Assembly: GCA_963718875.1 (NCBI GenBank)
Contig: OY970378.1
Span: 754,433-818,432 of the forward strand
Reading direction: 5' to 3'
Source: Candidatus Parcubacteria bacterium
Lineage (GTDB): Bacteria; Patescibacteriota; Saccharimonadia; UBA4664; JBIOIQ01
Length of the DNA stretch: 64,000 nucleotides
Shown: piece after piece, positions 1 through 64,000 of the stretch
How positions within the stretch are numbered: the first letter of the stretch is position 1
Layout: each line of letters opens with the position of its first letter
The notes under the pieces: generated by a model
Databases searched by the model: none
Seen by the model: only the letters and a program-made list of their open reading frames with translations
What the model was told of the DNA's origin: nothing
Translations under genes and position numbers: made by a program

Positions 1-905
1 GTGCGATCGTTGACAGTCAGTACTAAGCCGTCGGTGCCGTAAGGAAGCTCTTTGCGCTTATTTTCCCATGTACCTGCAAAAGCCATAATTTTGTCTAGTC
101 CATGCACGACCTTACTATGAGGCTCAACAATAAAACCCAATCTATGCGCCAGAGCGTGCTCGGCAGCATGAGTGGATACCCCTGGCACGTCTGTAATTAG
201 AGCGTAAACATGAAAAGCTAGGTTTCGGGCGGCCACCAAAGCAGGATCTAGTTGGCGAATTGTGCCGGCGGCGGTATTGCGGGGGTTGGCAAACAGCGGT
301 AGGCCCTTGCTCAACCGTTGGTTATTAAGCTCCGCAAATACGTTTTTATACATTAATACTTCACCGCGAACTTCAAAGCGGCCATTATAAACGCTCGGGT
401 GCACCATGCTATCCTGCCGCAGCCGCAAAGGAATTGACTCCACGGTGCGTAGATTCATAGTTACATCCTCGCCCACTCGCCCGTCTCCACGCGTTAAGCC
501 TTGCACGAGAACTCCCTTCTCATACACTAGCGATGCAGCCAGCCCATCCATTTTTATCTCAGCATAAAATTCATTATTAAAGTCGGGGCCAAGAAGTTTT
601 TTGGTCCGATTTATCCATTCCGCTAGTTCTGCCTCATCAAACACATCATTCAAGCTAAGCATGGGGCTGTCGTGAGGAATGGGCAAAAACTTGTCTAGTG
701 GCTTCCCCGCTACCCTCTGTGTAGGAGAATCGGCGGTGATGAGCTCCGGAAATTGGCTTTCCAGCTGAACAAGCTCATGTTTTAAGCTGTCAGCTGCTGC
801 TTCGCTCATGGTTGAACGGTCAAGCACGTTCAGATAGTAGCGGTGCTCGTTTATTTGATCGCGCAGCTTAGCTATTCTGTCGGCAGCTTCGGACTTGTTG
901 GTCAT
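1..905 (-). CDS. ligA: NAD-dependent DNA ligase LigA, N-terminal part (gene continues beyond window start)
   Basis: My own translation of the minus strand from ATG at 903-905 gives MTNKSEAADRIAKLRDQINEHRYYLNVLDRSTMSEAAADSLKHEL...EIKMDGLAASLVYE (KxDG adenylation motif). The ATGA stop/start overlap couples it to the upstream ORF. Not in the ORF track because it is truncated. Confidence 0.8.
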   Translation of the reverse strand, partial: MTNKSEAADRIAKLRDQINEHRYYLNVLDRSTMSEAAADSLKHELVQLESQFPELITADSPTQRVAGKPLDKFLPIPHDSPMLSLNDVFDEAELAEWINRTKKLLGPDFNNEFYAEIKMDGLAASLVYEKGVLVQGLTRGDGRVGEDVTMNLRTVESIPLRLRQDSMVHPSVYNGRFEVRGEVLMYKNVFAELNNQRLSKGLPLFANPRNTAAGTIRQLDPALVAARNLAFHVYALITDVPGVSTHAAEHALAHRLGFIVEPHSKVVHGLDKIMAFAGTWENKRKELPYGTDGLVLTVNDR

Positions 906-1645
906 AGCGAACGATAGAGTTTAAACAGGTAAAAGTTGGCGATTGGCAGAAGGACGAGGATGCTTATGAGTTGGATTAATACTTGTAGAGCCAGAGCAAC
1001 CGGAACAGCAGTTGCTGCAAAAGTTGCACCAAAAGCCAGCACCGACAAAATAAGCACATTGAAAGCAAAGAGCGTAATTAGCCTACCAAATACCTTTAGC
1101 ATTTTTCCTTTGACAAGTCGGTTGGCCGATCTAAGGGCTGCGAAGGGAGTTAGATTTTGGTCAATAAGAGCATAAACGGCTAAGATAAAACGCGTTAATA
1201 ACCAAATTGAAGGTAGCGAAAGAACAGCCCAAACTATACCCAGCAAAAGCTTTTCAGGGTTTGATGGTTCAAGGGTTCCCTGCAAGCCTTGGACATAAAA
1301 TAAGTTTCCCAGCAAGAAAGGTAATGCCATCATAAAAAAAACAAACCCCAGAAGCATAAACTTTACCAGAGAACCTGTGCCCACATAATAGACCTCACCT
1401 ATCGTAGGAGAGTGGTTATTCTTAATCTGAGAAATTAGCCATATAAGACCTGAAATAGTTATGAAGTTTAAAAAAGAATTGTAGGCTTTAAACCCACTAT
1501 CGGCGGCAATGTCTGGGACGATACTAAGAAGCGTCAAGGGTAATGCGATTACAGCTATAGCACCAATAATTTTGCCTCGGTTGAGCCAAAAATCTTTTAT
1601 TGCAGCTTTGATCAAATAGCGCCCTTGGGGAACTTTAGCTGCCAT
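902..1645 (-). CDS. polytopic membrane protein, hypothetical (start probably at internal MAAKVPQ)
   Basis: Track ORF 902..1705; multiple hydrophobic segments. First-Met start would overlap htpX by 70 nt, so an internal start is preferred. Confidence 0.5.
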   Translation of the reverse strand: MAAKVPQGRYLIKAAIKDFWLNRGKIIGAIAVIALPLTLLSIVPDIAADSGFKAYNSFLNFITISGLIWLISQIKNNHSPTIGEVYYVGTGSLVKFMLLGFVFFMMALPFLLGNLFYVQGLQGTLEPSNPEKLLLGIVWAVLSLPSIWLLTRFILAVYALIDQNLTPFAALRSANRLVKGKMLKVFGRLITLFAFNVLILSVLAFGATFAATAVPVALALQVLIQLISILVLLPIANFYLFKLYRSL

Positions 1646-2537
1646 TATTGTGCTCCATTCCGCGTAGTCTTTTAATACGATCTTCAAGTGGTGGGTGCGT
1701 GTCAAATAGTCGTAACAGTTTGCTCCCAGCTTGCTTAAACGGGTTGGAAATATACAGATGCGCCGTGGCAGTATTGGCGTGCGATAAAGGCCGCTTTGAT
1801 TGTCCTATTTTAGTAAGGGCACTGGCTAGCCCCTCTGGGTAGCGCGTCAATAGAACGCCCGATGCATCGGCCAAATACTCACGGTTTCTAGAGATTGCGA
1901 GTTGAATAATGGACGCCGCGATAGGCGCTAAAATCGCCATAATGATTCCCAAAATAAAGAATATAGTGTTTCCCTGATTATTATTGGATTCACCGTCGTC
2001 TCCTCCACCAAAAATGGAGAAACGCACGAAAAGGTTACTCACCAAAGAAAGAACACCAACCAAAACCACCACAACTGTCATCAACCTGATATCATAATTA
2101 CCAACATGACTGAGCTCGTGGGCAATTACGCCCTCAACTTCAGTTTTATCCATAATTTCCAGCAGCCCAGTTGTAACGGCTACAACCGAGTGCTTAGGAT
2201 CACGCCCGGTAGCAAATGCATTTGGAGCGGGGTCATTCATTATATATACACGAGGCATTGGGAGGCCACCGGCGATAGCAAGATTTTCAACGATCCTATA
2301 AAGTTCCGGTGCATCGGATTTGACAATTGGTTTTGCCCCCGATATCGCCAAGGTAATGGCCGCCGATGCATAGTAGCTGAAAATGGCGTACGCAGTAGCA
2401 AAAATGACCAGTGTTATAACCAGTCCTGGACTGCTAAGGGCGCGCGACAGGATCCAGCCAAAAACGGCCATAAACGCTACAAAACCAAACATTAATGCAA
2501 TGGTTCGACGTTTGTTACTATCAATCTGCTGATACAT
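1635..2537 (-). CDS. htpX: zinc metalloprotease HtpX homolog (M48 family)
   Basis: HELSHV (HExxH) motif flanked by TM segments; typical HtpX architecture and length. Confidence 0.8.
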   Translation of the reverse strand: MYQQIDSNKRRTIALMFGFVAFMAVFGWILSRALSSPGLVITLVIFATAYAIFSYYASAAITLAISGAKPIVKSDAPELYRIVENLAIAGGLPMPRVYIMNDPAPNAFATGRDPKHSVVAVTTGLLEIMDKTEVEGVIAHELSHVGNYDIRLMTVVVVLVGVLSLVSNLFVRFSIFGGGDDGESNNNQGNTIFFILGIIMAILAPIAASIIQLAISRNREYLADASGVLLTRYPEGLASALTKIGQSKRPLSHANTATAHLYISNPFKQAGSKLLRLFDTHPPLEDRIKRLRGMEHNNGS

Positions 2538-2552
2538 AACTAGTTACCTTTT

Positions 2553-3002
2553 TTATGAAGATTGTAGGTCAATGCGATTAGCCGCTGAGACATCACGGGA
2601 CGGCTCACCTTCGACTGGTTCGTCGGTCGATTCTACGGGGCTCTCTACCTGCTCCGGCTGGGGTATGATTTGGCGGAACGTGGTGGGGTTTTGAAGACGG
2701 GTCAAAAGTTCGTTTGCTGCTTTGGCGACTTCGCCGGTGTCGAGAGCCGGGTATATGCGGTCTACCAGTTCAATTTGAGTTTGCAGGCTTACAACATCGC
2801 GGATATTGGCTGGTTGTTGCTGGACTAAGTTCAGTGCAACGGTGGTGGGGATATTAACTGCTGCTGAGTTGAGTGAAGCTGCTAAGGCCGATCGTTCGTC
2901 CGCAGGAAGCGCTTCAATGAGTTCGTGCACCTTTTGGCTTAGTACAATCGCTTCTTCCCAGGCACAATAGTCTCGGTATGTTTCGCTCATACGCGTGTCC
3001 AA
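2553..3002 (-). CDS. hypothetical protein
   Basis: 149-aa track ORF between htpX and the LemA-like gene, same strand; no recognisable motif. Confidence 0.4.
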   Translation of the reverse strand: MDTRMSETYRDYCAWEEAIVLSQKVHELIEALPADERSALAASLNSAAVNIPTTVALNLVQQQPANIRDVVSLQTQIELVDRIYPALDTGEVAKAANELLTRLQNPTTFRQIIPQPEQVESPVESTDEPVEGEPSRDVSAANRIDLQSS

Positions 3003-3560
3003 TTAAAATTTTACGTCCACAGGCTTGTCAACTTCGGCTTGGTTTTCAACACTAAAGAACTCGCGGCTAGTAAATCCCAGCGTGCTTGCAAATATATTGG
3101 TGGGGAATACCTGAAGCTTAATATTAAAGTCGCGCACATTGCCATTGTAAAAACGCCTAGCGGCTTGAATTTTGTCTTCGGTATCAACCAGCTCACCTTG
3201 AAGTTGTAAAAAGTTTTCGTTAGCCTTCAGATCTGGATAAGCCTCAGCAACAGCAAATAGACTTTTTAAAGCACCTGCGAGCATGTTTTCATTCTCGGCT
3301 TTTTCGGCCACATTAGTGGCGCTCATAGCGGCAGTCCGCGCCTGGGTAACTTTTTCGAAAACACCTGATTCGTGGGTGGCATATCCCTTGACACTGTTTA
3401 CCAGATTTGGAATGAGATCGTAGCGGCGCTTGAGCTGCACGGTGATATCACTCCAGGCCTCGTCTGTACGGTTACGCAAACGGATTAGTCCATTATACGT
3501 AGCCCACAGAAATACAATTAATAAGCCGATAATAATAAGCAAAATCCATAGACCCAGCAT
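3003..3560 (-). CDS. LemA family protein
   Basis: N-terminal TM plus the conserved LemA core (NGLIRLRNRTDEAWSDI..VQLKRRYDLIPNLV). The LemA-HtpX-like pairing is common. Confidence 0.75.
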   Translation of the reverse strand: MLGLWILLIIIGLLIVFLWATYNGLIRLRNRTDEAWSDITVQLKRRYDLIPNLVNSVKGYATHESGVFEKVTQARTAAMSATNVAEKAENENMLAGALKSLFAVAEAYPDLKANENFLQLQGELVDTEDKIQAARRFYNGNVRDFNIKLQVFPTNIFASTLGFTSREFFSVENQAEVDKPVDVKF

Positions 3561-3877
3561 TGATACAACCTCTTTCGTATTATAGCTCTAGTATAACACG
3601 TACATGCGCTTGCTTGCCACGAGTGAGTATTAGAGAAGCTTTTAAAAACGTGCTTGTACTCTGGTTGATAAAATTAGGCATTTAAGCTACGATTTGGCAG
3701 TTGTAAATGATGGTCGCAGGGGCTATGGTCTGTGTTGATTGGTGCGGCATGAGACGTTCAAATTTAGATGCAGTTTAAGGAGATGTGAGCACAGCAAGCG
3801 AGCCGTACATAAAAGGTACGGCGAGTGCGGAGCGCAGACGTCGACACAGAAATGCGGTAAATTTGAACGTAGAATTA

Positions 3878-3963
3878 GGGCGAGTGGTGAAATGGTATAC
3901 ACGCTAGCATGAGGGGCTAGTGACCGCAAGGTCGTGGAGGTTCAAGTCCTCTCTCGCCCACCA
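3878..3963 (+). tRNA. tRNA-Leu (anticodon GAG), long variable arm
   Basis: Manual fold: acceptor GGGCGAG/CTCGCCC, anticodon stem CTAGC/GCTAG with loop ATGAGGG, long variable arm, T-arm GGAGG-TTCAAGT-CCTCT, CCA encoded. Confidence 0.7.
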
Positions 3964-4048
3964 AAGCAATCTTCGCTTTTTTATCAAACACTTTATTAAA
4001 AATGCTCCCGCACCGGCTAACCGGTACGGGAGAAAATGGTGCAAGAAT

Positions 4049-4816
4049 CTACATGCCGACCGCGTGAAAACCGCCATCGGCGTGGATGATCTCACCAGTT
4101 GTGGCGGGGAGCCAGTCTGACAACAGAGCCACACAGGTTCTAGCGACCGACTTGGGGTCTTTGGCGTCCCAGCCTAGAGGAGCTCGAGCATCCCAGGGTT
4201 CGGCGATAGCGTCGAAGCCGGCAATGGATCTGGCGGCTACTGTCTTGAGCGGTCCTGCCGAAACCAGGTTGACCCTGACGCTGTACTGACCCAAGTCACG
4301 AGCGAGGTAGCGGGCAGTAGATTCCAGCGCTGCCTTTGCCACACCCATCCAGTTGTAGGACGGCCATGCTTGGCTGGCGTCAAAGTCAAGCCCAACAATG
4401 GAGCCGCCACCTTTCATCAACAGCAAAAGAGTTTCGGCTAGCGCTTTGAGAGAGAAAGCTGACGTCTGGACGGCCACGGACACGTCAGGCCATGGCGCAG
4501 CTAGAAAATCGCCTCCGATACAGGATGCCGGGCCATAGGCGATGGCGTGGAGCACTCCGTCTAAGTGGTCCCAGCGATTACCAAGGTCAGTAGCCAATGA
4601 GGCTAAGTGTTCCAAATCATTAACATCCACCTCCAGCACATCGGGGACGGGAAACAATCTACTGGCTGTTCGTCTGGTCACGCTCATGGCTCGACCGAAG
4701 CTGGTCAAGACTATTTCGGCGCCTTCACCCTGAGCCACCTTGGCCACTTCGTACGCAATCGAGTCGGAGTTAAGGACTCCCGTTATCAACAACCGCTTGC
4801 CATCCAGCAGCCCCAT
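4049..4816 (-). CDS. fabI: enoyl-ACP reductase, NADH-dependent (FabI/InhA type); high-GC island gene
   Basis: SDR-fold enoyl reductase signature (GKRLLITGV...SIAY, Y..K catalytic region, DGGFHA C-terminal motif as in InhA). Visibly GC-rich codons. Confidence 0.8.
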   Translation of the reverse strand: MGLLDGKRLLITGVLNSDSIAYEVAKVAQGEGAEIVLTSFGRAMSVTRRTASRLFPVPDVLEVDVNDLEHLASLATDLGNRWDHLDGVLHAIAYGPASCIGGDFLAAPWPDVSVAVQTSAFSLKALAETLLLLMKGGGSIVGLDFDASQAWPSYNWMGVAKAALESTARYLARDLGQYSVRVNLVSAGPLKTVAARSIAGFDAIAEPWDARAPLGWDAKDPKSVARTCVALLSDWLPATTGEIIHADGGFHAVGM

Positions 4817-4965
4817 TGGGGTCTCCTTTGATCGTTCTTAGGGACGGGTCAAGTAATAACACACTTTGATTGAAAATTACAGCATAAGTGGAGCGGTGTT
4901 AGAATTAAAACGCGTGAGCGCCTCCCGTACTGGCAAGATGCTCAGCGCGGAAGGCGCGTCGGGGA

Positions 4966-5637
4966 TTAGGGGTCGGTAGAGTTGGGTACTGCCTGAGCTA
5001 ACTCAGACCAGTGCTCATGCAAAAGCTGTCCTTCTACCCAGGCGAGAGCTAGCATGATGACCTGCCACTGGCGATCTTCCCCCTCACCCCCTGTGTGGCT
5101 CCACGTTTTGCCATCAATAAACACGCACTCGATGGCGTGTACGTAATTTTCAACCGGCTCGAAGATAAGCACCAAACTTCCTGGTTGTTGCCTGCCATCA
5201 TCATCGAACCTCTCCACTATGGCTCGAACATAAACGGTACCATCTGTGCCCTTAAATGGCTTTGCTTCGGTAACTTTTGCCCAGCTATCAAACCACAATT
5301 GTTCGATCTGGATCCTGAGAGCTCGCTCTTCGCCTTGAAGCTGGAACAATCGGTCTTTTTCCTGGCGTCGCAACCTTTCCTTCTTAGTACTTTCAGATCG
5401 GGCGAAGTTTTTGAGGGCTGTATCGACCACAAAAAGCATGAGGACCGAAGTCGCAATGAATATCCATCCAATGACTTTTTTGTGGCGCACAACGAAGCCA
5501 ATTTCCGGGAGCACAACGAAGCCAATTGCAAGACAAACAAAAGCGTCGAATGTCTTTTTGAATGCCCCGTACCGATCCTGCCATTTAGTGGAGCTGTATT
5601 TGTACACGAATTCCTCCCATCGAATGGCCGTCTGCAA
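4966..5637 (-). CDS. hypothetical membrane protein
   Basis: 223-aa track ORF with two TM segments and a charged coiled-coil stretch. Overlapping ORFs 5095..5661(+) and 5217..5861(-) judged spurious. Confidence 0.45.
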   Translation of the reverse strand: MQTAIRWEEFVYKYSSTKWQDRYGAFKKTFDAFVCLAIGFVVLPEIGFVVRHKKVIGWIFIATSVLMLFVVDTALKNFARSESTKKERLRRQEKDRLFQLQGEERALRIQIEQLWFDSWAKVTEAKPFKGTDGTVYVRAIVERFDDDGRQQPGSLVLIFEPVENYVHAIECVFIDGKTWSHTGGEGEDRQWQVIMLALAWVEGQLLHEHWSELAQAVPNSTDP

Positions 5638-6151
5638 GATTGCGCGGCGAGGATGAGCTGATTATAGTCAGCTAGCTTAACTTGTGCAATTAAAGCGATC
5701 AGCTGTGTTTTCATAGCAGCCAACGCAGAGCGGCAAAGAACCTTCTCAGCTTTGGCCGGTACAACTAGATAATGAGACTGAGATTTTCGGGAAAGACTAT
5801 GTTTTGACTTTTTTTTGGGGGGTAAATGTATAGCGTCTATCGGAGCGATTTTCGACTTCACCGATCACGGCGGGCTGAAGGACATGATCATTTTCTGGCA
5901 TTCCCCACAACTCGGACAACTCTTATTAACGGGTTAGCGGGGTATTAGTCATTTATAACCTATGTTTTGGTTATATCCATTTTGTAATTAGACAGTACAT
6001 ATAAACATTGTGGTAGCTAAGCGCAAAAAGTTGTGAGTTTAGCTAGCGCCTGGCCAGACCAAGATGTTTATTCTTATATAATACAGGTCTAAATTTTATT
6101 TTATGTTCTAACTATATTCAGCTTATAAGCTTAGATAACCACCAGAGGAGT

Positions 6152-7360
6152 TTGCTTGCCGTGAGCCAGGCTTCGGATATTGCAAAAAGACAACCTTTTA
6201 GTAGAGACGATAAGCCACTTTCGGGCAATCAGCTTTTAGATACATTAGCCGAGCTAAGCTCCTCTAAGGCAACCCTAGAAGAAGACCGCATTCGCAACCA
6301 GGCTTTACTTAATAGTTTGGGCGAGGGATTAATTGTTATCGACCAGGACGGCATTATTACAACCATCAATCCCAAAGCGGCTGAGATCTTAGGAGTCACG
6401 GAGACTGAATTGTTAGGAGAGTGGTTCCCACGCGCCGTTCAAGCTGTAGACTCTGGAGGTAGGGTGATCCAAACTTTGAAACGTCCTATCATCCAGGCTT
6501 TGTCGCAAGGTCATGCTGTATCTGGAAACTCAAATTATGTCTGCAATGATGGTAGCATAATTCCGGTAGCTTCAAATGTTGCTCCTGTGGTGGTAAACGG
6601 GCGACCCGTGGGTGCTATTGAAGTGTTCCGCGATATTACCGAAGAACAAGCTTTAGAGCGGGCTAAAGACGAGTTTGTTTCGCTGGCGTCACATCAGTTA
6701 CGCACGCCTGCAACTGCAGTTAAGGCAATTTTGGCCATGCTCGTAAGTGGTGATTTTGGCGAAATGACCCCAAGGCAAAAGCATTTTATAACTAAGGCCA
6801 TCTCTACTAATGATCGTCAGCTGGAGATCATTGAAGACATGCTTCATGCTGCTAGAATTGACGCAGGCAAGATGCAACTTTCTTTGGAGACAGTGGAGCT
6901 GGTGGGGATGTGCAATGAAGTAGTGCGAGAGCAGCTGCGAGACATCGAGAGTCGCAAACAAACCATTAATATTCGTCGGCCATCACAGGAGTTGTTTGTT
7001 AAAGCCGATGCTACAAAACTACGTATGGTTTTGGAGAACCTCATTTCCAATGCCCATAAATATACCCCCAACGGCGGTAGAATAGATATCAGGACAGTAG
7101 TGACAACCCCTACAGTCCGGGTTGAGGTAGCCGACACTGGGGTGGGTATTAAAAAATCTGATTTAAATAAACTGTTTGATAAGTTTTCTCGTATCGATAA
7201 CCAGCTATCAGCTAAAGTAGGCGGCAGCGGGTTAGGGTTATACTTAGTCAAACACATAATTAATTTACACGAAGGCAATATACACGTGGAGTCTAAACTT
7301 GGTGAAGGGAGTACGTTTACGGTGGAGCTACCAATGCTTGCTAGGTCTAAGGCTTTGTGA
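6152..7360 (+). CDS. sensor histidine kinase, cytoplasmic, with PAS domain
   Basis: PAS-like region (GLIVIDQDGII), HisKA H-box SHQLRTP, HATPase_c N/G boxes (NAHKYTP, GGSGLGL). Confidence 0.8.
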   Translation: MLAVSQASDIAKRQPFSRDDKPLSGNQLLDTLAELSSSKATLEEDRIRNQALLNSLGEGLIVIDQDGIITTINPKAAEILGVTETELLGEWFPRAVQAVDSGGRVIQTLKRPIIQALSQGHAVSGNSNYVCNDGSIIPVASNVAPVVVNGRPVGAIEVFRDITEEQALERAKDEFVSLASHQLRTPATAVKAILAMLVSGDFGEMTPRQKHFITKAISTNDRQLEIIEDMLHAARIDAGKMQLSLETVELVGMCNEVVREQLRDIESRKQTINIRRPSQELFVKADATKLRMVLENLISNAHKYTPNGGRIDIRTVVTTPTVRVEVADTGVGIKKSDLNKLFDKFSRIDNQLSAKVGGSGLGLYLVKHIINLHEGNIHVESKLGEGSTFTVELPMLARSKAL

Positions 7361-8313
7361 ATAAATTCATAAGCAGAGAATTAGGCCAAAAAAAGAGGGG
7401 TTTATCGAATAAAATTATTTATTTTGCAGTTATTGTTTGTTGGTTAGTATACGCAGGACTAGCGCTACAAAGCCCTTCAAGAGGTGCTGCTAGATTCAAT
7501 TTAAGCTCGTCTCAGACCCAGCTTGTGCAGTTAACGATAATTTTACCTTTGCTTGCCATATGGTTAGTAGCCACATATGGAGCTTTGCGATTTCGGCACT
7601 ACGCAAAGATGATAAAAACAAGCCCAGACGGACAAGCGGCATCTACTCTAGCGAAAGGCCTTATAGCACTGGTAATTTATTTAGTTATTTCCAGCATTGT
7701 CAATAGCGCTGGTCCATATTTTGCTGGTACACCGTGGGTAAAAATTATGGTAATTATAAAAAACTACTTACCCCTGGCCATTGCTTTCATAGCTTTCGCG
7801 CTACTTTACCAAGGATCTCTGAAATTAATGTTTCTTATAAAAGCACCGACCTGGCGCGCCAGCCGACTAATTTTGTTTTTAATCCCTTTTTGTATGTTTG
7901 CGATATTTTTCACTTGGGTTTTTTACCTTAATCCTGACCTTCATGAAACGGCTAGCAACGGCCTGCCCTACTTCGTCGCCCCCCGCGCATTACTACTTTT
8001 TACATATGTTTTGCCTTACTTATTAATGTGGTTTTTGGGGAGCTTAGCAGCCTTGAACATCCGGCTTTACGCACGAGACGTAAACGGCTCTATCTATCGC
8101 TCAGCTTTACTCAATCTTGTCGGTGGCATAGCGACTGTGGTGTTTTTAACTATAGCGCTCCAGCTATTATCTACTGTATCTTCGACGATTAACCATTTAA
8201 ATTTAGCCTCTATTTTATTGTTGGTCTACGTACTAGTGATTTTGTACGCACTCGGATATGCACTGATAGCATTAGGTTCGAAAAAGCTACTCAAGATCGA
8301 AGAGACTCAATGA
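7357..8313 (+). CDS. polytopic membrane protein (about 8 TM) encoded between kinase and regulator
   Basis: 318 aa, highly hydrophobic; start overlaps the kinase stop by 4 nt. Confidence 0.55.
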   Translation: MNKFISRELGQKKRGLSNKIIYFAVIVCWLVYAGLALQSPSRGAARFNLSSSQTQLVQLTIILPLLAIWLVATYGALRFRHYAKMIKTSPDGQAASTLAKGLIALVIYLVISSIVNSAGPYFAGTPWVKIMVIIKNYLPLAIAFIAFALLYQGSLKLMFLIKAPTWRASRLILFLIPFCMFAIFFTWVFYLNPDLHETASNGLPYFVAPRALLLFTYVLPYLLMWFLGSLAALNIRLYARDVNGSIYRSALLNLVGGIATVVFLTIALQLLSTVSSTINHLNLASILLLVYVLVILYALGYALIALGSKKLLKIEETQ

Positions 8314-8573
8314 GCGATGACCTCTTTGAATCCATTGTCAACATTGCTGAAGAGTATATAGGACCTCCCGCCAAGCGATTTATGTCGCGACAAATTATAT
8401 CCCACCTTCAAAAAGACCCCAATGAAATTGTGCTGTCTGATATTCCGTTGCTAGCAGACTGGACACGCATCACGGTAGCTTTACTAACGGAAGATAAAGA
8501 AATGGTAGAAAGTTTTATTCAACGCCTGCTTAAGCTGAGTGAGCCTGATGTGGGGGTAAAAAATGGCAGCTAA
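8310..8573 (+). CDS. small hypothetical protein in the two-component operon
   Basis: 87 aa; overlapping start/stop with both neighbours. Confidence 0.4.
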   Translation: MSDDLFESIVNIAEEYIGPPAKRFMSRQIISHLQKDPNEIVLSDIPLLADWTRITVALLTEDKEMVESFIQRLLKLSEPDVGVKNGS

Positions 8574-8949
8574 GCGAATTCTACTAGTTGAAGATGACGA
8601 CCTGCTACGCGAACTTTACGAAATTAAGTTTTTTGCCGAAGGTTTTGAGGTAGCGGCTACGCGCGACGGACAAGAAGCTTTGGATCGGGTGGAGGAATTC
8701 GAGCCTGGAATAATTTTGCTAGATATGATGATGCCTGTGATGAACGGAATGGAGTTTTTACGTCGCTATAAGCCAACCGACCACCCACAGGTTAAAGTGA
8801 TTGTTTTGAGTAACAAATCGACTCCTAATGACGTTTATGATGCTAAACGTTTAGGCATTACTGACTACCTTATCAAGTCGAAATTTACGCCAGACGATTT
8901 GGTTCAGGAACTACATTATTATGCTTTTGACGAGCCCAAAAAAGAGTAA
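8563..8949 (+). CDS. single-domain response regulator (CheY-like receiver)
   Basis: RILLVEDDD..., phospho-acceptor D in ILLDMMMP, conserved T/S and K (KVIVLSNKS...LIKSK); no output domain. Confidence 0.8.
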   Translation: MAAKRILLVEDDDLLRELYEIKFFAEGFEVAATRDGQEALDRVEEFEPGIILLDMMMPVMNGMEFLRRYKPTDHPQVKVIVLSNKSTPNDVYDAKRLGITDYLIKSKFTPDDLVQELHYYAFDEPKKE

Positions 8950-9038
8950 CATCAGTGTGTTTTCTAGCACGATAACTTCAAGAGTAGCCTTGTTTGAATT
9001 GAATCACCCTTGTATTATTAAGCAGCGCCAAAACGTTA

Positions 9039-9079
9039 GGGCGATTAGCTCTCCGTCGGATGACGGATGACTAGAGCGC
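9039..9079 (+). pseudogene. truncated pseudo-tRNA: 5' part of the tRNA-Val sequence with the D-loop replaced by a 16-nt palindrome
   Basis: GGGCGATTAGCTC and AGAGCGC are identical to the tRNA-Val immediately downstream; between them TCCGTC-GGAT-GACGGA replaces the D-loop. Confidence 0.4.
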
Positions 9080-9092
9080 TTATGTGATATTA

Positions 9093-9169
<77 letters not shown>

Positions 9170-9310
9170 GATTGATTGAAAAATAAGTTCAAAACCGGTA
9201 TGATGCTTCAGTTAGTAACCACCTCAAGTCTCGTATTCTGAGGTAATACTACATCGAGCGCGAACTGGAGGTAATGATGTCGAAGTGCGAGAACTATGAA
9301 GCGTGGTTGC

Positions 9311-9386
9311 GGCGCCTTAGCTCAGTTGGTAGAGCAGTGGCCTGAAGAGCCTCGTGTCGTTGGTTCGAATCCAACAGGCGCCACCA
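9311..9386 (+). tRNA. tRNA-Phe (anticodon GAA)
   Basis: Acceptor GGCGCCT/AGGCGCC, anticodon loop CTGAAGA, T-arm GTTGG-TTCGAAT-CCAAC, CCA encoded. Confidence 0.75.
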
Positions 9387-9510
9387 TTCGACTCCCCCGC
9401 ATCAGATGCGGGGTCGCTCATTGGTAAACCATTTTTTTTGGATCAGGGATTTATAGATAGTATTTAGGGTACTTCCTAGCTACTAACTGCTAGTCCCTAA
9501 TCCATAGTAT

Positions 9511-9586
9511 GCGGGTGTAGCTCAGCTGTTAGAGCGCTTCCTTGCCAAGGAAGAGGCCCAGGGTTAGAGTCCCTGTACCCGCACCA
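9511..9586 (+). tRNA. tRNA-Gly (anticodon GCC)
   Basis: Acceptor GCGGGTG/TACCCGC, anticodon stem CTTCC/GGAAG with loop TTGCCAA, T-arm CAGGG-TTAGAGT-CCCTG, CCA encoded. Confidence 0.75.
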
Positions 9587-9640
9587 TTTTAGCTAAACCG
9601 ACAAATACGCTGTGAAGCGTATTTTTGTTATGATAAGCAT

Positions 9641-10414
9641 ATGGCTAAAATAACATCGCAAGATGGAACAATAATCACTTATGACAAAAAGGGTCTTGGA
9701 CCGTTGCTCATTTTGGTGCTTGGAGCGCTGAATAGACGAAGTCAAGGTAAAAAGCTAACTGAACTATTAGCAGACCGTTTCACGGTAGTCAGTTATGACC
9801 GCCGAGGCAAAGGCGATAGTACTGATACATTGCCATACTCTACCGATAAGGAAGTTGAAGACATTGAGGCGCTCATTGATGAGTCTGGTGGGAATGCATA
9901 TTTGTATGGTCACTCTTCAGGCTGCGTACTCGCCTTAATGGCTGCTAAGAAACTGAGCGATAAAGTAAAAGCGTTGGCTCTCTATGAATTACCTTATAAC
10001 GCAGACCATTCAGCTCAAGAAAAGGCTAAAGCCTACCGAAAAGAGCTTGCGGAATATATAGCCGAAGATAAAAGAGGCGAAGCGGTAGCGTTATTCATTA
10101 AGTCGGTAGGTGTATCCGACAAACAAGTGGCAGCAATGGAGCGCTTGCCAATGTGGAAAGGTCTGACTGCAATGGCTCATACCCTTATCTACGACACTGT
10201 TGAACTTATGGAAGCATATCCAACATTGAACAGTGAGAGTATTCCTGTAAGGACTTTAGTAATGTATGGCGATGCTAGCCCTGCTTTCATGGGTGAAACG
10301 GCACAGAAATTGTCTGAAGCAATGCCTAATGCGGCACTTCGTTCGCTTGAGGGTCAAGTACACGACGTAAAAGCCGATGCACTAGCTCCAGTACTAACCG
10401 AATTCTTAGCCTAA
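9641..10414 (+). CDS. alpha/beta-fold hydrolase
   Basis: Nucleophile elbow GHSSG and typical length and topology. Confidence 0.6.
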   Translation: MAKITSQDGTIITYDKKGLGPLLILVLGALNRRSQGKKLTELLADRFTVVSYDRRGKGDSTDTLPYSTDKEVEDIEALIDESGGNAYLYGHSSGCVLALMAAKKLSDKVKALALYELPYNADHSAQEKAKAYRKELAEYIAEDKRGEAVALFIKSVGVSDKQVAAMERLPMWKGLTAMAHTLIYDTVELMEAYPTLNSESIPVRTLVMYGDASPAFMGETAQKLSEAMPNAALRSLEGQVHDVKADALAPVLTEFLA

Positions 10415-10506
10415 GTACAAGCCCGGTTAAAAAATAATAAGTCCCTGTCTTTTTTTGATACTTCAGGAGTATAGGTCTACTATAGGTTTATCGACGAAGG
10501 AGTACT

Positions 10507-11106
10507 ATGAGAAAAATTATTGTCCAAGAATTCGTAACAATTGATGGCGTCATGCAGGCGCCAGGTGGTCTGGAGGAAGATACTACGGATGGATTTTCAT
10601 TCGGTGGTTGGCAAGCCCCATTTATGGACGATGACGCAGCCGAGGCAGTGACTGTACCAGCGCTAAAAGCCGACGTTGAATATTTATTGGGTGGATATAC
10701 CTTTGAGATATGGTCGGATTACTGGCCGAAACATCGCGATATTTGGCCATACATCAATGACAATATGAAATATGTACTTTCTGCGACAAAGACTGATACA
10801 GACTGGCAAAACACCACGTTCTTGCGAAGCGTTGAAGACATTACAAAGTTGAAGAACTCGGATGGTCCTGAACTCCACGTTTGGGGTAGCAGTAAGTTGG
10901 TGCAATTACTTCTTGCAAACGATCTTGTAGACGAACTCTGTCTTATGACCTATCCGATTATTCTTGGTCAAGGAAAAAAACTTTTTAGTGAGGGCGCAGT
11001 ACCCAGAACATTCCATCTCATCGAAAGTCATATAGGTAATAAAGGCGTAGTTGTGGCTCGTTATGCACGTGCGGGAGCAATTGAAACAGGGAATGTCGGT
11101 GAATAA
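10507..11106 (+). CDS. dihydrofolate reductase-like (RibD C-terminal domain family) protein
   Basis: MRKIIVQEFVTIDGVMQAPGG... opening and about 200 aa length characteristic of the DHFR-like deaminase-reductase family. Confidence 0.6.
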   Translation: MRKIIVQEFVTIDGVMQAPGGLEEDTTDGFSFGGWQAPFMDDDAAEAVTVPALKADVEYLLGGYTFEIWSDYWPKHRDIWPYINDNMKYVLSATKTDTDWQNTTFLRSVEDITKLKNSDGPELHVWGSSKLVQLLLANDLVDELCLMTYPIILGQGKKLFSEGAVPRTFHLIESHIGNKGVVVARYARAGAIETGNVGE

Positions 11107-11196
11107 TATCAATAGATCACTTTGCTCTCACATAAGTTACTGAGCGAAATGCTAGGCGCGCCTAGTAACAGACCATCCACAAGCGCATCAAAAAGT

Positions 11197-11478
11197 TTAA
11201 GTAAATTCTGTAAATCTGCACCAAATATCTGAATTATGAGCCGAAAGGCTCTTTTTCTTTGCCTCAACAATGGTTTTAAAGGGGTCGTTTAGTATATAAG
11301 ACAGCTTTTTGTCCTTTAACTCAATGTTTGAAAGTACGTATTCTAAAAGTTTCTGTCTTAGCCCCTCATCGCTCTCTTTAAACAGCTGGTCAGCCCGTTG
11401 AGCTAAGTCTAACAGGTAAGAAGCGGTTACTTGGAACTGCTTATTGTCGTTTGTTAGCAACTTTAGGCGGTCATTCAA
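11197..11478 (-). CDS. hypothetical coiled-coil protein
   Basis: 93-aa track ORF, divergent from csoR; no motif recognised. Confidence 0.35.
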   Translation of the reverse strand: MNDRLKLLTNDNKQFQVTASYLLDLAQRADQLFKESDEGLRQKLLEYVLSNIELKDKKLSYILNDPFKTIVEAKKKSLSAHNSDIWCRFTEFT

Positions 11479-11561
11479 TTCCTGCTGTTTCTTTTCTAGC
11501 TCAGTTGCAATTTCATCGTGGAATGTCTGTGCAATCCCCCTATCAACACCCTATTTGCATA

Positions 11562-11578
11562 GTACCCCTAGGGGGTAT
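11562..11578. promoter_or_regulatory. GC-palindrome operator candidate (CsoR-type box) upstream of csoR
   Basis: GTACCCCTAGGGGGTAT lies 13 nt upstream of the csoR ATG. CsoR operators in characterised systems are TA-flanked C-tract/G-tract palindromes. Confidence 0.45.
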
Positions 11579-11590
11579 ATAGTAGAGGCT

Positions 11591-11875
11591 ATGATAAGCG
11601 ATATAAAGCAACGAGCATTACACCGAGCCAAGATACTTGAGGGTCAAATGCGTGGCATCCAGAAAATGATTGACCAAGAGGATTACTGTATGGATATTCT
11701 TACTCAAAGCCTGGCAATCCAAAAATCTATTGGTTCGCTCAATAAGCTAATTCTTGAGAACCACGTGCGTACCCACGTCAAGGAAAGCCTCAATTCGGGC
11801 TCGGACAAAGAACAGGAAAAGTCAATTGATGAGCTACTGAAACTATACGAGCTATCTAATATAAGAAGTAAGTAA
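11591..11875 (+). CDS. csoR: CsoR/RcnR family metal-sensing transcriptional repressor
   Basis: Internal start MISDIKQRALHRAKILEGQMRGIQKMIDQEDYCMDILTQSLAIQKSIGSL, the DUF156 signature with the conserved Cys. The track ORF's N-terminal 49 aa are Cys/Phe-rich junk. Confidence 0.75.
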   Translation: MISDIKQRALHRAKILEGQMRGIQKMIDQEDYCMDILTQSLAIQKSIGSLNKLILENHVRTHVKESLNSGSDKEQEKSIDELLKLYELSNIRSK

Positions 11876-11883
11876 GGAGTAAA

Positions 11884-12321
11884 GTGATGAAAAAGGAAAG
11901 CATAATGGGAGGCGTAATCGGGCTACTTGTAGGTGTGATAATTACTGGATTTGCCGCAGGTCAAGCAGTGAATAACGACAATACGAGGATGATGCAGATG
12001 ATGGGTATGGACACGAAAAGAAGCCAGCAGCAAACTGCTACGAGCCACGACACTATGTCGATGGCCGATATGAACAAGGTGCTGGCGGGTAAAACTGACG
12101 ATGACTTTGATAAAGCATTCCTTGAAATGATGATTACACATCATCAGGGTGCAATTGATATGGCTAATCTCGCTCCTACACGTGCCAAACACGAAGAAAT
12201 AAAGACATTGAGCCAAGAAATTATAAAAGCTCAGAATAAAGAAATAACAGATATGCAACAGTGGCAGATGGACTGGGGTTATATGACGAGTGATAACTCA
12301 ATGCCAGGTATGAACCACTAA
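11884..12321 (+). CDS. DUF305 family protein (copper-resistance-associated, secreted or membrane-anchored)
   Basis: Met-rich N-terminal region and a DUF305 helix with HHQGAI motif. Confidence 0.7.
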   Translation: MMKKESIMGGVIGLLVGVIITGFAAGQAVNNDNTRMMQMMGMDTKRSQQQTATSHDTMSMADMNKVLAGKTDDDFDKAFLEMMITHHQGAIDMANLAPTRAKHEEIKTLSQEIIKAQNKEITDMQQWQMDWGYMTSDNSMPGMNH

Positions 12322-12323
12322 AA

Positions 12324-14336
12324 ATGGACCATTCGCACCACGAACATAAAGACACCGAACATCAAGAACACGATAAACACGCTGGTCATTCAGTAGCAAT
12401 GTTCAAAGATAAGTTCTGGTTGTCGTTGCTGCTTACTATACCTGTGCTTGTATATTCTGAGATGATACAGCACTGGTTCAACTTTACACCGCCTAGTTTC
12501 CTTGGCTATCAGTACGTACCATTTGTATTTAGTTCTATCATTTTCTTTTACGGCGGTTTAGTGTTTATAAAGAGTGCGTTAGGAGAACTAAGAGCCAAGC
12601 TACCAGGAATGATGACGCTCATCAGCTTGGCAATTATAACTGCATATGTTTACAGTGTCGCAACACAGTTTTTTATTAAGGGCGATGGTTTCTTCTGGGA
12701 ACTAGCTACCCTAGTAACCATTATGCTACTAGGTCATTGGCTTGAAATGGCATCGGTAGCTAAAGCAGAGAATGCACTTGACGCTATCTCAAAGCTGTTA
12801 CCTGATAAAGCCGAAAGGCTCGTAAAAGGCAAGGCAATACAGGTGTTAGTTAGTGAGCTGAAAGTTGGCGACCTAGTGCTGATACGACCTGGCGCAAGTA
12901 TACCCGTTGATGGCGTGATTGTAGAGGGCAGTTCATCTGTTGATGAAGCTGCTATCACTGGCGAGAGTAAGCCCGTAAGTAAAACCGTCAACGATGAAGT
13001 TGTTGCTGGTACAGGTAACCAAGACGGCTCGTTGACCGCAAAAGTTACAAAGCTAGGTCAAGATACGGCACTAGCTGGCATTATGCGTCTGGTCGCAGAA
13101 GCTCAAAAATCCAAATCTAACGTTCAGGTGCTTGCGGATAAAGCAGCGTTTGCACTTACTATCATCGCAATAGCAACAAGTATTATCACTTTTATCTATT
13201 GGCTCATTGCCAAAGACGCATCGTTCGCATTAGAGCGGTCAGTTACTGTTCTAATTATCGCTTGCCCACACGCACTAGGCTTGGCTATACCGCTGGTTGT
13301 TTCAATATCAACCGCCCTATCTGCTCGTAATGGTTTGTTAGTTCGCAATCGACTTGCTCTTGAAGCGGCTCGTAAGTTGGACTGGGTACTGTTTGATAAG
13401 ACAGGCACACTCACCAAAGGCGAACACGGCGTTACAGATGTGTGGGCTACAAAAGGCTATTCCGAGGAATACATACTACAGCTCACTGCCAGCCTTGAGC
13501 AAAATAGCGAGCATATTGTAGGTAAAGGCATTGTGCGAAAAGCCGAGAAGCAGCACGTCCATCTTGATAAAGTCGCTAACTTCAAAGCGTTGCCTGGCTT
13601 GGGCGTACAAGGCACTTTACACGGCAACGAGGTGTATATAGCAGCCAGCTATCGCTATATTGAAGAAAACAAGCTGACAGTTCCAACCGAAATAGCAAAG
13701 ATGGTCAAGCAAGCTGCCAAAGAAGGTAAGACAGAGGTGTATCTGATTATCAATAAAAAGGTTGTCGGTGCATTGGGCTTAGCTGACATAGTTCGTGAAC
13801 AATCCAAGCAGACAATCGTAACCCTCAAATCAATGGACATAAAGACAGCAATGATAACAGGTGACTCGGATGAGGTTGCAACTTACGTTTCAGAACAGCT
13901 TGGCTTGGACCAGTATTTTGCTGAGGTTAGACCAGAAGACAAAGCAGCAAAAGTCAAAGAATTGCAGAAAAACGGACAGCAGGTTGCGATGGTTGGCGAC
14001 GGCATCAATGATGCACCTGCGCTTACACAAGCCGATATTGGCATAGCTATTGGTGCTGGCACAGATGTAGCAATCAAGTCGGCTGATATTGTCTTGGTAA
14101 AAAGTGACCCTCAAGACGTGGTAAAGGTAATCAATCTTTCAAAAGCTACCTATAAGAAAATGGCTCAGAACCTAGTTTGGGCTACTGGCTATAACGTGTT
14201 TGCAATACCGCTTGCAGCTGGCGTTCTTTACGGGGCTAACATTGTTCTTGCTCCTGCACTCGGAGCTGTGCTTATGTCAGTCTCAACTGTTGTAGTGGCG
14301 TTCAACGCTCAGTTGCTCAGACGAGTAAAGCTGTAA
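12324..14336 (+). CDS. heavy-metal (copper) translocating P1B-type ATPase with His-rich N-terminus
   Basis: CPH transmembrane motif ([11 protein letters not shown]), DKTGTLT phosphorylation motif, GDGINDAP hinge, N-terminal [23 protein letters not shown]. Confidence 0.85.
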
Positions 14337-14463
14337 ATGCAGCTGGAATTGTTCAACGAGATGTTTTAACTTATAATCCTCTTGAGCGGTAATAGCGGAT
14401 GTTTGAAATGCGTCAACTATGCTGCACCGTTAGAGAAGTGTTTTTTTGTAAAGAAGATAAAGT

Positions 14464-15153
14464 ATGACCACAGAGCGTAATTCAACACAGAGCCCCAAAA
14501 GTAATGCCGCCAGTAATTCAGTTCGTACGCAGATACTGGCAACCGAACACTGGAGCCTTCTTGCAACACGTGGAATGACGTGGTCTGAGGTCATGAGTCG
14601 TATCACAATCCATCTCTCAATTATCTCTGCGTCATTGGTGGTACTTGCGTTAATTGCGCAAGTGTCTGGATTTGGCATTCCTTTTCGGATATTAGCTATA
14701 GGTTTAACAGTGGCAATATTAATTCTGGGGACACTAACGGGTGTTAGGGTTAAAAACGCCAGTATTGATGATACTTTTATGTTGCAGGGCATGAATCGAC
14801 TAAGGGCAGCATATATAGAGATGAATCCAGAAATTAAAAAGTATTTAGTTACGGAATACCACGATGACATGGCAGGTATTATGCAGTCATATCTTATGGG
14901 GGCTAGGCGTTCATTGCCCAGCCACATACTTGGTAGCACCAATATGTATATGCATATAGTTAATGCTCTTGTAGCTGGTACCTTAGGCGCTTTAGTTACA
15001 AATACGGCAGGTGAAGGTCCGTTGATTACAACTTTTATAGGATTGCTGACTGGAATTCTTTGTCTGCTTTGCTGGCTAGAAGTAGATCGAAGGTCGTTCC
15101 GTGCTGAGAAAATTACTGCTAACTTTCCAACCTCTAACTCTTCCCACAAATAA
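14464..15153 (+). CDS. hypothetical membrane protein
   Basis: 229 aa with several TM helices, co-directional with the ATPase. The fully overlapping antisense ORF 14430..15179 was judged less plausible. Confidence 0.45.
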   Translation: MTTERNSTQSPKSNAASNSVRTQILATEHWSLLATRGMTWSEVMSRITIHLSIISASLVVLALIAQVSGFGIPFRILAIGLTVAILILGTLTGVRVKNASIDDTFMLQGMNRLRAAYIEMNPEIKKYLVTEYHDDMAGIMQSYLMGARRSLPSHILGSTNMYMHIVNALVAGTLGALVTNTAGEGPLITTFIGLLTGILCLLCWLEVDRRSFRAEKITANFPTSNSSHK

Positions 15154-15271
15154 AAATAACGAACTCCCACAATTACCATAATATTTTAAGCCTGGTTGTT
15201 TTCTTCTTTTATTGAGCGATGACTTTCCGCGACCTGCTGTACTATATCTGGAATACCAGAAGAACAATTTA

Positions 15272-15293
15272 ACCCCCATGGGGGTGTTTTTTG
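15272..15293 (+). terminator. rho-independent terminator
   Basis: ACCCCCATGGGGGT hairpin followed by TTTTTTGTTTG. Confidence 0.6.
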
Positions 15294-15364
15294 TTTGAAA
15301 AATTGATTTTTATGACATTAAATGGTACTATAGTATTCTACCGATACGGAAGGAGGTGGTCCAG

Positions 15365-15718
15365 ATGGCCACCGATGTACAAGAAGAACTCAAGACGTTC
15401 GAGTTCAACTCTCACAACGTCAAGCAGGGCGACCGTTTCCACCTCGACCACGACGGCGGGCAAATAGTTATCGTCATCACTGACACGGAGTACAACGGAC
15501 GCAGCCACAACAGTCGCGACATCATTGGCATCGCCGCCGACCGCCAGGGCGAGTGGTGCGGACCCTGGGGTCGCATCATCTTCTACCACCCGATCGAGCT
15601 CGGAAAGGAGACAGACGCCACGTTCAACCAGCGTGGCGTCCACATTAAGCGACTCGAGGTGGTCCCTACCCAACTGGTCCGCGTACGCGACGGGAAACAC
15701 GAGCAGCTGCTCGGCTAG
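15365..15718 (+). CDS. hypothetical protein encoded in a high-GC island, driven by an AT-rich promoter
   Basis: GGAGGAGG RBS 7 nt before ATG; upstream TTGATT-N17-TATAGT; ORF visibly GC-rich; downstream 13-bp-stem terminator (GAGGCCCGCAGAA...TTCTGCGGGCCTC + TTTCTTG). Confidence 0.5.
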   Translation: MATDVQEELKTFEFNSHNVKQGDRFHLDHDGGQIVIVITDTEYNGRSHNSRDIIGIAADRQGEWCGPWGRIIFYHPIELGKETDATFNQRGVHIKRLEVVPTQLVRVRDGKHEQLLG

Positions 15719-15916
15719 TCGACAACGACAGACCGTTAGCGAGGCCCGCAGAAAGAGACCGCAGGAGTAGCCTCCTGTTTAGGCTCCTTCTGCGGGCCTC
15801 TTTCTTGTAATGTAAGTCCCACTTCCTTCGGCGTCCTTTCTGATTGCCTGTCACCTGCAAGGGATACTTAGGTGTTAAAATTAGTTAAGATAAACTTAAG
15901 GAAAAGGAGTATGAGG

Positions 15917-16297
15917 ATGGCTAAGTATGTTGATGGATTTGTACTTGTAGTGCCCAAAGGAAAAGAAGCCGAATACCAAAAAATGGCAGAAATGGGACGT
16001 GATTCCTGGATCAAGCACGGTGCGCTTCAATACTTTGAGTGCAGAGGGGATGACCTTAAGCAGCAGGAAATGGGTGACGAAAAATCACGAGATTTTGCCG
16101 AAATGGCTAATGCAAGTGGCGATGAAAATGTCTGGTTTTCGTTTATTGTGTTCAACTCCAAAGAACACCGTAATGAAGTAAACAAAAAAGTTATGGATGA
16201 AATGAATGAAAAAGCTGAAGCACAACCTGATTTTTCAATGCCAGTTGATATGAAGAAGATGGCATATGGAGGGTTTGCGGTAGCAGTTGAAGGATAA
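15917..16297 (+). CDS. DUF1428 family protein
   Basis: MAKYVDGFVLVVPKGKEAEYQKMAEM... matches the DUF1428 N-terminus; AAAGGAG RBS upstream of the internal ATG. Confidence 0.6.
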   Translation: MAKYVDGFVLVVPKGKEAEYQKMAEMGRDSWIKHGALQYFECRGDDLKQQEMGDEKSRDFAEMANASGDENVWFSFIVFNSKEHRNEVNKKVMDEMNEKAEAQPDFSMPVDMKKMAYGGFAVAVEG

Positions 16298-16424
16298 GTC
16301 GAAGATTACGTTGCTCACTTGACGAGCAGACCGCAAAAGACAGTCATGCCGCAGAAACCAAGATTCGCAGAATCGAAAAAATTATAAGCCAGGTGTAAGC
16401 TCAATTTCGATTATCCAGCTAAAG

Positions 16425-16697
16425 CTATTTGTTTGGGTGGTCTTTTGCCCAGGCAACAATCTTGTTATCGCCACTAATTGCTGACCCGTCATCCAGGAGC
16501 AAAACCGGAACATAGTATGAGCCTGTTAACGCGAACACTTCTCTTCGGACTTTGAGCTGTAGAAACTTTGGCAGATGCTCTTGTCCCCTGGCTTTTTGTA
16601 TCTCGGGGTCATAGTTGACTTCCTTTAACGCTCGGTAAGCTTTGGTACAAGGATGATGGTCGCTTCCACCATTACTCCAGCAAATATATAATTTCAT
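16425..16697 (-). CDS. thioredoxin-fold protein (glutaredoxin-like / GST N-terminal-like)
   Basis: 90 aa, MKLYICWSNGGSDHHPCTKAYRAL... pattern of a Grx-like fold without a CxxC pair. Confidence 0.45.
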   Translation of the reverse strand: MKLYICWSNGGSDHHPCTKAYRALKEVNYDPEIQKARGQEHLPKFLQLKVRREVFALTGSYYVPVLLLDDGSAISGDNKIVAWAKDHPNK

Positions 16698-16817
16698 AAG
16701 TTGTATTATACAATAGGTCGCTAGGTTTTTACCGTTCTCGCATTAGCTCTAGCGAGATGCGTTTACCTGCTCATAAAAAATGCTACTTTATATAATTACC
16801 TTGACAGTCATAGTAAT

Positions 16818-17162
16818 ATGACATACGTTATAACCATGCTTAAAAAAATATCATCGGATTTACTTCGTGGCCACACAGACAGCATCATCCTTAAACTTTT
16901 GTTGGATGGCGATAAGTATGGTTACGAAATTACAAAACTCGTTCACGAGCATTCGAATAAACTTTATGAGCTAAAAGAAGCAACTATGTATTCGAGTTTG
17001 AAGCGGCTAGAGAATGACGCCCGCATCACGTCTTACTGGGGAAACGAAACGCAAGGCGGTAGGCGCAAGTATTATCGTGTCACTGAAAGGGGCCTGGAAT
17101 TGTACAAAGACAACAAGCAAAACTGGGATTACGCGAAGCAGATCTTAAATGAATTATTATAA
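16818..17162 (+). CDS. PadR family transcriptional regulator
   Basis: PadR winged-helix signature (LLRGHTDSIILKLLLDGDKYGYEITKLV...YSSLKRLE). Confidence 0.75.
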   Translation: MTYVITMLKKISSDLLRGHTDSIILKLLLDGDKYGYEITKLVHEHSNKLYELKEATMYSSLKRLENDARITSYWGNETQGGRRKYYRVTERGLELYKDNKQNWDYAKQILNELL

Positions 17163-17174
17163 GAAGGGGAAATA

Positions 17175-17954
17175 ATGGAAAAAAAATTACAGACATTCAT
17201 CAGCGAGGCTTTTGCTCCATATGGAGAGTTTCCGGCGCGAGCTGACGTTTCACAAGAGTTGCTCGCTAATTTGCAGGAAAAATTTAATGATCTAAAAAAG
17301 CAAGGCAAGACTGATGAAGCGGCATACCAGGCCACCATTGATTCGTTTGGCGATATTGCCGAAATCATGGAGCATATCCCGCACAACGAGCCAGCCAGCG
17401 AGGCAAAGGCGAATACCAAGTTGAGGGGCTCAGCTCTCAAGCAGGCTGATCTTGCTGGAGCAAACCTCTCTGCAACCGATCTGAGCGCAAGTGATATGTC
17501 GGGAGCTAACTTTGATGGGGCGAACTTAGCCAAAACCCAGCTTAGAGCTTCGGCGCTACAAGGTTCGAGCTTTATTGATGCAACCCTAACAGGAGCTATT
17601 TTTAACAGTAGCGATCTGCGTAATGTGTGCTTCGACAGAGCTGACCTTACTGGAGCTGTTCTCAAAGCCTCGGGCTTAAGGGGTGCAACATTTGAGGGCG
17701 CAACTTTAGTGCGAACAGATTTTAGCCGCTCAGACTTAACCGAAGTTTCTTTTGACGGTCAGGTTCTTGAAGAGGTACTGTTTGATAGTGCTTCACTCAA
17801 GAAAACATCGTTTAAAGGTGCAACTCTTCGCAATGTATCATTCCATCACACAGCTGTTAAACATGCAATATTCGATGGGACAGCGATGGACAAAGTGACC
17901 TTTGCCATTTTGAAGGGAGCTAAAGCTGTGCTGGACAATGTTGTTGTTTCATAA
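17175..17954 (+). CDS. pentapeptide-repeat protein with N-terminal PadR-associated helical domain
   Basis: Long run of A(D/N)LxG-type pentapeptide repeats (ADLAGANLSATDLSASDMSGANFDGANLAKTQL...). Confidence 0.7.
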   Translation: MEKKLQTFISEAFAPYGEFPARADVSQELLANLQEKFNDLKKQGKTDEAAYQATIDSFGDIAEIMEHIPHNEPASEAKANTKLRGSALKQADLAGANLSATDLSASDMSGANFDGANLAKTQLRASALQGSSFIDATLTGAIFNSSDLRNVCFDRADLTGAVLKASGLRGATFEGATLVRTDFSRSDLTEVSFDGQVLEEVLFDSASLKKTSFKGATLRNVSFHHTAVKHAIFDGTAMDKVTFAILKGAKAVLDNVVVS

Positions 17955-18180
17955 GGTACTCTCACATATTTTTTTGAAGAATAGGTTTTCTTTGTAAGGT
18001 GTTATAAATATTGACCTCCAACGAGCTAAGCTGCCTGCTGATGAGGTGAAGTGGGATTTGAGGGACTTTGTTACCATCGGATTTTCCTGATAGCCAGTGT
18101 TGCAAAGAACTTGATGCCCCCTCCTCTAGACCCGGCGGTCTGAAAGAGGGGGCATCTTAGGTTGTAAGCTACTGTTAGAG

Positions 18181-19119
18181 CTACCCCTGGTCAAGGCCTC
18201 CGTCAAAGCGGCTTCTATCGACTGACGGATCGTTGGCGGATACCACCGCTTGAACGCCCGTATCCGGTGTGCCGCCGGGAGGCGGTGGAGCATCGAGGGC
18301 GAACTCTGCCGGCGTCGGTATAGGAGGCCTTGGGTGTCGACCGATGCCTTCAATTGCCTTTTCGACCGTCCTATTGGCAGCCTCCGTGAACCTTGCAAGC
18401 TGACGCTCAAGCGCACCGTACCGCGCCTCACTCAGATCGAGTTGCTCACGCAGATCGGCGTTGATTCGCTCCTGCGCCGACAGGTCTTCCAGTGCTTGGC
18501 CATGAGTCTGCACCAGCTCCCGGACCCTTGCCAAGAGAATTTGCAACTGACCTTCTCGAGCCGCCAGGTCAGACGCGATCGACTCGACCATCTCTAGGAG
18601 ATCGGCGACGGTGGGCTGGGGGTTGGGTACATCTACGTCTTCCCGTCCCTGTTCTACGATCGCTGGCGAGTGGGCACGAACTTCCTGGAGGACTGCTCTC
18701 CTGATGTCCGCAAGCTCTACCCCTAGCTTGACCAGAACTTGGCATCCTACTGCATCTTCGTCTCTGAGTAGGCCGAGCAGGATGTGCGCTGGGGTTATGA
18801 CCTCACTCTCGCTCGGCCCTTGAGGCGGCACTAGAAGAGCTTCACGTACCGACAGCTCGAGAACCTTTTTGGCTCGAGGAGTAAAAGGAATGCGGCCGCT
18901 AGGCGATGATTCTCCCAGACCAATGTCCTCCTCTACTTGCTTTCGGACGCATCCGAGAGTAACCCCGAGTCCGTCGAGGACACTGGCCGCGTCTCCTCCT
19001 TCTCGGATCAAGCCGAGCAGGATGTGCTCGGAACCGATGTAGCTGTGGTGGAGCTGGCGCGCCTCCTCCTGAGCCAAGACGACGACACGTCGGGCACGTT
19101 CGGTGAATCGTTCGTACAT
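18181..19119 (-). CDS. Clp N-terminal (Clp_N repeat) domain protein with coiled-coil and Pro-rich C-terminus; high-GC island gene
   Basis: Two Clp_N repeats (FTERARRVVVLAQEEARQLHHSYIGSEHILLGLIRE... and ...ITPAHILLGLLRDED), no AAA+ domain; strongly GC-rich codons. Confidence 0.65.
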   Translation of the reverse strand: MYERFTERARRVVVLAQEEARQLHHSYIGSEHILLGLIREGGDAASVLDGLGVTLGCVRKQVEEDIGLGESSPSGRIPFTPRAKKVLELSVREALLVPPQGPSESEVITPAHILLGLLRDEDAVGCQVLVKLGVELADIRRAVLQEVRAHSPAIVEQGREDVDVPNPQPTVADLLEMVESIASDLAAREGQLQILLARVRELVQTHGQALEDLSAQERINADLREQLDLSEARYGALERQLARFTEAANRTVEKAIEGIGRHPRPPIPTPAEFALDAPPPPGGTPDTGVQAVVSANDPSVDRSRFDGGLDQG

Positions 19120-19498
19120 TTTCGGTCCCCCTTAGGGATCGGTGCTACTCGGTTGGGATGGTACTCGCAAAAGCTGTATGAGGCTGGTTTGACCTCACAA
19201 AAAACGCCAATATATTTTACTGCTTTTGGGCGTTTGTGTCAAAAATAATTGTTTGTGAATCTTGAAACCCCTTAAACTTTTTGTCATCCTCCGACTTGAT
19301 CGGAGGATCTCGGCTAGATTCCCTACCCGGAGCGCCAAGCCAGGTAATAGTTGGGCTTGGCTTTCCGATAGGGAATGACACAAAATGGTGTGTTGATAAT
19401 TGCATTTGCCCTGTCTGCCGAGCCACTTTGAGAGTGACCCGGCAGACAGCATTGGACGATGGACTTCACTACTTGGTTTGCTTGGACTGATGAGGGGG

Positions 19499-20494
19499 CT
19501 AGCGAGGAGTAACCGCCCGGCGGATGTTACCCACCAAGTCTCCGGCCACCATCTCCGCCGCTAGGCCAACGGCGTTGAAGATAGCACGGCTCGATGCAGA
19601 GCCGTGGCTGATGATGCAGACCCCGTCGACGCCCAACAGAGCGGCGCCGCCGTAGGTGTCGGGGTCAAGCTCAGCTTGCAGAGGCAGGAGAGCCGGCAAC
19701 AGGACCTTGGTGGCCTCGCGAGCCTCCTCAGTTGATGTCATCGCTCGGAGAAGGGCGTCAACAACCACCCGAACGGACCCTTCGAGGGTCTTGAGGACGA
19801 CGTTGCCGGTGAATCCGTCGGTAACCACCACATCGGCCGCGTCAGTCAGGACGTCACGGCCTTCCACGTTGCCTATGAAGCGGCCTACCGATAGGGCGCC
19901 TGCCTCAGCCAGCAGGGCATGCGCCCCTTTGACCAGTTCGTTGCCCTTGCTTTTCTCCTCTCCGATGGAAAGGAGCCCAACGGTCGGCTCGTCCTTGCCC
20001 AGACGCAAAACGGCGTAGGCCGCCCCCATCTGAGCAAACTGCAACAGCCAGGGCGGCGTGCACTCGGCGTTGGCTCCACTGTCGAGGAGGACAGTGGGAC
20101 TGGAGCCGGGTACGGGGAGCATTGTAGCGATAGCCGGACGGGCAACGCCGGCGATGCGACCCATGCGAAGCAAGGCACTAGCCATAGCCGCACCGGTATT
20201 TCCGGCACTCACCATGGCACTGGCTCGCCCGTCGCGTACCGCTTCGGCTGCTCGCACCATACTGGCGTCCTTCTTGCGTCGGACTCCCTGCATGGCATCG
20301 TCACCCATTTCGATGACCTCGCTCGCGGGCCAACATTCGAGATCACCGGTGTGGAGTTCTTGCAATACTTCGGCTTGACCAACCAGAACCACGGGGACGC
20401 CGAACCGCTCTGCGGCCTCGCGGGCACCTGCCACAATCTCTCCGGGGCCTTTGTCACCCCCCATCACGTCTACTGCAATCGGTAGCTCTGGCAT
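19499..20494 (-). CDS. plsX: phosphate acyltransferase PlsX; high-GC island gene
   Basis: PlsX signatures (IAVDVMGGD..., GNTGA, DGFTGNVVLK, ISHGSAS); GC-rich codon usage. Confidence 0.85.
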   Translation of the reverse strand: MPELPIAVDVMGGDKGPGEIVAGAREAAERFGVPVVLVGQAEVLQELHTGDLECWPASEVIEMGDDAMQGVRRKKDASMVRAAEAVRDGRASAMVSAGNTGAAMASALLRMGRIAGVARPAIATMLPVPGSSPTVLLDSGANAECTPPWLLQFAQMGAAYAVLRLGKDEPTVGLLSIGEEKSKGNELVKGAHALLAEAGALSVGRFIGNVEGRDVLTDAADVVVTDGFTGNVVLKTLEGSVRVVVDALLRAMTSTEEAREATKVLLPALLPLQAELDPDTYGGAALLGVDGVCIISHGSASSRAIFNAVGLAAEMVAGDLVGNIRRAVTPR

Positions 20495-20610
20495 TTTCTG
20501 CTCCTTCCGTAGAGCATCGTCGGGACAACAAAAAGGCGCTCACTTTTGATGTGCGCTCACCTTGCGCACAATAATAGCATATGTAAAGGGAAAAACGAAC
20601 TTGATTAAGC

Positions 20611-20650
20611 GATCCTGAAACGACCGTCAGTTGACGGTTCAGGATGACAA
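20611..20650. repeat. 40-bp palindromic repeat element, copy A (GATCCTGAAACGACCGTCAGTTGACGGTTCAGGATGACAA)
   Basis: 39/40 identical to the copy at 39647-39686. Internal palindrome ACCGTCA-GT-TGACGGT. Ends in GGATGACAA, the reverse complement of TTGTCATCC at 19281-19289. Confidence 0.6.
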
Positions 20651-20725
20651 GCAGAATGAAGGGTTGGGAATCTGATGCGCTCAAGGTATAATCATAAACA
20701 GTTTTCTCTTCGTATTTCTAAGTGC

Positions 20726-20799
20726 GGCACCGTGGCGGAGTGGCTACGCAGAGGTCTGCAAAACCTTTTACACCGGTTCAATTCCGGTCGGTGCCTCCA
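20726..20799 (+). tRNA. tRNA-Cys (anticodon GCA)
   Basis: Acceptor GGCACCG/CGGTGCC, anticodon stem GAGGT/ACCTT with loop CTGCAAA, T-arm ACCGG-TTCAATT-CCGGT, CCA encoded. Confidence 0.7.
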
Positions 20800-20855
20800 T
20801 ATTTTTACAAAGTAAAAATATGTCCTGAGCGTAGTCGAAGGACAGAAATTTTCAA

Positions 20856-21104
20856 ATGCGCAAGAACATAGTGGATAAAAGAATTGGTTTTGTAGCTCTT
20901 GTCATGCTACTGACGGGATTAGTCGTTTATTTTGTGGCGCTTTTTCAGGCATACGGCCTAGTAAGTCAGAGCCGAGACAGAGTGATTGCGATTCGTTCAC
21001 TACAAATAATAGAGCTAGTACAGGCCGCGTCCAAAGCCTTAATATTGTTTAGTATCGTGTTGGCTTTTTTTCTATTGATCAAAAATTTAATTTCAAAAAA
21101 ATAA
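20856..21104 (+). CDS. small hypothetical membrane protein
   Basis: 82 aa with two hydrophobic helices. Confidence 0.35.
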   Translation: MRKNIVDKRIGFVALVMLLTGLVVYFVALFQAYGLVSQSRDRVIAIRSLQIIELVQAASKALILFSIVLAFFLLIKNLISKK

Positions 21105-21123
21105 TGGTCTCCGGGGTGGGATT
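21105..21123 (-). other. partial copy of the tRNA-Leu(TAA) 3' end (possible integration scar)
   Basis: Reverse complement AATCCCACCCCGGAGACCA vs the true 3' end AATCCCACCCCGGGCACCA located 147 bp away, same orientation. Confidence 0.4.
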
Positions 21124-21269
21124 GTGGCTAGCGCCACCTTCCTGTGGTGCTCGGCTCAACCTACACTCCTCGCCTGCCTTCCGGCAGGCAGGTCCACCGA
21201 ACCTAAGGTTCTCATCCATCTTTCACGCACCAATGATATTTCCTTAGCTAAAAGCTACGGGAATATCAT

Positions 21270-21354
21270 TGGTGCCCGGGGTGGGATTCGAACCCACAAG
21301 CCAATATGGCAACGGATTTTAAGTCCGTCGTGTATACCGTTCCACCACCCGGGC
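21270..21354 (-). tRNA. tRNA-Leu (anticodon TAA), long variable arm
   Basis: Reverse-complement fold: acceptor GCCCGGG/CCCGGGC, anticodon stem ACGGA/TCCGT with loop CTTAAAA, T-arm GTGGG-TTCGAAT-CCCAC, CCA encoded; 85 nt. Confidence 0.7.
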
Positions 21355-21420
21355 TTGTCAACTTGAAAGCAACTTTGCAATTATACATTATTGCAGCAAG
21401 CGAATCAGGTTTAGTTCGCT

Positions 21421-23046
21421 TTAATTGTGCGGCACGTGGTCGTACAAATGCTTGAGTGAGTATTCTTTGCGTAATAAGCTTTTGAGCCGCTTGGGATCAA
21501 CATCTGTTTTTTTGCCTGGGTTAAAAATGTTGTGAGGGTCGAACAATTGTTTTACCTGGCGAAACAGCTCATACATTTCCTTGCCATACTGCTGCGTTAA
21601 GTAGGGCGAGCGCAAGAGGCCGTCATTATGCTCACCGCTAATACTGCCCCCCATACTTATAACCATGTTGTAAAATTCGTCAGCTAGCTTAAATAGCGCA
21701 GCTTGATCTTTGTCTTTACTAAGGTCCATGAACGGCTGGATGTGGAAATTGGCGTTACCGGCATGTCCCCAGATGGCTATACTTAAACCATGTTTCTTTA
21801 GCAAAGCATAGGTTTTATTTAAAAACAGCTCCAGATGCACTACAGGTACGGTGGCGTCTTCTATAACTGGCAGGGCTTTTTGCTTCCCTTCGGCCATCCA
21901 GATAACAGCAGCCGCGTTGCGACGAATTTTCCACAATTCTTGTTGTTCTGCCGGCTTAACTGCCAATTTTTGGCTTGAGGCGAATTTTTTCATGATTGCC
22001 AGTGCTTGACGGCTTTTTAAGTTTTGTTTGAGGTGGGAGGTGTCGTCAAATTCTACTAGCAGCACGAGACGAGGCAATTGGGCCGGGAGGAGTCCGTCTA
22101 GCCATCCTGGATGATGCTTGCGTAAGTAGTTAAGCAAATGGTAGTCGACCACCTCAACCGCACTGGGACCAAGCTTGCTTAGCCTTAGAACTGCATGGCT
22201 GGCCTTGGCAAGGTCATCAAAAAAACCGACCACAAGCACTGTTTTGGGCAAAAAAGGCAAAGTCTTAAGGCTTACTTCAGTTACTATCCCCAAAGTCCCT
22301 TGCGACCCCGTAATAAGCTGGCTTAAGTCAAACGACCCGTCTTTACGTTTAACTTCGGATAGTGCGTAGCCAGAAGAGTTCTTGCTGGTTTTGGGCATTG
22401 CAGAATGGATGGTGCTTGCATGCTCGACGATGAGCGTATCAAGTTTGCGGTAAATTTCCCCCTCCAAAGTTTTTAAAGATTTTTTTTTGGATAAGGCGCG
22501 CGAAGTAAGCCGCTTGGTTTCTATAGTGCTACCATCGGATAAAACTACCTTCAGCTGTTCTACATATTGCCGAGTAGCCCCATATTTGATGGTCTTTTCC
22601 CCGGCAGCGTTATTGGCTACAGCTCCACCAATAGTAGAAAACTCCAAACTGGCTGGGTAGGGGGGTAAAAAACGGCCGTGACTGTGTAATATTTTTTGCA
22701 ATGATCCATAAGTCATCCCCGGTTGTACCGTAACTGATTTTTTATCATTTTTTAACAATCGGTTCATGTGCGAAGTAAAGGCCATGATAAGACCATCATT
22801 TATAGCCGCCCCGCCTTGGTCTGTACCCTTGCCCCGAGCAGTTATGCTGAGCTTTTTCCCTGAAGCTGCCCGCTCCGCCACAAAACGAACTGTAGCTTGG
22901 ACATCTTGAGTATTCTGAGGATATACCACCCCAGAGGGAGTAATTGTAAAAACACTACCGTCGGTTGAAAAATAGTCTAGAGCGTCTTGGCTATCCGTAA
23001 CTGTTCCTATCAAGTCGTGTTGTAGTTCTTGTAAATAGCTCTTCAT
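21421..23046 (-). CDS. FAD-linked oxidase (D-lactate dehydrogenase / GlcD-like, FAD_binding_4 + C-terminal domain)
   Basis: 541 aa; FAD-binding PCMH-type N-terminal region and GlcD-like C-terminal region. Confidence 0.75.
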   Translation of the reverse strand: MKSYLQELQHDLIGTVTDSQDALDYFSTDGSVFTITPSGVVYPQNTQDVQATVRFVAERAASGKKLSITARGKGTDQGGAAINDGLIMAFTSHMNRLLKNDKKSVTVQPGMTYGSLQKILHSHGRFLPPYPASLEFSTIGGAVANNAAGEKTIKYGATRQYVEQLKVVLSDGSTIETKRLTSRALSKKKSLKTLEGEIYRKLDTLIVEHASTIHSAMPKTSKNSSGYALSEVKRKDGSFDLSQLITGSQGTLGIVTEVSLKTLPFLPKTVLVVGFFDDLAKASHAVLRLSKLGPSAVEVVDYHLLNYLRKHHPGWLDGLLPAQLPRLVLLVEFDDTSHLKQNLKSRQALAIMKKFASSQKLAVKPAEQQELWKIRRNAAAVIWMAEGKQKALPVIEDATVPVVHLELFLNKTYALLKKHGLSIAIWGHAGNANFHIQPFMDLSKDKDQAALFKLADEFYNMVISMGGSISGEHNDGLLRSPYLTQQYGKEMYELFRQVKQLFDPHNIFNPGKKTDVDPKRLKSLLRKEYSLKHLYDHVPHN

Positions 23047-23150
23047 TTTACATTAATCTTAACAATTTTGACCGCGCTAAGCTAGCAAGCGCTCACGAAT
23101 AACGAATTAAGAATAAAGAATAATGTATTTAGTCACTGAGGCGATGTGCC

Positions 23151-23180
23151 CATAATTCATAATTCATAATTCATAATTCG
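23151..23180. repeat. tandem heptanucleotide repeat (CATAATT)x4
   Basis: CATAATTCATAATTCATAATTCATAATTCG read directly, 20 bp upstream of a -35 element. Confidence 0.8.
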
Positions 23181-23202
23181 CAAGAGTTCCCCTATTGACA
23201 GT

Positions 23203-23238
23203 TCGGTTTATGTTCGGTTATAATTTGTCCTAAGGACC
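23203..23238 (+). promoter_or_regulatory. sigma70-like promoter (TTGACA-N17-TATAAT)
   Basis: TTGACAGTTCGGTTTATGTTCGGTTATAATTTG upstream of the 23289 ORF. Confidence 0.5.
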
Positions 23239-23288
23239 AGATTTTAAATTTAAACTGGCCAAATTAATAAAATTATCAGGACCTAATC

Positions 23289-23549
23289 TTGATAAAAGGA
23301 GGTGTCATGAACAAACCCTTAGACATGTTGGTAGAGTTTGATATGAATGGTAATGCCAAGCCGCTGGTAATGCAGTGGCAAGGACGGGGCATTCGCTTCC
23401 GCGAAATTGCCTGGTGCCGCAAAGAATGGCAAGGTAATATTTTGCATCACCTGTTTGGGGTAAGGGACGAGACCAGCCTGTATACTTTAGACTTTAATAC
23501 TGGCACCTGTGATTGGAGCGTCGCCAAAGTCCAACGAGCGGTTGCCTGA
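23289..23549 (+). CDS. hypothetical protein
   Basis: 86-aa track ORF with AAAGGAGG RBS before an internal Met (MNKPLDM). Confidence 0.4.
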   Translation: MIKGGVMNKPLDMLVEFDMNGNAKPLVMQWQGRGIRFREIAWCRKEWQGNILHHLFGVRDETSLYTLDFNTGTCDWSVAKVQRAVA

Positions 23550-23564
23550 CAAGCTTACTTACAT

Positions 23565-23733
23565 ATGTATACTGTTTATGCTCTCCGAAGCCAAGTAAGA
23601 GACTACATATATGTGGGTTTTTCGAATAAATTTAGCCACAGAGTCCATCAACACAACTCTGGCCAATCCAAAGCTACTAGACCTTTTCGTCCTTACACTG
23701 TAATTTATAGCAAGGACTTCCGTCTCGAATAAA
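23565..23733 (+). pseudogene. GIY-YIG nuclease family (UPF0213-like) gene fragment, apparently truncated or frameshifted
   Basis: My translation: MYTVYALRSQVRDYIYVGFSNKFSHRVHQHNSGQSKATRPFRPYTVIYSKDFRLE-stop. GIY...YIG core present, but the C-terminal half continues in another frame (NAREFEKYLKSGVGRQYLRSFET). Confidence 0.4.
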
Positions 23734-23802
23734 TGCTCGGGAGTTTGAAAAATATCTCAAGTCTGGAGTAGGTAGGCAATACTTAAGAAGCTTTGAGACT
23801 TA

Positions 23803-23888
23803 GGGCGAGTGGTGAAATGGTATACACGCTAGATTCAGGTTCTAGTGAGCGCAAGCTCGTGGAGGTTCGACTCCTCTCTCGCCCACCA
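23803..23888 (+). tRNA. tRNA-Leu (anticodon CAG), long variable arm
   Basis: Same acceptor/D-arm as the tRNA at 3878; anticodon stem CTAGA/TCTAG with loop TTCAGGT; T-arm GGAGG-TTCGACT-CCTCT; CCA encoded. Confidence 0.7.
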
Positions 23889-23910
23889 ATTACCACTCAA
23901 ATGTGCTGAA

Positions 23911-23959
23911 AAACGCTAGACCTGCCTGCCGGCAGGTTCGACTCCTCTCCGCGGCACCA
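23911..23959 (+). pseudogene. degenerate pseudo-tRNA-Leu copy immediately downstream of tRNA-Leu(CAG)
   Basis: ACGCTAGA (D-arm end) + CCTGCCTGCCGGCA + GGTTCGACTCCTCTC (T-arm identical to the tRNA) + CGCGGCACCA; anticodon and variable regions deleted. Confidence 0.45.
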
Positions 23960-24045
23960 TAAAAGCTAGTAATATTTTAGAACTTGAGCATGCTAGTCAG
24001 CTAAAACCTGAAATAATTTATAGTTAAAATTAAGATTCAATTAAT

Positions 24046-24942
24046 ATGAGCGTCGAAGAACAGCTAAAAGTTTACTTTGGTCTCAGCAATGTAGTTTGCA
24101 GAGATCTAAACACTTTGGCCAACTATGCCGCTGAAGTAACGACTCCAAGCGGCCACTTTGCCCTTAAACTGTATAATCCAGCCTCTCGAACTGGCAGCGA
24201 AGTCCAATGGGAACTGGATTTAACCCTGCACCTGATAGAAAACAATGTTCCCGTAGCGAAACCCGTTGCCGGAAAAGACGGATATTTGGCGACTTTTATC
24301 GTAGATGGCCAGGAGCGTCCAGCGGTTTTGTTCGAATGGGCGGCAGGCGAAAAACCTAAGCCGAACTTAAGTACCTATAGTTTAATCGGGGGAGCCGCTG
24401 CGCAAATACATAACGCTGCCGATACTTTTACGTCAAAGATATTCCGCGAGAAATACGATGCACACGAACTTATAGACGATCAACTTAAGCGAATTAAAGC
24501 ACCGCTTGAGGAAAGCGGTCAGTGGCAGCGAGTTTTTGAGTTAACAGAACGGATGCGGAAAATTATAATAAACCCTAGCCTCGACTACGGAATTATTCAC
24601 AATGATTTAACACTTGATAATGTCCACCTCAACGGTAATGCAATAACTGTCTTTGACCTGGACAGCGCAGGTGAGTCTTGGCGAGCAGTGGAGCCATGGG
24701 GTGTTCTTAGAGCTTCGGAGGATCGCTTCAGAGCTTGGCTCGAGGGCTACCGCACAATTAGAGAGTTTGGTCAAGACGATGAAAGGGCGGTAGCGGCTTT
24801 TGGAATTGTCGAGGACATTAGAAATGTTGTCTGGAAGCTTGGCTTTGCGAAATCATCGCGCGGGAAACCTTTGATGCAAACAACCGACCTACCGAAGGTA
24901 GTTGATGAATGGATAGAGTGGGAGCTAGAAAAGTCACTTTAG
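24046..24942 (+). CDS. phosphotransferase family protein (APH/ChoK/homoserine-kinase-II-like kinase fold)
   Basis: Brenner motif HNDLTLDNVHL and a DLD metal-binding motif. Confidence 0.65.
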   Translation: MSVEEQLKVYFGLSNVVCRDLNTLANYAAEVTTPSGHFALKLYNPASRTGSEVQWELDLTLHLIENNVPVAKPVAGKDGYLATFIVDGQERPAVLFEWAAGEKPKPNLSTYSLIGGAAAQIHNAADTFTSKIFREKYDAHELIDDQLKRIKAPLEESGQWQRVFELTERMRKIIINPSLDYGIIHNDLTLDNVHLNGNAITVFDLDSAGESWRAVEPWGVLRASEDRFRAWLEGYRTIREFGQDDERAVAAFGIVEDIRNVVWKLGFAKSSRGKPLMQTTDLPKVVDEWIEWELEKSL

Positions 24943-24962
24943 TTTAAGGGATTTTGAAGCAA

Positions 24963-24990
24963 TTGTCAGCTGACTGTTTTAGGATGACAA
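24963..24990. repeat. degenerate third copy of the 40-bp palindromic element
   Basis: TTGTCAGCTGACTGTTTTAGGATGACAA vs consensus CGTCAGTTGACGGTTCAGGATGACAA. It keeps the GTCAG..CTGAC palindrome and the GGATGACAA terminus. Confidence 0.3.
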
Positions 24991-24999
24991 TAAAACTAG

Positions 25000-25806
25000 T
25001 TAAATATCTAGTGTCACGCTGACCGGGGCGTGATCAGAGCCCATAACATCAGGATGGATCTTGGCCTCGACAACCTTTGATTTGAGGGAGGCTGAAACCA
25101 TAACATAATCAATCCGCCAGCCAACATTATTGGCACGGGCATTAGCCCATTGAGTCCACCAGCTGTAATGGCCGGAACCTTGGGTAAATATACGGAAGCT
25201 ATCTACGAAGCCAGCCTTGAGAAAGTTCTCAAATCCTTTACGCTCTTCCATCGTAAAGCCTTTTTTTCCTTCGTTGGGTTTGGGCCGAGCTAGGTCGTCT
25301 GACGTGTGGGCAACATTAAGATCGCCGCAAAAGATTACAGGCTTGGTTTTTTCTAGCTCTTTGCAATAAGCCAAAAAGGCTGGGTCCCAGTGGTCGTGCC
25401 GTAGCGGTATACGGCTTAAATCGTCTTTGGAATTTGGCGTGTAAACCGTAATCAAATAAAATTTATCAAATTCAGCAGTTAAAACTCTCCCCTCCCGGGC
25501 TGCGTCGCGAGTTTGGCCATCAACAAAACTGTATTTATTGGCAAAGCTATCAGGAAAGCCTTTTATAACTTTGAGAGGCTTGGTTTTACTCAAAATGCCT
25601 GTACCGGAGTAGCCGGCTTTGTCGGCCGAGTTCCAGTACTGACTATACCCGGGTAGGTTAAGTACTGATTGCTCCTCTGTGGCCTTAGTCTCTTGTAGAC
25701 AAACTATGTCGGGCTGCTCGCCTTCAATGAATGGTTTCCACAGCTCTTTGCGTACCACAGCCCGAATACCATTAACGTTCCATGAATAAAGTTTAATTTT
25801 TGCCAT
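25000..25806 (-). CDS. xth: exodeoxyribonuclease III
   Basis: MAKIKLYSWNVNGIRA... and the full EEP-fold ExoIII motif set (..QETK.., ..GDLNVAH.., ..SDHAPV..). Confidence 0.85.
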   Translation of the reverse strand: MAKIKLYSWNVNGIRAVVRKELWKPFIEGEQPDIVCLQETKATEEQSVLNLPGYSQYWNSADKAGYSGTGILSKTKPLKVIKGFPDSFANKYSFVDGQTRDAAREGRVLTAEFDKFYLITVYTPNSKDDLSRIPLRHDHWDPAFLAYCKELEKTKPVIFCGDLNVAHTSDDLARPKPNEGKKGFTMEERKGFENFLKAGFVDSFRIFTQGSGHYSWWTQWANARANNVGWRIDYVMVSASLKSKVVEAKIHPDVMGSDHAPVSVTLDI

Positions 25807-25873
25807 TGGCTTGTATTATAGGGCAAGACACTAGATACAAGAAGCAAGACCAGCTAAAAATCTGGTTAGTTTT

Positions 25874-25907
25874 CGGATCCGGAGTGGCTAAAGCCTTTTG
25901 GTCCTGG
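25874..25907. repeat. 34-bp junction motif shared (inverted, 30/34 identical) with 39596-39629
   Basis: CGGATCCGGAGTGGCTAAAGCCTTTTGGTCCTGG vs the reverse complement of the 39.6 kb copy CGGATCCGGAGCGGCTAAAGCCTTCCGGTCCGGG. Confidence 0.5.
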
Positions 25908-25970
25908 ACGACAAAGTGATGAAGGGCGGTCGCTTGCGAGCGACCGCCCTTCCGGAGCAGATCCGACAGG

Positions 25971-26312
25971 TCAGCCCACCGGAACAAAGACACAGCTGAA
26001 ACCATTCAGGAGCGCGCTGCTGACGATCACCGTCCCGTTCTGGATCCTGACAGCCGGGTCGTCAAACATTTCGGTACCTTCAGAGGTTTCGACGCTGAGG
26101 CGGACGCAGTTTGGCGTCCTGATGACAGTCACTTCTACAACCGTCGCGAACGAGATTCTTGATCCGGCGGCAGCACCCGCAACAGTGGCGACGATCGTAA
26201 CCTCTTCTTGAAGGAGAGCCGACTTGATCGCCCTGATGACTTCTTTGTGCTCTCGGTCCGAGCCTTGTAGCCGTAATTCCTCCAAGTAGGGCTCAGTGGC
26301 TTGGGTGGGCAT
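25971..26312 (-). CDS. hypothetical protein, high-GC island gene
   Basis: 113-aa GC-rich ORF. It is followed on its 3' side by a perfect 13-bp-stem hairpin (GAAGGGCGGTCGC-TTGC-GAGCGACCGCCCTTC, 25921-25953). Confidence 0.45.
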   Translation of the reverse strand: MPTQATEPYLEELRLQGSDREHKEVIRAIKSALLQEEVTIVATVAGAAAGSRISFATVVEVTVIRTPNCVRLSVETSEGTEMFDDPAVRIQNGTVIVSSALLNGFSCVFVPVG

Positions 26313-26652
26313 TGGGTTCTCCTTCGAAGGTAGGGCGGTTATCGCCGGTCGTGACAGTCAATCTCCGCATTAGGCTTTGGTTAGCCTGCAGTTGTTATAT
26401 TCTGGCATTTGCGCTTTAAAAAGTCAAAAATCGAATCAAAGTCTTTTATTGTGTGATTTGTGACGACTGATATTATTTATAGGATTTATTGGCTTGCCTA
26501 CCTTACCCCGCTTTTTTGTATAAGGCGAAAGTCGACTTAAATTAAGCGTTTTGAATAGGTCGACTATCGCCTTATAGTACATAAATGAACAAGTATGACT
26601 ATCTTAAATTAAAAGAGTTTTTCTTCAATAAATCTAACTAGTTATGAGCCGG

Positions 26653-28404
26653 TTAGTGCCGCCGCTGGACGGGCTGAGTATTGATAGTCCAGTTTTCCAC
26701 TCCGTAGAATCGATCCGAGGGGTCACCCAATCGACGGCTTTTGACTCCTTTTACATCGGCGTGTGTAACATACAGGTAATTAGGCTGATACAACATTACA
26801 GCAGGAAAATCAGCCACCCAGTTGGCTAAAAACTTTTTATAACGGGCTGCGCGAATAGCTAAATCCGATGTTAGCCTGGCAGATTCTAGTTCCTTATCGG
26901 CAGCGGCAGAACTGTACTCCGACAAATTTAAACCCGGATCAACGGCCTGAGCCGATTGCCAAAAGGCAAACACGTCTGGATCTGGCCCGATAGATATGCC
27001 ATATAACAACAAGTCGTATTTACGCGGTCTGATGTAGCTCTGTTGTAAGGTTGTCACGTCTACTTTAATAACATCGATTGCTATGCCGACTTGTTTTAGG
27101 TTGGACTTAATAAGCTCTGCAAGTTTAGGGTAAGAGCCTGTATTGGATGTCACTAAGGTCAACTTTAATGGCTTATCGCCCTGACGGCGCACTCCGCTTT
27201 TACCCGCGGTCCATTTAGCATCATCAAGCAACTGTTTAGCTTTTACCAAGTCTAACTGGGGTGGTCGGGAAGAGGTCGTATAACCTAACCCACCCGGTAA
27301 TATAGGCAAGGCCACAGGAGCTGCCACCACCGATTTTAATTGTTTCGCTATTTCTGGTCGATCTATGGATTGCGCGATTGCTTGACGTACAGATTTGTCT
27401 GCCAAAATAGGATGGCGCATGCGCATAAATAACCCTACTTCACTCAGAAGCGTCATTTCGTGCACACGTGCCAGAGCTAGCTTGGGAATTTCCGATGCGT
27501 CGACTTGGCTGATAGAGTTAACCTGATGTTGTGCATATGCTTGGCGCAACTGAGAGTCTGATTCGTACAATTTAAATTCGAACTGTTCTAGTTTGGGCGC
27601 TCCATTGTGGTATTCCGAATAAGCTTCGAGCAAGACGCTTTTGGCTTCAATATTAAGCTGCGTAAACTTAAACGGTCCTGTCCCAATGGGGCGTTGGTTA
27701 AAGGCGGCCACTCTTAGGCCAGACGGGTCAAGTCCGGCTAATAAATGTCGCGGTAAGATGCCAAAATTGGTTGAATAAATAAATGGGGCAAAAGCGTTCG
27801 GCAGTGAAAAAATAACTGTATGGTTATTTTTAGCTTTTACAGTAACACCTTGCCAACTGCTCGCAAGGGGCGAACGGGTATCGGGGTTTTGTATAAGCTG
27901 CAACGTAAACACTACATCGTGCGCCGTGAAGGGTACTTTGTCATGCCACTTTACTCCTGGCTGAAGGTGAAAGGTATAGGTTTTGCCATCGTCAGACACT
28001 TCCCAGTTTTTAGCCAGATCGAGTTCAAGCGCCCCTTTGTGGTTTAAGCGGGTTAACCCATTAAAAATTAGCCGCCCAACATCGGTTGAAGCTTGGTTGT
28101 CGGGCAAAATGGGATTAATAGATTTTACAGCTCCAATCAAGCCTTCGCGATAAATGCCCCCGGAGGCTGGTCCAGCCGTCAAATAAGCCTTTTTTAAATT
28201 AGCTGTTTGATTCCCGAGACCAATAAGCCCTATAGCCAGTACCATCCACCACACTATGACAAAGCGCCTAACGCTCCCTAGTCTTTGCCATTTACCCCAA
28301 ACGTGGCGATCAAAATAATTGATTGACCAGATTCTCCACAAACGGGCGTCGCGCTGAAACCGGCGCAACGTTCGTTGAAGCCGAAATTTAACATAAGGCA
28401 GCAT
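26653..28404 (-). CDS. ABC transporter substrate-binding protein, family 5 (peptide/nickel type), N-terminally membrane-anchored
   Basis: 583 aa with N-terminal TM and SBP_bac_5-like core. Confidence 0.7.
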   Translation of the reverse strand: MLPYVKFRLQRTLRRFQRDARLWRIWSINYFDRHVWGKWQRLGSVRRFVIVWWMVLAIGLIGLGNQTANLKKAYLTAGPASGGIYREGLIGAVKSINPILPDNQASTDVGRLIFNGLTRLNHKGALELDLAKNWEVSDDGKTYTFHLQPGVKWHDKVPFTAHDVVFTLQLIQNPDTRSPLASSWQGVTVKAKNNHTVIFSLPNAFAPFIYSTNFGILPRHLLAGLDPSGLRVAAFNQRPIGTGPFKFTQLNIEAKSVLLEAYSEYHNGAPKLEQFEFKLYESDSQLRQAYAQHQVNSISQVDASEIPKLALARVHEMTLLSEVGLFMRMRHPILADKSVRQAIAQSIDRPEIAKQLKSVVAAPVALPILPGGLGYTTSSRPPQLDLVKAKQLLDDAKWTAGKSGVRRQGDKPLKLTLVTSNTGSYPKLAELIKSNLKQVGIAIDVIKVDVTTLQQSYIRPRKYDLLLYGISIGPDPDVFAFWQSAQAVDPGLNLSEYSSAAADKELESARLTSDLAIRAARYKKFLANWVADFPAVMLYQPNYLYVTHADVKGVKSRRLGDPSDRFYGVENWTINTQPVQRRH

Positions 28405-28625
28405 TAAGGCTTAGAAAGAATGCCCAAAATTATAGAAATCACAAAAACAACCGCTGTCACGATGGTAGTGTTGAAAATTATTTTTTCGGCTCCACGCTTA
28501 CTCCTATATGAATTACCCTCTCCGCCAAACGACGCGCTCAAACCCGTACCTTGGGATTGCAGCAAGATTGTCAGTGTCATAATGACCGCGGATATGATGG
28601 TTAAAAAATCAAATAGTGTTTTCAT
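28404..28625 (-). CDS. secG: preprotein translocase subunit SecG
   Basis: 73 aa, two TM helices flanking LLQSQGTGLSASFGGEG (SecG signature). Confidence 0.7.
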   Translation of the reverse strand: MKTLFDFLTIISAVIMTLTILLQSQGTGLSASFGGEGNSYRSKRGAEKIIFNTTIVTAVVFVISIILGILSKP

Positions 28626-28636
28626 GTAAATTTCGC

Positions 28637-29011
28637 TTAAGAATGCTCTGGTTTGCGCTCAATTATATCATTTAATAAGTAGTTTACTATCCAAATTATA
28701 ATTACTGCCAATATGGCTGAACCAAAGGAACGTACTTCAAAGCGGTGGTAAAAGAACGTTACAAGATAGAGCATGAGCGTGTTAATAACGAGCGTAAATA
28801 CTCCTAGCGTCAAAACAATGGCTGGCAAGGTTAGGATGACCACCAAAGGACGAATAAGAGCGTTTACAATCGAGAAAATTAAAGCTGCCCAAACCAGAAC
28901 GCGGTAATGATCTTGATAACTTATGCCAGTAAGCAGGGTGGCGGCGGTCCATAAGCCAAAAAAATTTACTAACCACCGGAGCAGAAACGATTTTATCATA
29001 GCGCCCCTCAT
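28637..29011 (-). CDS. 4-TM small membrane protein (phage-holin-4-like family)
   Basis: 124 aa, four hydrophobic helices, short charged C-terminus. Confidence 0.4.
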   Translation of the reverse strand: MRGAMIKSFLLRWLVNFFGLWTAATLLTGISYQDHYRVLVWAALIFSIVNALIRPLVVILTLPAIVLTLGVFTLVINTLMLYLVTFFYHRFEVRSFGSAILAVIIIWIVNYLLNDIIERKPEHS

Positions 29012-29418
29012 TGTAGCACGCTAAGGCGGGAGATTGAAGTCAGACTTTAGTATTGGTGGGGTGTTGTGCTAGATTTGAAGTCTGACTTCCTGATAACCTC
29101 GAGGGTTGACAGTTGATGGATCCCCTATCCGGAGCATCCAATTTGTCAAAACTGGTGACTACAATGGCCTTCCGATATGGGATAACGGGATTTTTCTGCG
29201 ATGGATTGGATCGACTCAGTGTTAAACGTCAGCAGCTAAAAGTTAAGCGTTTCTCGTGTGTCAAATGTCAGACATTAGCGGTCAAAAGTTGCTTTAGCGT
29301 TTGTGTATCAGACGGCTGAGACTAAAAACGCTCTTTCCACTCACCCGCATCCGCTTCTTGCGTTTACGGTCGCGCGTTTCAGCACGTCTTAACGCGCGTA
29401 AAACTTGTTGACGACTGC

Positions 29419-30891
29419 TCATCTGAGGTGCTCCTTAACGACTTGGGCTTTGGCGGGTCCAACTACATCAACCAGGGCGTTAAAATCAGCCGTCTTCAGC
29501 CCTTGGACACTGCCAAAGACTTTGATTAGTTTTTTGCGGGTAGCTGGACCTACCCCTGGAACTGAGTCCAGAATAGAACTAGTTTGACGGTGACCTTTTA
29601 AAAGGCTATGGTACGTTACAGCAAAACGATGAGCTTCGTCGCGTACTCGCTGCAAGAGCTGTAAAACATGTGAAGACTTAGGGAGTAAAATGACTTCGAA
29701 GTCATTATTTGACATAATCCAAGCTTCGTTATCCCAATGACCGCTTGATGCTTGACTTGTACTTTCAGAGCGCCGAATAATTTCCTCTTCGCGCTTGGCA
29801 AGCCCGATAGTGGGAATGTTAATTCCCCGCTCTTCCAAAACCCCCAAAGCAGCAGCCAACTGACCTTTGCCCCCGTCAATCAAGATGAGGTCTGGCTTGG
29901 CCCATTGCTCGAGGTTTTTACTACTGAAGCGCCGCTCTATAACTTCACGCATATGGGCAAAATCATCATTACCGACCAGCCGCATTTTGAAACGGCGATA
30001 CTCATCTCGGTTGGGTACACCGTCATTAAATACCACCATACTGGCCACGTTATCAGTCCCTTGCATGTGCGAAATGTCGTAGGCCTCAATTCGACGCGGA
30101 AGGCCTTTTAACTGCAATCTTTCGCTTAAGCCCACTAAGGCCTGATCTAACGTGAGGTCAAATAGCTCTTTGTCGCCAAAAATCATTTGCTTAGATAGGG
30201 ATTGTAAATCGCGCAACTGGTCGCGAGATTTACTGGCAGCTTCAAAGTCTTGGCGCTTAGCAGCCCGCTCCATATCGCGCTGTATTTGTTGTAAAAGCTT
30301 GTTTTTGTCGCCACGGATGTACATTTCCAGCTGTTTTATTTGCCTCCGGTAGTCGACTGGTGTAATGGCATTTTCTTCGGGGTTAGGGCATAGCCCTAGA
30401 TGAGCCTGTAAACAAGCTCGCTGTGGCAGTGGGTCGTGTGTGACATAAGGGAAAATGCGCCGCAAGTACTTCATGGCCCGCTTCATGGCATCAGCCGAGG
30501 TAAAGGGGCCAAAATAAGTCGCTTTGTCGTCTAGTGGGCGGCGAACATACGAAACCACCGGATAGACTTGAGTGCCAACCTTTATATAATTCCAGTGCTT
30601 GTCGTCCTTGAGGTCTACATTGTATTTGGGCCGGTAGCGCTTAATCATTTCGCTTTCAAGAAACAAGGCTTCAACCTCGCTCCCCACTACCATCCAGTCG
30701 GTGTCGGCAATCTCCTGGATCAAAAGAACGGTTTTGAGATCACGGTTTTTGGTGTTTTGAAAGTATGAGCCAACTCGATTTTTAAGTATTGCAGCTTTAC
30801 CTACGTAAATGATTTTTCCCACCGTGTCCTTATGGAAGTATACGCCCGGTTCAGAAGGGAGGTTTTTTAATTTTTCTTTAAGCGTGGTCAT
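29419..30891 (-). CDS. uvrC: excinuclease ABC subunit C
   Basis: N-terminal GIY-YIG (PGVYFHKD...IYVGKA), UvrBC-interaction region, RNaseH-like endonuclease and C-terminal HhH (VPGVGPATRKKL). Start placed at MTTLKEKL rather than the upstream alternative start. Confidence 0.85.
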   Translation of the reverse strand: MTTLKEKLKNLPSEPGVYFHKDTVGKIIYVGKAAILKNRVGSYFQNTKNRDLKTVLLIQEIADTDWMVVGSEVEALFLESEMIKRYRPKYNVDLKDDKHWNYIKVGTQVYPVVSYVRRPLDDKATYFGPFTSADAMKRAMKYLRRIFPYVTHDPLPQRACLQAHLGLCPNPEENAITPVDYRRQIKQLEMYIRGDKNKLLQQIQRDMERAAKRQDFEAASKSRDQLRDLQSLSKQMIFGDKELFDLTLDQALVGLSERLQLKGLPRRIEAYDISHMQGTDNVASMVVFNDGVPNRDEYRRFKMRLVGNDDFAHMREVIERRFSSKNLEQWAKPDLILIDGGKGQLAAALGVLEERGINIPTIGLAKREEEIIRRSESTSQASSGHWDNEAWIMSNNDFEVILLPKSSHVLQLLQRVRDEAHRFAVTYHSLLKGHRQTSSILDSVPGVGPATRKKLIKVFGSVQGLKTADFNALVDVVGPAKAQVVKEHLR

Positions 30892-31172
30892 GTTTCTATT
30901 ATAGCAAGCTGGCAATAACCCTTTATTGGCTGAGCCTTGCCAGCCATGAGCGCAGTCGAATGGTCGAAGCCTCTCGCTAGTATTAAAAAACAACTTCTAC
31001 GAGCCACTCCTGGCCTTCGATTACACTCAGGCAGTAAGAATGTAGCCTTTTTCCGAGTTGTCTTGATCTAGCCCCAGCGGCCGCCATTATGGTGGTCGCA
31101 TTTTTTATAATAAACAAACAGCGCCCTGGCAGGGAACTGCTTGCGCTAGTTCTCGACCACGGACGCTTGAGA

Positions 31173-31685
31173 TCAGGTCATGCCTCCCCAAGGAGATGCG
31201 AGAAGCCATGATGGAACGAAATGATCCGGGAGTGGTTCATCTTGCTCCTGATACGGCAGGAAGCCGATGCGATGGCAGTACCACTCCAACACCGCCACAA
31301 GCAGGCCGAGAGATACCAAGATCTGTGCGACAAGCAGCCACGCTACGTACGGTCGACCGTGGCCTGTTGTATCGATGAAGACTTGACCTGATCGGCCCAG
31401 CCACACTCGAGTCGTCTTCTGGTCGCCAAACTCAGTGGAAAGGTTGGCTGGGCGGGTTACCGGCAACCCATCACGCCCGATGTAGGTGACACCGAACAGG
31501 GTTGTCGAGGTGGTTTTTGACCCAACTTGGGAACTGATATTGGTACTCACAACGCCAACAATTGGACTTCCCCACTCTTGCTGGTTGCGCGCATCGAGGC
31601 GGGCAGCGAGCACCAGAAGCTGGATACTGGCAACCACCACTAGGACCATGACCACAACCTTACTCGGTACTAACTTCTTCGACAT
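31173..31685 (-). CDS. membrane protein (DUF3592-like: TM - beta-rich domain - TM), high-GC island gene
   Basis: 170-aa GC-rich ORF with N- and C-terminal hydrophobic helices. Confidence 0.45.
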   Translation of the reverse strand: MSKKLVPSKVVVMVLVVVASIQLLVLAARLDARNQQEWGSPIVGVVSTNISSQVGSKTTSTTLFGVTYIGRDGLPVTRPANLSTEFGDQKTTRVWLGRSGQVFIDTTGHGRPYVAWLLVAQILVSLGLLVAVLEWYCHRIGFLPYQEQDEPLPDHFVPSWLLASPWGGMT

Positions 31686-31975
31686 CTGTAAAACCTCCGG
31701 AACGGGCGGCTTACTAGCTCCGCTTACGATTGGGTGATTAAAATTATATCACTGAGTTTCTTATCGGTTAAGCAGTTTAAGAGCAGACCAGACACCCAGG
31801 CCACCGCCAATACCACTAAAAAGAATACTCCAGGGAGACAACAAGCCAGCGTGCCACAGCCCTGGCACAAGACTACCTGCTACGCCTCCGGCTGCCATTC
31901 CAAAATAAACAATTTTTTTGTCAGACATATGGGTTCACTGTATCATGATTAGGCTATGACTGAGAACTGCTCACA

Positions 31976-32488
31976 ATGAAGTTAGGCTTACTTTTTGGCT
32001 CGTTTGACCCAATTCATAATGGGCATTTATCAGTAGTTCAACAAGCCTTTAAAGACGCCTCATGTAATCAAGTTTTGCTAATAGTCCAGCCATCAAATAA
32101 CTATAAAAAAACTTTTCCGCAAGCCACCCTAGATCAACGGATACAGATGGCCAAGTTGGCAGTGAGCGATATTCCAAATGTCGAGGTTAATAAGTTGAGT
32201 TCAACGGTACCGCCGGAACACAGCATCGCCTCTACACTGAACCAATTAAAACAGCTGGATCATAAGCAAGAGTTAGTTCTACTCCTTGGAGATGACTTAG
32301 CTCAAACTATGCCTTACTGGCCCGATTATGATCAAATTATGAAATTCTGCCAGATATTTGTAGCTAAGCGTAGGGTCAGTGATGTCTCTTCCCGACAGAT
32401 TCGTAGTGCGGTCGAGGCTAAGGAACCTCTAGGCAGGCTTTTGCCTCAAAATGTGGCCAATTACATCAATGAACATAATTTATATTGA
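31976..32488 (+). CDS. nadD: nicotinate-nucleotide adenylyltransferase
   Basis: GLLFGSFDPIHNGHL (HxGH nucleotidyltransferase motif) and a late SxxxxR motif region. Confidence 0.75.
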   Translation: MKLGLLFGSFDPIHNGHLSVVQQAFKDASCNQVLLIVQPSNNYKKTFPQATLDQRIQMAKLAVSDIPNVEVNKLSSTVPPEHSIASTLNQLKQLDHKQELVLLLGDDLAQTMPYWPDYDQIMKFCQIFVAKRRVSDVSSRQIRSAVEAKEPLGRLLPQNVANYINEHNLY

Positions 32489-32514
32489 CAAATGTAAGCG
32501 TAAGTGCTATAATG

Positions 32515-33560
32515 CTGCAATCCTGAGTTTCCTGAATTCACCCCTCAATCAGGACAGTCTCTCGTAAAACTCCTTTCTCTTTAGCCATTTCAATAGCGGA
32601 CATATATCCCAGGATCTTCCTGGGTTTGTTGTTTATGATCGTAATGATACGCTGCAATTCTTTGTTCGTCACGGTGGCTAGATCCATGCCTTTGGGCAAG
32701 TAGTGCCGAATCATTCGGTTGGCGTTTTCCACCCCTCCTTTTTGCCAGCTAGAATAGGGGTCACAGAAAAAAACGAGCATATCGAGCAATCTGTGCCAAC
32801 GGTTCTCGATACCGTTGTCGAGAGTCAGACTGCTGATGAGAGCAAGACCAGTTTGGAAGAGCTGATGGCTCCATTAAAGCTCACCGGACACAAGTCTGGG
32901 ATGGGTCTAGCAGCAATCAGTCTGGTGACTCGTTCCTGAATCACTACGATTGCTGCTTTTGATCCAGTCCGCTTGCCGCTAACGATGGTATCCCCCTCAT
33001 AGTGGCCCACTTCGCTCCGGACGGTAGCTTCATGGGGGCGCTCTGTAATACTCACCCGATCTGGAATCATCACCCGATCGGTCTTTGGTTTGCGCTTCTT
33101 TGGTCTGTACCTACGGGAGGGCAGGTAGTCACAGTACTTCTGCCCTCTGGCGCTGTCGAGCCATTCGTAGATGGCTGTCTTAGAGGCATAGTAACCGTGC
33201 TGATCTTTTTTTAGTCGTCCCGCTATCTCATCGGGATTCCAGCCATCCATGAGGCGCACAATGATGTACCAGCGCAAATCATCATTCTCCTGGATCTTCT
33301 TGCCCTGGTACTTGGCATACTTGCGTTTGACGTAGGCTTTTTGTTTGGCGATGCGGGCATTGTAGCCTTCCGGGGTCTTATTACGCTTCACCTCATCACT
33401 GATGGTATTGGGGCTCCGGCCCAAAGCCCGACCAATGGCCCTAAGAGTGTGACCTTTATTTAAAAGAATTTCTATTTCCGAACGCTCTGCCGATGTTAGT
33501 TTAGTAGCTTTTACCATGATGACACTCTACGGGTTGACTGTCCTGATTCAAAACGGAATG
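32515..33560 (-). mobile_element. IS30-family insertion sequence (transposase frameshifted)
   Basis: Terminal inverted repeats: CTCAATCAGGACAGTCTC at the left end vs the reverse complement of the right end TGAATCAGGACAGTCAAC. Element about 1.05 kb, within the IS30 size range. Confidence 0.65.
32538..33517 (-). pseudogene. IS30-family DDE transposase split into two ORFs (32825..33517 N-terminal HTH/DDE part; 32538..32789 C-terminal part)
   Basis: N-terminal ORF MVKATKLTSAERSEIEILLNKGHTLRAIGRALGRSPNTISDEVKRN (IS30 HTH). C-terminal ORF ...YSSWQKGGVENANRMIRHYLPKG (IS30 DDE C-terminal signature). The two ORFs are out of frame. Confidence 0.7.
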
Positions 33561-33635
33561 GAGGTATATAGCTCAGCGCCCCTCGACATTTTGCTACTTT
33601 CATCTATCCGTCCTGCCAACCCAAGGAGCATTTCC

Positions 33636-34184
33636 GTGACTGTGACCCAGACCCGCCCTGCCCCCCTCACCGAGGACGAGGAGCGGCTCATTGCAAAGCT
33701 CATCACCAACCCGCGAGTGCCCAGCCGAGACGTGGCTCGCCTCCAATTGGACGACCTCGAGGTTGTCCGCCGTACCCTGTTCTTCGTCACCCGCGACCTG
33801 GCTACCCAGCCCCCCACGCTGCATCCCGTCATCGTGGTACAGCCGAAGCAGGTGCAGACGCTCCCCGCCAACCTGGAAGAGCTTGAGAGGCTGGTCCACG
33901 ACCTCTACTCGAAGCTGGAAGAGTTGAAGGCCATCGTGCCGCAGATTCTCGCCGGCCGGATCGACACCTGCCTCTCGAACGCCGTTGAGGCCTACGGAGA
34001 CACGCAGCGTTTGTTGAGGTGGATCGACAGGGCCAAGGACCTGATCAAGCTGATCGAGTCCAACCCGATGTTCCGATCGACCACGCCTCCGGCTGTCGAT
34101 CTCGACGCACTCAAGGCTCGCGACGCCAAGCTGAGTACCACCCCCAAGAAGCCCCGTTTCAAGAAGGGCAAGAAGCAGAAGTAG
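33636..34184 (+). CDS. hypothetical protein, high-GC island gene abutting the IS30
   Basis: AAGGAG RBS + GTG start at 33636; GC-rich; C-terminal Lys-rich tail. Many spurious antisense ORFs overlap it. Confidence 0.4.
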   Translation: MTVTQTRPAPLTEDEERLIAKLITNPRVPSRDVARLQLDDLEVVRRTLFFVTRDLATQPPTLHPVIVVQPKQVQTLPANLEELERLVHDLYSKLEELKAIVPQILAGRIDTCLSNAVEAYGDTQRLLRWIDRAKDLIKLIESNPMFRSTTPPAVDLDALKARDAKLSTTPKKPRFKKGKKQK

Positions 34185-34188
34185 CAAC

Positions 34189-34713
34189 ATGTTCGAGCGT
34201 CCCGGCCGGTGCCCCACGTGGGTGCCGGTCGGGCCTCCGACCCAACGTCTGAAGTCACTTGAGGCTTTAGGTCGAGGTTCAATTGACAGCTGCAAATATC
34301 AGCGATATGGTTTGAGACGTCCACCGCACATCCCACAAGGAGGTAGTACATACGATAACCAGCTGCTAATAAGTCCGGAGGATGTAATCGGCTGGAGCAA
34401 CGAGTTTGAATATCGCTCGCTTCAGCTGTTCGTCTCCGTCCAAGGTGTCACGCATTTCATTGGTAGTGTCGGCCCATGCGCCCAGCGTTGCGGCATTTGC
34501 CGAGACACCCACTACTACGCCAAGAATTGCAACGGGTTGCCAGTTAAACCCGATAACGGCTACGGCTTCAATTCGGGAAGAAGTGCCGTCGTGGCTCTGC
34601 TCGAACAAAGCCGGTTCTACGCCCACAAAGGCAGATGGCTAAACCAAAGCCAATGGGATCGGCTGCAGCGCAAGCTACCTCACCAGCAGCCTAAGCGTTG
34701 GTACTCGCTGTAA
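34189..34713 (+). CDS. hypothetical Cys-containing protein (coding status uncertain)
   Basis: 174-aa track ORF of mixed composition; no convincing start/RBS identified. Confidence 0.25.
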   Translation: MFERPGRCPTWVPVGPPTQRLKSLEALGRGSIDSCKYQRYGLRRPPHIPQGGSTYDNQLLISPEDVIGWSNEFEYRSLQLFVSVQGVTHFIGSVGPCAQRCGICRDTHYYAKNCNGLPVKPDNGYGFNSGRSAVVALLEQSRFYAHKGRWLNQSQWDRLQRKLPHQQPKRWYSL

Positions 34714-35003
34714 TCGGGTCGAGTCGGGGTTTAAACTCCCCGGCTCGGCTCATTCTTTTATGTGCGCACAAAAGGTTTTTTAGTTTGCGTTTTGACTGAT
34801 TTTTTGGGGCTTTCCTACTCTATGCAGGTTCTTGTGTTTTTTTAGTAAACTTGGAATTGTAATAGATTGCATTACAATCCATTACAATCTTGATGATGCA
34901 AAAAAGTTATAGGAGCGTAGAGGTATTGAAAGCGATTTCGCGTCAAATTTAGATGATGTTTCCTGCTCCGATCGAGAATGACAGTTTAAAGACGGTTGGG
35001 CCA

Positions 35004-37874
35004 CTAGGCCGTTTGCTTGGACTTGCTTTTGGCAGTTGCAGCGTTTTTAGCAAAAATACGTGCTAAGTACTGGCCAGTATACGACTGTGCCACCTTAGCA
35101 ACTGCCTCTGGCGTACCTTCGGCAATAATTTTACCGCCGCCAGTTCCACCCTCTGGACCGAGATCAATCAACCAGTCGGAAGACTTAATAACATCAAGAT
35201 TGTGCTCAATTATTAGGACCGAGTTGCCCATGTCTACAAGTGCATTAAGTACGCTTAGGAGACGCTTAACGTCCTCAAAATGAAGCCCAGTGGTCGGCTC
35301 GTCAAGGATATACAGTGTCTGCCCTGTACTACGCCGACTTAGCTCCGAAGCTAATTTTATTCGCTGAGCCTCTCCTCCACTGAAAGTGGTGGCAGACTGC
35401 CCAAGATGGATATACCCTAGTCCAACGTTATTAAGGGTTTCAAATTTACGTTTTATGGAGGGAATGTTTTCAAAAAACGTTACTGCCTCTTCCACGGTCA
35501 TATCTAAAACATCGGAAATGTTTTTGCCTTTATAATGAATCTCCAGTGCTTCGCGGTTATAACGCTTACCTTTGCACTCCTCGCAAGTAATGTAAACGTC
35601 AGGTAAAAAATGCATTTCTATTTTAATAATACCGTCGCCACGACAGAGCTCACAGCGGCCACCTTTAACATTAAAACTAAAGCGGCCGGCTTTATAGCCG
35701 CGAATTTTGGCCTCGGGGGTGGACGCAAATAGCTCTCTTATGAGTCCAAACACACCAGTATAGGTGGCTGGATTGCTCCTTGGCGTACGCCCAATAGGCG
35801 ATTGGTCGACGGTAATAACCTTGTCCAGGGCTTTGACGTTTAAGATCTCATCATGTTTACCAGGCACGTCACCAGCACGATGTAGTACTTGGGCTAGTTT
35901 CTTGGCCAAAATGTCATTTATCAAACTTGACTTACCAGATCCTGATACGCCAGTGACTGTTGCCAACAATCCTAGGGGAATCTTGACGTCAATGTTTTTT
36001 AGGTTGTGCTCGCGAGCATTTTTAACTTCAATTGTCTGCTTATTCCCTGGTCGGCGCTTGAACGGAACTTCTATTTTGCGTCTGCCTGACAAGTACATTC
36101 CAGTCAGGCTTTCGGGAGTAGCAGCCACCTCTTCGGGAGTACCCGCTCCAACAACATTCCCACCATGTTCACCCGCTAATGGGCCAATGTCTATGACATA
36201 GTCGGCGGCCCGAATAGTGTCTTCGTCATGCTCTACAACGATGACTGTATTACCAAGGCTTTTTAAACGTAACAAGGTGGTAATCAGCCGATCGTTATCC
36301 CTCTGGTGGAGGCCTATAGAGGGCTCGTCCAGAATATATAAGACACCCATGAGACTTGAGCCAATTTGGGTAGCTAAACGAATTCGTTGGGCTTCGCCAC
36401 CAGCTAAGGTGTTGGCTGAACGGTCGAGGGTTAAGTATTCTAAACCAACATCACCCAAAAACTGCAGTCTTGCGCAAATTTCTTTCAATATTTGGTGAGC
36501 AATTTGCGTGTCCCGCTCGCTTAGCTTAAGTCCGTTAAAAAACTTAATGGCATCGCCAATTGATAAAGTCGTAATTTCGACAATCGACTTGTCGTTAACG
36601 GTGACGGCCAGAACTTCGGGTTTAAGACGCTGCCCGTGACACACAGGGCATTCGTGTTCCGCCATGTATTTTTCAATTTCTTTACGGACAAAGTCAGAGT
36701 CAGTTTCATGATAACGCCGCTCCATGTTTGGGATAACACCCTCAAAACTGGAGTGGTATGTGCGGCCACCTGGGCCCTTAATGTTGATAGTTTCATCGCC
36801 CGCCCCGTAAAGAATGATTTTAAGATCGTTGGGTTTCATTTTTACAATTGGTGTATCAAGCGAAAAATTATACTTATTAGCAACTCCTTCGAGTAGCTTG
36901 GTGTACCAGTTCATTCGTGCAGTGGTACGGCTCCAAGGTCGGATTGCACCCTCATTGACGGTAAGTCGACGATTAGGAATAACCAGCTCGGGGTCAACTT
37001 CAAGTCTAGTACCTAAACCGGTACAGTGCGGGCAGGCACCATGAGGCGAATTGAAGGAAAAATTGCGAGGCGCAACTTCCGGCAAGCTAACCTCGCGGTG
37101 TACAGGGCAAGCGAAATGCTCGCTTAATGCTTGCTCATTAATAATCGTGCCTTCTTCATTGATAGTCAGGATTTTGACAATGCCCTCCCCCAAGGCAAGG
37201 GCATGCTCGACAGACTCGGTTAGGCGCTGCTGAACATCCTCCTCAACTACCAAGCGGTCAACCACGGCCTCGATGGTGTGTTTTTTTTGTTTATCAAGGT
37301 TGGGAAACTCATCAACATCGTACATGACGCCGTTTATGCGTAAACGCGAGTAGCCGGCTTTTTTAAGCAATGGAGAAATTTGGCGGTGCTCGCCTTTTTT
37401 GTCATCTATAACGGGTGCTAAAACCATAATACGGCTTTCGCCTGGCATAGCCATAATTTGGTCAACGATTTGACCGGCTGTTTGACGAGTAACTTCACGG
37501 CCGCATACCGGACAATGTGGTATGCCGATGCGAGCATACAAAAGACGCAAGTAATCATAAATTTCGGTGACTGTACCGACCGTAGAGCGCGGGTTGCGGG
37601 AGCTGGATTTTTGATCAATTGAAATTGCCGGACTAAGTCCGTCAATTTGGTCGACATCGGGCTTCTCCATCAATCCCAAAAACTGGCGAGCATAGGCTGA
37701 TAGGCTCTCGACATAACGACGTTGACCTTCGGCATAAAGCGTGTCAAAAGCTAGCGACGACTTTCCAGAGCCTGACAAGCCGGTAATTACTACCAGTTTG
37801 TCGCGCGGAATTTGAACATCAATATTCTTTAAGTTGTGCTCGCGCGCGCCCCGAATAACGATGTGATCTTGCAT
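35004..37874 (-). CDS. uvrA: excinuclease ABC subunit A
   Basis: Two ABC ATPase modules ([10 protein letters not shown] / [10 protein letters not shown] Walker A; LSGGEAQR signatures) and zinc-finger Cys clusters. Start placed at [20 protein letters not shown]. Confidence 0.9.
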
Positions 37875-37965
37875 TTTCCTCCTATTTCTCACCAACGTAA
37901 CAGAAAAAAATTATACGCTGTTTTGAGACGCGTGGCAATGCGCTAGAAGGCTTAAAGACACTACA

Positions 37966-38005
37966 GGAAGTCCGACTTCCCTACCCGAGAGGAAGTCGGA
38001 CTTCC
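37966..38005. promoter_or_regulatory. two copies of the 15-bp palindrome GGAAGTCCGACTTCC, 10 bp apart, about 90-130 bp upstream of uvrA
   Basis: Read directly: GGAAGTCCGACTTCC-CTACCCGAGA-GGAAGTCCGACTTCC. Confidence 0.35.
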
Positions 38006-38112
38006 TGGGGGTATAAAACGAAATGCCCCTCCCAGGCATCTCGAGGTGAGTGCCTGAAGACTAAGGCCCGGTTCGACAACGATGTCGAACCGGGCCTTTT
38101 TATCCCCATGCT

Positions 38113-38625
38113 TCAGCCGAGCAGCTTGTGGATCACCCGGGCCGCTTCTTGACGCTTGACCACTAGAACGATCGCGAAGACTGCAACGACAAGGACGAGG
38201 ATAAAGATGGTCACTCTAGCTGGAGTATGCGAGATCAACCCCCAGGCGATAGTGCTGTAAATGATGGGCCACCAGACGGCACGCATCAGCTCAAAAGATC
38301 CAGAGAGGGCGTCGGCGACCCAGACACCTAGAATCAGCACCACGCCGAACCAAATCCAGAGGTCACCGGCGACCATCATGCCGATGAGCGGGCTGACAAG
38401 GAGTACGCGGTCAGACTGACCGTCAAGGTGGTAGCCAAACTCAGTTGCAACTCCCCACCTTTTGGCCAGGAAGCCATCGAGAAGATCACTTCCGAATCCG
38501 CCCACAACGAGCCAGATGGCGGCGGAGGTCCAGTGGTTTTCGATAATGAGAGTGTAGACATAAACCGCCATCAACAGCCGAAGCGCGCTAATGACATTGA
38601 CCGTGATGAGCTTGAAAGTTCTCAT
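38113..38625 (-). CDS. CDP-alcohol phosphatidyltransferase family protein; high-GC island gene
   Basis: D-G-x2-A-R...G-x3-D-x3-D motif (DGFLAKRWGVATEFGYHLDGQSDRV) in a multi-TM protein; GC-rich. Confidence 0.7.
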   Translation of the reverse strand: MRTFKLITVNVISALRLLMAVYVYTLIIENHWTSAAIWLVVGGFGSDLLDGFLAKRWGVATEFGYHLDGQSDRVLLVSPLIGMMVAGDLWIWFGVVLILGVWVADALSGSFELMRAVWWPIIYSTIAWGLISHTPARVTIFILVLVVAVFAIVLVVKRQEAARVIHKLLG

Positions 38626-38777
38626 GTCTTTTCTCCTGCTCGAGCTTTGGGATGTGCGAAGGGTGTTTATAATAACATACTTTCACGTAAAATACAATGT
38701 TTTACTGTCTGAAGAGGCAAAGAGCCCGGGTCGACGTCATTGTCGACTTGCGGGCTCTGTTGTTTTTCGCCTGTTCC

Positions 38778-39500
38778 CTACTTGGATCGGACCTTGCTCT
38801 TACCAGTCCGGTAGTTGTACTCGATATGGTCTCCAGTCTTGGTCATGGGGGCGATGGTGTCGAGGACTACCATCGAGACGAAGCCGGCGAAGCCGATGGC
38901 GAAGGTCAACGTGACCAACGTACTTCGTTGCGTGACCAGAAGCGGCACAAGTGCCGAGAGCATCCAGTAGGCCACAATGGCGAAGATGAAGGTGTGCCAG
39001 AGCTTGGAGGGGCTGAGCTCCTGCGCCATGGTGTAGTAGCCGCACTTGACCGGGGACAGCTCCATGAGCAGCGATAGGCCGAAGCCGAACGCTAGGAGGG
39101 TAAGGTGCCACCAGCGCTGGGTGTACCACCCGTTGGAGGGTGTCCAGGCCCGCAGAGCGTACCCCATCCCAATGAGGATCATTGGGATGAAGAGGGTGTC
39201 GTTGAAGCGGAAGGTCCAGTAGCGCGGAATCGTGGGGTCTCCCTCGACGAGGCGCCTGATCACGAGGATGGCCACGAAGTCGGCCAAGATCATGATGGCC
39301 GCGGCGGCGAATGGTCCCCACGGACGGGCGACCCAGCGGTAGATGTCGAGTGCTGGCAGAATGCCGGCGGAACGTGACTTGCCAGTGGCGGGCTTGGAGG
39401 CGGCGAGGAGCATCAGCTCCAGCGCTACAAACACGAAGAGCAGATAGATAGCAGTCCGACGGGGCATGACTCCTCCAGAGGGAGTAGTAGGGATATTCAA
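38778..39500 (-). CDS. polytopic membrane protein, hypothetical; high-GC island gene
   Basis: 240-aa hydrophobic ORF. The alternative frame 38800..39564 is Arg-rich and typical of an off-frame in GC-rich DNA. Confidence 0.5.
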   Translation of the reverse strand: MNIPTTPSGGVMPRRTAIYLLFVFVALELMLLAASKPATGKSRSAGILPALDIYRWVARPWGPFAAAAIMILADFVAILVIRRLVEGDPTIPRYWTFRFNDTLFIPMILIGMGYALRAWTPSNGWYTQRWWHLTLLAFGFGLSLLMELSPVKCGYYTMAQELSPSKLWHTFIFAIVAYWMLSALVPLLVTQRSTLVTLTFAIGFAGFVSMVVLDTIAPMTKTGDHIEYNYRTGKSKVRSK

Positions 39501-39586
39501 CTGTCAACAAAGTGCGAGAAACTATATTATAATAGCATACTTTCACGATAAATGCAAGGTCCAACGCTTGAACTCAATAACCTAAC

Positions 39587-39686
39587 TTGTCATCCCGGAC
39601 CGGAAGGCTTTAGCCGCTCCGGATCCGGGATCCACCAACTGTCGTGGATCCTGAAACGACCGTCAGTTGACGGTTCAGTATGACAA
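39587..39686. repeat. composite repeat element B: TTGTCATCC - 34-bp motif (inverted copy of 25874-25907) - 40-bp palindromic element - GTATGACAA
   Basis: Starts with CTTGTCATCC and ends with TATGACAA (inverted termini). Contains GATCCTGAAACGACCGTCAGTTGACGGTTCAGTATGACAA, 39/40 identical to copy A at 20611. Confidence 0.55.
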
Positions 39687-39694
39687 TTGACAAA

Positions 39695-40156
39695 TTAGCG
39701 AGTTATAGGCGATGTCGAGGAAGGTTTCTCGTGGATGCTTGGACTTGGGTTGCCGTAGTCGTCATATATGGAATAAACCTGGTTCTCAAAACACTGATAG
39801 CCCTTTTTGTGATACTGAGCACTCTGCCTAGAGTATGAAGAACGATAGCTCGGTGCGCCTTTGCTGGCATCTGTCACAAAAACGGCACATAATTTGTATT
39901 TGGTTGTGGATAAAGTGTTGTAGTCATACTTTTGAGCACGTTTAACGACGTCATTACTAAGACCGTCCAGACTACTAATGGCGACGGGAAGTCGGCGGTT
40001 GGTTCTGGCATAGTCTTCAATCTTATTTTGAATGTCGGAAAGGTCGTTGACTGTTTTTCGATCGGCCACCGGCCCGCGCGATCTAATTACCTGGTTCACT
40101 ATTGCTACGGAGCAAAAAATGATTAGAGCTGCAATGAATAGATAGTATTTTTTCAC
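39695..40156 (-). CDS. hypothetical secreted/anchored protein
   Basis: 153 aa, N-terminal hydrophobic helix. Confidence 0.4.
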   Translation of the reverse strand: MKKYYLFIAALIIFCSVAIVNQVIRSRGPVADRKTVNDLSDIQNKIEDYARTNRRLPVAISSLDGLSNDVVKRAQKYDYNTLSTTKYKLCAVFVTDASKGAPSYRSSYSRQSAQYHKKGYQCFENQVYSIYDDYGNPSPSIHEKPSSTSPITR

Positions 40157-40159
40157 GAG

Positions 40160-40924
40160 TTATGCCTTGTGATGTTGGTCGTTCCAATAGTACAAAAAGA
40201 TACCGCCGGCAATCGCAAAGGTAATGAGTGTGTGCACTAAGTTGGCAACTGCCGAGTTTGCGGCTATGCCGCTGCCTTCTAAAAATCCAAAAATGGAAAA
40301 GATTGAATATGATCGCTCACCATCGCCGTTTAGAAGGCTGAAAAAGTAACCAATTAGCTTAAATATACCGATTAAGAAAGTGATTACTAGGGTAAGGTGA
40401 ACAGCTTTGCGGCGCGAGGGGTCGCGTTTGAGTGTGGGGTCGGCTAGCTCGGCTTTTTTTAGACGAAGGAATAACCAACAGAATACCGGAAGAGCCACGA
40501 TTAGGGCTGAGGATGCATAAGAAACCAATGTATCACCGTTGGAGTAGCTAGAGTAATAGTTATTTGATGAGCTTGTATCGGCAAAAACGCTGTTTACAAA
40601 ATTGTGTAGCAAATTACCGATGGCGGAGGCAGAAATGTAGAGCGAAATAAACATAATTATGTACTCAAACCCGCGTGTAGACATACTTTGAACTACAGCT
40701 ACTGGAGCGGGGCTAACTGGATGACCTGGTGAGGCGGGTGGAGTTGGAGCGGCCTCAGTGGGTGGTGGTGGAGGTGGGGGTAGAGGCATGTCAAGGTTGG
40801 TAGTTAAGGCGGCATCGACTTGTTCTTCCGGCCAGCCTGATGCTAAGAGCATGGATTTGATATCTTCGTTTGAGGCCTTTAACTTTCGAGCCTGTTTAAC
40901 ATATTCGATGATTTCTGATTTCAA
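40160..40924 (-). CDS. hypothetical membrane protein with cytoplasmic N-domain, poly-Pro linker and 4-5 TM
   Basis: PLPPPPPPPTEAAPTPPASPGHPVSPAPV linker; hydrophobic C-terminal half. Confidence 0.45.
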   Translation of the reverse strand: MKSEIIEYVKQARKLKASNEDIKSMLLASGWPEEQVDAALTTNLDMPLPPPPPPPTEAAPTPPASPGHPVSPAPVAVVQSMSTRGFEYIIMFISLYISASAIGNLLHNFVNSVFADTSSSNNYYSSYSNGDTLVSYASSALIVALPVFCWLFLRLKKAELADPTLKRDPSRRKAVHLTLVITFLIGIFKLIGYFFSLLNGDGERSYSIFSIFGFLEGSGIAANSAVANLVHTLITFAIAGGIFLYYWNDQHHKA

Positions 40925-40977
40925 CTTTTTGCCTTGTTATAGAAAAAACTATAGTAAAGTTGCTTGTGCTTGTCAAC

Positions 40978-41982
40978 TTATACACGTCCCTCCAGCCGTT
41001 CCTGCCATGGAACTTGCTCAAGATGTGATGACAGATCAAATATATTTTGGATTTGATCAGGATCATACGGTTCCACATACCCAAGGACATTTATTGTTAC
41101 ACGGCCAAAATCTTGAGGGGCAGCATTAAGTTCCTCGTACATTTTTGTTAAAGATTGTGGATCGTCGCTAGTCGCATGACGAGCCACAATCTCTTTCGCT
41201 ATTTCAGCTCTGCGTAATCGAGACTCTGGCACCATGGTCTCTCTTAGCTTGCGAGCATTATCAGGCTCAACCCCTTGAGACAACGCAAACCTTTCTACCA
41301 TCATTTGCCCAAATCCTTCTGCAAAGCGTTCACTTTCCACGGTATGATCAATGTCCAAACCCCCGCCGGCCATTAAAGGCCTACTGATACCCCAAGCTAG
41401 TGCGTCGTTTGATAAGTCCGCTTTAAACTCCCTCACCCATTCAGTAGGGGGCTTAGGGCTTGCAGCATCAGCATAAGCCGCTTGAAATCCATGCCCGATC
41501 TCATGCCAAACAATCCAGCCAGTGGCCAGCTGTGAAGCTAACTCAGGAGCTATTTGGACGCCCGATTTTTGAATTGCCTCCTGCATCCAATTTGCAGATA
41601 GATCTATCATTATAGGAGCCATCTCAACTTCTGGCTCGCCGTCCTGTCCGGCAATTCTACCGCCCTGCCATTCCTCATAGCGGATAAAGCGGGCTTGGTC
41701 AGTTGCATATATACTTACTCCTTCAGGTTCAGCTATCTTATCCAGAATGGATTCAAAAGCAGTTCTTGTCTTCTCTCCTATCCTCAGTTTTGGCAGTAAT
41801 TCACGCCGAAATACCTCAACAGCCTGTAGTGTTGCGTCATGGACCTCTCTACCTTTTATTACGTCTACGGGCCTCTCCATCGGTCCTAGCTCGAGACTTA
41901 AACTTCTAGGGAAATTTTTAAGTTGGTTAGCAAAGCTGAGTGTTTGTTCGCTAGTTGGCTCTAAATGATCATTCTCGTTCAT
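40978..41982 (-). CDS. hypothetical protein with HExxH motif (putative zinc-dependent hydrolase)
   Basis: WIVWHEIGHGFQ in a 334-aa soluble protein; no family assignment possible by eye. Confidence 0.4.
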   Translation of the reverse strand: MNENDHLEPTSEQTLSFANQLKNFPRSLSLELGPMERPVDVIKGREVHDATLQAVEVFRRELLPKLRIGEKTRTAFESILDKIAEPEGVSIYATDQARFIRYEEWQGGRIAGQDGEPEVEMAPIMIDLSANWMQEAIQKSGVQIAPELASQLATGWIVWHEIGHGFQAAYADAASPKPPTEWVREFKADLSNDALAWGISRPLMAGGGLDIDHTVESERFAEGFGQMMVERFALSQGVEPDNARKLRETMVPESRLRRAEIAKEIVARHATSDDPQSLTKMYEELNAAPQDFGRVTINVLGYVEPYDPDQIQNIFDLSSHLEQVPWQERLEGRV

Positions 41983-41998
41983 TTATTGTTTCCATTAC

Positions 41999-43348
41999 TT
42001 AAGTGATGTTTGCAGGCACAAACCGCCGGCCGAGTAACTTTAAGGCGGCTGTGCGGTGCTGCCCTAGGCCAACGGTGTAAACAATTTTTCCATTTGGCAG
42101 ATTATAGCGATTAAGATTGATATTATTTGTCCCTTGACTGCCCCGGTAGACATACTCACCCGTAAGCATGGTGGCCGCTAATTCAACAATATAGTCGCGG
42201 CTATCCATTAACCCTTTTCCATGAGCTTGCTTCATAACTCCAGGGAGCGAGCTGCCATCCCAACTCAAAAAATCATTTGATTTAATTACTCTGTCCAGGT
42301 CAACTTCTTGAGTTAATTCTTCATCCGGAGTTTTTGGATTTGGAATTAAAGGCTTCGAGTCAGACTCTTCTGGCAAGTGGATCAGCGCGGCCGCCTCCTT
42401 CTGCCTCTCAAGCAATATTGGCTTTACTTCTAGTCTTAGCCAAGCTCTAAGCTCTGCTTCTAGTCGAGCACGAGACTCCTCCAGCACAGACAGATGACCC
42501 AATTCCTCTTCATAAACTGGGTCATGAATTGTACTTTCATCTTGAGCTAACCTATAAATGGTGACTTTTACTATCCGATTACTGAGATCACTTAAGCCAC
42601 AAGAAATTTCTTTCGCCTTTAACTCCGCTGCTATGTTTTTATACTGCTGATCGTCCTCAATACGGCTCAACTGCAAATTACCAGGCAAGTCAGGCTGAGT
42701 CTGCCGCTCTTTACTCTCCCAATCAAGATTGAGCTGCTCGGTGCTAGTTCGAGCCACTGAAGCTACCAGCTCATACACCCCTTGGGTTCCAAGTTGGTCA
42801 TAAGTAGTAGACAAAAGCAGCGCTTCGCCCTCATCCTCAAAAGAGGCAAGCCCACTGTACCGACTGTAAATTAAATCACTGTCTCTAGATCCTGGATGCC
42901 ACCGCCGTTGTAGCTGGCGACCGATAAGTTCACCATACTTACGAGCGGATGCTCCAGGCTCCGCGGCTTCAAGCTGCTTTAGTTCTGCCCTCAAAGCTGT
43001 CCTGTATACGTGAAGGCGACGCCTATAGCCATCGATAAGCTCGGAACGCACAATACTGTCTGGCGCAGAAGTTTCTGCTTTATAGTGGTCTATTTGTTCC
43101 TGACTCACCAATAGGCAAATTTGGTCGAAGCGGTCTACACCTTCTTCGGATGGCAGCTCTTGTAGCTTACGCTCAACTTTATGCCGGGCTAAATCTGAAA
43201 GTCTTTGATCTTTTTCGTCCTCGCGCCTAGCTACCTCAATTCTTATTTCTTCGGCACTTAACTCAGCTTGAATCGGCATAGGATTGGAGTCTCCCAGAAT
43301 TGGCGTAATGCTGTTTTCGCCTGGCTCGCCGTTTTGCTCAATGCTCAC
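41999..43348 (-). CDS. hypothetical protein (449 aa), charged/coiled-coil rich
   Basis: Track ORF; stop overlaps the uvrB start (43345-43348). Confidence 0.45.
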
Positions 43349-45342
43349 TTGAGACGCTTCGCCAAGGCCTTGTCGCCCATAGCCTCCTTGATTTCGGCAA
43401 TTTGATCACGCAGGGCTGCCGCTTTTTCGAACTGCAGGTTTTGAGAGGCCAAATCCATTTGGGCAGTCAAGCCTTTGATAAGATTCTTGCGCTCTTCTTT
43501 GGGAATAGCCTCGATATCAAATTTTTTGACATCAGCCGTCTCGGCTGCTTCCTCTTTTTGCATGCGTTCATGCATAGCTGATTGAATGCCGGCGGGCGTA
43601 ATGCCATGTTCAAGATTGTAAGCCTCTTGGATTTTGCGCCGTGCGGCCGTGGTATCTAGGGCGTATTTCATGGACTTAGTTATTTTGTCGGCATACATCA
43701 CGACCCGACCTTCCACATGCCTAGCGGCCCGGCCAATTGTTTGGACCAGTGCAGCCTCCCCCCGCAAAAAACCTTCTTTATCGGCATCCAAAATGGCCAC
43801 TAACGACACCTCCGGCAAGTCTAGCCCTTCCCGTAGTAGGTTAATGCCTACAACTACGTCATAGACACCTAGGCGTAAGTCCCTCAAAATATCACTACGG
43901 TCAAGGGTGTGGACCTCAGAGTGCAAATATTGGACTTTTATGCCGAGTTCTTTAAGATATTCAGTTAAATCTTCCGACATACGCTTGGTCAAAGTCGTAA
44001 CTAGAACCCGCTGGCCTTTGGCAATAGTAGCCCGAACTTCTGCCAGTAAATCATCTACCTGATGTTCTATTGGGCGCACCTCAATAATTGGGTCAATCAA
44101 ACCCGTGGGGCGAATAACCTGCTCAACCACCTGGGTGCTGCGGGATAGTTCATACTCCGATGGTGTAGCCGAGACATACACCACTTGGTTGAGGTGCCGA
44201 TCAAACTCGGCAAACTTGAGCGGCCGATTATCAAGCGCGCTGGGCAAACGAAAGCCGTATTCTACCAAGGTTTCTTTACGAGCACGGTCGCCGTTGAACA
44301 TACCTCGCACCTGCGGCACGCTCATGTGGCTTTCGTCAATAAACATTAAAAAATCGTCGGGGAAATAGTCCAGTAATGTGGCTGGCTGTTCGCCGGGCTC
44401 TCGGTTGCTTAAATAACGGGAATAATTTTCAATACCACTAACAAAACCAGTTTGCTCAATCATTTCCAAATCATATTTGGTACGTTGGCTTAGACGTTGG
44501 GCCTCTATCAGTCTGTCATTGCCCTTTAATTCTACCACTCGTTGGTCGAGGTCTTGTTTGATTTGGCTAACTGCAAGTTGCAGTTTTTCTTGAGGAGTAA
44601 CAAAGTGCTTACCGGGAAAAATCTTAATCTCGGCTGGCTGACTTAAAACTTCGCCCGTCAGCGGTTCAATTTGCTTGATTTTTTCTATAGTATCGCCAAA
44701 AAACTCCAGGCGATAAGCTGTTTCGCTGCCAATTGGAAAAATGTCGACGGTGTCCCCTCGCACTCTAAAGTTACCACGGGTAAAATCCATGTCGTTGCGA
44801 TGGTACTGGACGTCAGTTAGTTGACGTAAAAGTTTATCCCGCTTGCGAATTGACCCAGTTTCAACGTCAATCGTCATGGCTGTATAATCTTCGACATTTC
44901 CAAGGCCGTATATACAGCTAACTGACGCCACGATCAATACGTCCCGCCGAGTCAAAAGACTCATGGTGGCTGCATGCCGTAAACGATCGATTTCTTCATT
45001 GATAGAACTGTCTTTTTCAATAAAAGTATCGCTGCGCGGAATATAAGCTTCGGGTTGGTAGTAGTCATAGTAGCTTACAAAATATTGCACGGCATTGTCC
45101 GGAAAAAACTGGCGGAACTCACCATAGAGTTGCGCAGCTAAGGTTTTGTTGTGGGATAACACCAGAGTTGGGCGCTGTTGCTGCGCCACAATGTTGGCCA
45201 TGGTAAAAGTTTTACCAGAGCCAGTTACGCCCAACAAAGTCTGTTCGCGATCGCCACGATTTAGGCCTTCGACAAGCTTTTCGATGGCCTTAGGCTGGTC
45301 ACCGGTGGGTTTGTATTCGCTCTTCAGCTTAAAATCGGTCAT
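43345..45342 (-). CDS. uvrB: excinuclease ABC subunit B
   Basis: Helicase motifs (GVTGSGKT Walker A, DESH), beta-hairpin region, C-terminal UVR domain ([15 protein letters not shown]). Confidence 0.9.
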
Positions 45343-45512
45343 ACTCTCAAGTATACCTCATCGATGTCTGACATCTCTGACCTAGACACATGTCAGACAT
45401 CCTCAACTGAGCTGATGCTTGCTTTGCCGAACAAAGCAGGGTTGGCTCAAGCCTTTTGGCCGGAAGCTGAACATTTGGTCTGGATGGGACGTTCGCTTCC
45501 TGTTTGCTAAGA

Positions 45513-46094
45513 TTAGCTTATAGGTTCAAATTTAACAGCTTTCAAAGCGTTGACTGTGTCGAGGTGACGCTGAGAAACTGCCGGATCATCCGAACAGGAA
45601 TTCTGCGGTCCAGATATTACGTAGTAGTACAATCCGACCTTTTGGACCTTAGGGTACTGTTCTATGGGAGTTTCATAAAGTTTTTCTCCGGCTTTTATCT
45701 GCATTAAGACTCCAGCAGACGTTACATCTGCTCCACATTGGGGCGAGGCCTGAGTTAATTTTAAGGTTGAGAAATAAATTGATGGAACACCTAAGGCGTA
45801 TCTATAAAGATAGGTTAGGCCATCTAACTGGGTGTTGACTTTGAACCGTACGCCAAGCTCAGGGATCACAAAGTAGCCGGCGTTTGGATCGGTTGCGGAG
45901 CTTGTTGATTTGGCAGCTGTGGGGGCTTTGTCAGGAAATGATAATTCGGCGGATGTGTTTGCTCCAATATAACGCTGCATAAATAACCACGTGCCAAAAA
46001 TTCCTATTCCTAGTCCCACGACGAATAGCATCACGAACCAAAAAGGTGTTGATGATCTTTTGCTTGGTGTTGGGGGAGACGATGCGTGGTCCAT
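45513..46094 (-). CDS. hypothetical secreted/anchored protein (193 aa)
   Basis: N-terminal TM/signal anchor, Cys pairs; first of three tandem genes of similar architecture. Confidence 0.45.
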   Translation of the reverse strand: MDHASSPPTPSKRSSTPFWFVMLFVVGLGIGIFGTWLFMQRYIGANTSAELSFPDKAPTAAKSTSSATDPNAGYFVIPELGVRFKVNTQLDGLTYLYRYALGVPSIYFSTLKLTQASPQCGADVTSAGVLMQIKAGEKLYETPIEQYPKVQKVGLYYYVISGPQNSCSDDPAVSQRHLDTVNALKAVKFEPIS

Positions 46095-46109
46095 GTATAT
46101 GCCCCTTAT

Positions 46110-46745
46110 TTAACTAGTAAACGTTAATGTCTTTTGAACCATCAAATCGAAATCACCTAAAACGTCTTGGGTGCCTGAAAATTGTTCATAAGTGCAGACA
46201 TAGGTTCGTCCTCTGACAAAAATGATATAACGAACTAATTTTGTACCTACAGCATAACCGGCTCCGGTAGTTGATTCTTTTGTAATGACAGCTGATTGCC
46301 GTTTCCCGACCGCGCCATCTAATACTACGTCTGATGACGTGTCTTTATCTGGATAACTGAGGCTCCTGTCGTATTGAGCGCGCAAATCGCCAACAAACGA
46401 AATTACAGATATCTGCCCGGTTACACCGCTATTGCATACCCCCATCCCTTGTTCGTCCGGACTGAGGGTAACATAGCCGTTCTCGCACCCATTGACTTTC
46501 CATGAAGCCGGATGTCTGAGAGAAAACTTGCTAATAGCATTATTGTACTTCGTCCATGAACCTGTTGGGTCTATAGATACGGGCGAGTTTTTCGCAGGCG
46601 TGAACGTGGATTCATTTGAGCTTTCATGCTTGATAGTATTATTCAAATAAGCCCATGTGGATAGAGCCCCAACACCAAATCCGGTAACAAAAATTAATAT
46701 TAGCCAAGCAGTATTTTTTTTAGTCGGCTCTCTTTGCTCTTCCAT
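46110..46745 (-). CDS. hypothetical secreted/anchored protein (211 aa)
   Basis: N-terminal TM/signal anchor, Cys residues. Confidence 0.45.
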   Translation of the reverse strand: MEEQREPTKKNTAWLILIFVTGFGVGALSTWAYLNNTIKHESSNESTFTPAKNSPVSIDPTGSWTKYNNAISKFSLRHPASWKVNGCENGYVTLSPDEQGMGVCNSGVTGQISVISFVGDLRAQYDRSLSYPDKDTSSDVVLDGAVGKRQSAVITKESTTGAGYAVGTKLVRYIIFVRGRTYVCTYEQFSGTQDVLGDFDLMVQKTLTFTS

Positions 46746-46822
46746 ATTGTCTTATTTTTATCCTTGCTTTCAAATGCGGGGCTATGTATACATACGATAT
46801 ACTATTTTCCTTACGCCAACAA

Positions 46823-47434
46823 TCAGAATGACTCAGTTGATGCTTCCTTGCAGACGCTCCCCACGGACTCATCCACTGTCTCAAACTCGATAGGCTTGTT
46901 TACTTTGGCAAACTTAATTATGTGGTATGGGCTTATAGGTGACGGCGGCATAACGCAGTTTTTGGGTGGCAGGCCATGGCGAATCCTAACTATCACTCTA
47001 TCTCCGTAATCGGAGGCTTCACTCATTTTGACCGCATAGCCTTTGGTTGGCTTAGCTCCAATTACGACTGCTACCACAATATTTTTAGTAAAATCCACTT
47101 GGATGATATTTGGAAAGGGAGTTATGTGAGCATGAGTACGTTTCCAAAAAGTCTGCCACTCCGATTGACTGGTAATAACGGTTCGCTCTGGGTTACTTGG
47201 CCCTTTGAGCGAAATTACTAGCGTATCGAAAGCTACGTTAATGAGGGCCTTTGAGGATGGCTCTGTCTGTTCAACCTGGCTACAGTCTCCGGGGCTGGTA
47301 GTGCTGGGTAAATACCCGTCGGGACATTCTTTTGTCTTAACAACAGGCGGTATAAAACTTATTATGATTATGACCGCATTTATAATAACTGCCATCAAAA
47401 CCCCATAGATAACTAGACGTTTTCTTATACTCAT
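46823..47434 (-). CDS. hypothetical secreted/anchored protein (203 aa)
   Basis: N-terminal TM/signal anchor, several Cys. Confidence 0.45.
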   Translation of the reverse strand: MSIRKRLVIYGVLMAVIINAVIIIISFIPPVVKTKECPDGYLPSTTSPGDCSQVEQTEPSSKALINVAFDTLVISLKGPSNPERTVITSQSEWQTFWKRTHAHITPFPNIIQVDFTKNIVVAVVIGAKPTKGYAVKMSEASDYGDRVIVRIRHGLPPKNCVMPPSPISPYHIIKFAKVNKPIEFETVDESVGSVCKEASTESF

Positions 47435-47441
47435 AGCTAAA

Positions 47442-48011
47442 TTAACTTTTTAATTTGCGATAACGGTGATCCGCCATAGCCACAACGTCTTGGACAAGCT
47501 TAGCTGGGTCAGTCCCAAAAATTATTCCGCTGCGGGAGCGTTTGGCGGCGGTTAAGACCGCTGCGACTTCATTGGTCATGCCTCCCGAGCCGAGGAGCAC
47601 ACCAACTGGCCGATGGTCTTCGAGCGCGATAGAGAGTTCGTTGAGTGTTCCAATGCGGCCTCCGACCATTATCATGGCGTCGCACATCCGTACCAGCAAA
47701 AGATCGCGGCCAGTGTAGTCAAACCCCGTGAACATTATAAGATCATATGCGTCTATGGGTAGGCGGTATTTATTAACATGGGCCATGCGACTGGCAGCTG
47801 GTGAAACGCCAATTGAAGTAACTTGATTTTTTTCGATTGCCTTGGCAGCAGCGGCGGCGGCATAAGGCAGGCCAGTCGTTGCACCGGTCAGAACAACGTG
47901 GCCCTGATTTACAATTTGTACTCCAACGATTTTGGCAAGGCCATAACCGATACGAACGCTTTCACCTTTGGCGGCGCCGGAAACGGCAATCTGATAACGT
48001 ATTTTAGTCAT
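47442..48011 (-). CDS. LOG-family / TIGR00725-like Rossmann-fold nucleotide-binding protein (putative nucleotide phosphoribohydrolase)
   Basis: GxGxxG-like N-terminus (IAVSGAAKGE) and the PGGxGTxxE-type motif MVGGRIGTLNELS. Confidence 0.6.
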   Translation of the reverse strand: MTKIRYQIAVSGAAKGESVRIGYGLAKIVGVQIVNQGHVVLTGATTGLPYAAAAAAKAIEKNQVTSIGVSPAASRMAHVNKYRLPIDAYDLIMFTGFDYTGRDLLLVRMCDAMIMVGGRIGTLNELSIALEDHRPVGVLLGSGGMTNEVAAVLTAAKRSRSGIIFGTDPAKLVQDVVAMADHRYRKLKS

Positions 48012-49240
48012 GGTATGAGGGTTTCTGGCTTTATGACGTCGTTGTTCAGCTTAATCAATACTTGATCTTGAAGCGCATTTTGCCCTAGATAGCGGGCAAA
48101 GATTTCGTTCCAGAGTGACTCGCGAAAATGATATAAATAGCGGTCAGTAAAGTTTAACTCATTGGAATAACTAAGACTGACGTCCATAAGATTAAAGGTA
48201 ACCGCGTGACCGTGTTTCATGGCCGCCACATAGTCCATGTCACGCCAAAAGCCTAACTCTGGGTCCACTTCGTACAAGAGATGCTCGGCATGACGCCAGT
48301 GCAGGTCTTCGGGCTGAACATGAGGTTCAAAAATTTCCGGATGGTGCTCGTGCTTTAACTTACCAAAATAGCGCTGGATCACACGCCAGTGAACATTTTT
48401 GGTTCCGGCAATACGCACATTCGGGGGATCGGCAATCAAAGTTGTGGCAACAATTCTCCCGAAATCCTTCTTAACCTTGATAAGCTTAAAAAATGCGCTG
48501 TAGAGGCGAATTTCGTTGTAGTAGTGCAGAATTAGAGGAAAAGCCTTGAGGGTTATGCCTTTCATGCGCTTGATTGGCATTGGCATGAGTGCAATAGCAC
48601 CCATTTCCTTGGAGTTGGTAATATTGTGTAGCTTTTTCTCAATAAAATGTATGGCGACATCGCCCCACTTGTCTGGGTCAAAAGGCACCAGACGAATCGG
48701 GCGCTCCACGAAATCATCGGGTTTTAAAATGTGATATAGAGAGTCGAAACGGTTCAACCAGTCCGCATTTTCACCAAAGCGAATAGACAAGAATAGTTCA
48801 TAGATATTTTCATTTGCTAATAAGCTTTTGACGTTGTCATAACCCAATCGCTCCATCACAGACATGGGTGGAGTTTTAGTAATCATTTGCTCTGCAACTT
48901 CCTCTTTTATGAAAAAGCCATTGCGGGGCATATCTATCTGTTCAACACGCTTAACCACTAAGGGTAGCATTTGAGCAACGTCATCCGGATCTGTACCTCC
49001 TATGGACCGGGCAAGATGTGTATCATGCTGAGCAATTTTGTGCATTAGCGCATCGTACGCCTGAGATGCTGTGCAGTCGTTATCAAGACCGAGCGATGAC
49101 AAAGCCTGTATTGATTTCCCTAAAATTTCGGCTATTAGAGATACATCTATGCCTCGCTCCCCCGTACGTAGTTCAAGCTCGCGCAAGGTGCGATCTAGCA
49201 AAGGTTCTTTGGCTAGTAAAAAGTCGGCTAATTTACTCAT
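48008..49240 (-). CDS. hypothetical protein (410 aa), His-rich C-terminal half
   Basis: Track ORF translationally coupled to both neighbours (4-nt overlaps); no family recognised. Confidence 0.5.
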   Translation of the reverse strand: MSKLADFLLAKEPLLDRTLRELELRTGERGIDVSLIAEILGKSIQALSSLGLDNDCTASQAYDALMHKIAQHDTHLARSIGGTDPDDVAQMLPLVVKRVEQIDMPRNGFFIKEEVAEQMITKTPPMSVMERLGYDNVKSLLANENIYELFLSIRFGENADWLNRFDSLYHILKPDDFVERPIRLVPFDPDKWGDVAIHFIEKKLHNITNSKEMGAIALMPMPIKRMKGITLKAFPLILHYYNEIRLYSAFFKLIKVKKDFGRIVATTLIADPPNVRIAGTKNVHWRVIQRYFGKLKHEHHPEIFEPHVQPEDLHWRHAEHLLYEVDPELGFWRDMDYVAAMKHGHAVTFNLMDVSLSYSNELNFTDRYLYHFRESLWNEIFARYLGQNALQDQVLIKLNNDVIKPETLIP

Positions 49241-50214
49241 AAAGACAGGGTTTGAATTTTCATTCGCTTGAGACGAGTGGTTTTTAAAATACCAGGCTTA
49301 GCGCCAATTTTTGTTACAACCGAAGTAGCATTGGCACTACCTAAGGTTAAGGCGTCAGCCAAACTTAGGCCTTTAGCAAGAGCGCTAACAAACCCGGACC
49401 CAAAAGCATCACCTGCCCCTAGTCGGTCAACTACTTTGACTTTTTGATACAAGCCGGCGTAATACAATTTATCGCTGTCACTAGCATAAACACCGCCTTG
49501 ACCGTCGGTCATAACAACATAGGGACAAACGCCAAAGCTGCGGATCATAACTTGCTTGGACGAGTCCCCGCCAAAAAGTACTCGCATCTCATCGCTGTTA
49601 CCATAGATAACTTCTAGATAAGGTAGTAGGGCGCGTAGTTTTTTAACTTTTGCGAGCTCCATCTCACCAGCGTTTAGTAACACCTTAATGCCGTGGTTTT
49701 TGGCGTGTTTTAATAATTTCTTCAGTAAGTCAAAATTGCCAGCTAGCGAAGATATGTAGAACCAGTCAGCTTCAAATGTCGCAATATTATAGTCACGAGC
49801 GCTTAGCTCATGCGAGGCGCCACGATAACTTAGTATCGTTCGTTCGCCGTTAGGGGATAATAATATGGTGGAATACCCGGTACCAAGCTTAGGGTCATAG
49901 GCCACATGATCAGCCGTAACGCCTTCGCGCTTTAAGACCCGTAGTACCTCTGCGCCAGAAGCGTCATGACCGATTTTACCAACATACTCGCTTTGGAGCC
50001 CCTGCCGAGCAAAGGTTACGGCGGCGTTAGTACCACCGCCTCCGGTTTCAATTCGAACATCCTCAATATTAATCTTGGCACCAAGAGGAAACTGCTCTAC
50101 ATAATCCTTAGTGCGCACATCCCGTCTGGCCGTTAAAGCTTTTCCCATGACAAAAACATCTTGGGTGGCTGCGCCGATAGAAAGGATTTTGATTACTCCA
50201 TCTGATTCTGACAT
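49237..50214 (-). CDS. PfkB-family carbohydrate/nucleoside kinase (ribokinase superfamily)
   Basis: N-terminal GG sugar-binding region and C-terminal GAGDAF anion-hole/ATP motif. Confidence 0.75.
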   Translation of the reverse strand: MSESDGVIKILSIGAATQDVFVMGKALTARRDVRTKDYVEQFPLGAKINIEDVRIETGGGGTNAAVTFARQGLQSEYVGKIGHDASGAEVLRVLKREGVTADHVAYDPKLGTGYSTILLSPNGERTILSYRGASHELSARDYNIATFEADWFYISSLAGNFDLLKKLLKHAKNHGIKVLLNAGEMELAKVKKLRALLPYLEVIYGNSDEMRVLFGGDSSKQVMIRSFGVCPYVVMTDGQGGVYASDSDKLYYAGLYQKVKVVDRLGAGDAFGSGFVSALAKGLSLADALTLGSANATSVVTKIGAKPGILKTTRLKRMKIQTLSL

Positions 50215-50370
50215 CTGTTACATGATACCAGTTATGGTTGTAGAAATAAATGTTGGAAGTTTTTGAGGTTCTAGGATTCTTTTTAATGGTCTTTGACTGG
50301 AGGACTTTTATCACGATACCAATATCCTTCTGCTCGACCAACCACCTAATACATTTTCAAAATTAAGTAA

Positions 50371-50410
50371 CGAAAAAATATAAAAATAGGCTTTTTTTTA
50401 TATTTTTTCG
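50371..50410. repeat. perfect 16-bp-arm AT-rich palindrome (CGAAAAAATATAAAAA-TAGGCTTT-TTTTTATATTTTTTCG)
   Basis: Read directly in the 400-bp intergenic region upstream of the pfkB-family operon. Confidence 0.7.
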
Positions 50411-50485
50411 TAGTATAAAATTGTAAATTAGCGTACCTACTCATTGAATTACGGCCACCAGGAGGAGGTCGATGCATTTGAAATA

Positions 50486-50531
50486 TTAGGTCACCAAAAG
50501 TACTAATATATTATTACTTTTGGTGACCTAA
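50486..50531. repeat. perfect 17-bp-arm palindrome (TTAGGTCACCAAAAGTA-N12-TACTTTTGGTGACCTAA)
   Basis: Read directly. AT-rich 12-nt loop. Lies 3' of the fba operon and 5' of the kinase operon. Confidence 0.7.
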
Positions 50532-50620
50532 TCTGATAATAGATATAACCCCCTGCAAGCCAGGACTGAAAAGGAGGAGTGACCACATACACATTATTAA
50601 AAGAGTTCTTTCGAGCAGGT

Positions 50621-50815
50621 TTATTGTTTGAAGTTAGACACCACAAATACTGCAGCAGCAATTATAAAGGCAATCAACCCCACCGCACCAACTATTAGCA
50701 ATCTGGCGACTGAGCCGACGGCTTGAACTGGGGTTGGAGCGCCCGAAGGTTTGAGATCATCTATCCCAGTATCTAAAGTCTCGCTTGATGGTGTAGTTGG
50801 CTTTTCTTCATTCAT
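50621..50815 (-). CDS. small membrane protein (64 aa)
   Basis: C-terminal TM helix; start overlaps the fba stop. Confidence 0.35.
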   Translation of the reverse strand: MNEEKPTTPSSETLDTGIDDLKPSGAPTPVQAVGSVARLLIVGAVGLIAFIIAAAVFVVSNFKQ

Positions 50816-51711
50816 GGCTGGGCCTTACCGGCTGAGTTAAACATATCGATGTGGGCCTCCACTACCGCCTGTACATCATCTTCAATGGGCTTCATAAGCT
50901 TTACTACAGCATATTCGTCGGGATGCTCTTTTAACTGTTTTTCCAGTTGAGTCCGATATGCATAACGCATGTCTGAGTTAATATTGACTTTACTTACCCC
51001 TACTTTCACGGCCTCTTGAAAATAGTGGGCTGCAGTGTCTGACCCGCCGTGCAAGCTGATGGCACAATCTAGCACCGGTCGAATCTGCTTGAGCAGTTCT
51101 ATATCTAGCTGCTTGGGTACCGAGTATTTGCCGTGTAAATTACCGACGGCAACAGCAAAGGTGTCAATCCCTGTGGCATCAACAAAAGCTTTGGAGCCTT
51201 CGGGAGTAGAAAAGGTTTTTTTAATTTCTTCGTAATCGATTGTTTCTTTGTGCACGTTCGAGCTGCCGCCAAAATAATGTGGCTCAGACTCCACCAGCGC
51301 TCCGGTGGTTTTGGCGTACTCAACTACCTCACGAGTAGCAGCAATAATCTCATGGTCGGTGGCCTCATGGTTAGCTTGCGACACATCAATGTGTATAAAC
51401 TCAAAGCCCGCATCAATTCCGGCTTTGGCAGCCTCGACGGTTGGCGAGTGATCTAGGTTAAGATAGGCCTCTATGCCGTATTCGACCTTGTAATTATCAA
51501 GCAGGTCGCGAGCGTTTGCCAGGCCAATGGCATCGACTTCCCCTTGACTGAGTTCAATCAGTACTGGTGAATTCTTGGCTTTGGCCGCTCGACAAACAGC
51601 TACCAACGTTTCTTGGTTATCGATATTGAACGAACCTACAGCAAATTTTTGATCCTTGGTGCGCTGCCACAACTCCCGGGCTTTTTCTTGATTCGTCATA
51701 GTCCCATCCAA
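50812..51711 (-). CDS. fba: fructose-bisphosphate aldolase, class II
   Basis: Class II FBA signatures (..NLDHSP.., ..HGGS.., ..KVNINSD..). Confidence 0.85.
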   Translation of the reverse strand: MDGTMTNQEKARELWQRTKDQKFAVGSFNIDNQETLVAVCRAAKAKNSPVLIELSQGEVDAIGLANARDLLDNYKVEYGIEAYLNLDHSPTVEAAKAGIDAGFEFIHIDVSQANHEATDHEIIAATREVVEYAKTTGALVESEPHYFGGSSNVHKETIDYEEIKKTFSTPEGSKAFVDATGIDTFAVAVGNLHGKYSVPKQLDIELLKQIRPVLDCAISLHGGSDTAAHYFQEAVKVGVSKVNINSDMRYAYRTQLEKQLKEHPDEYAVVKLMKPIEDDVQAVVEAHIDMFNSAGKAQP

Positions 51712-51738
51712 TTTTCATTTAACAATTTTCAATTTTCA

Positions 51739-52308
51739 CTACTTCTTAAGTTTATTATACATCAATCGTGCCCCCACCAGTGCTCCAGTAGAAATGGCTA
51801 GCCAAAACCCAAAATTTAAAGCAGCTCCAGTGTAGTTAGGGGTCCATTCCCAAGCTGCTACATCTGGGCTTTTTTGAAAAATGGGCGCTGGCCACCCGGC
51901 ATATGACCTTGTAAAACCTTCGGAACAAGCCAGAGAGCTAGAAGTTGACTGGCAAGATTCATACGGGACAGATCGTCCGTAATCCAACGATTTTATCATC
52001 AAGATAACAGACAGAAGTAACGCCGCCACAAGTAGGCCAAGGTAGGATTTTTCCTTCAAGAATTTGTATACGCCGAAAATAAGGTCGAATGCTAACAAAA
52101 ATATCACGTACCCCATTGCAGATGCAGCTAAAACAGCTGCTGCGATATTATAATTAACCTTAGAGGATCCGCTATATTCCATTCCCTGAATAGACACAGA
52201 AATTAGTATGAAAGGGACCACGAGAATAAGCACGTGTGACGTAATCCACAAAGCTCTTGAATGTTCTTTAATTTTTGAGCCTAACTGTTTTTTGCTTGGA
52301 TTAGTCAC
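51739..52308 (-). CDS. hypothetical polytopic membrane protein
   Basis: 189 aa, 4-5 TM helices. Confidence 0.4.
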   Translation of the reverse strand: MTNPSKKQLGSKIKEHSRALWITSHVLILVVPFILISVSIQGMEYSGSSKVNYNIAAAVLAASAMGYVIFLLAFDLIFGVYKFLKEKSYLGLLVAALLLSVILMIKSLDYGRSVPYESCQSTSSSLACSEGFTRSYAGWPAPIFQKSPDVAAWEWTPNYTGAALNFGFWLAISTGALVGARLMYNKLKK

Positions 52309-52311
52309 AGC

Positions 52312-53292
52312 TTAAGATTTTCGCTTCAACAAGTCTTGGGTACGTTTAGTAATGTGTGGTGCGGTTAGCCCAAACTTTTGTAATAACTCTTCTGGCTTAC
52401 CCGACTCGCCAAAATGGTCGTTCATCCCGATCCGAGTCATCGGTAAAGGCTCGTTCTCGGCCAACAATTCAGCAATCAGGCCGCCTAGACCTCCGTTAAT
52501 TTGGGCTTCTTCAACCGTAACGACAGCACGGGTCTTGCGAACGCTCTTAAGAATGGTGACGCTGTCGAGCGGCTTAATGACGGCGCAATTAATAACTTCG
52601 GCTGAAATATAGTGCTTACTCAATTGCTCGGCCGCTACAAGTGCCTGATAAACCATGAGTCCACAAGCAATAATTGTAACGTCTTCCCCTTCTCGAAACA
52701 CTTGGGCTTTGCCTAAGCTAAAGGGCGTATCCGGCGTAGTTACAGTTGGGGTCTTTTCGCGGGCTAGCCTAAGATATGCTGGTCCGTCCATCCCCGCCAG
52801 CACCAAAGTGGCTTTTTGGGCCTCAATAGCGTCGCAAGGAACAACTACAGTCATGTGCGGCAACACCCGCATGAGCGCAATATCTTCTAGCATTTGGTGA
52901 GTGGCCCCATCAGACCCAACGGACACTCCGGCATGCGAGCCAACCACTTTTACGTTGGTTTGATTAAGACAAATAGTGGTGCGAATTTGTTCCCAGTTTC
53001 GGCCGGGCGAAAACGCCGCATAGCTAGAAACGAAGGGTATTTTGCCAGCCAGGGCCATACCCGCTGCTACCGTCACTAGGTTCTGCTCACCGATACCAAT
53101 TTCTACAAAGCGGTCAGGAAATTCTTTTTTAAAGTCACTCATTTTGGTGGATTCGGTTAGGTCGGCACATAGTGCCACAACTTTGTTGTCGCGTTTACCG
53201 GCTTCAACTAGCCCACGGCCAAAACCATTGCGATTTGGCTCTTGTTCAACATCGCTGCGATAAAGCTTGGGATTAAGGTTTATGTCTTTCAT
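52312..53292 (-). CDS. tkt: transketolase, C-terminal subunit (pyrimidine-binding and C-terminal domains)
   Basis: Pyr-domain motifs (..GIGEQNLV.., ..FSPGRNWEQIR..) with the TK C-terminal domain; 326 aa as in split transketolases. Confidence 0.85.
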   Translation of the reverse strand: MKDINLNPKLYRSDVEQEPNRNGFGRGLVEAGKRDNKVVALCADLTESTKMSDFKKEFPDRFVEIGIGEQNLVTVAAGMALAGKIPFVSSYAAFSPGRNWEQIRTTICLNQTNVKVVGSHAGVSVGSDGATHQMLEDIALMRVLPHMTVVVPCDAIEAQKATLVLAGMDGPAYLRLAREKTPTVTTPDTPFSLGKAQVFREGEDVTIIACGLMVYQALVAAEQLSKHYISAEVINCAVIKPLDSVTILKSVRKTRAVVTVEEAQINGGLGGLIAELLAENEPLPMTRIGMNDHFGESGKPEELLQKFGLTAPHITKRTQDLLKRKS

Positions 53293-53759
53293 TATAGAGC
53301 CTCTATTCGAATTAAGATTTTTTGGGGTGGGGTAGCTTTGAACAAGTTAAAATTAGCGATTGGATGCAAACTAGGATGGGGCTCTATTGAAACGCTTAAA
53401 AAGGCTTTTTTAGAAAGGTTTCTGGCGTCTAAATATTCTAAACCTTGATCGTCATTATCAATCTTAAACCCCGCTTGAGGAAGAGCGCTTTTTATAGAAT
53501 TGTAAAAGGCTTGGCGCGATTGGGTTGTGCTATATTCGTATTCCCAGTGCCATGAGTCGTCAAGTGGGTCGCGTCGTAACCATTTTTGGCTGACGAGCTT
53601 CATTTTGGGATCCCATCTAATGCTACCGTGGACTTTTTGAAGCGCCGCCTTAGATCCTGCGTAATAAACTTTCCATATAACGAGACCGGACAACACCAGT
53701 GGTAATGCCAGCACCAAAAAGCGCCTTGAAGATTTCTTTTTAAGCTTACTGGTGCTCAC
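53292..53759 (-). CDS. hypothetical membrane-anchored protein inserted between the two transketolase subunit genes
   Basis: 155 aa, N-terminal TM; overlaps the tkt-N stop by 14 nt and its stop abuts the tkt-C start. Confidence 0.4.
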   Translation of the reverse strand: MSTSKLKKKSSRRFLVLALPLVLSGLVIWKVYYAGSKAALQKVHGSIRWDPKMKLVSQKWLRRDPLDDSWHWEYEYSTTQSRQAFYNSIKSALPQAGFKIDNDDQGLEYLDARNLSKKAFLSVSIEPHPSLHPIANFNLFKATPPQKILIRIEAL

Positions 53760-54612
53760 TGCGGATCCTTCCTCCTAATGTACGTAAATCGTGTAAGGCA
53801 ATCTTGGCTTGTTCTTCACTAGCCGGAGCTCCGGGAACATCGGCAAAGTAGCCGTGAAAATGAAAGTCGTATTCCATATACCCTACGCCCCTACCCGGAA
53901 TAGTGTGGGCGATAATCATAACTGGCTTGTTTTCAATAGCTTTGGCTTCACTTATGGTTTTTAAAATATCGGGAAAATCGTGGCCGTTCATCTCCATAAC
54001 ATGCCATCCAAAGGCTTCCCATTTTGCGCGCAAGTTTTCTAACGGCATCACCTCTTCGGTAGGGCCGTCGATTTGGATGTTGTTGCGATCGGTAATGGCA
54101 ACGAGGTTGGATAACTTATATTTGGCTGCAAACATGGCTGCTTCCCAAACATTGCCTTCATTTTGCTCGCCATCGCCCATAAGACAATAAATAAAGCGGT
54201 GCCGGTTACCCTCCATCTGCAGGGCTAAAGCTAACCCCGCTGCTTGGCTAAGACCAGAACCAAGTGGTCCGCTGGTAGTTTCTAGCCCCGGTAATTTCGT
54301 CCGTTCTGGGTGACCTTGAAGCCGACTACCAAGCTGGCGCAAGGTGCCTAGTTCTTTAACGGGGAAGTAACCAGACCGAGCCATGGTAGCATAACGCACT
54401 GGTACAATGTGCCCGTTGGAAAGTATCAGCACGTCGCGCTCAGCCCAATCCGGTTGCTTGGGCCGGTGGTTCATCACGTCAAAATAAAGGGCTGTAAAAA
54501 TGTCGGCCATCCCAAGAGGGCCGGCGGAATGCCCACTCCCCGCCTCCACCAACATTTTAATTATATCTTGGCGGATGGTATTAGCCATGAGTTCGAGTTC
54601 TTGGGTAGTCAC
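53746..54612 (-). CDS. tkt: transketolase, N-terminal subunit (TPP-binding)
   Basis: TPP-binding motifs (GSGHSAGPLGMADI, GDGEQNEG). Confidence 0.85.
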   Translation of the reverse strand: MTTQELELMANTIRQDIIKMLVEAGSGHSAGPLGMADIFTALYFDVMNHRPKQPDWAERDVLILSNGHIVPVRYATMARSGYFPVKELGTLRQLGSRLQGHPERTKLPGLETTSGPLGSGLSQAAGLALALQMEGNRHRFIYCLMGDGEQNEGNVWEAAMFAAKYKLSNLVAITDRNNIQIDGPTEEVMPLENLRAKWEAFGWHVMEMNGHDFPDILKTISEAKAIENKPVMIIAHTIPGRGVGYMEYDFHFHGYFADVPGAPASEEQAKIALHDLRTLGGRIRSEHQ

Positions 54613-54613
54613 G

Positions 54614-54961
54614 CTACACGCTCCCCTTTATTCTGCCTACATATATTTTGAACCCCATCACTATCAAAATCCCCATCAAAACGTTAATCGCTAGACCGTC
54701 ATATCGATATGATCGCACTAAGGTATATTCGCAGCCGATCCGTGTATGCTCGCCGAGATTTGGATCGCCCCCTTTACAATCAAAGCTCGTTGTAGTAAAT
54801 GTTACAGGCCAGCCAAAGGTCGAATTAAATGAGCTTTTGTCGCATCCCAGACAAATGGAAGGTGGAAATGATACACGAGAATTTAATACGTTAAGAGTTA
54901 CGAGACCAATTATAAGTAGCCCTATTAGCAAAGGTATCTTTGTCGACTTTACTATCTTCAT
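54614..54961 (-). CDS. hypothetical membrane protein
   Basis: 115 aa, N-terminal TM, Cys-containing ectodomain. Confidence 0.4.
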   Translation of the reverse strand: MKIVKSTKIPLLIGLLIIGLVTLNVLNSRVSFPPSICLGCDKSSFNSTFGWPVTFTTTSFDCKGGDPNLGEHTRIGCEYTLVRSYRYDGLAINVLMGILIVMGFKIYVGRIKGSV

Positions 54962-55584
54962 AACATGCTCTCCAATGTTAGGTAAGCTGTTCTAGGATCA
55001 GCTGCTTCGTGAACATAACTCCCCGTATCTAGGACATCAGCGCCGGCTGATAGTGCTAGTTGAGCAGTTTCTAGGTTTACTCCTCCATCGACCGCAACTT
55101 CCAAGTTAGGGTTTATGGCCTTGGCTTGAGCGATCTTGACTAAAGCCGTTTGATCCATTTCTCCACCGTTATGGCCGAGATGACCAGTAAACACTAATAA
55201 GTGGTCGACTAGTGTAAGCAGTTCCTCAACTTGGTCGACGGTTGTTTCCTGCTTGATTGCCAGGCCAGCTTTAATACCAACGGCTTTAATTTGATTAAAT
55301 AGTCCCACCAAATCGCCATTTGATTCAAAATGTAGAATTATAAGGTGGGGCTTGAGTGCCAACATATTTTCTATTTGGTCCGACGGACCCGCAACCATCA
55401 TATGAAGCTCAAGTTCGGCTCCATCAACTCCATATGCCTGGCTCAATCCAATAGTCCGTTGAGGAGCAAACACCCCGTCGGAAATGTCTACATGGATGCG
55501 CTTAGCGAACGGTTTGATACGGTCAATCCGCACGGCAAACTCTTGCGGGGTTGTAGCCAGTATTGTTACGGCGATTTTAGCCAT
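54958..55584 (-). CDS. rpe: ribulose-phosphate 3-epimerase
   Basis: TIM-barrel RPE motifs (HVDISDG, HMMV, DGG). Confidence 0.85.
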   Translation of the reverse strand: MAKIAVTILATTPQEFAVRIDRIKPFAKRIHVDISDGVFAPQRTIGLSQAYGVDGAELELHMMVAGPSDQIENMLALKPHLIILHFESNGDLVGLFNQIKAVGIKAGLAIKQETTVDQVEELLTLVDHLLVFTGHLGHNGGEMDQTALVKIAQAKAINPNLEVAVDGGVNLETAQLALSAGADVLDTGSYVHEAADPRTAYLTLESML

Positions 55585-55726
55585 TCTGGCACCAACCTGT
55601 CATCTCGACCCCCACACGTCATTCCCCGGCTTGACCGGGGAATCTATCTGAATAGATGTTTCGCCCAGTTTACCCTGAGAGAAGTCGAAGGGCTCAACAT
55701 GACAGGATAAAGTTAAGAAACAGTTT

Positions 55727-56173
55727 TTAGCCATATAATTCGTCTATTTGCTTGTTACGGCGGATATAACGCTCTTTGGCGGCGAATTTTGTTATTAGCC
55801 ATGTATCCACGATGTCAAAGGCGCTTTCTTGATCGAGCATAGCGCTAGGAACTGCCAGCACATTGGCATCATTGTCTTGTCGACTTTCTGCTGCTGATTC
55901 TAAATCCCATGCTATAGCTGCTCTAATACCTCCGACTCGATTGGCTGCCATTGCCATGCCGTTTGCTCTAGTGCAGAACAATATTCCTCGGGCTTCATCA
56001 TTTTCTCCCAATATTTTTGTTGCAACAGCGTATGCATATTGAGGGAAGTCGTCTTCTGGGTCAAGAGTCTTTGCGCCAAGGTCATCTACATCATGCCCTT
56101 TGTGAATTAGGTGCTCGTACACTGCATTTTTCAACTCGTACCCGCCATGATCGGCACCAAGAAAAATTTTCAT
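55727..56173 (-). CDS. rpiB: ribose-5-phosphate isomerase B
   Basis: MKIFLGADHGGYELK... RpiB/LacAB signature, 148 aa. Confidence 0.8.
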   Translation of the reverse strand: MKIFLGADHGGYELKNAVYEHLIHKGHDVDDLGAKTLDPEDDFPQYAYAVATKILGENDEARGILFCTRANGMAMAANRVGGIRAAIAWDLESAAESRQDNDANVLAVPSAMLDQESAFDIVDTWLITKFAAKERYIRRNKQIDELYG

Positions 56174-57183
56174 GCTACTGACTTTCCAGCTAGCTCTACC
56201 ATCTCAACTAGGCGATTGGAGTAGCCCCATTCGTTGTCGTACCATGCTACAACTTTTACCAGGTTACCGCCAACTACCTTTGTCAGGTTTAAGTCTACGA
56301 TGGCAGAGTGACTGTCTCCAATAAGGTCGCTCGAAACGAGTTGCTCGCTAGTAACTGCAAGTATACCTTTGTATTCTGGGGCGTTGGCGGCTTTGCTTAA
56401 AATATCATTAACTTCTTCGACAGTGGTATCGCGCTTAGCCAATAATGTAATATCGCTAAGACTAACTACGGGGGTGGGGACTCGGATGGACAGCCCATCA
56501 AATAGCCCTTTTAGCTCTGGTACGGTTAAGGCGGCTGCGATAGCAGCACCAGTTGTGGTAGGCACTATGTTTTCGGCAGCATTACGGCCTTCGCGTAAGT
56601 CTTTATTAGGAGCATCTTGGAGAGCTTGGCTAGCAGTATAGGAGTGGATGGTGGTCATGAGCGATTTTTCAATGCCTAAGTCGCGACTTAACACCGCCAT
56701 TAAAGGAGCAATGCAGTTGGTCGTACAGGAGGCATTTGAAATAATTTGATGGTCCGGGCTAAGGCTAGCCTGGTTAGCGCCAAACACAAATGTGTCGCCG
56801 TGATCTTCGCCCTTTTCTGGCGCGCTAAGTACTACTTTCTTAGCTCCAGCTTTGATGTGCAGTTGCAAATCTTCATTTTTTGTAAATCTGCCAGTTGATT
56901 CAATTACTACGTCGACGTCTAGATCTTTCCACGGCAATAGAGACGGGTCTTTCTCGGCTAAGACTTTCACTGGCTTACCGTCTACTATAATGTTGGATTC
57001 ATCAAAACCGACTTCATGGTGATATGTCCCGTAGTTGGAATCATGTCGCAGCAAATATGCTAACGTCTTAGTATCAGTTAAATCATTTATAGCCACGACC
57101 TCAAGCTCGGAATGCTCAAAAGCTATTTTAAAGGCATTTCGCCCAATCCTACCGAACCCGTTAATACCGATCTTGATGCTCAT
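56170..57183 (-). CDS. gap: glyceraldehyde-3-phosphate dehydrogenase
   Basis: INGFGRIGR Rossmann motif, active-site ASCTTNC. Confidence 0.9.
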   Translation of the reverse strand: MSIKIGINGFGRIGRNAFKIAFEHSELEVVAINDLTDTKTLAYLLRHDSNYGTYHHEVGFDESNIIVDGKPVKVLAEKDPSLLPWKDLDVDVVIESTGRFTKNEDLQLHIKAGAKKVVLSAPEKGEDHGDTFVFGANQASLSPDHQIISNASCTTNCIAPLMAVLSRDLGIEKSLMTTIHSYTASQALQDAPNKDLREGRNAAENIVPTTTGAAIAAALTVPELKGLFDGLSIRVPTPVVSLSDITLLAKRDTTVEEVNDILSKAANAPEYKGILAVTSEQLVSSDLIGDSHSAIVDLNLTKVVGGNLVKVVAWYDNEWGYSNRLVEMVELAGKSVA

Positions 57184-57283
57184 ATTTTGTTTTACCCTGT
57201 TATTTAAGCTTAATTATATAACCTTAAGCATTTATGAGCAAATTGCTGGTATTTTTTATCATGCTTATGCTACAATCGTACCT

Positions 57284-57625
57284 ATGGTATCAACAAAAAA
57301 AAAGAAATCAGGACTATCGGCTTTTTTTACGACTAGTCCACTAAAAACTGGCGCGAGCATTTTGCTGATTGTTTCAGTTTTATTAAACTTAGGGGTCTTA
57401 GTATTCATAGTTTTGCTAAAACATACAGCAAAATTTGATTTAGCCTTGGTGCATTACACACTCAACAAGACTTGCCAGGAGGATTACCAGGAGGTCTTGC
57501 AAATAGTGGCCGATAAAAGCGTAGACCCGGAAGCTCAAAAAAAGTTTTTTGCCGCGGGCGTTTGTTTCCGTGATTACAAAACCGGCAAACCGATAGATAT
57601 CAAGTCGATTAAACCGCTACAGTAG
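57284..57625 (+). CDS. small hypothetical membrane protein
   Basis: Internal start MVSTKKKK of track ORF 57035..57625, whose 5' part overlaps gap antisense; TACAAT -10 element just upstream. Confidence 0.35.
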   Translation: MVSTKKKKSGLSAFFTTSPLKTGASILLIVSVLLNLGVLVFIVLLKHTAKFDLALVHYTLNKTCQEDYQEVLQIVADKSVDPEAQKKFFAAGVCFRDYKTGKPIDIKSIKPLQ

Positions 57626-57699
57626 TTTCTGCTTATGCTTTTATGGCTTTGCTAAGTTATTATCGGTGAATATCTTTTATTCAGGTTGTAACGCGGACT

Positions 57700-58593
57700 T
57701 CAATCGCTACTTTCTAAAGCGCCGCGAAAAAACTTTAATGTTTTTTCCCAGGACTTTTCACTTGCCACTCTATTACCTTCAAGAGTACCTCCTAAGCTTA
57801 GCAGCTCATGAGTAACCGTATCTTCACTTACTGGCACATAGCTGCTTTCATCTAGGCCGGGTACTTTTATTCGATGCCCCGCATTTTCATAAGAGATGTG
57901 ATTATAAGCCTGTTCATATTGATGCTTTTCCAATCGCCGAGTAATCATTGCAGCCATTCTTTCTGATGGCCACAGCTGATCATCCTTACCCGAAATGAGC
58001 AAAATTGGACACTGTGCTTTCTCTATCTCAATTTCTGCGTTAACGTAGCTAGCAGAGTTATCTAATACCTTGTTGTACATATCAACCTTTGCTACAGAAC
58101 CATCCTGATTGAAGTGCGCGTATTGAGTCAGCCGGTCAACGAAGGGTAGGGGGTTACCCTTATAAGTCCAAGGAGGGAGACCATCAACACCATTCCACCT
58201 CACTCCGCTAGGAACATACACGGCCACGGCACCAACTTTGTGGTTAAGAGTAGCCAGCTCAAGCGCTGCTTCAGACCCTCTCGAGCTACCAATTACCCCA
58301 ATTCTCTGTCCTTTCACCGAAGAATGGTTTGTTAACCAGCTAACGGCATCAATAAAATATTCCATTGGAATATTAGCCAGACTACTGGGTAGACCGGCGG
58401 CTCCAAAATACCCTAGAGAAAACGCCGCAAATCCCGCTTGGGCCAGTCTATCCGCCACGCTATTCCCAACACCCCCAGACGAACCCCCGATACATAGAAC
58501 GGCTGGAACCTGCCTCTGATGGGATGGAACAACCAACTCACCTACAAGCCCATCACTTTTTAAGAGTTGGCGAGTAATATTTTGATCGTTCAT
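57700..58593 (-). CDS. alpha/beta hydrolase (BAAT/acyl-CoA thioesterase C-terminal or dienelactone-hydrolase-like)
   Basis: GSSRGSE nucleophile elbow and overall fold pattern. Confidence 0.55.
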   Translation of the reverse strand: MNDQNITRQLLKSDGLVGELVVPSHQRQVPAVLCIGGSSGGVGNSVADRLAQAGFAAFSLGYFGAAGLPSSLANIPMEYFIDAVSWLTNHSSVKGQRIGVIGSSRGSEAALELATLNHKVGAVAVYVPSGVRWNGVDGLPPWTYKGNPLPFVDRLTQYAHFNQDGSVAKVDMYNKVLDNSASYVNAEIEIEKAQCPILLISGKDDQLWPSERMAAMITRRLEKHQYEQAYNHISYENAGHRIKVPGLDESSYVPVSEDTVTHELLSLGGTLEGNRVASEKSWEKTLKFFRGALESSD

Positions 58594-58676
58594 TATTATA
58601 GTCTATCAGAAGTTCTATTGCCTCCCGAATGAAGCTCTAACTTCCTCCACGATGGGGAGCCATACAAGAGTTTTTG

Positions 58677-59195
58677 CTAGGCAGCGGCGATAGATTTTTG
58701 AATGACTTCTCGAGCAGCAGCGGCATCACCCCAACCATTGAAATGAACGTCTACGCCTTTCCAGTCTTTTTTCCAATCTTTGTAGTGAGAGTAGAAGTGC
58801 TCAACTATTTTGGTAAAATTTTCACCTAAATCGTCAAGCTCTTTAATATGATCCTTGGTGATGTCGTCAGCCGCTATGCAAATAAGCTTTTCGTCAGCCT
58901 CGCCATCATCAACCATATATAAAACCCCAATGGCTCGAGCAGGTACAACCACACCATGAGGCACTGACTCATCAATAACAATAAGCGCATCAAGCGGATC
59001 ACCGTCTTCGCAAAGGGTTTGGGGAACGTATCCATAGTCGGCAGGGTACTTAAGCATGGTAGCATTAACGCGGTCCAAGGTTAGCCGCCCAGTGGCTTTG
59101 TCAACTTCATACTTGTTTTGCCCTTCACCGCGACGAATTTCAATTATTACATTCACAACATTGGGGGCGTCTTTGCCTACAGAAAGTTCTTGCAT
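58677..59195 (-). CDS. ppa: inorganic pyrophosphatase (family I)
   Basis: Internal start MQELSVGKDAPNVVNVIIEIRRGEGQNKYEVD..., DGDPLDAL and DDGEADEK motifs. Confidence 0.8.
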   Translation of the reverse strand: MQELSVGKDAPNVVNVIIEIRRGEGQNKYEVDKATGRLTLDRVNATMLKYPADYGYVPQTLCEDGDPLDALIVIDESVPHGVVVPARAIGVLYMVDDGEADEKLICIAADDITKDHIKELDDLGENFTKIVEHFYSHYKDWKKDWKGVDVHFNGWGDAAAAREVIQKSIAAA

Positions 59196-59389
59196 AAAAA
59201 TCCTTGTTTGATTTAATTTGAGGCTAATATAAGTAAAAGTATACCATGTTAAACTACTCTCGAGTAGTTTGTGCAAAATGCCTAAGCGAGCACTTTAAGG
59301 TCACTTTCTATTGTAACAATGTCTATTACTGTGAGTGTGTAGGGATGGCTATAATCGCCACAGAATATTAATTAATAAGGAACAATATT

Positions 59390-59650
59390 ATGGACATTAT
59401 TTTATGGGTGGTTCTCGGGGCATTGGCCGGGTGGCTTGCATCAATCATTACCGGAAACGACGCGCGTCAAGGCTGGCTAGGTAACATTGTGGTGGGTATA
59501 ATTGGCGCCTTCATTGGTGGCTTCCTGCTGCGATTGTTTGGCACAGATGCTGGAGTAAGTGGATTTAATATATCCAGTTTACTTACGGCTATCTTGGGAG
59601 CCGTCATATTACTGGCGCTTACCAAAGGCTTCCGTCGCAAAAGCATTTAA
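59390..59650 (+). CDS. GlsB/YeaQ/YmgE family (transglycosylase-associated) small membrane protein
   Basis: MDIILWVVLGALAGWLASIITG...IVVGIIGAFIGGFLL, the family signature. Confidence 0.65.
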   Translation: MDIILWVVLGALAGWLASIITGNDARQGWLGNIVVGIIGAFIGGFLLRLFGTDAGVSGFNISSLLTAILGAVILLALTKGFRRKSI

Positions 59651-59662
59651 GCGCTTTTTTTT

Positions 59663-59693
59663 AAAAAACCGGCCCCTAGCGGCCGGTTTTTTT
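59663..59693. terminator. bidirectional rho-independent terminator
   Basis: AAAAAACCGGCCCCTAGCGGCCGGTTTTTTT: A-tract, GC hairpin, T-tract. Confidence 0.65.
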
Positions 59694-59721
59694 AGTGGGT
59701 TTAGTGATGAATAAAAAAACA

Positions 59722-59759
59722 CCGGCGGCAGCCCGAAGGCCGCCACCGGCTGATTTTTT
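59722..59759. terminator. second bidirectional terminator (also serves the minus-strand gene ending at 59767)
   Basis: AAAAAAAC-CCGGCGGCAGCCCGAAGGCCGCCACCGG-CTGATTTTTTG. Confidence 0.6.
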
Positions 59760-59766
59760 GCAAACC

Positions 59767-60438
59767 CTATATATCAGCTCCGCATTCCTGCATCCACTTC
59801 CAGTCTAGGCAGTACAGTGCCTCATCTATGAGCTCACTCAGCTCCTCACGGGTTAGCGCAAAATGCTCAGCGGTTGCGTCGAGAGTCTCAGGCTGACCCG
59901 TTACGAATCCGTAGCGGAACCTAATAATTCTTCGTCCGGCTTCAGTAAGTCGTTCCTGCCCCAAGAGCTTGTTCACATCCAGATTGAGGGCAGCTCGATA
60001 GAAATCGCTAGGAGTATAAGGAGAATAGAGTCGATAGGCGTAACGACCCCTAAGCAGGGCTCGGAGCAAAGCGACTCTTGGAGGTGCAATAATGGCCCTA
60101 ATTGCCCTGCGCGCAGCTTCTCGTGCTTCGGGAGAAGTATTTACCACCTCCATTTCTTCGTAGGTGATATCAAGCATAGACAAAAGCTTCTCTAGGACAT
60201 CGGCGTTTATGGCCTTGCTAATCTTTACGGAGCCCATCCCCATACGTGTGTCCCTTTTAAGATTGCTGAAGGCATATTTGGGCGAGACAACAATTGCCTT
60301 AATGGCTTTTGTGGCAGTTTGGCTGGCTTCTGGGAAATCAGTTAGCACCATTATGTCTTCATCGCTAATCCGCAAAGCAGCCACGAACCGCTTAAAAAGC
60401 TTACGCTTTGCTTCGGCAGACCTCGATCGAGCCGGCAT
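59767..60438 (-). CDS. hypothetical protein with C-terminal HTH-like (sigma-70 region-4-like) segment
   Basis: C-terminal TLDATAEHFALTREELSELIDEAL resembles a region-4 HTH. Weak. Confidence 0.35.
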   Translation of the reverse strand: MPARSRSAEAKRKLFKRFVAALRISDEDIMVLTDFPEASQTATKAIKAIVVSPKYAFSNLKRDTRMGMGSVKISKAINADVLEKLLSMLDITYEEMEVVNTSPEAREAARRAIRAIIAPPRVALLRALLRGRYAYRLYSPYTPSDFYRAALNLDVNKLLGQERLTEAGRRIIRFRYGFVTGQPETLDATAEHFALTREELSELIDEALYCLDWKWMQECGADI

Positions 60439-60528
60439 TGGACTACCCCAATCTGTAGGTAATATACGGGTAAGAGTAGTTTAGAATTTATAATTATTTA
60501 AACAAGAGTAAAATGCTTTTTGGCTCTT

Positions 60529-61320
60529 TTATTCTTTTGTCAGTAATTCGATCAATAGGTCGGTTTGACTGAAAGGCAAATTGTGACCGGCATTAGCGCG
60601 ATGAAGCTTTATATTAGCCATTTTATCCATTTGGGCAATAGAGGCCGGCTCCATCGAGGGGTCATTAATGCCAACTACAACCTCAACGTTATTCTTCAAT
60701 TCAGCCAAGTCAGCCAAAGCATGTTGATTAACAATCAGTTGGTCGCGCATGCCGACGTAGGACTTCCAAGTATGTGACGTTACGTCGTTGGTAGCAGATG
60801 CCGGAAGGTGGCTAAACGTCATTCGGGCGATCAAGCGCGGGATCACCTTGGTGCGGCAAAAAACAGTACAAACAAACCAAGCTGATGGCCCAAACAAAAC
60901 CCAGTTGGGAACAGCGACAGCCTTACCAAACAGGCGTTTGGCGCTTTTTGAGCTAGTATAAAAAACCGGCGCCGACAGGACTAGGCGCTTTACCCGACTA
61001 CCAGACTTCTTAGCCAAAGCGACTCCCACGATGGCTCCGACCGAGTGTGCTAACACGCTATAATTTCCCGTTACGCCGGCGCGAGTGAGAGCTTTTTCCA
61101 AGGTAAATACGTAGTCAGATAAAGCATAATCGGAGTCAGATGGCTTGGGTGAATCCCCCATTCCTAATAGGTCTGGCATAATGACCCGATAATTACGAGC
61201 CAATATCGGCGCTAATGTCTGCCAATAACGGTGCGAGCTGGCGCCGCCATGAATAAGAACTATGGGTTCCCCTTTGCCGAGAGTTTCGACAAATAATTCC
61301 GGTGTAACAACTTGAGTCAT
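60529..61320 (-). CDS. alpha/beta-fold hydrolase
   Basis: HGGASSHRYW... and AHSVGA nucleophile elbow. Confidence 0.6.
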   Translation of the reverse strand: MTQVVTPELFVETLGKGEPIVLIHGGASSHRYWQTLAPILARNYRVIMPDLLGMGDSPKPSDSDYALSDYVFTLEKALTRAGVTGNYSVLAHSVGAIVGVALAKKSGSRVKRLVLSAPVFYTSSKSAKRLFGKAVAVPNWVLFGPSAWFVCTVFCRTKVIPRLIARMTFSHLPASATNDVTSHTWKSYVGMRDQLIVNQHALADLAELKNNVEVVVGINDPSMEPASIAQMDKMANIKLHRANAGHNLPFSQTDLLIELLTKE

Positions 61321-61404
61321 GCTATTGGGTTAGTTATGAAAGAATAAACCAAATTGTGGTCTGGGGAGGTGCCAAACATAGGCTGTGTCATTAAAACTCC
61401 TTTT

Positions 61405-61779
61405 TTATTTACTGGGATCGTAAACCACTACTTTCACCTGGATTTTTGGGTGTAGCACGTCAAATAGGTCGTAGTTGCCGGCGAGCTCAAATTTTATCTG
61501 ATATTTGTCTTTTGGGCTTAGTTCGCCTGAGTCAAATATGGTCGGCGACGATGCAGTGCTTTTTATATGGTGAGCAATCCCATCCTGAGGAACAAACCCC
61601 ACAGTCTCACCGGTTTTAATAATGATTAAGGCCGGTTCAGCCTTATCGGCTTTTAATACAATCATGTGGTCCGGGTTAAAAGTTTTGGTAGCACTTACCC
61701 GCTCATAGCTAGTACTCACAGCCAGCGCTAACAAAAAAAATGCCGCCAGAACTAAGAATGCCGGGGTAAGTCTACGCAT
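61405..61779 (-). CDS. hypothetical secreted protein
   Basis: 124 aa with signal-peptide-like N-terminus. Confidence 0.4.
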   Translation of the reverse strand: MRRLTPAFLVLAAFFLLALAVSTSYERVSATKTFNPDHMIVLKADKAEPALIIIKTGETVGFVPQDGIAHHIKSTASSPTIFDSGELSPKDKYQIKFELAGNYDLFDVLHPKIQVKVVVYDPSK

Positions 61780-61782
61780 ACA

Positions 61783-62226
61783 TTAAGGGGTTACCACTAC
61801 TGTACCGCGCATATTTGGATGAGGCGAACAATGATAGTTGAAAGTCCCTACGTTGTTAAAGGTAAAGCTGTATTTTTGGCCTTTTCCGATCAGTGGTCCA
61901 TTAGGACCTCCGGCCGGGCTACTATCGTCACTCACTACGTTATGGCTTGCTGAATCCTGATTTGTCCAGGTTACTGTAGTACCTTTTTTTACCCTCAGTT
62001 CATTAGGCTGAAAGTCGAAGTTTTGAATTGTTGCATCAACAGCCGTTACTTCATTGGACGTGACTTGATCTGTTTCTTGGGGAGTTGGGGGCGCGGTGGG
62101 TGTGGGGTTCGACGTTGTTGCTGTTGGAGCTGGAGATGTTTTGGGGCTAAAAAGCACTAACCCTACTACCACAATGGCGGCTGCAACAATAATTGTTAAA
62201 ATTAACCAAGTGCGCTTAGATTGCAT
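61783..62226 (-). CDS. cupredoxin (plastocyanin/azurin-like) blue copper protein, membrane-anchored
   Basis: Type-1 copper ligand pattern ...H...C.PH.NM (SHNVVSDD; HCSPHPNMRG); N-terminal TM and Thr/Pro-rich linker. Confidence 0.6.
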   Translation of the reverse strand: MQSKRTWLILTIIVAAAIVVVGLVLFSPKTSPAPTATTSNPTPTAPPTPQETDQVTSNEVTAVDATIQNFDFQPNELRVKKGTTVTWTNQDSASHNVVSDDSSPAGGPNGPLIGKGQKYSFTFNNVGTFNYHCSPHPNMRGTVVVTP

Positions 62227-62362
62227 TTTTACTACCCCTTATTCAACGTTAATTCGATTATATACCACTTGATTGCCTATATTCAAAGCTAAGCAATCAC
62301 TAGCGAAGTTCGTCACATTTTTTACAGGTGACCATTCAGCTTAGTTGGGCGTGTGAATTTAT

Positions 62363-63565
62363 TTAATGATTTGCTTCTAGCCAGCGTTCCGCTTCAATTG
62401 CGGCCATACATCCAGTCCCAGCGGCGGTAATGGCTTGGCGGTAAACATGATCGGCTACATCCCCAGCAGCATAAACCCCTTCAATTTCGGTTCTTACACC
62501 ATCTGTAATGATATATCCTTGCTCGTTTAACTTAAGTGAGTTTTTAAAAATATCGGTGTTCGGCAAGTGGCCGATTGATTCGAACAACCCGCCTATCTCT
62601 AATGACGAGTTAGTTCCGGTCTTAGTGTTTTTAAGATTTAGAGACTCGAGCTTCTTTTCACCCACCAAGCCGACAACTTCGGTATTCCACATAACTTTAA
62701 TTTTTGGATGAGCGAGGGCTCGATCCTGCATAATTTTACTGGCTCTAAAACTATCACGGCGATGGATTATGGTAACGGACTTAGCAAAGCGGGTCAAGAA
62801 CAAAGCTTCTTCCATAGCAGAATCCCCTCCACCTACCACGGCGACATCGTTATCGGAAAAGAAAAAACCATCGCAGGTTGCACAGGTGGATAATCCGTGT
62901 CCAAGCAGTCTTTGCTCATCATCAAGCCCGAGCATAATTGACCGTGCACCCGTAGCTACAACCACGGCTCGCGCCTGAAGCAGTTTATCCCCCACCCAAA
63001 TCTTGAACGGCCGTTGGGAAAAGTCTACCTTTGTAACCTCTTCGGTCAAAAAATCCGTGCCGAACCGCTTGGCTTGATCCCGGAACGATTTCATTAGCTC
63101 TGGGCCCATAATGCCGTTCACAAATCCGGGAAAGTTTTCGACTTCAGTAGTTAGCATCAATTGACCGCCAGGTAGATTACCGCCAGGCGCTATGCCTCCA
63201 CCTTCAATAACTAGTGGCTTTAAATTGGCTCGGGCACTGTAAATAGCAGCTGTTAAGCCGGCTGGGCCGGAACCAATGACAAGAATATCGCGAATTTTTT
63301 GCTCTTTCTCCTCTTCTTGATACCCGAGCTTGTTGGCAAGTTCTGAGTCGCTAGGCTCAAGCATTACACTGCCGTCTGGCAAAGCCACTACAGGTATAGT
63401 CTGTAAGCCTCCGGCCAATGCAACTGCGGTTTTAGCGGCTTCTTTATCTTTTTCGATATCAAAATAAATAAACTTGGTGTTATGACGCGTTAGCATTTGT
63501 TTTGTACTTGCGCAGTCTCCGCACCAGCTGGCGCCATAAAGTGTTACCACAGAAGGATTTGCCAT
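62363..63565 (-). CDS. trxB: thioredoxin-disulfide reductase with N-terminal glutaredoxin/thioredoxin-like domain (fusion)
   Basis: N-terminal WCGDC redox motif, then TrxB core (GSGPAGLTAAIY FAD motif, CATCDG redox-active disulfide, GGGDSAMEEA NADPH motif). Confidence 0.8.
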   Translation of the reverse strand: MANPSVVTLYGASWCGDCASTKQMLTRHNTKFIYFDIEKDKEAAKTAVALAGGLQTIPVVALPDGSVMLEPSDSELANKLGYQEEEKEQKIRDILVIGSGPAGLTAAIYSARANLKPLVIEGGGIAPGGNLPGGQLMLTTEVENFPGFVNGIMGPELMKSFRDQAKRFGTDFLTEEVTKVDFSQRPFKIWVGDKLLQARAVVVATGARSIMLGLDDEQRLLGHGLSTCATCDGFFFSDNDVAVVGGGDSAMEEALFLTRFAKSVTIIHRRDSFRASKIMQDRALAHPKIKVMWNTEVVGLVGEKKLESLNLKNTKTGTNSSLEIGGLFESIGHLPNTDIFKNSLKLNEQGYIITDGVRTEIEGVYAAGDVADHVYRQAITAAGTGCMAAIEAERWLEANH

Positions 63566-63823
63566 TTATGCCGTTACAAGCCCAAGTGCCGCATCAATTT
63601 TGGGGCGGTCAAAGCCTAAAATGTGTTCCTCGGTGCCATCATCTTTTGTGATAACGGTGAAGGGCACCCCCATTTGACCAGAAATTTCGATCATTTGTTT
63701 GGCTTCCTCAGGGTGGAGGTCAACCAAAACATGATCATAGGCTATATTTTTTTCATCCAAGTACGCCATCTCTTGTTTACAGTATGCGCACCATGTAGTT
63801 GAGTAGATTTTAATTTTTGACAT
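63566..63823 (-). CDS. glutaredoxin-like protein (NrdH/Grx family)
   Basis: MSKIKIYSTTWCAYCK, a CxxC thioredoxin-fold opening; 85 aa. Confidence 0.7.
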   Translation of the reverse strand: MSKIKIYSTTWCAYCKQEMAYLDEKNIAYDHVLVDLHPEEAKQMIEISGQMGVPFTVITKDDGTEEHILGFDRPKIDAALGLVTA

Positions 63824-63878
63824 CGAGCCTCCTTACTCCAACCCCACCTCTATGCGGGTGGTGTTTAATCTTACTTAT

Positions 63879-63902
63879 AGTGTATCAAATAGTGTATCAA
63901 AC
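63879..63902. repeat. 12-bp direct tandem repeat (AGTGTATCAAAT / AGTGTATCAAAC) upstream of the glutaredoxin-trxB-cupredoxin operon
   Basis: Read directly. Confidence 0.6.
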
Positions 63903-64000
63903 TCGTCAATGATTAGTGATTAGACAAGGAAGCTAGGATTGCTCCCATTGCCATCAATGCCAAGGAATGGTAGCCCACAGTGATAAGGAGCCATTTTAAC

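Follow-up and report, generated by a model that had tools for sequence, protein, structure and literature searches.

A tRNA fragment downstream of tRNA-Leu(CAG) in a Saccharimonadales genome: a possible scar of allele replacement

Behind the tRNA-Leu(CAG) gene of a Saccharimonadales (CPR) genome, with a GC content of about 45%, stands a short stretch of DNA that looks like the 3' part of the same tRNA. Where does this copy come from? It could be a second tRNA gene or another RNA, a tandem duplicate in decay, the footprint of integrase-mediated insertion, as the earlier note on this DNA had suggested, or what is left of a different allele. The question was addressed in the window, i.e. the whole stretch of 64,000 nucleotides (64 kb) that was analysed, and in related loci, indicated below by L numbers.

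Fragment A and the allele from which it derives

The following features make up the locus:
23803–23888, plus strand: tRNA-Leu(CAG), functional-looking (ARAGORN; Rfam RF00005, 54.5 bits)
23889–23912, plus strand: spacer between the tRNA and fragment A, with GTGCTGAA at 23903–23910, a possible remnant of the D-arm segment GTGGTGAA
23913–23959, plus strand: pseudo-tRNA fragment A (16-nt exact repeat; 25/26 to the 3' end of the L037 tRNA-Leu(CAG))

The tRNA-Leu(CAG) gene, which the earlier note had considered intact, is one of the seven tRNA genes found by ARAGORN in the 64-kb window, and the Rfam score agrees with this call. Downstream of it, fragment A measures 47–49 nt (23911–23959) and is composed of distinct pieces. 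The first, ACGCTAGA at 23913–23920, matches the D stem/anticodon stem junction of tRNA-Leu(CAG), and the reuse of the D-arm end reported earlier is present. It is followed by a hairpin, GACCTGCC/TGCC/GGCAGGTT, at 23919–23938, by AGGTTCGACTCCTCTC at 23934–23949, a 16-nt exact repeat of 23863–23878 in the T arm (BLAST E = 0.001 against the window), and by the terminus CGCGGCACCA at 23950–23959, which ends in CACCA. The tail keeps the correct spacing of a tRNA 3' end, with the T loop TTCGACT, the T stem CCTCT, a 7-nt acceptor strand CCGCGGC, the discriminator A and CCA. The copy is thus real, but the gap separating it from the tRNA, previously given as 23 bp, is of 24 nt to ACGCTAGA, or of 22 nt counting an extra AA. 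Similarly, the reuse of the T arm and 3' region, described as exact, is so over 16 nt, but the acceptor 3' strand is CCGCGGC versus CTCGCCC in the live gene, and the identity over the last 26 nt is 21/26. The resemblance of the spacer to the D region of the tRNA, measured by local alignment, is slight (p = 0.07 against shuffles).

Having neither a 5' acceptor strand nor an anticodon arm, fragment A does not qualify as a functional tRNA gene. In fact, ARAGORN called the intact gene only, and the stretch 23911–23959 was not recognised by the Rfam tRNA model even at E ≤ 10, in agreement with the degenerate, non-tRNA nature attributed to it at first sight. The possibility of a further tRNA, or of a different known RNA (SRP, tmRNA, RNase P), was rejected as well, as ARAGORN and Rfam gave no matches even at E ≤ 10, and the 49-mer folds no better than its shuffles (z = −0.78). 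Judged by its sequence, fragment A is a dead leftover, neither a copy of the adjoining gene nor a gene itself, and it is almost certainly a DNA-level footprint of recombination that took place in the 3' portion of a tRNA gene.

The origin of this leftover is indicated by the comparison with L037, the closest relative carrying a tRNA-Leu(CAG) at the same position (its FAD oxidase is 65% identical). There the gene has the location and orientation that it has in the window, 110 nt upstream of FAD oxidase and on the strand opposite to it. When the 3'-terminal 26 nt of fragment A are aligned, the L037 tRNA-Leu(CAG) agrees at 25/26 positions and the adjoining live gene at 21/26, a value among the lowest of the 14 tRNA-Leu genes compared; fragment A therefore derives from another tRNA-Leu(CAG) allele. 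The acceptor stem of the L037 gene is GCCGCGG/TCGCGGC, and the site of the fragment A/L037 type reads GGTTCGACTCCTCTCCGCGGCACCA, that of the resident allele ...CTCTCGCCCACCA. The tRNA-Leu(CAG) of L037 has neither the block formed by ORF86 and a GIY-YIG gene, described below, beside it nor any fragment after it, and the pseudo-copy is thus not conserved as a gene or as a structure. The displaced 5' half of the old tRNA (GCCGCGGTGGTG...) was looked for upstream of the ORF86/GIY-YIG block and was not found. The searched collections held no close relatives of the window, the best homologues being 82% identical for the kinase, among the matches listed, and 67% for the FAD oxidase; the relatives picked up by a scan of genome contigs had proteins 50% and 39% identical. 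An identical kinase was seen in one Logan contig, and ERR12037361 contains it.

The live gene has, instead, a close paralogue in the window:
3878–3963, plus strand: tRNA-Leu(GAG) (ARAGORN; alignment to tRNA-Leu(CAG))

The acceptor stem of the live tRNA-Leu(CAG), GGGCGAG/CTCGCCC, is that of tRNA-Leu(GAG), and the two genes share the D and T stems as well, together with 7 nt of leader. They are the same from base −3 through base +30 and again over the last 16 nt, and the tRNA-Leu(CAG) locus is 89–90% identical to 3871–3964, flanks included. The same relation is observed in L038, which is about as distant as L037 and, unlike it, has a GAG-type acceptor in its tRNA-Leu(CAG): here both the CAG and the GAG isoacceptors carry one lineage-specific acceptor stem, GCGCGAG, where the pair of the window has GGGCGAG. 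Since a lineage-specific stem is common to both genes in the window and in L038, Leu(CAG) and Leu(GAG) appear to undergo concerted evolution, which points to gene conversion between the paralogues, and the live tRNA-Leu(CAG) looks converted or replaced. The acceptor strand of fragment A, which differs from that of the live gene, shows that tRNA-Leu genes have been replaced or converted in this lineage and not just inherited. At 15546, a further 13 nt agree with the 5' end of tRNA-Leu; they fall within a GC-rich coding region and were treated as chance.

Fragments behind other tRNA genes

Fragment A is not the only remnant of this kind, as two more are present in the window:
21270–21354, minus strand: tRNA-Leu(TAA) (ARAGORN, Rfam)
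21105–21200, minus strand: pseudo-tRNA fragment B, 3' of tRNA-Leu(TAA) (repeats, folding, motif match to A)
9036–9079, plus strand: copy of the 5' part of tRNA-Val(TAC), preceding the gene (16-nt exact match; p = 0.002)

The terminus of fragment B, AATCCCACCCCGGAGACCA at 21105–21123, matches the 3' end of tRNA-Leu(TAA) at 17/19 positions. It also contains GGACCTGCCTGCCGGAAGG at 21177–21199, which is the hairpin motif of fragment A, and the two fragments share a 14-nt exact match (p < 0.004). The CCTGCCGGCAGG motif, which had been noticed near 21170–21190, was indeed found at 21177–21188 with 1 mismatch, in a 23-nt inverted match of 87% identity. Fragment B folds with z = −2.9, and a four-way junction is predicted. 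The partial copy of tRNA-Val consists of TTAGGGCGATTAGCTC, a hairpin at 9052–9067 in place of the D loop, and then CTAGAGCGC. Strong hairpins stand directly 3' of live tRNAs; at tRNA-Leu(TAA), the 3' end and the trailer form one of 23 bp, with arms at 21227–21249 and 21253–21275.

In the related loci, L037 has exact downstream repeats of tRNA 3' ends, 20 nt long for tRNA-Leu(TAA) and 19 nt long for tRNA-Gly; in L021, 15 nt of the tRNA-Leu(CAG) are repeated, and L038 has a decayed tRNA copy that aligns to the D region at 19/25 positions (p = 0.04). Taking the window and the related loci together, a copy of the final 16 nt, allowing up to 2 mismatches, was found within 350 nt downstream of 4 of the 39 tRNA genes, fragment A and the decayed copy of L038 being two cases beyond these four. 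Upstream of the same 39 genes there were none, if one sets aside Cys and Phe genes that stand side by side and resemble each other at 3 mismatches. The cleanest examples are three, fragment B and both L037 copies; in these the identity runs from the T loop (positions 57–58) to CCA, and in the L037 copies it is perfect over 19–20 nt and falls to chance level just upstream. Its start is earlier in fragment A (T stem, about position 51) and later in L021 and L038 (about positions 60–62).

Apart from the tRNA part, the fragments have some short motifs in common (GGTTCGGTGG, GCGAGGAGTG and GACCTGCCTGCCGG), and their lengths and contents differ widely. A consensus structure of the six 3' fragments contains 0 pairs, and no Rfam match was obtained at E ≤ 10, so that they do not constitute a family of structured RNAs. 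A hairpin of the form CCTGCC...GGCAGG is present in A, B and L042, and also in unrelated viral contigs. The palindrome CCTGCCTGCCGGCAGGCAGG was considered as a specific mobile element and discarded; it is a generic hairpin, because it occurs in unrelated viral contigs of 45–68% GC that are devoid of tRNAs. Like REP-like repeats, of which the window has its own families, these are GC-rich hairpins at gene ends; unlike them, they do not stand free in A, B and L042 but are joined to tRNA fragments.

Nuclease genes beside tRNA genes

Immediately upstream of tRNA-Leu(CAG), the window contains:
23195–23224, plus strand: candidate promoter of the sigma-70-type consensus, TTGACA-18 nt-TATAAT (12/12 hexamer matches)
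23307–23549, plus strand: ORF86, of 80 aa counted from the start codon ATG at 23307; it opens the block between FAD oxidase and tRNA that is absent from L037
23565–23803, plus strand: single-domain GIY-YIG nuclease pseudogene of about 79 aa (PF01541; two frames in tblastn)

The candidate promoter lies upstream of ORF86, the GIY-YIG gene and tRNA-Leu(CAG). ORF86 has no match in Pfam, NCBIfam or PHROG. The frameshifted GIY-YIG reading frame that had been proposed at 23565–23733 is confirmed: PF01541 matches 23565–23732 with 37.6 bits, and bridging a single frameshift near 23726 raises the score to 49.4 bits, over positions 1–70 of the 78 of the profile. The stop codon of the gene, TAG at 23801–23803, overlaps the tRNA, its G being base 1 of tRNA-Leu(CAG). 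Across 3 homologues there is no variation in the GIY/YIG, Arg, His-Asn and Glu columns, as in a catalytic domain of a homing-endonuclease superfamily; the ORF consists of this domain only, with no separate DNA-binding domain.

The databases contained only two homologues of this gene, with 47% and 44% identity, and both adjoin a tRNA gene on the same strand. In L042 the order is tRNA-Arg, a terminator, a piece of the 5' part of this tRNA (19/22), joined to a CCCTGCCTGACTTAAGGCAGG hairpin and a T run, and the GIY-YIG gene, while in L043 the GIY-YIG gene is found 134 nt after the tRNA. Moreover, L036, the closest locus by FAD oxidase (67%), has a 155-aa HNH gene (HNH_3, 30 bits) whose TAG overlaps base 1 of tRNA-Leu(TAA). 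A small nuclease gene beside a possible tRNA target is hence seen at three GIY-YIG loci and in one HNH case, and at the L037 site the block is missing. No relatives of the GIY-YIG gene were detected in phage genomes, viral contigs or phage homing-endonuclease families, and none of the other fragments (B, the two of L037, L021 and L038) is adjoined by a nuclease gene.

An arrangement of this type is known from bacteriophage T4, in which SegB, a GIY-YIG homing endonuclease encoded in the tRNA cluster, has a 27-bp site, GGTTCRANTCC...CCAR, corresponding to the T arm to CCA, and spreads together with neighbouring tRNA genes, replacing the neighbouring tRNA alleles (PMC2330249). SegB also drives tandem segmental duplication of a tRNA and truncated segB (PMC13096335). 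The case described here resembles that of T4/T6 SegB in the GIY-YIG gene directly beside tRNA genes, and in the T arm–CCA segment, recognised there and duplicated here; the replacement of neighbouring alleles and the tandem duplications with a tRNA and a truncated nuclease gene are effects of SegB to which the locus may be compared. On the other hand, SegB belongs to a phage and possesses, besides its catalytic domain, a DNA-binding part, whereas the gene of the window is chromosomal, about 79 aa long and frameshifted, without detectable similarity to the phage families, and the fragments are not multi-copy tandem arrays. By analogy, then, the link to SegB is a resemblance in the possible way of working and not membership of the same family.

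The explanation that we favour, and in which we place about even confidence, is that fragment A is the scar of an allele replacement at a hot spot of tRNA rearrangement, with a nuclease as the likeliest agent. The locus would once have had, or would have received a piece of, an allele with the acceptor stem GCCGCGG/CCGCGGC of the L037 type, and a double-strand break or a recombination event would have occurred within the T arm–CCA segment of the tRNA gene. The present allele, now fused to ORF86 and the GIY-YIG block, would have been installed when a paralogue or foreign DNA served as the template for repair, and the displaced 3' part would have stayed 24 nt downstream, its middle swapped for the GC-rich type of hairpin that recurs in such fragments. 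The same process could have left the T loop–CCA fragments behind other tRNA genes of the order. The agent most compatible with these events would be a small free-standing nuclease gene, GIY-YIG here and HNH in L036, acting like a homing endonuclease in the manner of T4 SegB. The repair of a break, the direction of the replacement and any nuclease activity are what we infer from the arrangement of the locus.

A simpler course of events would be a plain tandem duplication followed by decay, with neither nuclease nor integrase: the downstream copy, isolated by a terminator, would have decayed through deletions and hairpin insertions, and conversion by Leu(GAG) would later have changed the acceptor of the live gene only, the older sequence surviving in the fragment. 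We consider it rather unlikely, even though the pieces of fragment A follow the order of the tRNA (GTGCTGAA, ACGCTAGA, T arm), and the D-region alignment in L038 (19/25) and the 5' partial copy of tRNA-Val point in the same direction, as do the acceptors of Leu(CAG) and Leu(GAG), which have evolved in concert in two lineages, and the strong hairpins directly after live tRNAs. What uniform decay would not produce is the pattern of the L037 copies, perfect over 19–20 nt and at chance level upstream, and it would leave unexplained both the GIY-YIG and HNH genes adjoining tRNAs and the presence of one hairpin motif in A, B and L042. A parallel is offered by E. coli tyrT, where 178-bp repeat units each contain the last 19 nt of tRNA-Tyr. 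There, too, 3' terminal tRNA copies lie downstream on the same strand without an integrated element; however, they form a regular, near-identical array that includes a small ORF, while here single, heterogeneous fragments with hairpins are observed.

The kinase gene and the variable region around the tRNA genes

Two further features lie downstream of fragment A:
24046–24942, plus strand: APH-family kinase gene, outside the repeat pair (Pfam PF01636, 70.4 bits, cut-off 23.2)
about 24951–24991, plus strand: degenerate copy of a 40-nt REP-like hairpin repeat (alignment; family members at 20611–20650 and 39647–39686)

The identification of an APH-like kinase in the earlier note holds, and so does its observation that the gene ends at a degenerate 40-bp repeat, which the alignment places right after the stop codon. 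The protein scores under the NCBIfam cut-offs for homoserine kinase. It has 250 homologues at E ≤ 1e-10, of which 120 are listed at 61–82% identity, and represents a common family of Saccharimonadales. Its neighbourhood differs in almost every relative, and is sometimes adjoined by transposase, relaxase or serine-recombinase genes; the kinase is therefore not syntenic in relatives, although the family is common in the order.

The variability extends to the whole region. The backbone consists of UvrC, holin, SecG and SBP, followed at some distance by FAD oxidase, and the content of the interval between SBP and FAD oxidase varies in the loci compared:
L037: one 178-aa ORF
L038: Big_13 protein and sortase
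L024: tRNA-Leu(TAA), 2',5' RNA ligase, kinase and dehydrogenase
window: ORF113, exonuclease III-type nuclease (Pfam Exo_endo_phos), kinase, fragment A, tRNA, GIY-YIG gene and ORF86

In addition, a block running from Phe-Gly-RibD_C to PadR-pentapeptide is inverted with respect to L037, and it ends at fragment B and at the 5' fragment of tRNA-Val. As the ends of the inverted block coincide with these two fragments, tRNA genes are the breakpoints of the region. ORF82 was examined as a homologue of orf111, the gene conserved after the FAD oxidase gene in relatives, and showed no similarity to it.

Such a region invites an explanation by integration: an element would have recombined in the T loop of a tRNA gene and duplicated the T loop–CCA segment as attL and attR, later deletions would have left some 50–150 nt, and the kinase and its neighbours would have arrived with elements of this kind. 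Att sites in tRNA genes classically show blocks of identity that extend from T loop to CCA, and such blocks are found in B, the two L037 copies and L021. Large serine recombinase genes adjoin tRNA-Pro in L029 and tRNA-Gly in L038, the kinase is 5.5 kb from a serine recombinase gene in L029 and near IS1595 and relaxase genes in L026, and the stretch that separates SBP from FAD oxidase is hypervariable. Moreover, two high-GC viral contigs, and only these, contain the 3' end of tRNA-Leu(TAA) as an isolated, identical tRNA 3' part.

Even so, this origin appears unlikely for fragment A. The direct repeat of a tRNA 3' segment expected of att sites is present, exact over 16 nt in A and 17/19 in B, and, as with attL/attR partial duplications, T arm-to-CCA copies stand amid variable gene content; but the two copies start 71 nt apart and enclose only the spacer and the hairpin, with no element or integrase between or beside them and with the kinase downstream of the pair. 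The 49 ORFs scanned across the 64-kb window yielded no integrase or recombinase domain, which, together with this geometry, rules out the kinase as cargo between att sites. The acceptor strands are also unlike: 5/7 acceptor positions of fragment A differ from the live gene, and CCGCGGC cannot pair with GGGCGAG, the 5' strand that it would have to complement. A one-step exchange would give a mismatched acceptor stem and cannot, therefore, yield fragment A. Several independent and near-complete deletions would be needed in addition. The 3' ends of tRNA-Leu(CAG) and fragment A are absent from IMG/VR, and beyond the recombinase-linked regions of L029 and L038 no second tRNA 3' end was found within the sequence covered. 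Of the integrase footprint proposed in the earlier note, what stands is a recombination footprint in a variable region; an att pair bounding a kinase island is not there.

Finally, a function as tRNA-like 3' modules, co-transcribed and serving for instance as processing or decoy elements, with selection matching each 3' end to its own tRNA, could account for copies that fit their own tRNA despite acceptor differences between genomes (window B versus L037), for the four-way junction of fragment B (z = −2.9) and for the common motifs GGTTCGGTGG, GCGAGGAGTG and GACCTGCCTGCCGG, but it is very improbable, given 0 consensus pairs or covariation in 6 sequences with no Rfam match at E ≤ 10, a fragment A that folds like its shuffles and whose acceptor strand mismatches its tRNA, no copy after the syntenic L037 tRNA, and widely varying lengths and contents.

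Returning to the replacement of a tRNA-Leu(CAG) allele, fragment A taken alone is an ordinary tRNA gene remnant, and its value is that of a record of an earlier or foreign allele. Should the nuclease lead fail, the finding would be a tidy, unremarkable recombination scar. Reasoning from SegB, a wider proposal can be made, which we regard as doubtful: single-domain GIY-YIG and HNH genes of Saccharimonadales and other bacteria might be chromosomal homing-type elements that cut tRNA genes in the T arm–CCA segment, replace alleles, leave hairpin-bearing scars and make tRNA genes breakpoints of rearrangement and gene gain. The adjacency of GIY-YIG or HNH genes and tRNA genes at four loci suggests that a SegB-like targeting of tRNA genes may extend beyond phages and, since the fragments recur at synteny breakpoints, this reduced CPR genome may be rearranged and may gain genes chiefly at its tRNA genes.

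Nucleases, recombinases and tRNA 3′ ends

In L036, the closest relative by FAD oxidase identity, the stop codon of an HNH endonuclease gene (155 aa, 5159–5626, minus strand) overlaps base 1 of tRNA-Leu(TAA) (5075–5159, minus strand), which is the layout of the GIY-YIG pseudogene and tRNA-Leu(CAG) in the window. Large serine recombinase ORFs were found in L029 (379–2017), a locus carrying a kinase homologue, and in L038 (8754–10363), a relative with a related FAD oxidase region; their called 3′ ends overlap, in antisense, tRNA-Pro and tRNA-Gly, respectively. In L029, the homologue of the APH-family kinase lies 5.5 kb from the recombinase ORF, beside RadC.

A lone partial tRNA 3′ end, GTGGGTTCGAATCCCACCCCGGGCACCA, identical to that of the window tRNA-Leu(TAA), was observed in two viral contigs of IMG/VR (L040, 69–91; L041, 953–975). 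Since it is isolated in high-GC contigs (63–67% GC) from which the full tRNA is absent, this segment looks like an att site.

Layout of the tRNA genes

The Cys-Leu(TAA)-Phe-Gly tRNA cluster is contiguous in L037 (7034–10319), another relative with a related FAD oxidase region. In the window (9093–20800) the cluster is broken up, with part of it inverted, and its parts are separated by about 11 kb of accessory genes (CsoR, DUF305, P-type ATPase, PadR and a pentapeptide-repeat protein). The tRNA-Phe leader of the window (9205–9300) has an additional GA-rich stretch of ~85 nt between the conserved promoter (GGTATGAT) and the tRNA, whereas in L037 promoter and tRNA are ~24 nt apart. Closely upstream of the tRNA-Val(TAC) gene, a 5′ partial copy (9036–9079) has 16 exact nt, including 3 nt of the leader, and its D loop is swapped for a 6-bp hairpin.

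Repeats

REP-like hairpin families, whose ends are conserved (TTGTCATCC...GGATC) and whose palindromic cores vary, are positioned at the ends of genes: one directly 3′ of the kinase, one after tRNA-Cys, and one between ORF113 and the exonuclease III-type gene (25000–25806), just beyond the start of the latter.

REP-like hairpin repeats in the window
First group: 20611–20650, 39647–39686, 24951–24991
Second group: 25874–25914, 39587–39627
Third group: 20814–20837

Four tandem copies of CATAATT (23151–23178) lie in the intergenic DNA that separates the FAD oxidase gene from the consensus promoter.

Kinase relatives and high-GC genes

L035 contains two APH-kinase paralogues (5433–6359 and 8852–9775) with an ABC-F ATPase between them, and the kinase of L026 neighbours MFS, methyltransferase and zeta-toxin-like genes, a setting that hints at an antibiotic-related role.

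The genome has 45% GC, and gene-sized stretches of the window, with PlsX and a Clp_N-domain protein among their genes, reach 57–63%.

High-GC patches (57–63% GC) in the window
4049–4816
15338–15718
18181–19119
19499–20494
25971–26312
33600–34295
38800–39564

These patches look like imports of single genes from high-GC donors, perhaps actinobacterial hosts.

Follow-up and report, generated by a model that had tools for sequence, protein, structure and literature searches.

Insertion sequences of the IS30 family are ~1.0-1.25 kb long and end in inverted repeats of 20-30 bp. IS30 of E. coli and IS1655 of Neisseria meningitidis favour short palindromic, A+T-centred sites, and most family members make target duplications of 2-3 bp. 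Transposition in the family passes through a circular or dimer intermediate with IR-IR junctions. The spacing of the catalytic residues in the family has been quoted as D-(54-61)-D-(33)-E (PMC2516522). The family member ISLxc4 from Leifsonia xyli ends in inverted repeats of 28 bp and lacks detectable direct repeats; several of its copies have one common internal lesion, and a run of purines has been put forward as the place of a frameshift (PMC2516522).

The window, meaning the whole 64-kb stretch of DNA that was analysed, adds a new and defective member to this known family. The preferred reading, held at a probability of about 0.85, is that the copy is a simple insertion into the 5' leader of a resident gene, here called orfA. 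Before the insertion, the order would have been nadD-like gene, consensus promoter, a leader of ~120 nt, orfA, two hairpins, a variable slot (occupied by orfB in the window), a terminator and the convergent uvrA gene; this gene order is still present in related genomes. The 1,034-bp element would then have entered the loop of a small hairpin, 17 nt 3' of the -10 box, with its transposase gene facing the promoter.

Limits and family membership of the element

The element and its inverted repeats lie as follows.

32531..33564, minus strand (transposase): IS30-family insertion sequence, 1,034 bp, with ends from the similarity limits to L001/L002/L004
32531..32559, unstranded: 29-bp inverted repeat at the transposase-3' end, with a 13-mer as its inner part (32547-32559)
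33536..33564, unstranded: 29-bp inverted repeat at the transposase-5' end, with CCTCCATTCCGTTTTGAATCAGGACA invariant in four elements

The ends are the points beyond which the elements of L001, L002 and L004 no longer match. An independent Logan read-assembly contig of 1,034 bp maps exactly to 32531-33564 (by the offset from the ATG at contig position 48), and read-assembly contigs begin or end at the IS ends. The sequence-only reading had recognized a pair of terminal inverted repeats. The pair itself is perfect over 13 nt, with AATCAGGACAGTC at 32547-32559 and its reverse complement at 33536-33548, and at one mismatch or fewer the 13-mer has two matches in 64 kb against 0.06 expected by chance. 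It is, however, the inner core of the 29-bp repeats and not the terminus; the full repeats are imperfect, matching at 21 of 29 positions.

Like IS30 and IS1655, the element encodes an HTH_38 N-terminus and a DDE domain that match the family model end to end. The frame-repaired protein scores 210.2 bits with NCBIfam NF033563 (cut-off 80) over profile positions 1-267 of 267, and PF13936 (HTH_38) scores 61 bits (cut-off 27) at residues 4-46. All three catalytic residues, D176, D234 and E264, are present in that protein. The D-D spacing of 57 fits the IS30 range of 54-61, but the D-E spacing is 29 and not the quoted 33; because the alignment runs without gaps through that stretch, the spacing of 29 is common to the intact 320-aa relatives. 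The element also resembles the family in its length of ~1 kb, in its imperfect ~29-bp terminal repeats, in having one ORF that fills the element in intact relatives, and in having entered a short palindromic, A+T-centred site. It differs from the annotated plasmid-borne members in being only 36-39% identical to their transposases (over 94-97% of the length).

The closest known elements are those of Saccharimonadia and Saccharimonadales (L001, L002, L004; P0002-P0030), at 60-69% protein identity. They share the termini of the window copy: one terminus has CCTCCATTCCGTTTTGAATCAGGACA, the opposite one TGTCCTGATTG.GGG.TGAAT.CAG. Among 5,055 transposase homologues, the nearest intact ones are 61-69% identical and are labelled IS30 family; a genome scan with the transposase as query returned distant elements only, and outside the source genome no copy closer than 69% to the window element is known.

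Target-site duplications of 2-3 bp, which the sequence-only reading had proposed to look for, are absent at the true ends 32531/33564, in contrast to the family habit: the plus strand reads GAGTTT, then the IS, then TATATAG (TTT versus TAT). They are also absent around the related copies in L002 and L004, and ISLxc4 likewise has no detectable direct repeats. The empty site cannot be rebuilt base by base, because the hairpin loop differs between relatives.

The resident gene, its promoter and its composition

The features on either side of the element are the following.

32485..32513, plus strand: sigma-70 promoter with a perfect consensus (TTGACA-17-TATAAT) and a TG in front of the -10 box (12/12 in the scan)
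33565..33635, plus strand: remainder of the orfA leader, with the right half of the hairpin, a conserved box and a Shine-Dalgarno sequence
33636..34184, plus strand: orfA, for an all-helical protein of 182 aa whose C-terminal tail is basic; G+C 0.625, GC3 0.85
34199..34274, plus strand: two conserved hairpins directly after the orfA stop, within the annotated start of orfB
34189-34713, plus strand: orfB as annotated, 174 aa; true start uncertain
34384..34713, plus strand: conserved C-terminal part of orfB, 109 aa, with a CxxC...H motif; homologue P0125
34716..34761, plus strand: intrinsic-terminator-like hairpin and T run, between the convergent orfB and uvrA

G+C climbs from 0.42-0.48 to 0.61-0.64 at ~33550 and drops again after 34750. 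The description of a G+C-rich block that adjoins the right inverted repeat and ends in a GC hairpin was thus accurate, the hairpin being a 14-pair stem with a T run at 34716-34751. Of the two ORFs assigned to the block, orfA (33636-34184) stands. Its start is the GTG at 33636, behind the Shine-Dalgarno sequence AAGGAG at 33623-33628, and not 33516; this start gives the product on record for the source genome. The second ORF is over-extended: its first third (~65 codons) overlaps the conserved RNA-type hairpins (a G+C-rich stem of 16 pairs at 34199-34235, then another stem-loop at 34238-34274) and is probably non-coding. The sole homologue of orfB, P0125, is 72% identical and starts at the equivalent of residue 66.

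Two related genomes, L009 and L011, are free of the IS at this locus, and their UvrA proteins are 91-92% identical to that of the window. Both have the order nadD, promoter, orfA, hairpin, uvrA, with the orfA orthologue in the same position. In L009 the nadD-like gene lies at 2397-2912, the orfA orthologue at 3030-3578 and uvrA at 3934-6804; L011 has uvrC, the nadD-like gene, the orfA orthologue and uvrA, as well as a comparable hairpin and T run in the equivalent place. With the IS taken out, the three genomes can be aligned through the promoter, the leader and the hairpins after the stop, and no IS scars were seen in the alignments at the L009 and L011 loci. The G+C-rich block was already in the lineage before the window, L009 and L011 genomes diverged.

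The consensus promoter overlaps the nadD-like stop codon and also precedes the orfA orthologues of L009 and L011; by this shared placement, it is the native promoter of orfA. The IS lies 17 nt 3' of it, within the orfA leader, and splits the small hairpin into CTGAG at 32523-32527 and CTCAG at 33573-33577. Downstream of the split, the leader retains the conserved box TCGACATTTTGCTAC at 33583-33597. This box and the post-orfA hairpin are each unique in the 64-kb window and so are not dispersed repeats there. The IS probably uncouples orfA from its promoter, and expression of the gene is predicted to be lower, because 1 kb of DNA with two terminator-like sites on the plus strand (32608-32624 and 33320-33336) now separates the two. 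A promoter scan revealed no hybrid promoter that would read outward from the IS end into orfA. Transcripts that start at the outside promoter would run antisense through the transposase gene.

The gene itself is lineage-restricted and of unassigned function. A search with the 33636-34184 protein, suggested in the sequence-only reading, returned the homologues P0126 and P0128, with orthologues syntenic at the IS-free loci; among 1.84 billion representatives the family hardly occurs. Neither orfA nor orfB has a credible match in Pfam, NCBIfam, PHROGs, PADLOC or PDB sequences, and metagenome scans (orfB plus P0125; the orfA alignment) and one viral scan gave no matches. The orfA AlphaFold models reach a pLDDT of only 58 and 61, and a Foldseek search of PDB with the orfA model returned generic helical bundles only (E > 0.3), from which no function was drawn. 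Two candidates were set aside. The 3,000-aa protein P0127 matches orfA in 18 stretches, the best at query residues 73-105, which are predicted to be helical; this is a probable repeat or low-complexity match and not homology. An antisense ORF of 231 aa at 33600-34295 is not intact in L009 or L011, and its codon-position G+C is as expected for the reverse of a high-GC3 gene.

A compositional puzzle is left by orfA. Its GC3 is 0.85, 0.93 and 0.88 in the three genomes, where the proteins are only 39-47% identical and the neighbouring genes have GC3 values of 0.40-0.68. With translational selection as a candidate cause of the high GC3, eight further window ORFs were scanned, and no ribosomal or elongation-factor gene was among them. 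One explanation, which is unlikely, is that orfA is a tiny, strongly promoted cassette whose extreme GC3 is actively maintained or repeatedly re-acquired from a high-G+C donor. Replacement would take place at one fixed locus, with the conserved promoter and leader and the post-stop hairpin as recombination flanks, and the IS would be unrelated to it; in another form of the idea, covered by the same low estimate, the cassette would move or invert on flanking inverted repeats. The actinobacterial host of these episymbionts is a candidate donor. The persistence of a high GC3 despite low protein identity is consistent with such a history, as are flanks that are more conserved than the gene between them (identities of 74% across 290 nt and 84% across 121 nt), an inverted repeat of 14-16 nt that brackets orfA in all three genomes, and the near absence of the family from the searched representatives. 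Against it, no recombinase or second locus was found, and no homologue of orfA in a donor was detected among the 1.84 billion representatives, metagenome contigs or viral contigs. The downstream arm of this repeat shares bases with the conserved KK(Q)K-stop codons and may be kept for other reasons, the centre of the bracketing repeat lacks co-variation, and only three lineages are sampled. If the idea were true, the IS30 copy would be a bystander that has just switched the orfA cassette off in this strain.

The split transposase

The frameshift that separates the two parts of the transposase can be located within a few nucleotides.

32825..33517, minus strand: N-terminal transposase ORF, 230 aa, with HTH_38 and D176, the first Asp of the catalytic triad; its last 13 residues are out of frame
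32538..32870, minus strand: C-terminal transposase reading frame, -1 relative to the N-terminal ORF and open from 32870
32862..32866, minus strand: site of a one-base deletion, ATCAG in the window versus ATCCAG / GTCCGA in relatives (DNA and protein alignment)

The sequence-only reading had found an IS30 transposase split into ORFs of 230 aa (32825-33517, minus strand) and 83 aa (32538-32789, minus strand) in different frames, and both ORFs and the family assignment hold (NF033563, 210 bits). The 83-aa ORF is the part of the C-terminal frame that begins at the TTG at 32789; the frame as a whole encodes both the second Asp (in LTLDNG) and the Glu (in VENAN). A single long ORF, absent from the window copy, is present in the intact elements of L001 (326 codons) and L002 (333 codons), and related elements in general have single transposase ORFs of 320-333 aa; the L004 element has several frameshifts. 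When one C is restored in the deletion site, the sequence reads ...SFNGAIQLFQTG... and encodes a 326-aa protein.

The split had been ascribed to either a pseudogene or a programmed frameshift, and comparison with the relatives favours the first: by alignment, the split is a one-base deletion that makes the gene a pseudogene. The lost base lay between the first and second catalytic Asp. The gene can then yield only an HTH protein of 230 aa in which the DDE triad is incomplete, and the window copy would thus be unable to move itself.

The lesion is genuine, and the genome has more than one copy of the element. At least one further IS copy of the same 1.19-Mb genome has the lesion, namely a variant copy (P0001, with P36L) on the same 1,189,924-bp contig as the window IS, and the identical 230-aa product is present in a separate read assembly. 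Two or more copies with one inactivating lesion are a poor fit to a dead element unless conversion or mobilisation in trans is invoked. The shared frameshift would have had a single origin, with gene conversion or mobilisation in trans thereafter. No proteins more than 69% identical to the transposase, other than truncated ones, were found among the homologues, and an intact copy elsewhere in the source genome is excluded only indirectly by this search.

Programmed -1 frameshifting in an active element would explain why at least two genome copies have the identical frame change and why the read assembly merges copies into one 1,034-bp contig. There is a precedent of sorts in the Leifsonia paper, which proposed a frameshift in one IS30-family element and called it unusual for the family (PMC2516522). 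Like the window IS, ISLxc4 has multiple copies with a common internal lesion, but the purine run that was proposed as its frameshift site has no counterpart here. The 56-nt stretch around the frame overlap contains no in-frame X XXY YYZ slippery heptamer and no homopolymer of four or more. Programmed slippage would have to fall within 8 nt, just where the relatives simply carry one extra base, and the two-ORF layout of the IS1 / IS3 style is not conserved in the relatives at 61-69% identity, which have one ORF of 320-333 aa. Programmed frameshifting is therefore very improbable.

Age of the G+C-rich block

In the sequence-only reading, the juxtaposition of IS and block suggested either that the IS delivered foreign DNA or that it inserted later beside it. 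The evidence supports later insertion: the orfA/orfB block would predate the IS and would not have been carried by it. Delivery as cargo, in a composite or one-ended transposition unit, could account for a composition step within ~10-40 nt of the IS end and for an orfA GC3 of 0.85 when the median for 61 window ORFs is 0.45. The block is indeed unlike the host genome in composition by this measure. Against delivery, the IS-free L009 and L011 have orfA orthologues at this very locus, preceded by the shared promoter and leader, a finding that had been named in advance as one that would count against it and that also leaves a recent arrival of the block without support. The sole orfB homologue likewise adjoins uvrA. 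The 64-kb window contains no second IS copy, second transposase or extra pair of IS ends, the IS-only contig shows a repeated unit that stops at 33564, and other G+C-rich patches in the window have no adjoining IS. A contribution of the IS to the origin of the block in this way is extremely improbable; the cargo role of the IS30 copy is refuted, and the case is an ordinary one. An assembly error at the junction, by which a high-G+C contaminant was fused to the genome at a multicopy repeat (a place where mis-joins tend to arise), can be dismissed as next to impossible, since orfA, orfB and uvrA lie together on a 2,720-bp contig of an independent read assembly and two further assemblies, made from other samples, show this gene order too.

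For scans of this kind, the lesson is that a composition step beside an IS should not be read as a sign of cargo; in this case the element inserted at the edge of a G+C-rich gene that was already present. The annotation gains exact ends for a Saccharimonadia IS30 subgroup, the status of the window copy as a pseudogene, a corrected start for orfA and the recognition that orfB is over-extended. For the biology, the value is modest: the locus is a natural case in which an orphan gene, otherwise apparently equipped for strong expression, has probably been uncoupled from its promoter.

The locus with and without the insertion sequence

Between a nadD-like gene and uvrA lie an IS30-family element and two unnamed, G+C-rich + strand open reading frames, orfA and orfB. 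The sequence-only reading had suggested that the IS either delivered this block as foreign DNA or was later inserted beside it.

Features of the window and of two loci without the IS (L009, L011)
29419-30993, - strand: uvrC
31173-31685, - strand: membrane-type ORF, 170 aa
31976-32488, + strand: nadD-like gene, cytidylyltransferase fold
32485-32513: promoter conserved before orfA (L009 2909-2937; L011 6366-6394)
32531-33564, - strand: IS, transposase split in two ORFs
33636-34184, + strand: orfA, 182 aa
34189-34713, + strand: orfB as annotated, 174 aa
34275-34715: variable slot, orfA hairpins to uvrA-side terminator (L009 3640-3933; L011 7245-7920)
35004-37895, - strand: uvrA
L009: nadD-like gene 2397-2912, orfA orthologue 3030-3578, uvrA 3934-6804
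L011: uvrC, two more genes, nadD-like gene 5860-6369, orfA orthologue 6491-7150, unrelated 114-aa ORF, uvrA

A word-indexed search with orfA recovered orfA alone. When 1.84 billion representatives were searched exhaustively with HMMER, two true homologues emerged, P0126 (47% identical) and P0128 (39%), giving a family of three members in that set. Both come from IS-free loci with the gene order of the window, where the neighbouring proteins are 91-92% (UvrA), 78% (UvrC, compared with L011 only) and 46-48% (NadD) identical to those of the window. When the IS is removed, the window aligns with L009 and L011 over the promoter, leader, Shine-Dalgarno sequence, stop codon and two post-stop hairpins. 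Orthologues at this position in IS-free relatives were what the sequence-only reading had named as refuting it; the IS inserted into an existing locus. Delivery of foreign DNA, with orfA and orfB as cargo, is thus rejected, since orfA orthologues occupy the same locus in both relatives without any IS, and it is the later insertion that stands. The IS copy is inserted in the leader of orfA, a resident orphan gene.

The L011 locus also has uvrC and uvrA on either side, ordered as in the window; in the window, uvrB follows at 43345-45342, so that uvrA, uvrB and uvrC fall together within 16 kb.

The G+C step at about 33550, seen in the original sequence, was found again, in a window with a mean G+C of 0.467. 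Further G+C-rich, high-GC3 patches occur at 4049-4816, 15356-15718, 18181-20494, 25971-26312 and 38113-39500. Several carry lipid-related genes (enoyl-ACP reductase-like, PlsX, CDP-alcohol phosphatidyltransferase), one of the remainder encodes a Clp_N-domain protein and the others are without assigned function. None of these patches in the window adjoins an IS. Because they hold recognisable genes and no IS, mixed composition is a trait of this genome.

Identity, limits and decay of the element

The assignment to the IS30 family is borne out: the frame-repaired transposase matches the family model NF033563 over its full length (score 210 bits, cut-off 80), the N-terminal ORF contains an HTH_38 domain, and annotated plasmid-borne members are 36-39% identical. 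Products of the stretch are recorded from one contig of 1,189,924 bp, and the closest transposase relatives are found in Saccharimonadia and Saccharimonadales assemblies, which suggests a genome of the Saccharibacteria type. DNA similarity to related elements at three other loci (L001, L002, L004) spans window 33564 to 32531 and ends sharply on both sides. The end at the transposase 5' side, CCTCCATTCCGTTTTGAATCAGGACA, is invariant among all four elements, and the opposite end is closed by ...TGAAT(T/G)CAG(G/C). In the read assembly of run ERR12037361, a 1,034-bp contig contains the two transposase ORFs and nothing else, and its ATG at contig position 48 gives an exact fit to 33564-32531; a 2,720-bp contig runs from window 33536, 29 nt inside the IS end, via orfA and orfB into uvrA. 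From the similarity limits and both contigs, the true IS interval is 32531-33564. The same assembly has another break near window 31901, clearly outside the IS and on the upstream side of the nadD-like gene.

The terminal repeats had been recognised only in part: the 13-nt perfect inverted repeat exists (it matches twice in the window, where chance would give 0.06 matches), but it is the inner core of 29-bp repeats with 21/29 positions matching. Target-site duplications of 2-3 bp are absent from the IS ends (GAGTTT / IS / TATATAG), and direct repeats are likewise absent at the L002 and L004 elements. A published IS30-family element is similarly reported to lack direct repeats (PMC2516522). There is no further IS copy, nor a paralogue of orfA or orfB, in the window.

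The two transposase ORFs do lie in different frames, and had been ascribed to either a pseudogene or a programmed frameshift. Intact relatives encode SFNGAI-x-D-x-QTG...SLSLDNG in one frame; the window copy has SFNGAI in one frame and LFQTGLALISSLTLDNG in the -1 frame. DNA alignment (GCCAT-CAGCTC in the window, GCCGTCCGACTC in L001, GCCATCCAGGAC in L004) places a single-base loss at about 32864, and with the base restored the protein has 326 aa and contains D176, D234 and E264 (D-D spacing 57, D-E spacing 29). Programmed frameshifting is rejected, since the frame-overlap stretch lacks a slippery heptamer and any homopolymer of at least 4, and each homologue at 61-69% identity has a single 320-333-aa ORF. 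The missing base and these homologues mark the split transposase as a pseudogene. Since the independent read assembly shows the lesion as well, an error confined to a single assembly is excluded. The IS is a new, unnamed IS30-family member, present here as a defective copy. A related copy on a Saccharibacteria scaffold (L004, 9954-10980) is broken into at least three reading frames, and decayed copies of this subgroup are thus found in other genomes too.

Another 230-aa product, which has a P36L difference and an identical out-of-frame tail, is recorded from the same 1.19-Mb contig. This product and the contig breaks at the IS ends show that the element is multicopy and that the copies carry the same lesion. 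One mutation may have been spread by gene conversion, or the copies may have been mobilised by an intact copy since lost.

The G+C-rich block

orfA is a real + strand gene. It starts at GTG 33636 with AAGGAG upstream, and its codon-position G+C is 0.63/0.39/0.85. Its GC3 is the highest measured in the window (median 0.45 for 61 non-overlapping ORFs) and is 0.85, 0.93 and 0.88 in the window, L009 and L011, against 0.40-0.68 in adjacent genes, while the proteins have diverged to 39-47% identity. A 231-aa antisense ORF over orfA was dismissed as the usual high-GC3 artefact and is not conserved. No match to families, PDB sequences or folds was found; the model is all-helical at low confidence, and a small DNA-binding role, suggested by its three-helix N-terminus and Lys-rich tail, is only a guess. 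An inverted repeat of 14-16 nt (TCGACATTTTGCTAC / GTAGCAACATGTTCGA, window 33583-33597 and 34181-34197) flanks the ORF in all three genomes, its arms recurring in L009 and L011; it is given little weight because its centre lacks co-variation and one of its arms coincides in part with the conserved stop region.

The orfB annotation is probably over-extended at 34189-34383, its N-terminal third. These first 65 or so codons are not gene-like in codon-position G+C and overlie two hairpins conserved in L009, L010 and L011, all without orfB. Over its last 109 residues, orfB shares 72% identity with a homologue, P0125, which begins at the equivalent position (GTA in orfB, not a start codon). On a 4.8-kb metagenome contig, P0125 and uvrA are convergent neighbours. 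The slot differs in content in every relative, being orfB-like, non-coding or occupied by unrelated ORFs such as the 114-aa ORF of L011. The GC hairpin noted at the block end is present (34716-34751), but is not an element boundary; it is a terminator-type structure of the usual sort, lying between two convergent genes.

Probable consequences of the insertion for orfA

The promoter conserved in three diverged genomes overlaps the nadD stop and is a perfect sigma-70 consensus (TTGACA-17-TATAAT, 12/12), its -10 box preceded by TG. The IS entered 17 nt past the -10 box, in the loop of a small CTGAG...CTCAG hairpin with a counterpart in L009 and L011. Because the transposase faces the promoter, the promoter transcript crosses 1,034 bp antisense to it before reaching orfA. 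Two terminator-like sites lie along this + strand path, and a promoter scan found no outward promoter at the IS end. From this arrangement, we infer that the insertion would reduce orfA expression.

Follow-up and report, generated by a model that had tools for sequence, protein, structure and literature searches.

Extragenic hairpin repeats in a Saccharimonadia chromosome and the 100-bp composite element that two of them form

The locus studied here raises the question of what the highly palindromic element of about 100 bp between a 153-aa gene and the next promoter is, and why parts of it recur near GC-rich genes elsewhere. It lies in the window, by which we mean the whole 64,000-nucleotide stretch of DNA that was analysed. 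The window is placed in Saccharimonadia (TM7/CPR) by its UvrA, to which the best species representative is 80% identical, and its compositional outliers include a FabI-like reductase, PlsX, a Clp_N protein, a 113-aa ORF and a CDP-alcohol phosphatidyltransferase. The initial annotation had read the element as part of a repeat vocabulary common to high-GC islands, and considered it compatible with a lipid-regulon operator imported with the genes or with recombination sites.

The composite element and its relatives in the window

Our reading of the sequence bore out the element at 39587-39686, beginning with TTGTCATCC at 39587 and ending with GTATGACAA at 39686, although the starting sequence quoted in the initial annotation, CTTGTCATCC, is offset by one base, its leading C being position 39586. 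The two modules described earlier were also recovered as reported: the 40-nt module at 39647-39686 is 39/40 identical to 20611-20650 (blastn-short E = 2e-15), and the 34-nt module at 39594-39627 is 30/34 identical to the reverse complement of 25874-25907, a match that can be extended to 41 nt at 88% (36/41; 39587-39627 against 25874-25914, inverted; E = 2e-6). Both 40-nt copies contain the perfect palindrome ACCGTCA-GT-TGACGGT. The match is well beyond chance and real.

The element is a doublet, in which unit a (plus strand, type A) and unit b (minus strand, type C) stand in inverted orientation with their tails outward and, between them, a 12-nt spacer in which their GGATCC inner ends pair. 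Its termini form a 17-nt imperfect inverted repeat, TTGTCATMCYGRACCG, with 13/17 positions agreeing (TTGTCATCCCGGACCGG against the reverse complement TTGTCATACTGAACCGT). The RNA fold of a 121-nt stretch reaches -51.9 kcal/mol on the plus strand (z = -6.1 against dinucleotide shuffles) and -59.2 kcal/mol on the minus strand (z = -7.0), and consists of three hairpins and a closing terminal stem made by the terminal inverted repeat. The doublet begins 8 nt past the stop codon of the 153-aa gene and ends 28 nt before the -35 box of the next promoter, and it occurs once at full length in the 64-kb window. No target-site duplication was found at its flanks, AATAACCTAAC on the left and TTGACAAATTAG on the right, or at the other units.

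The doublet belongs to a family of six units, all intergenic and all located between 19 and 40 kb of this 64-kb section of a 1.19-Mb genome. They have a common frame, namely a 5' tail TTGTC, a hairpin with the stem ATCC...GGAT, and then C; the tail is unpaired and invariant in 6/6 units, the unit size is about 32-48 nt, and the hairpin interior is one of at least three types (A, C and E). The units, the spacer and one further fragment are as follows.

39587-39634, plus strand: unit a, type A (nhmmer E = 2e-7), the left half of the composite, with tail TTGTC, outer stem ATCCCGGA/TCCGGGAT and inner hairpin CCGGA-AGGCTTTAGCCGC-TCCGG
39629-39652, no strand: spacer hairpin B, GGATCCAC-CAACTGTC-GTGGATCC, whose arms are the GGATCC inner ends of a and b
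39645-39686, minus strand: unit b, type C (E = 8e-9), the right half of the composite, TTGTCATACTGAACCGTCAACTGACGGTCGTTTCAGGATC on the minus strand, with one stem mismatch relative to unit c
20609-20650, minus strand: unit c, type C (E = 1e-9), TTGTCATCC + hairpin + GGATC, between the divergent plsX and tRNA-Cys promoters
25870-25914, minus strand: unit d, degraded type A (E = 1e-6), TTGTCGTCC...GGATC, between the GC-rich terminator of the 113-aa gene and the xth promoter
19281-19312, plus strand: unit e, type E (E = 2e-3), TTGTC + ATCCTCCGA-CTTGA-TCGGAGGAT + C, between plsX and the Clp_N gene
24950-24990, minus strand: unit f, decayed and AT-richer type C (E = 6e-6), TTGTCATCCTAAAACAGTCAGCTGACAATTGCTTCAAAATC, between the convergent APH-like gene and xth, with no adjacent high-GC gene
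29108-29150 (match 29108-29135), minus strand: fragment g, 25/28 identical to 39616-39643 (the junction of unit a and spacer B), between a 42-aa ORF and a holin-like gene, with no adjacent high-GC gene

The copies at 19281-19312 (plus strand) and 24950-24990 (minus strand) and the fragment at 29108-29135 had been missed by the initial annotation. A profile built from the six units retrieves those alone in the window (E from 1e-9 to 2e-3), the next match having E = 4. The exact 9-mer TTGTCATCC/GGATGACAA occurs four times, always in intergenic DNA and beside a hairpin, against an expectation of about 0.5 for the window as a whole and about 0.1 for its intergenic part. Likewise, all six intergenic TTGTC[AG]T sites are units, whereas none of the 18 sites of this kind in coding sequences has a hairpin. 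The outer stems differ in sequence and are nevertheless still paired (ATCCCGGA/TCCGGGAT, ATCCTGAA/TTCAGGAT and ATCCTCCGA/TCGGAGGAT), indicating that the hairpin structure is conserved and not one sequence; units a, b, c and e form hairpins of 9-15 bp under both DNA and RNA parameters. The copies are of different ages, with identities of 39/40, 36/41 and roughly 70%, the last judged by eye. Five of the six sites lie at most 200 nt downstream of a stop codon.

Three GGATCC (BamHI) sites within 26 nt, including CCGGATCCGG, might suggest an assembly, vector or linker artefact, which the initial annotation had named as a way in which its reading could fail. The evidence makes this explanation close to negligible. 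The element had no blastn match in plasmids or phages, diverged copies lie at several loci, and the 11 GGATCC sites observed in the window compare with 13.5 expected; neither GATC nor GGATCC is avoided or enriched. Moreover, the flanking genes are carried by two independent Logan contigs (ERR12037361), whose ends overlap inside the element, at 39616-39649 as estimated from gene coordinates. Because these contigs break inside it, the element behaves as a repeat in (de Bruijn) assembly graphs.

The units and the neighbouring high-GC genes

If the units had come with the GC-rich genes, they should be found at the donor loci, and plsX, which lies beside two of them, allows this comparison. The gene and its predicted promoter are located as follows.

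19499-20494, minus strand: plsX, whose product is 88-91% identical in amino acid sequence to PlsX of Acidimicrobiales/Actinomycetota MAGs
20571-20599, minus strand: predicted plsX promoter, TGC-TATTAT extended -10 with a weak -35 box TTCGTT

Judged from these identities, plsX is a genuine import. At the nucleotide level it is 76-78% identical to the donor contigs (L119, L122 and L123), and this homology is limited to the coding sequence, at 19495-20487. The donor gene order is rpmF-plsX-acpP-rnc, and neither a unit nor such a palindrome was found at the donor plsX loci or in their upstream DNA. The promoter DNA in front of plsX in the window is AT-rich, of native type and outside the donor-homologous block, with unit c beyond it. 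As the homology covers the coding sequence only, the donor upstream DNA lacks the module and native-type promoter DNA precedes unit c, the units are not donor DNA; by this comparison they are native to the Saccharibacterium and not co-imported with the high-GC genes. The more interesting biology beside this finding is that of the single lipid-gene coding sequences, the host-type plsX among them, that stand behind native-type promoters in a Saccharibacterium.

The same comparison bears on the proposed operator, according to which the 40-nt module is bound by a dimeric transcription factor at ACCGTCAGTTGACGGT, regulating plsX and the 229-aa gene next to the doublet as parts of a phospholipid regulon imported with the genes. 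The perfect 7-2-7 palindrome does occur twice, each time upstream of a minus-strand gene of which one is plsX, and there are other lipid-related high-GC genes, for the FabI-like protein and the CDP-alcohol phosphatidyltransferase. However, the latter two have no module copy, the module is absent from the donor loci and the collections scanned, and no regulator was found nearby. The conservation extends over 40 nt, including the tail that units with other hairpins also have, rather than over a protein-sized core of 16 bp, and the palindrome sits inside a 34-nt hairpin with an asymmetric bulge. The copies begin 12 nt (unit c, plsX) and 88 nt (unit b, 229-aa gene) upstream of the -35 boxes, which gives no common operator geometry; for an operator of the FapR, FadR or FasR type, conservation limited to the palindrome and a fixed position relative to the promoter would be expected, unlike what is seen here. 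The earlier statement that both 40-nt copies lie upstream of minus-strand genes was correct, but only plsX could be recognised as a phospholipid gene: the 229-aa gene has no Pfam match and no recognisable lipid function, and no such site is present at the orthologous promoter of the closest relative found. With donor homology confined to the coding sequence, donor upstream DNA without the palindrome and a variable distance to the -35 box, the imported operator is not supported as an explanation. We consider this operator role very improbable, and the palindrome should be annotated neither as a lipid-regulon operator nor as donor-derived DNA.

The closest relative found (L124; UvrA 85-88% and UvrB 85% identical) also clarifies the other flank of the doublet.

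38778-39467, minus strand: 229-aa membrane-protein gene, with GC3 = 0.83 against mostly about 0.45 in other genes
39529-39559, minus strand: promoter of the 229-aa gene, TTGCAT-N17-TATTAT, orthologous to the L124 promoter and outside the repeat

In L124 an ortholog of the 229-aa gene, with the same promoter and terminator, lies directly upstream of uvrA. The promoter common to L124 and the window reads TTGCAy-TTATmGTrAAArTATGs-TATTATAA; homology between the two ends at the -35 box, beyond which an unrelated GC-rich hairpin occupies the doublet's place in L124. The gene, its promoter and its terminator are thus syntenic, with 54% amino acid identity between the proteins, and the gene may have been replaced by a GC-rich allele rather than newly inserted. 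Its start is likely the ATG at 39467 and not the TTG at 39500. A 34-nt promoter module (TTGyAT-N17-TATTAT with GTGAAAGTATG spacer) occurs upstream of both the CDP-OH_P_transf and the 229-aa genes, at 38667-38700 and 39527-39560, the two copies being 85% identical; the copy at 39.5 kb is the one orthologous to the L124 promoter. The promoter core AAGTnTGnTATTA is present exactly three times in the window, also at 4854-4866, and each time upstream of a high-GC gene. The FabI-like gene at 4049-4816 and the CDP-OH_P_transf gene at 38113-38625 are high in GC as well.

We then considered how closely the units are tied to such genes. Four of the five unit sites border a high-GC gene, compared with 16/49 intergenic regions overall (hypergeometric p = 0.034), and the value becomes p = 0.08 once fragment g is counted. 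Two of these four sites flank one and the same gene. The link is therefore suggestive (p about 0.03-0.08). That the repeats are shared among the islands was confirmed, with 4 of 5-6 sites adjoining high-GC genes, but the expectation that every occurrence abuts a compositional island failed within the 64-kb window, where unit f (24950-24990) and fragment g (29108-29135) do not.

This association is one argument for regarding the units as the ends of a non-autonomous, cargo-carrying element, or as recombination sites for gene acquisition. The 100-bp doublet would then be an 'empty' form and the 1,370-bp segment 19281-20650, comprising unit e, plsX with its promoter and unit c, a 'loaded' form. 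Units e and c bracket plsX, a demonstrable import, in inverted orientation and with their exact 9-nt TTGTCATCC tails outward, the same geometry as in the doublet, and CCCTT is found 12-13 nt outside the tails of units c, d and e. However, a tails-out pair of neighbours arises by chance with a probability of about 1/4 per pair among six units, donor homology stops about 120-190 nt inside the e-c bracket with native-type promoter DNA in between, and the target duplication is absent. Units are missing near five other high-GC genes, sites f and g adjoin no gene of that kind, and the 229-aa gene beside the doublet, being syntenic in the relative, is not a novel insertion. A scan of 30 ORFs of the window for recombinases, transposases and regulators returned only an HTH_38 protein. 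We regard cargo ends or acquisition sites as decidedly unlikely. More specifically, the TTGTCATCC-tailed units would act as trans-mobilised cargo ends or recombination hot spots through which an epibiotic Saccharibacterium installs single Actinomycetota genes, such as the Acidimicrobiales-type plsX; we give this mechanism an even smaller chance. The recombination-site alternative offered earlier survives in a weaker form, as mobile or recombinogenic repeats.

Some further features of the window were noted. The minus-strand region 32825-34626 encodes the HTH_38 protein, which has 230 aa, an IS30-type domain and no transposase core, and adjoins two high-GC ORFs without a Pfam match (33600-34295 and 34366-34626); together with these neighbouring ORFs it may be a degraded mobile element. 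A 334-aa neighbour has two distant homologues only. Directly downstream of uvrC lies a very basic 42-aa ORF (29294-29422, minus strand), probably a genuine small gene, which is conserved in another relative (L001:10584-10709; tblastx 67% over 42 aa). Just upstream of tRNA-Leu (23803-23888), a 55-aa ORF (23565-23732, plus strand) encodes a GIY-YIG nuclease domain.

Function and spread of the repeats

The strong predicted folding on both strands raises the possibility that the hairpins are functional RNA, such as 3'-UTR stabilisers, terminators, insulators or a small RNA, and are kept by selection and not by mobility. Most units are just downstream of genes, the doublet fits between a stop codon and the next -35 box, and a different strong hairpin occupies the same position in L124. 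However, transcription is not expected across unit c, which lies between two divergent promoters, the orientation of the units relative to the upstream gene is inconsistent, and a canonical scan for intrinsic terminators flagged none of them, no U-tract following the stems. Identity of 39/40 across tail and hairpin also exceeds what a terminator needs. At gathering thresholds Rfam returned only tRNAs for the whole window, and the element itself had no match even at E <= 10. A primarily RNA-level function is accordingly unlikely.

We conclude, with a probability of roughly 0.6, that the units are a lineage-specific family of short interspersed extragenic palindromes, REP/BIME- or MITE-like, in a Saccharimonadia (TM7) chromosome. 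This is built on established properties: the existence of the family, its frame and structure, its intergenic-only location, the differing ages of its copies, and its absence from donor DNA and relatives. A trans-acting enzyme or gene conversion would spread or homogenise the repeats within the genome; they would settle between genes, mostly just past the 3' ends of these, and decay afterwards. Once in place, they might affect transcripts as 3'-end hairpins that stabilise or terminate them. Against this explanation counts the position of four of the five sites beside high-GC genes, which a purely selfish repeat does not predict. Further points against it are the missing target-site duplication, the single full-length doublet in the window, and the lack both of the GTAG signature and of a transposase that belongs to the family.

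The searches beyond the window agree with a lineage-specific family. No unit was found in 10 related Saccharibacteria loci or in L124. The core of module C (GAAACGACCGTCANNTGACGGTTC) had 0 matches in 185,579 GTDB species-representative genomes and 0 in JGI metagenomes, and the core of module A had 0 in JGI metagenomes and IMG/VR. The bare 16-mer palindrome gave 38 matches in IMG/VR, which we take to be chance matches, as the flanks that were checked were unrelated. Readings of the units as dif/Xer sites, DnaA boxes, parS, DNA uptake sequences, tRNA fragments or attC sites were rejected, no matching core sequences being seen by eye.

A candidate for REP-like biology, although not for the enzyme acting on these units, is found in the closest relative. 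L124:2937-3662, beside uvrB, carries a gene for a 209-aa Y1_Tnp protein, which scores above the Pfam Y1_Tnp threshold and has the REP-associated tyrosine transposase model as its best NCBIfam match (51 bits; curated cut-off 80). It is flanked by two hairpins, ATAGAAGTCTGAC...GTCAGACTTCTAT. The window retains an orthologous hairpin with a compensatory change at 45362-45405 and, at 45415-45435, a remnant consisting of the first seven codons of the RAYT-like gene (MLALPNK). Hairpins of the same type as those flanking the L124 gene, with arms AAGTCnGACTT or ATGTCnGACAT, form a second family in the window (29036-29093, 37964-38007 and 45362-45405), the first of them 14 nt from fragment g. Comparison of the TTGTC family with the RAYT-flanking hairpins gave no significant similarity, a single 11-mer being marginal after multiple testing. 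Thus, REP-like biology in the lineage is plausible, but the RAYT-like gene is flanked by the other hairpin family and does not supply the enzyme for the TTGTC units, with which no transposase could be linked.

Small dispersed palindromic repeats are commonplace in many bacteria. For Saccharibacteria and other CPR bacteria, with their reduced genomes, a full-text literature search on extragenic palindromes yielded no report of them. Should the family prove abundant throughout the genome, it could serve as a handle for strain typing, would be a known cause of assembly breaks, as in the Logan contigs, and might point to a REP-type transposase that is active, or was lost recently, in a CPR lineage.

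Comparison with known repeat and cassette systems

Among the systems that handle single genes, integron attC sites resemble the units as structured imperfect palindromes (60-140 nt) beside foreign-looking single genes, with structure conserved above sequence. The left flank ACCTAAC fits R'' (RYYYAAC), but there is no R' GTTRRRY at the right end, no integrase in the ORFs scanned and no cassette array, and the genes here, unlike attC cassettes, have their own promoters. Mobile insertion cassettes (MICs) contain passenger genes between IS-type inverted repeats and are mobilised in trans. The arrangement of plsX with its promoter between two units whose identical 9-nt tails point outward is similar, whereas signs of mobility and a target duplication are absent, the two flanking hairpins differ, and the other imported genes are not bracketed.

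A second group consists of small non-coding elements. With MITEs such as the Correia/NEMIS elements of Neisseria and with the modular BOX elements of Streptococcus pneumoniae the doublet has in common a length of about 100 bp, terminal inverted repeats, a highly structured transcript (predicted here) and a place between a stop codon and the next promoter. It is also modular, like boxA-B-C, with modules that are found alone. Unlike these elements, it has no target-site duplication, its imperfect terminal repeat measures no more than about 9-17 nt, the 64 kb hold just one full-length copy, and no cognate DDE transposase was found in the 30 ORFs scanned.

REP, REPIN and BIME elements are repeats of Proteobacteria that are mobilised by RAYTs (REP-associated tyrosine transposases) and number tens to hundreds of copies per genome; six units were read here in 64 kb of the 1,189,924-bp chromosome. 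There are differences: the tail is TTGTC and the classical GTAG is absent, the doublet joins units with different interiors and does not form one long hairpin as a REPIN does, the hairpins beside the relative's RAYT-like gene belong to another family, and the host is a CPR bacterium. The similarities are nevertheless extensive. The units are about 35-45 nt long, with an imperfect palindrome that follows a short, conserved 5' tail of single-stranded DNA, they are strictly extragenic and often just 3' of genes, and several hairpin types coexist with copies of different ages. The nearest relative found has a RAYT-like gene that survives as a remnant in the window, and the inverted pair with a short linker corresponds to the arrangement of BIME-1 (Y-REP, linker, Z-REP).
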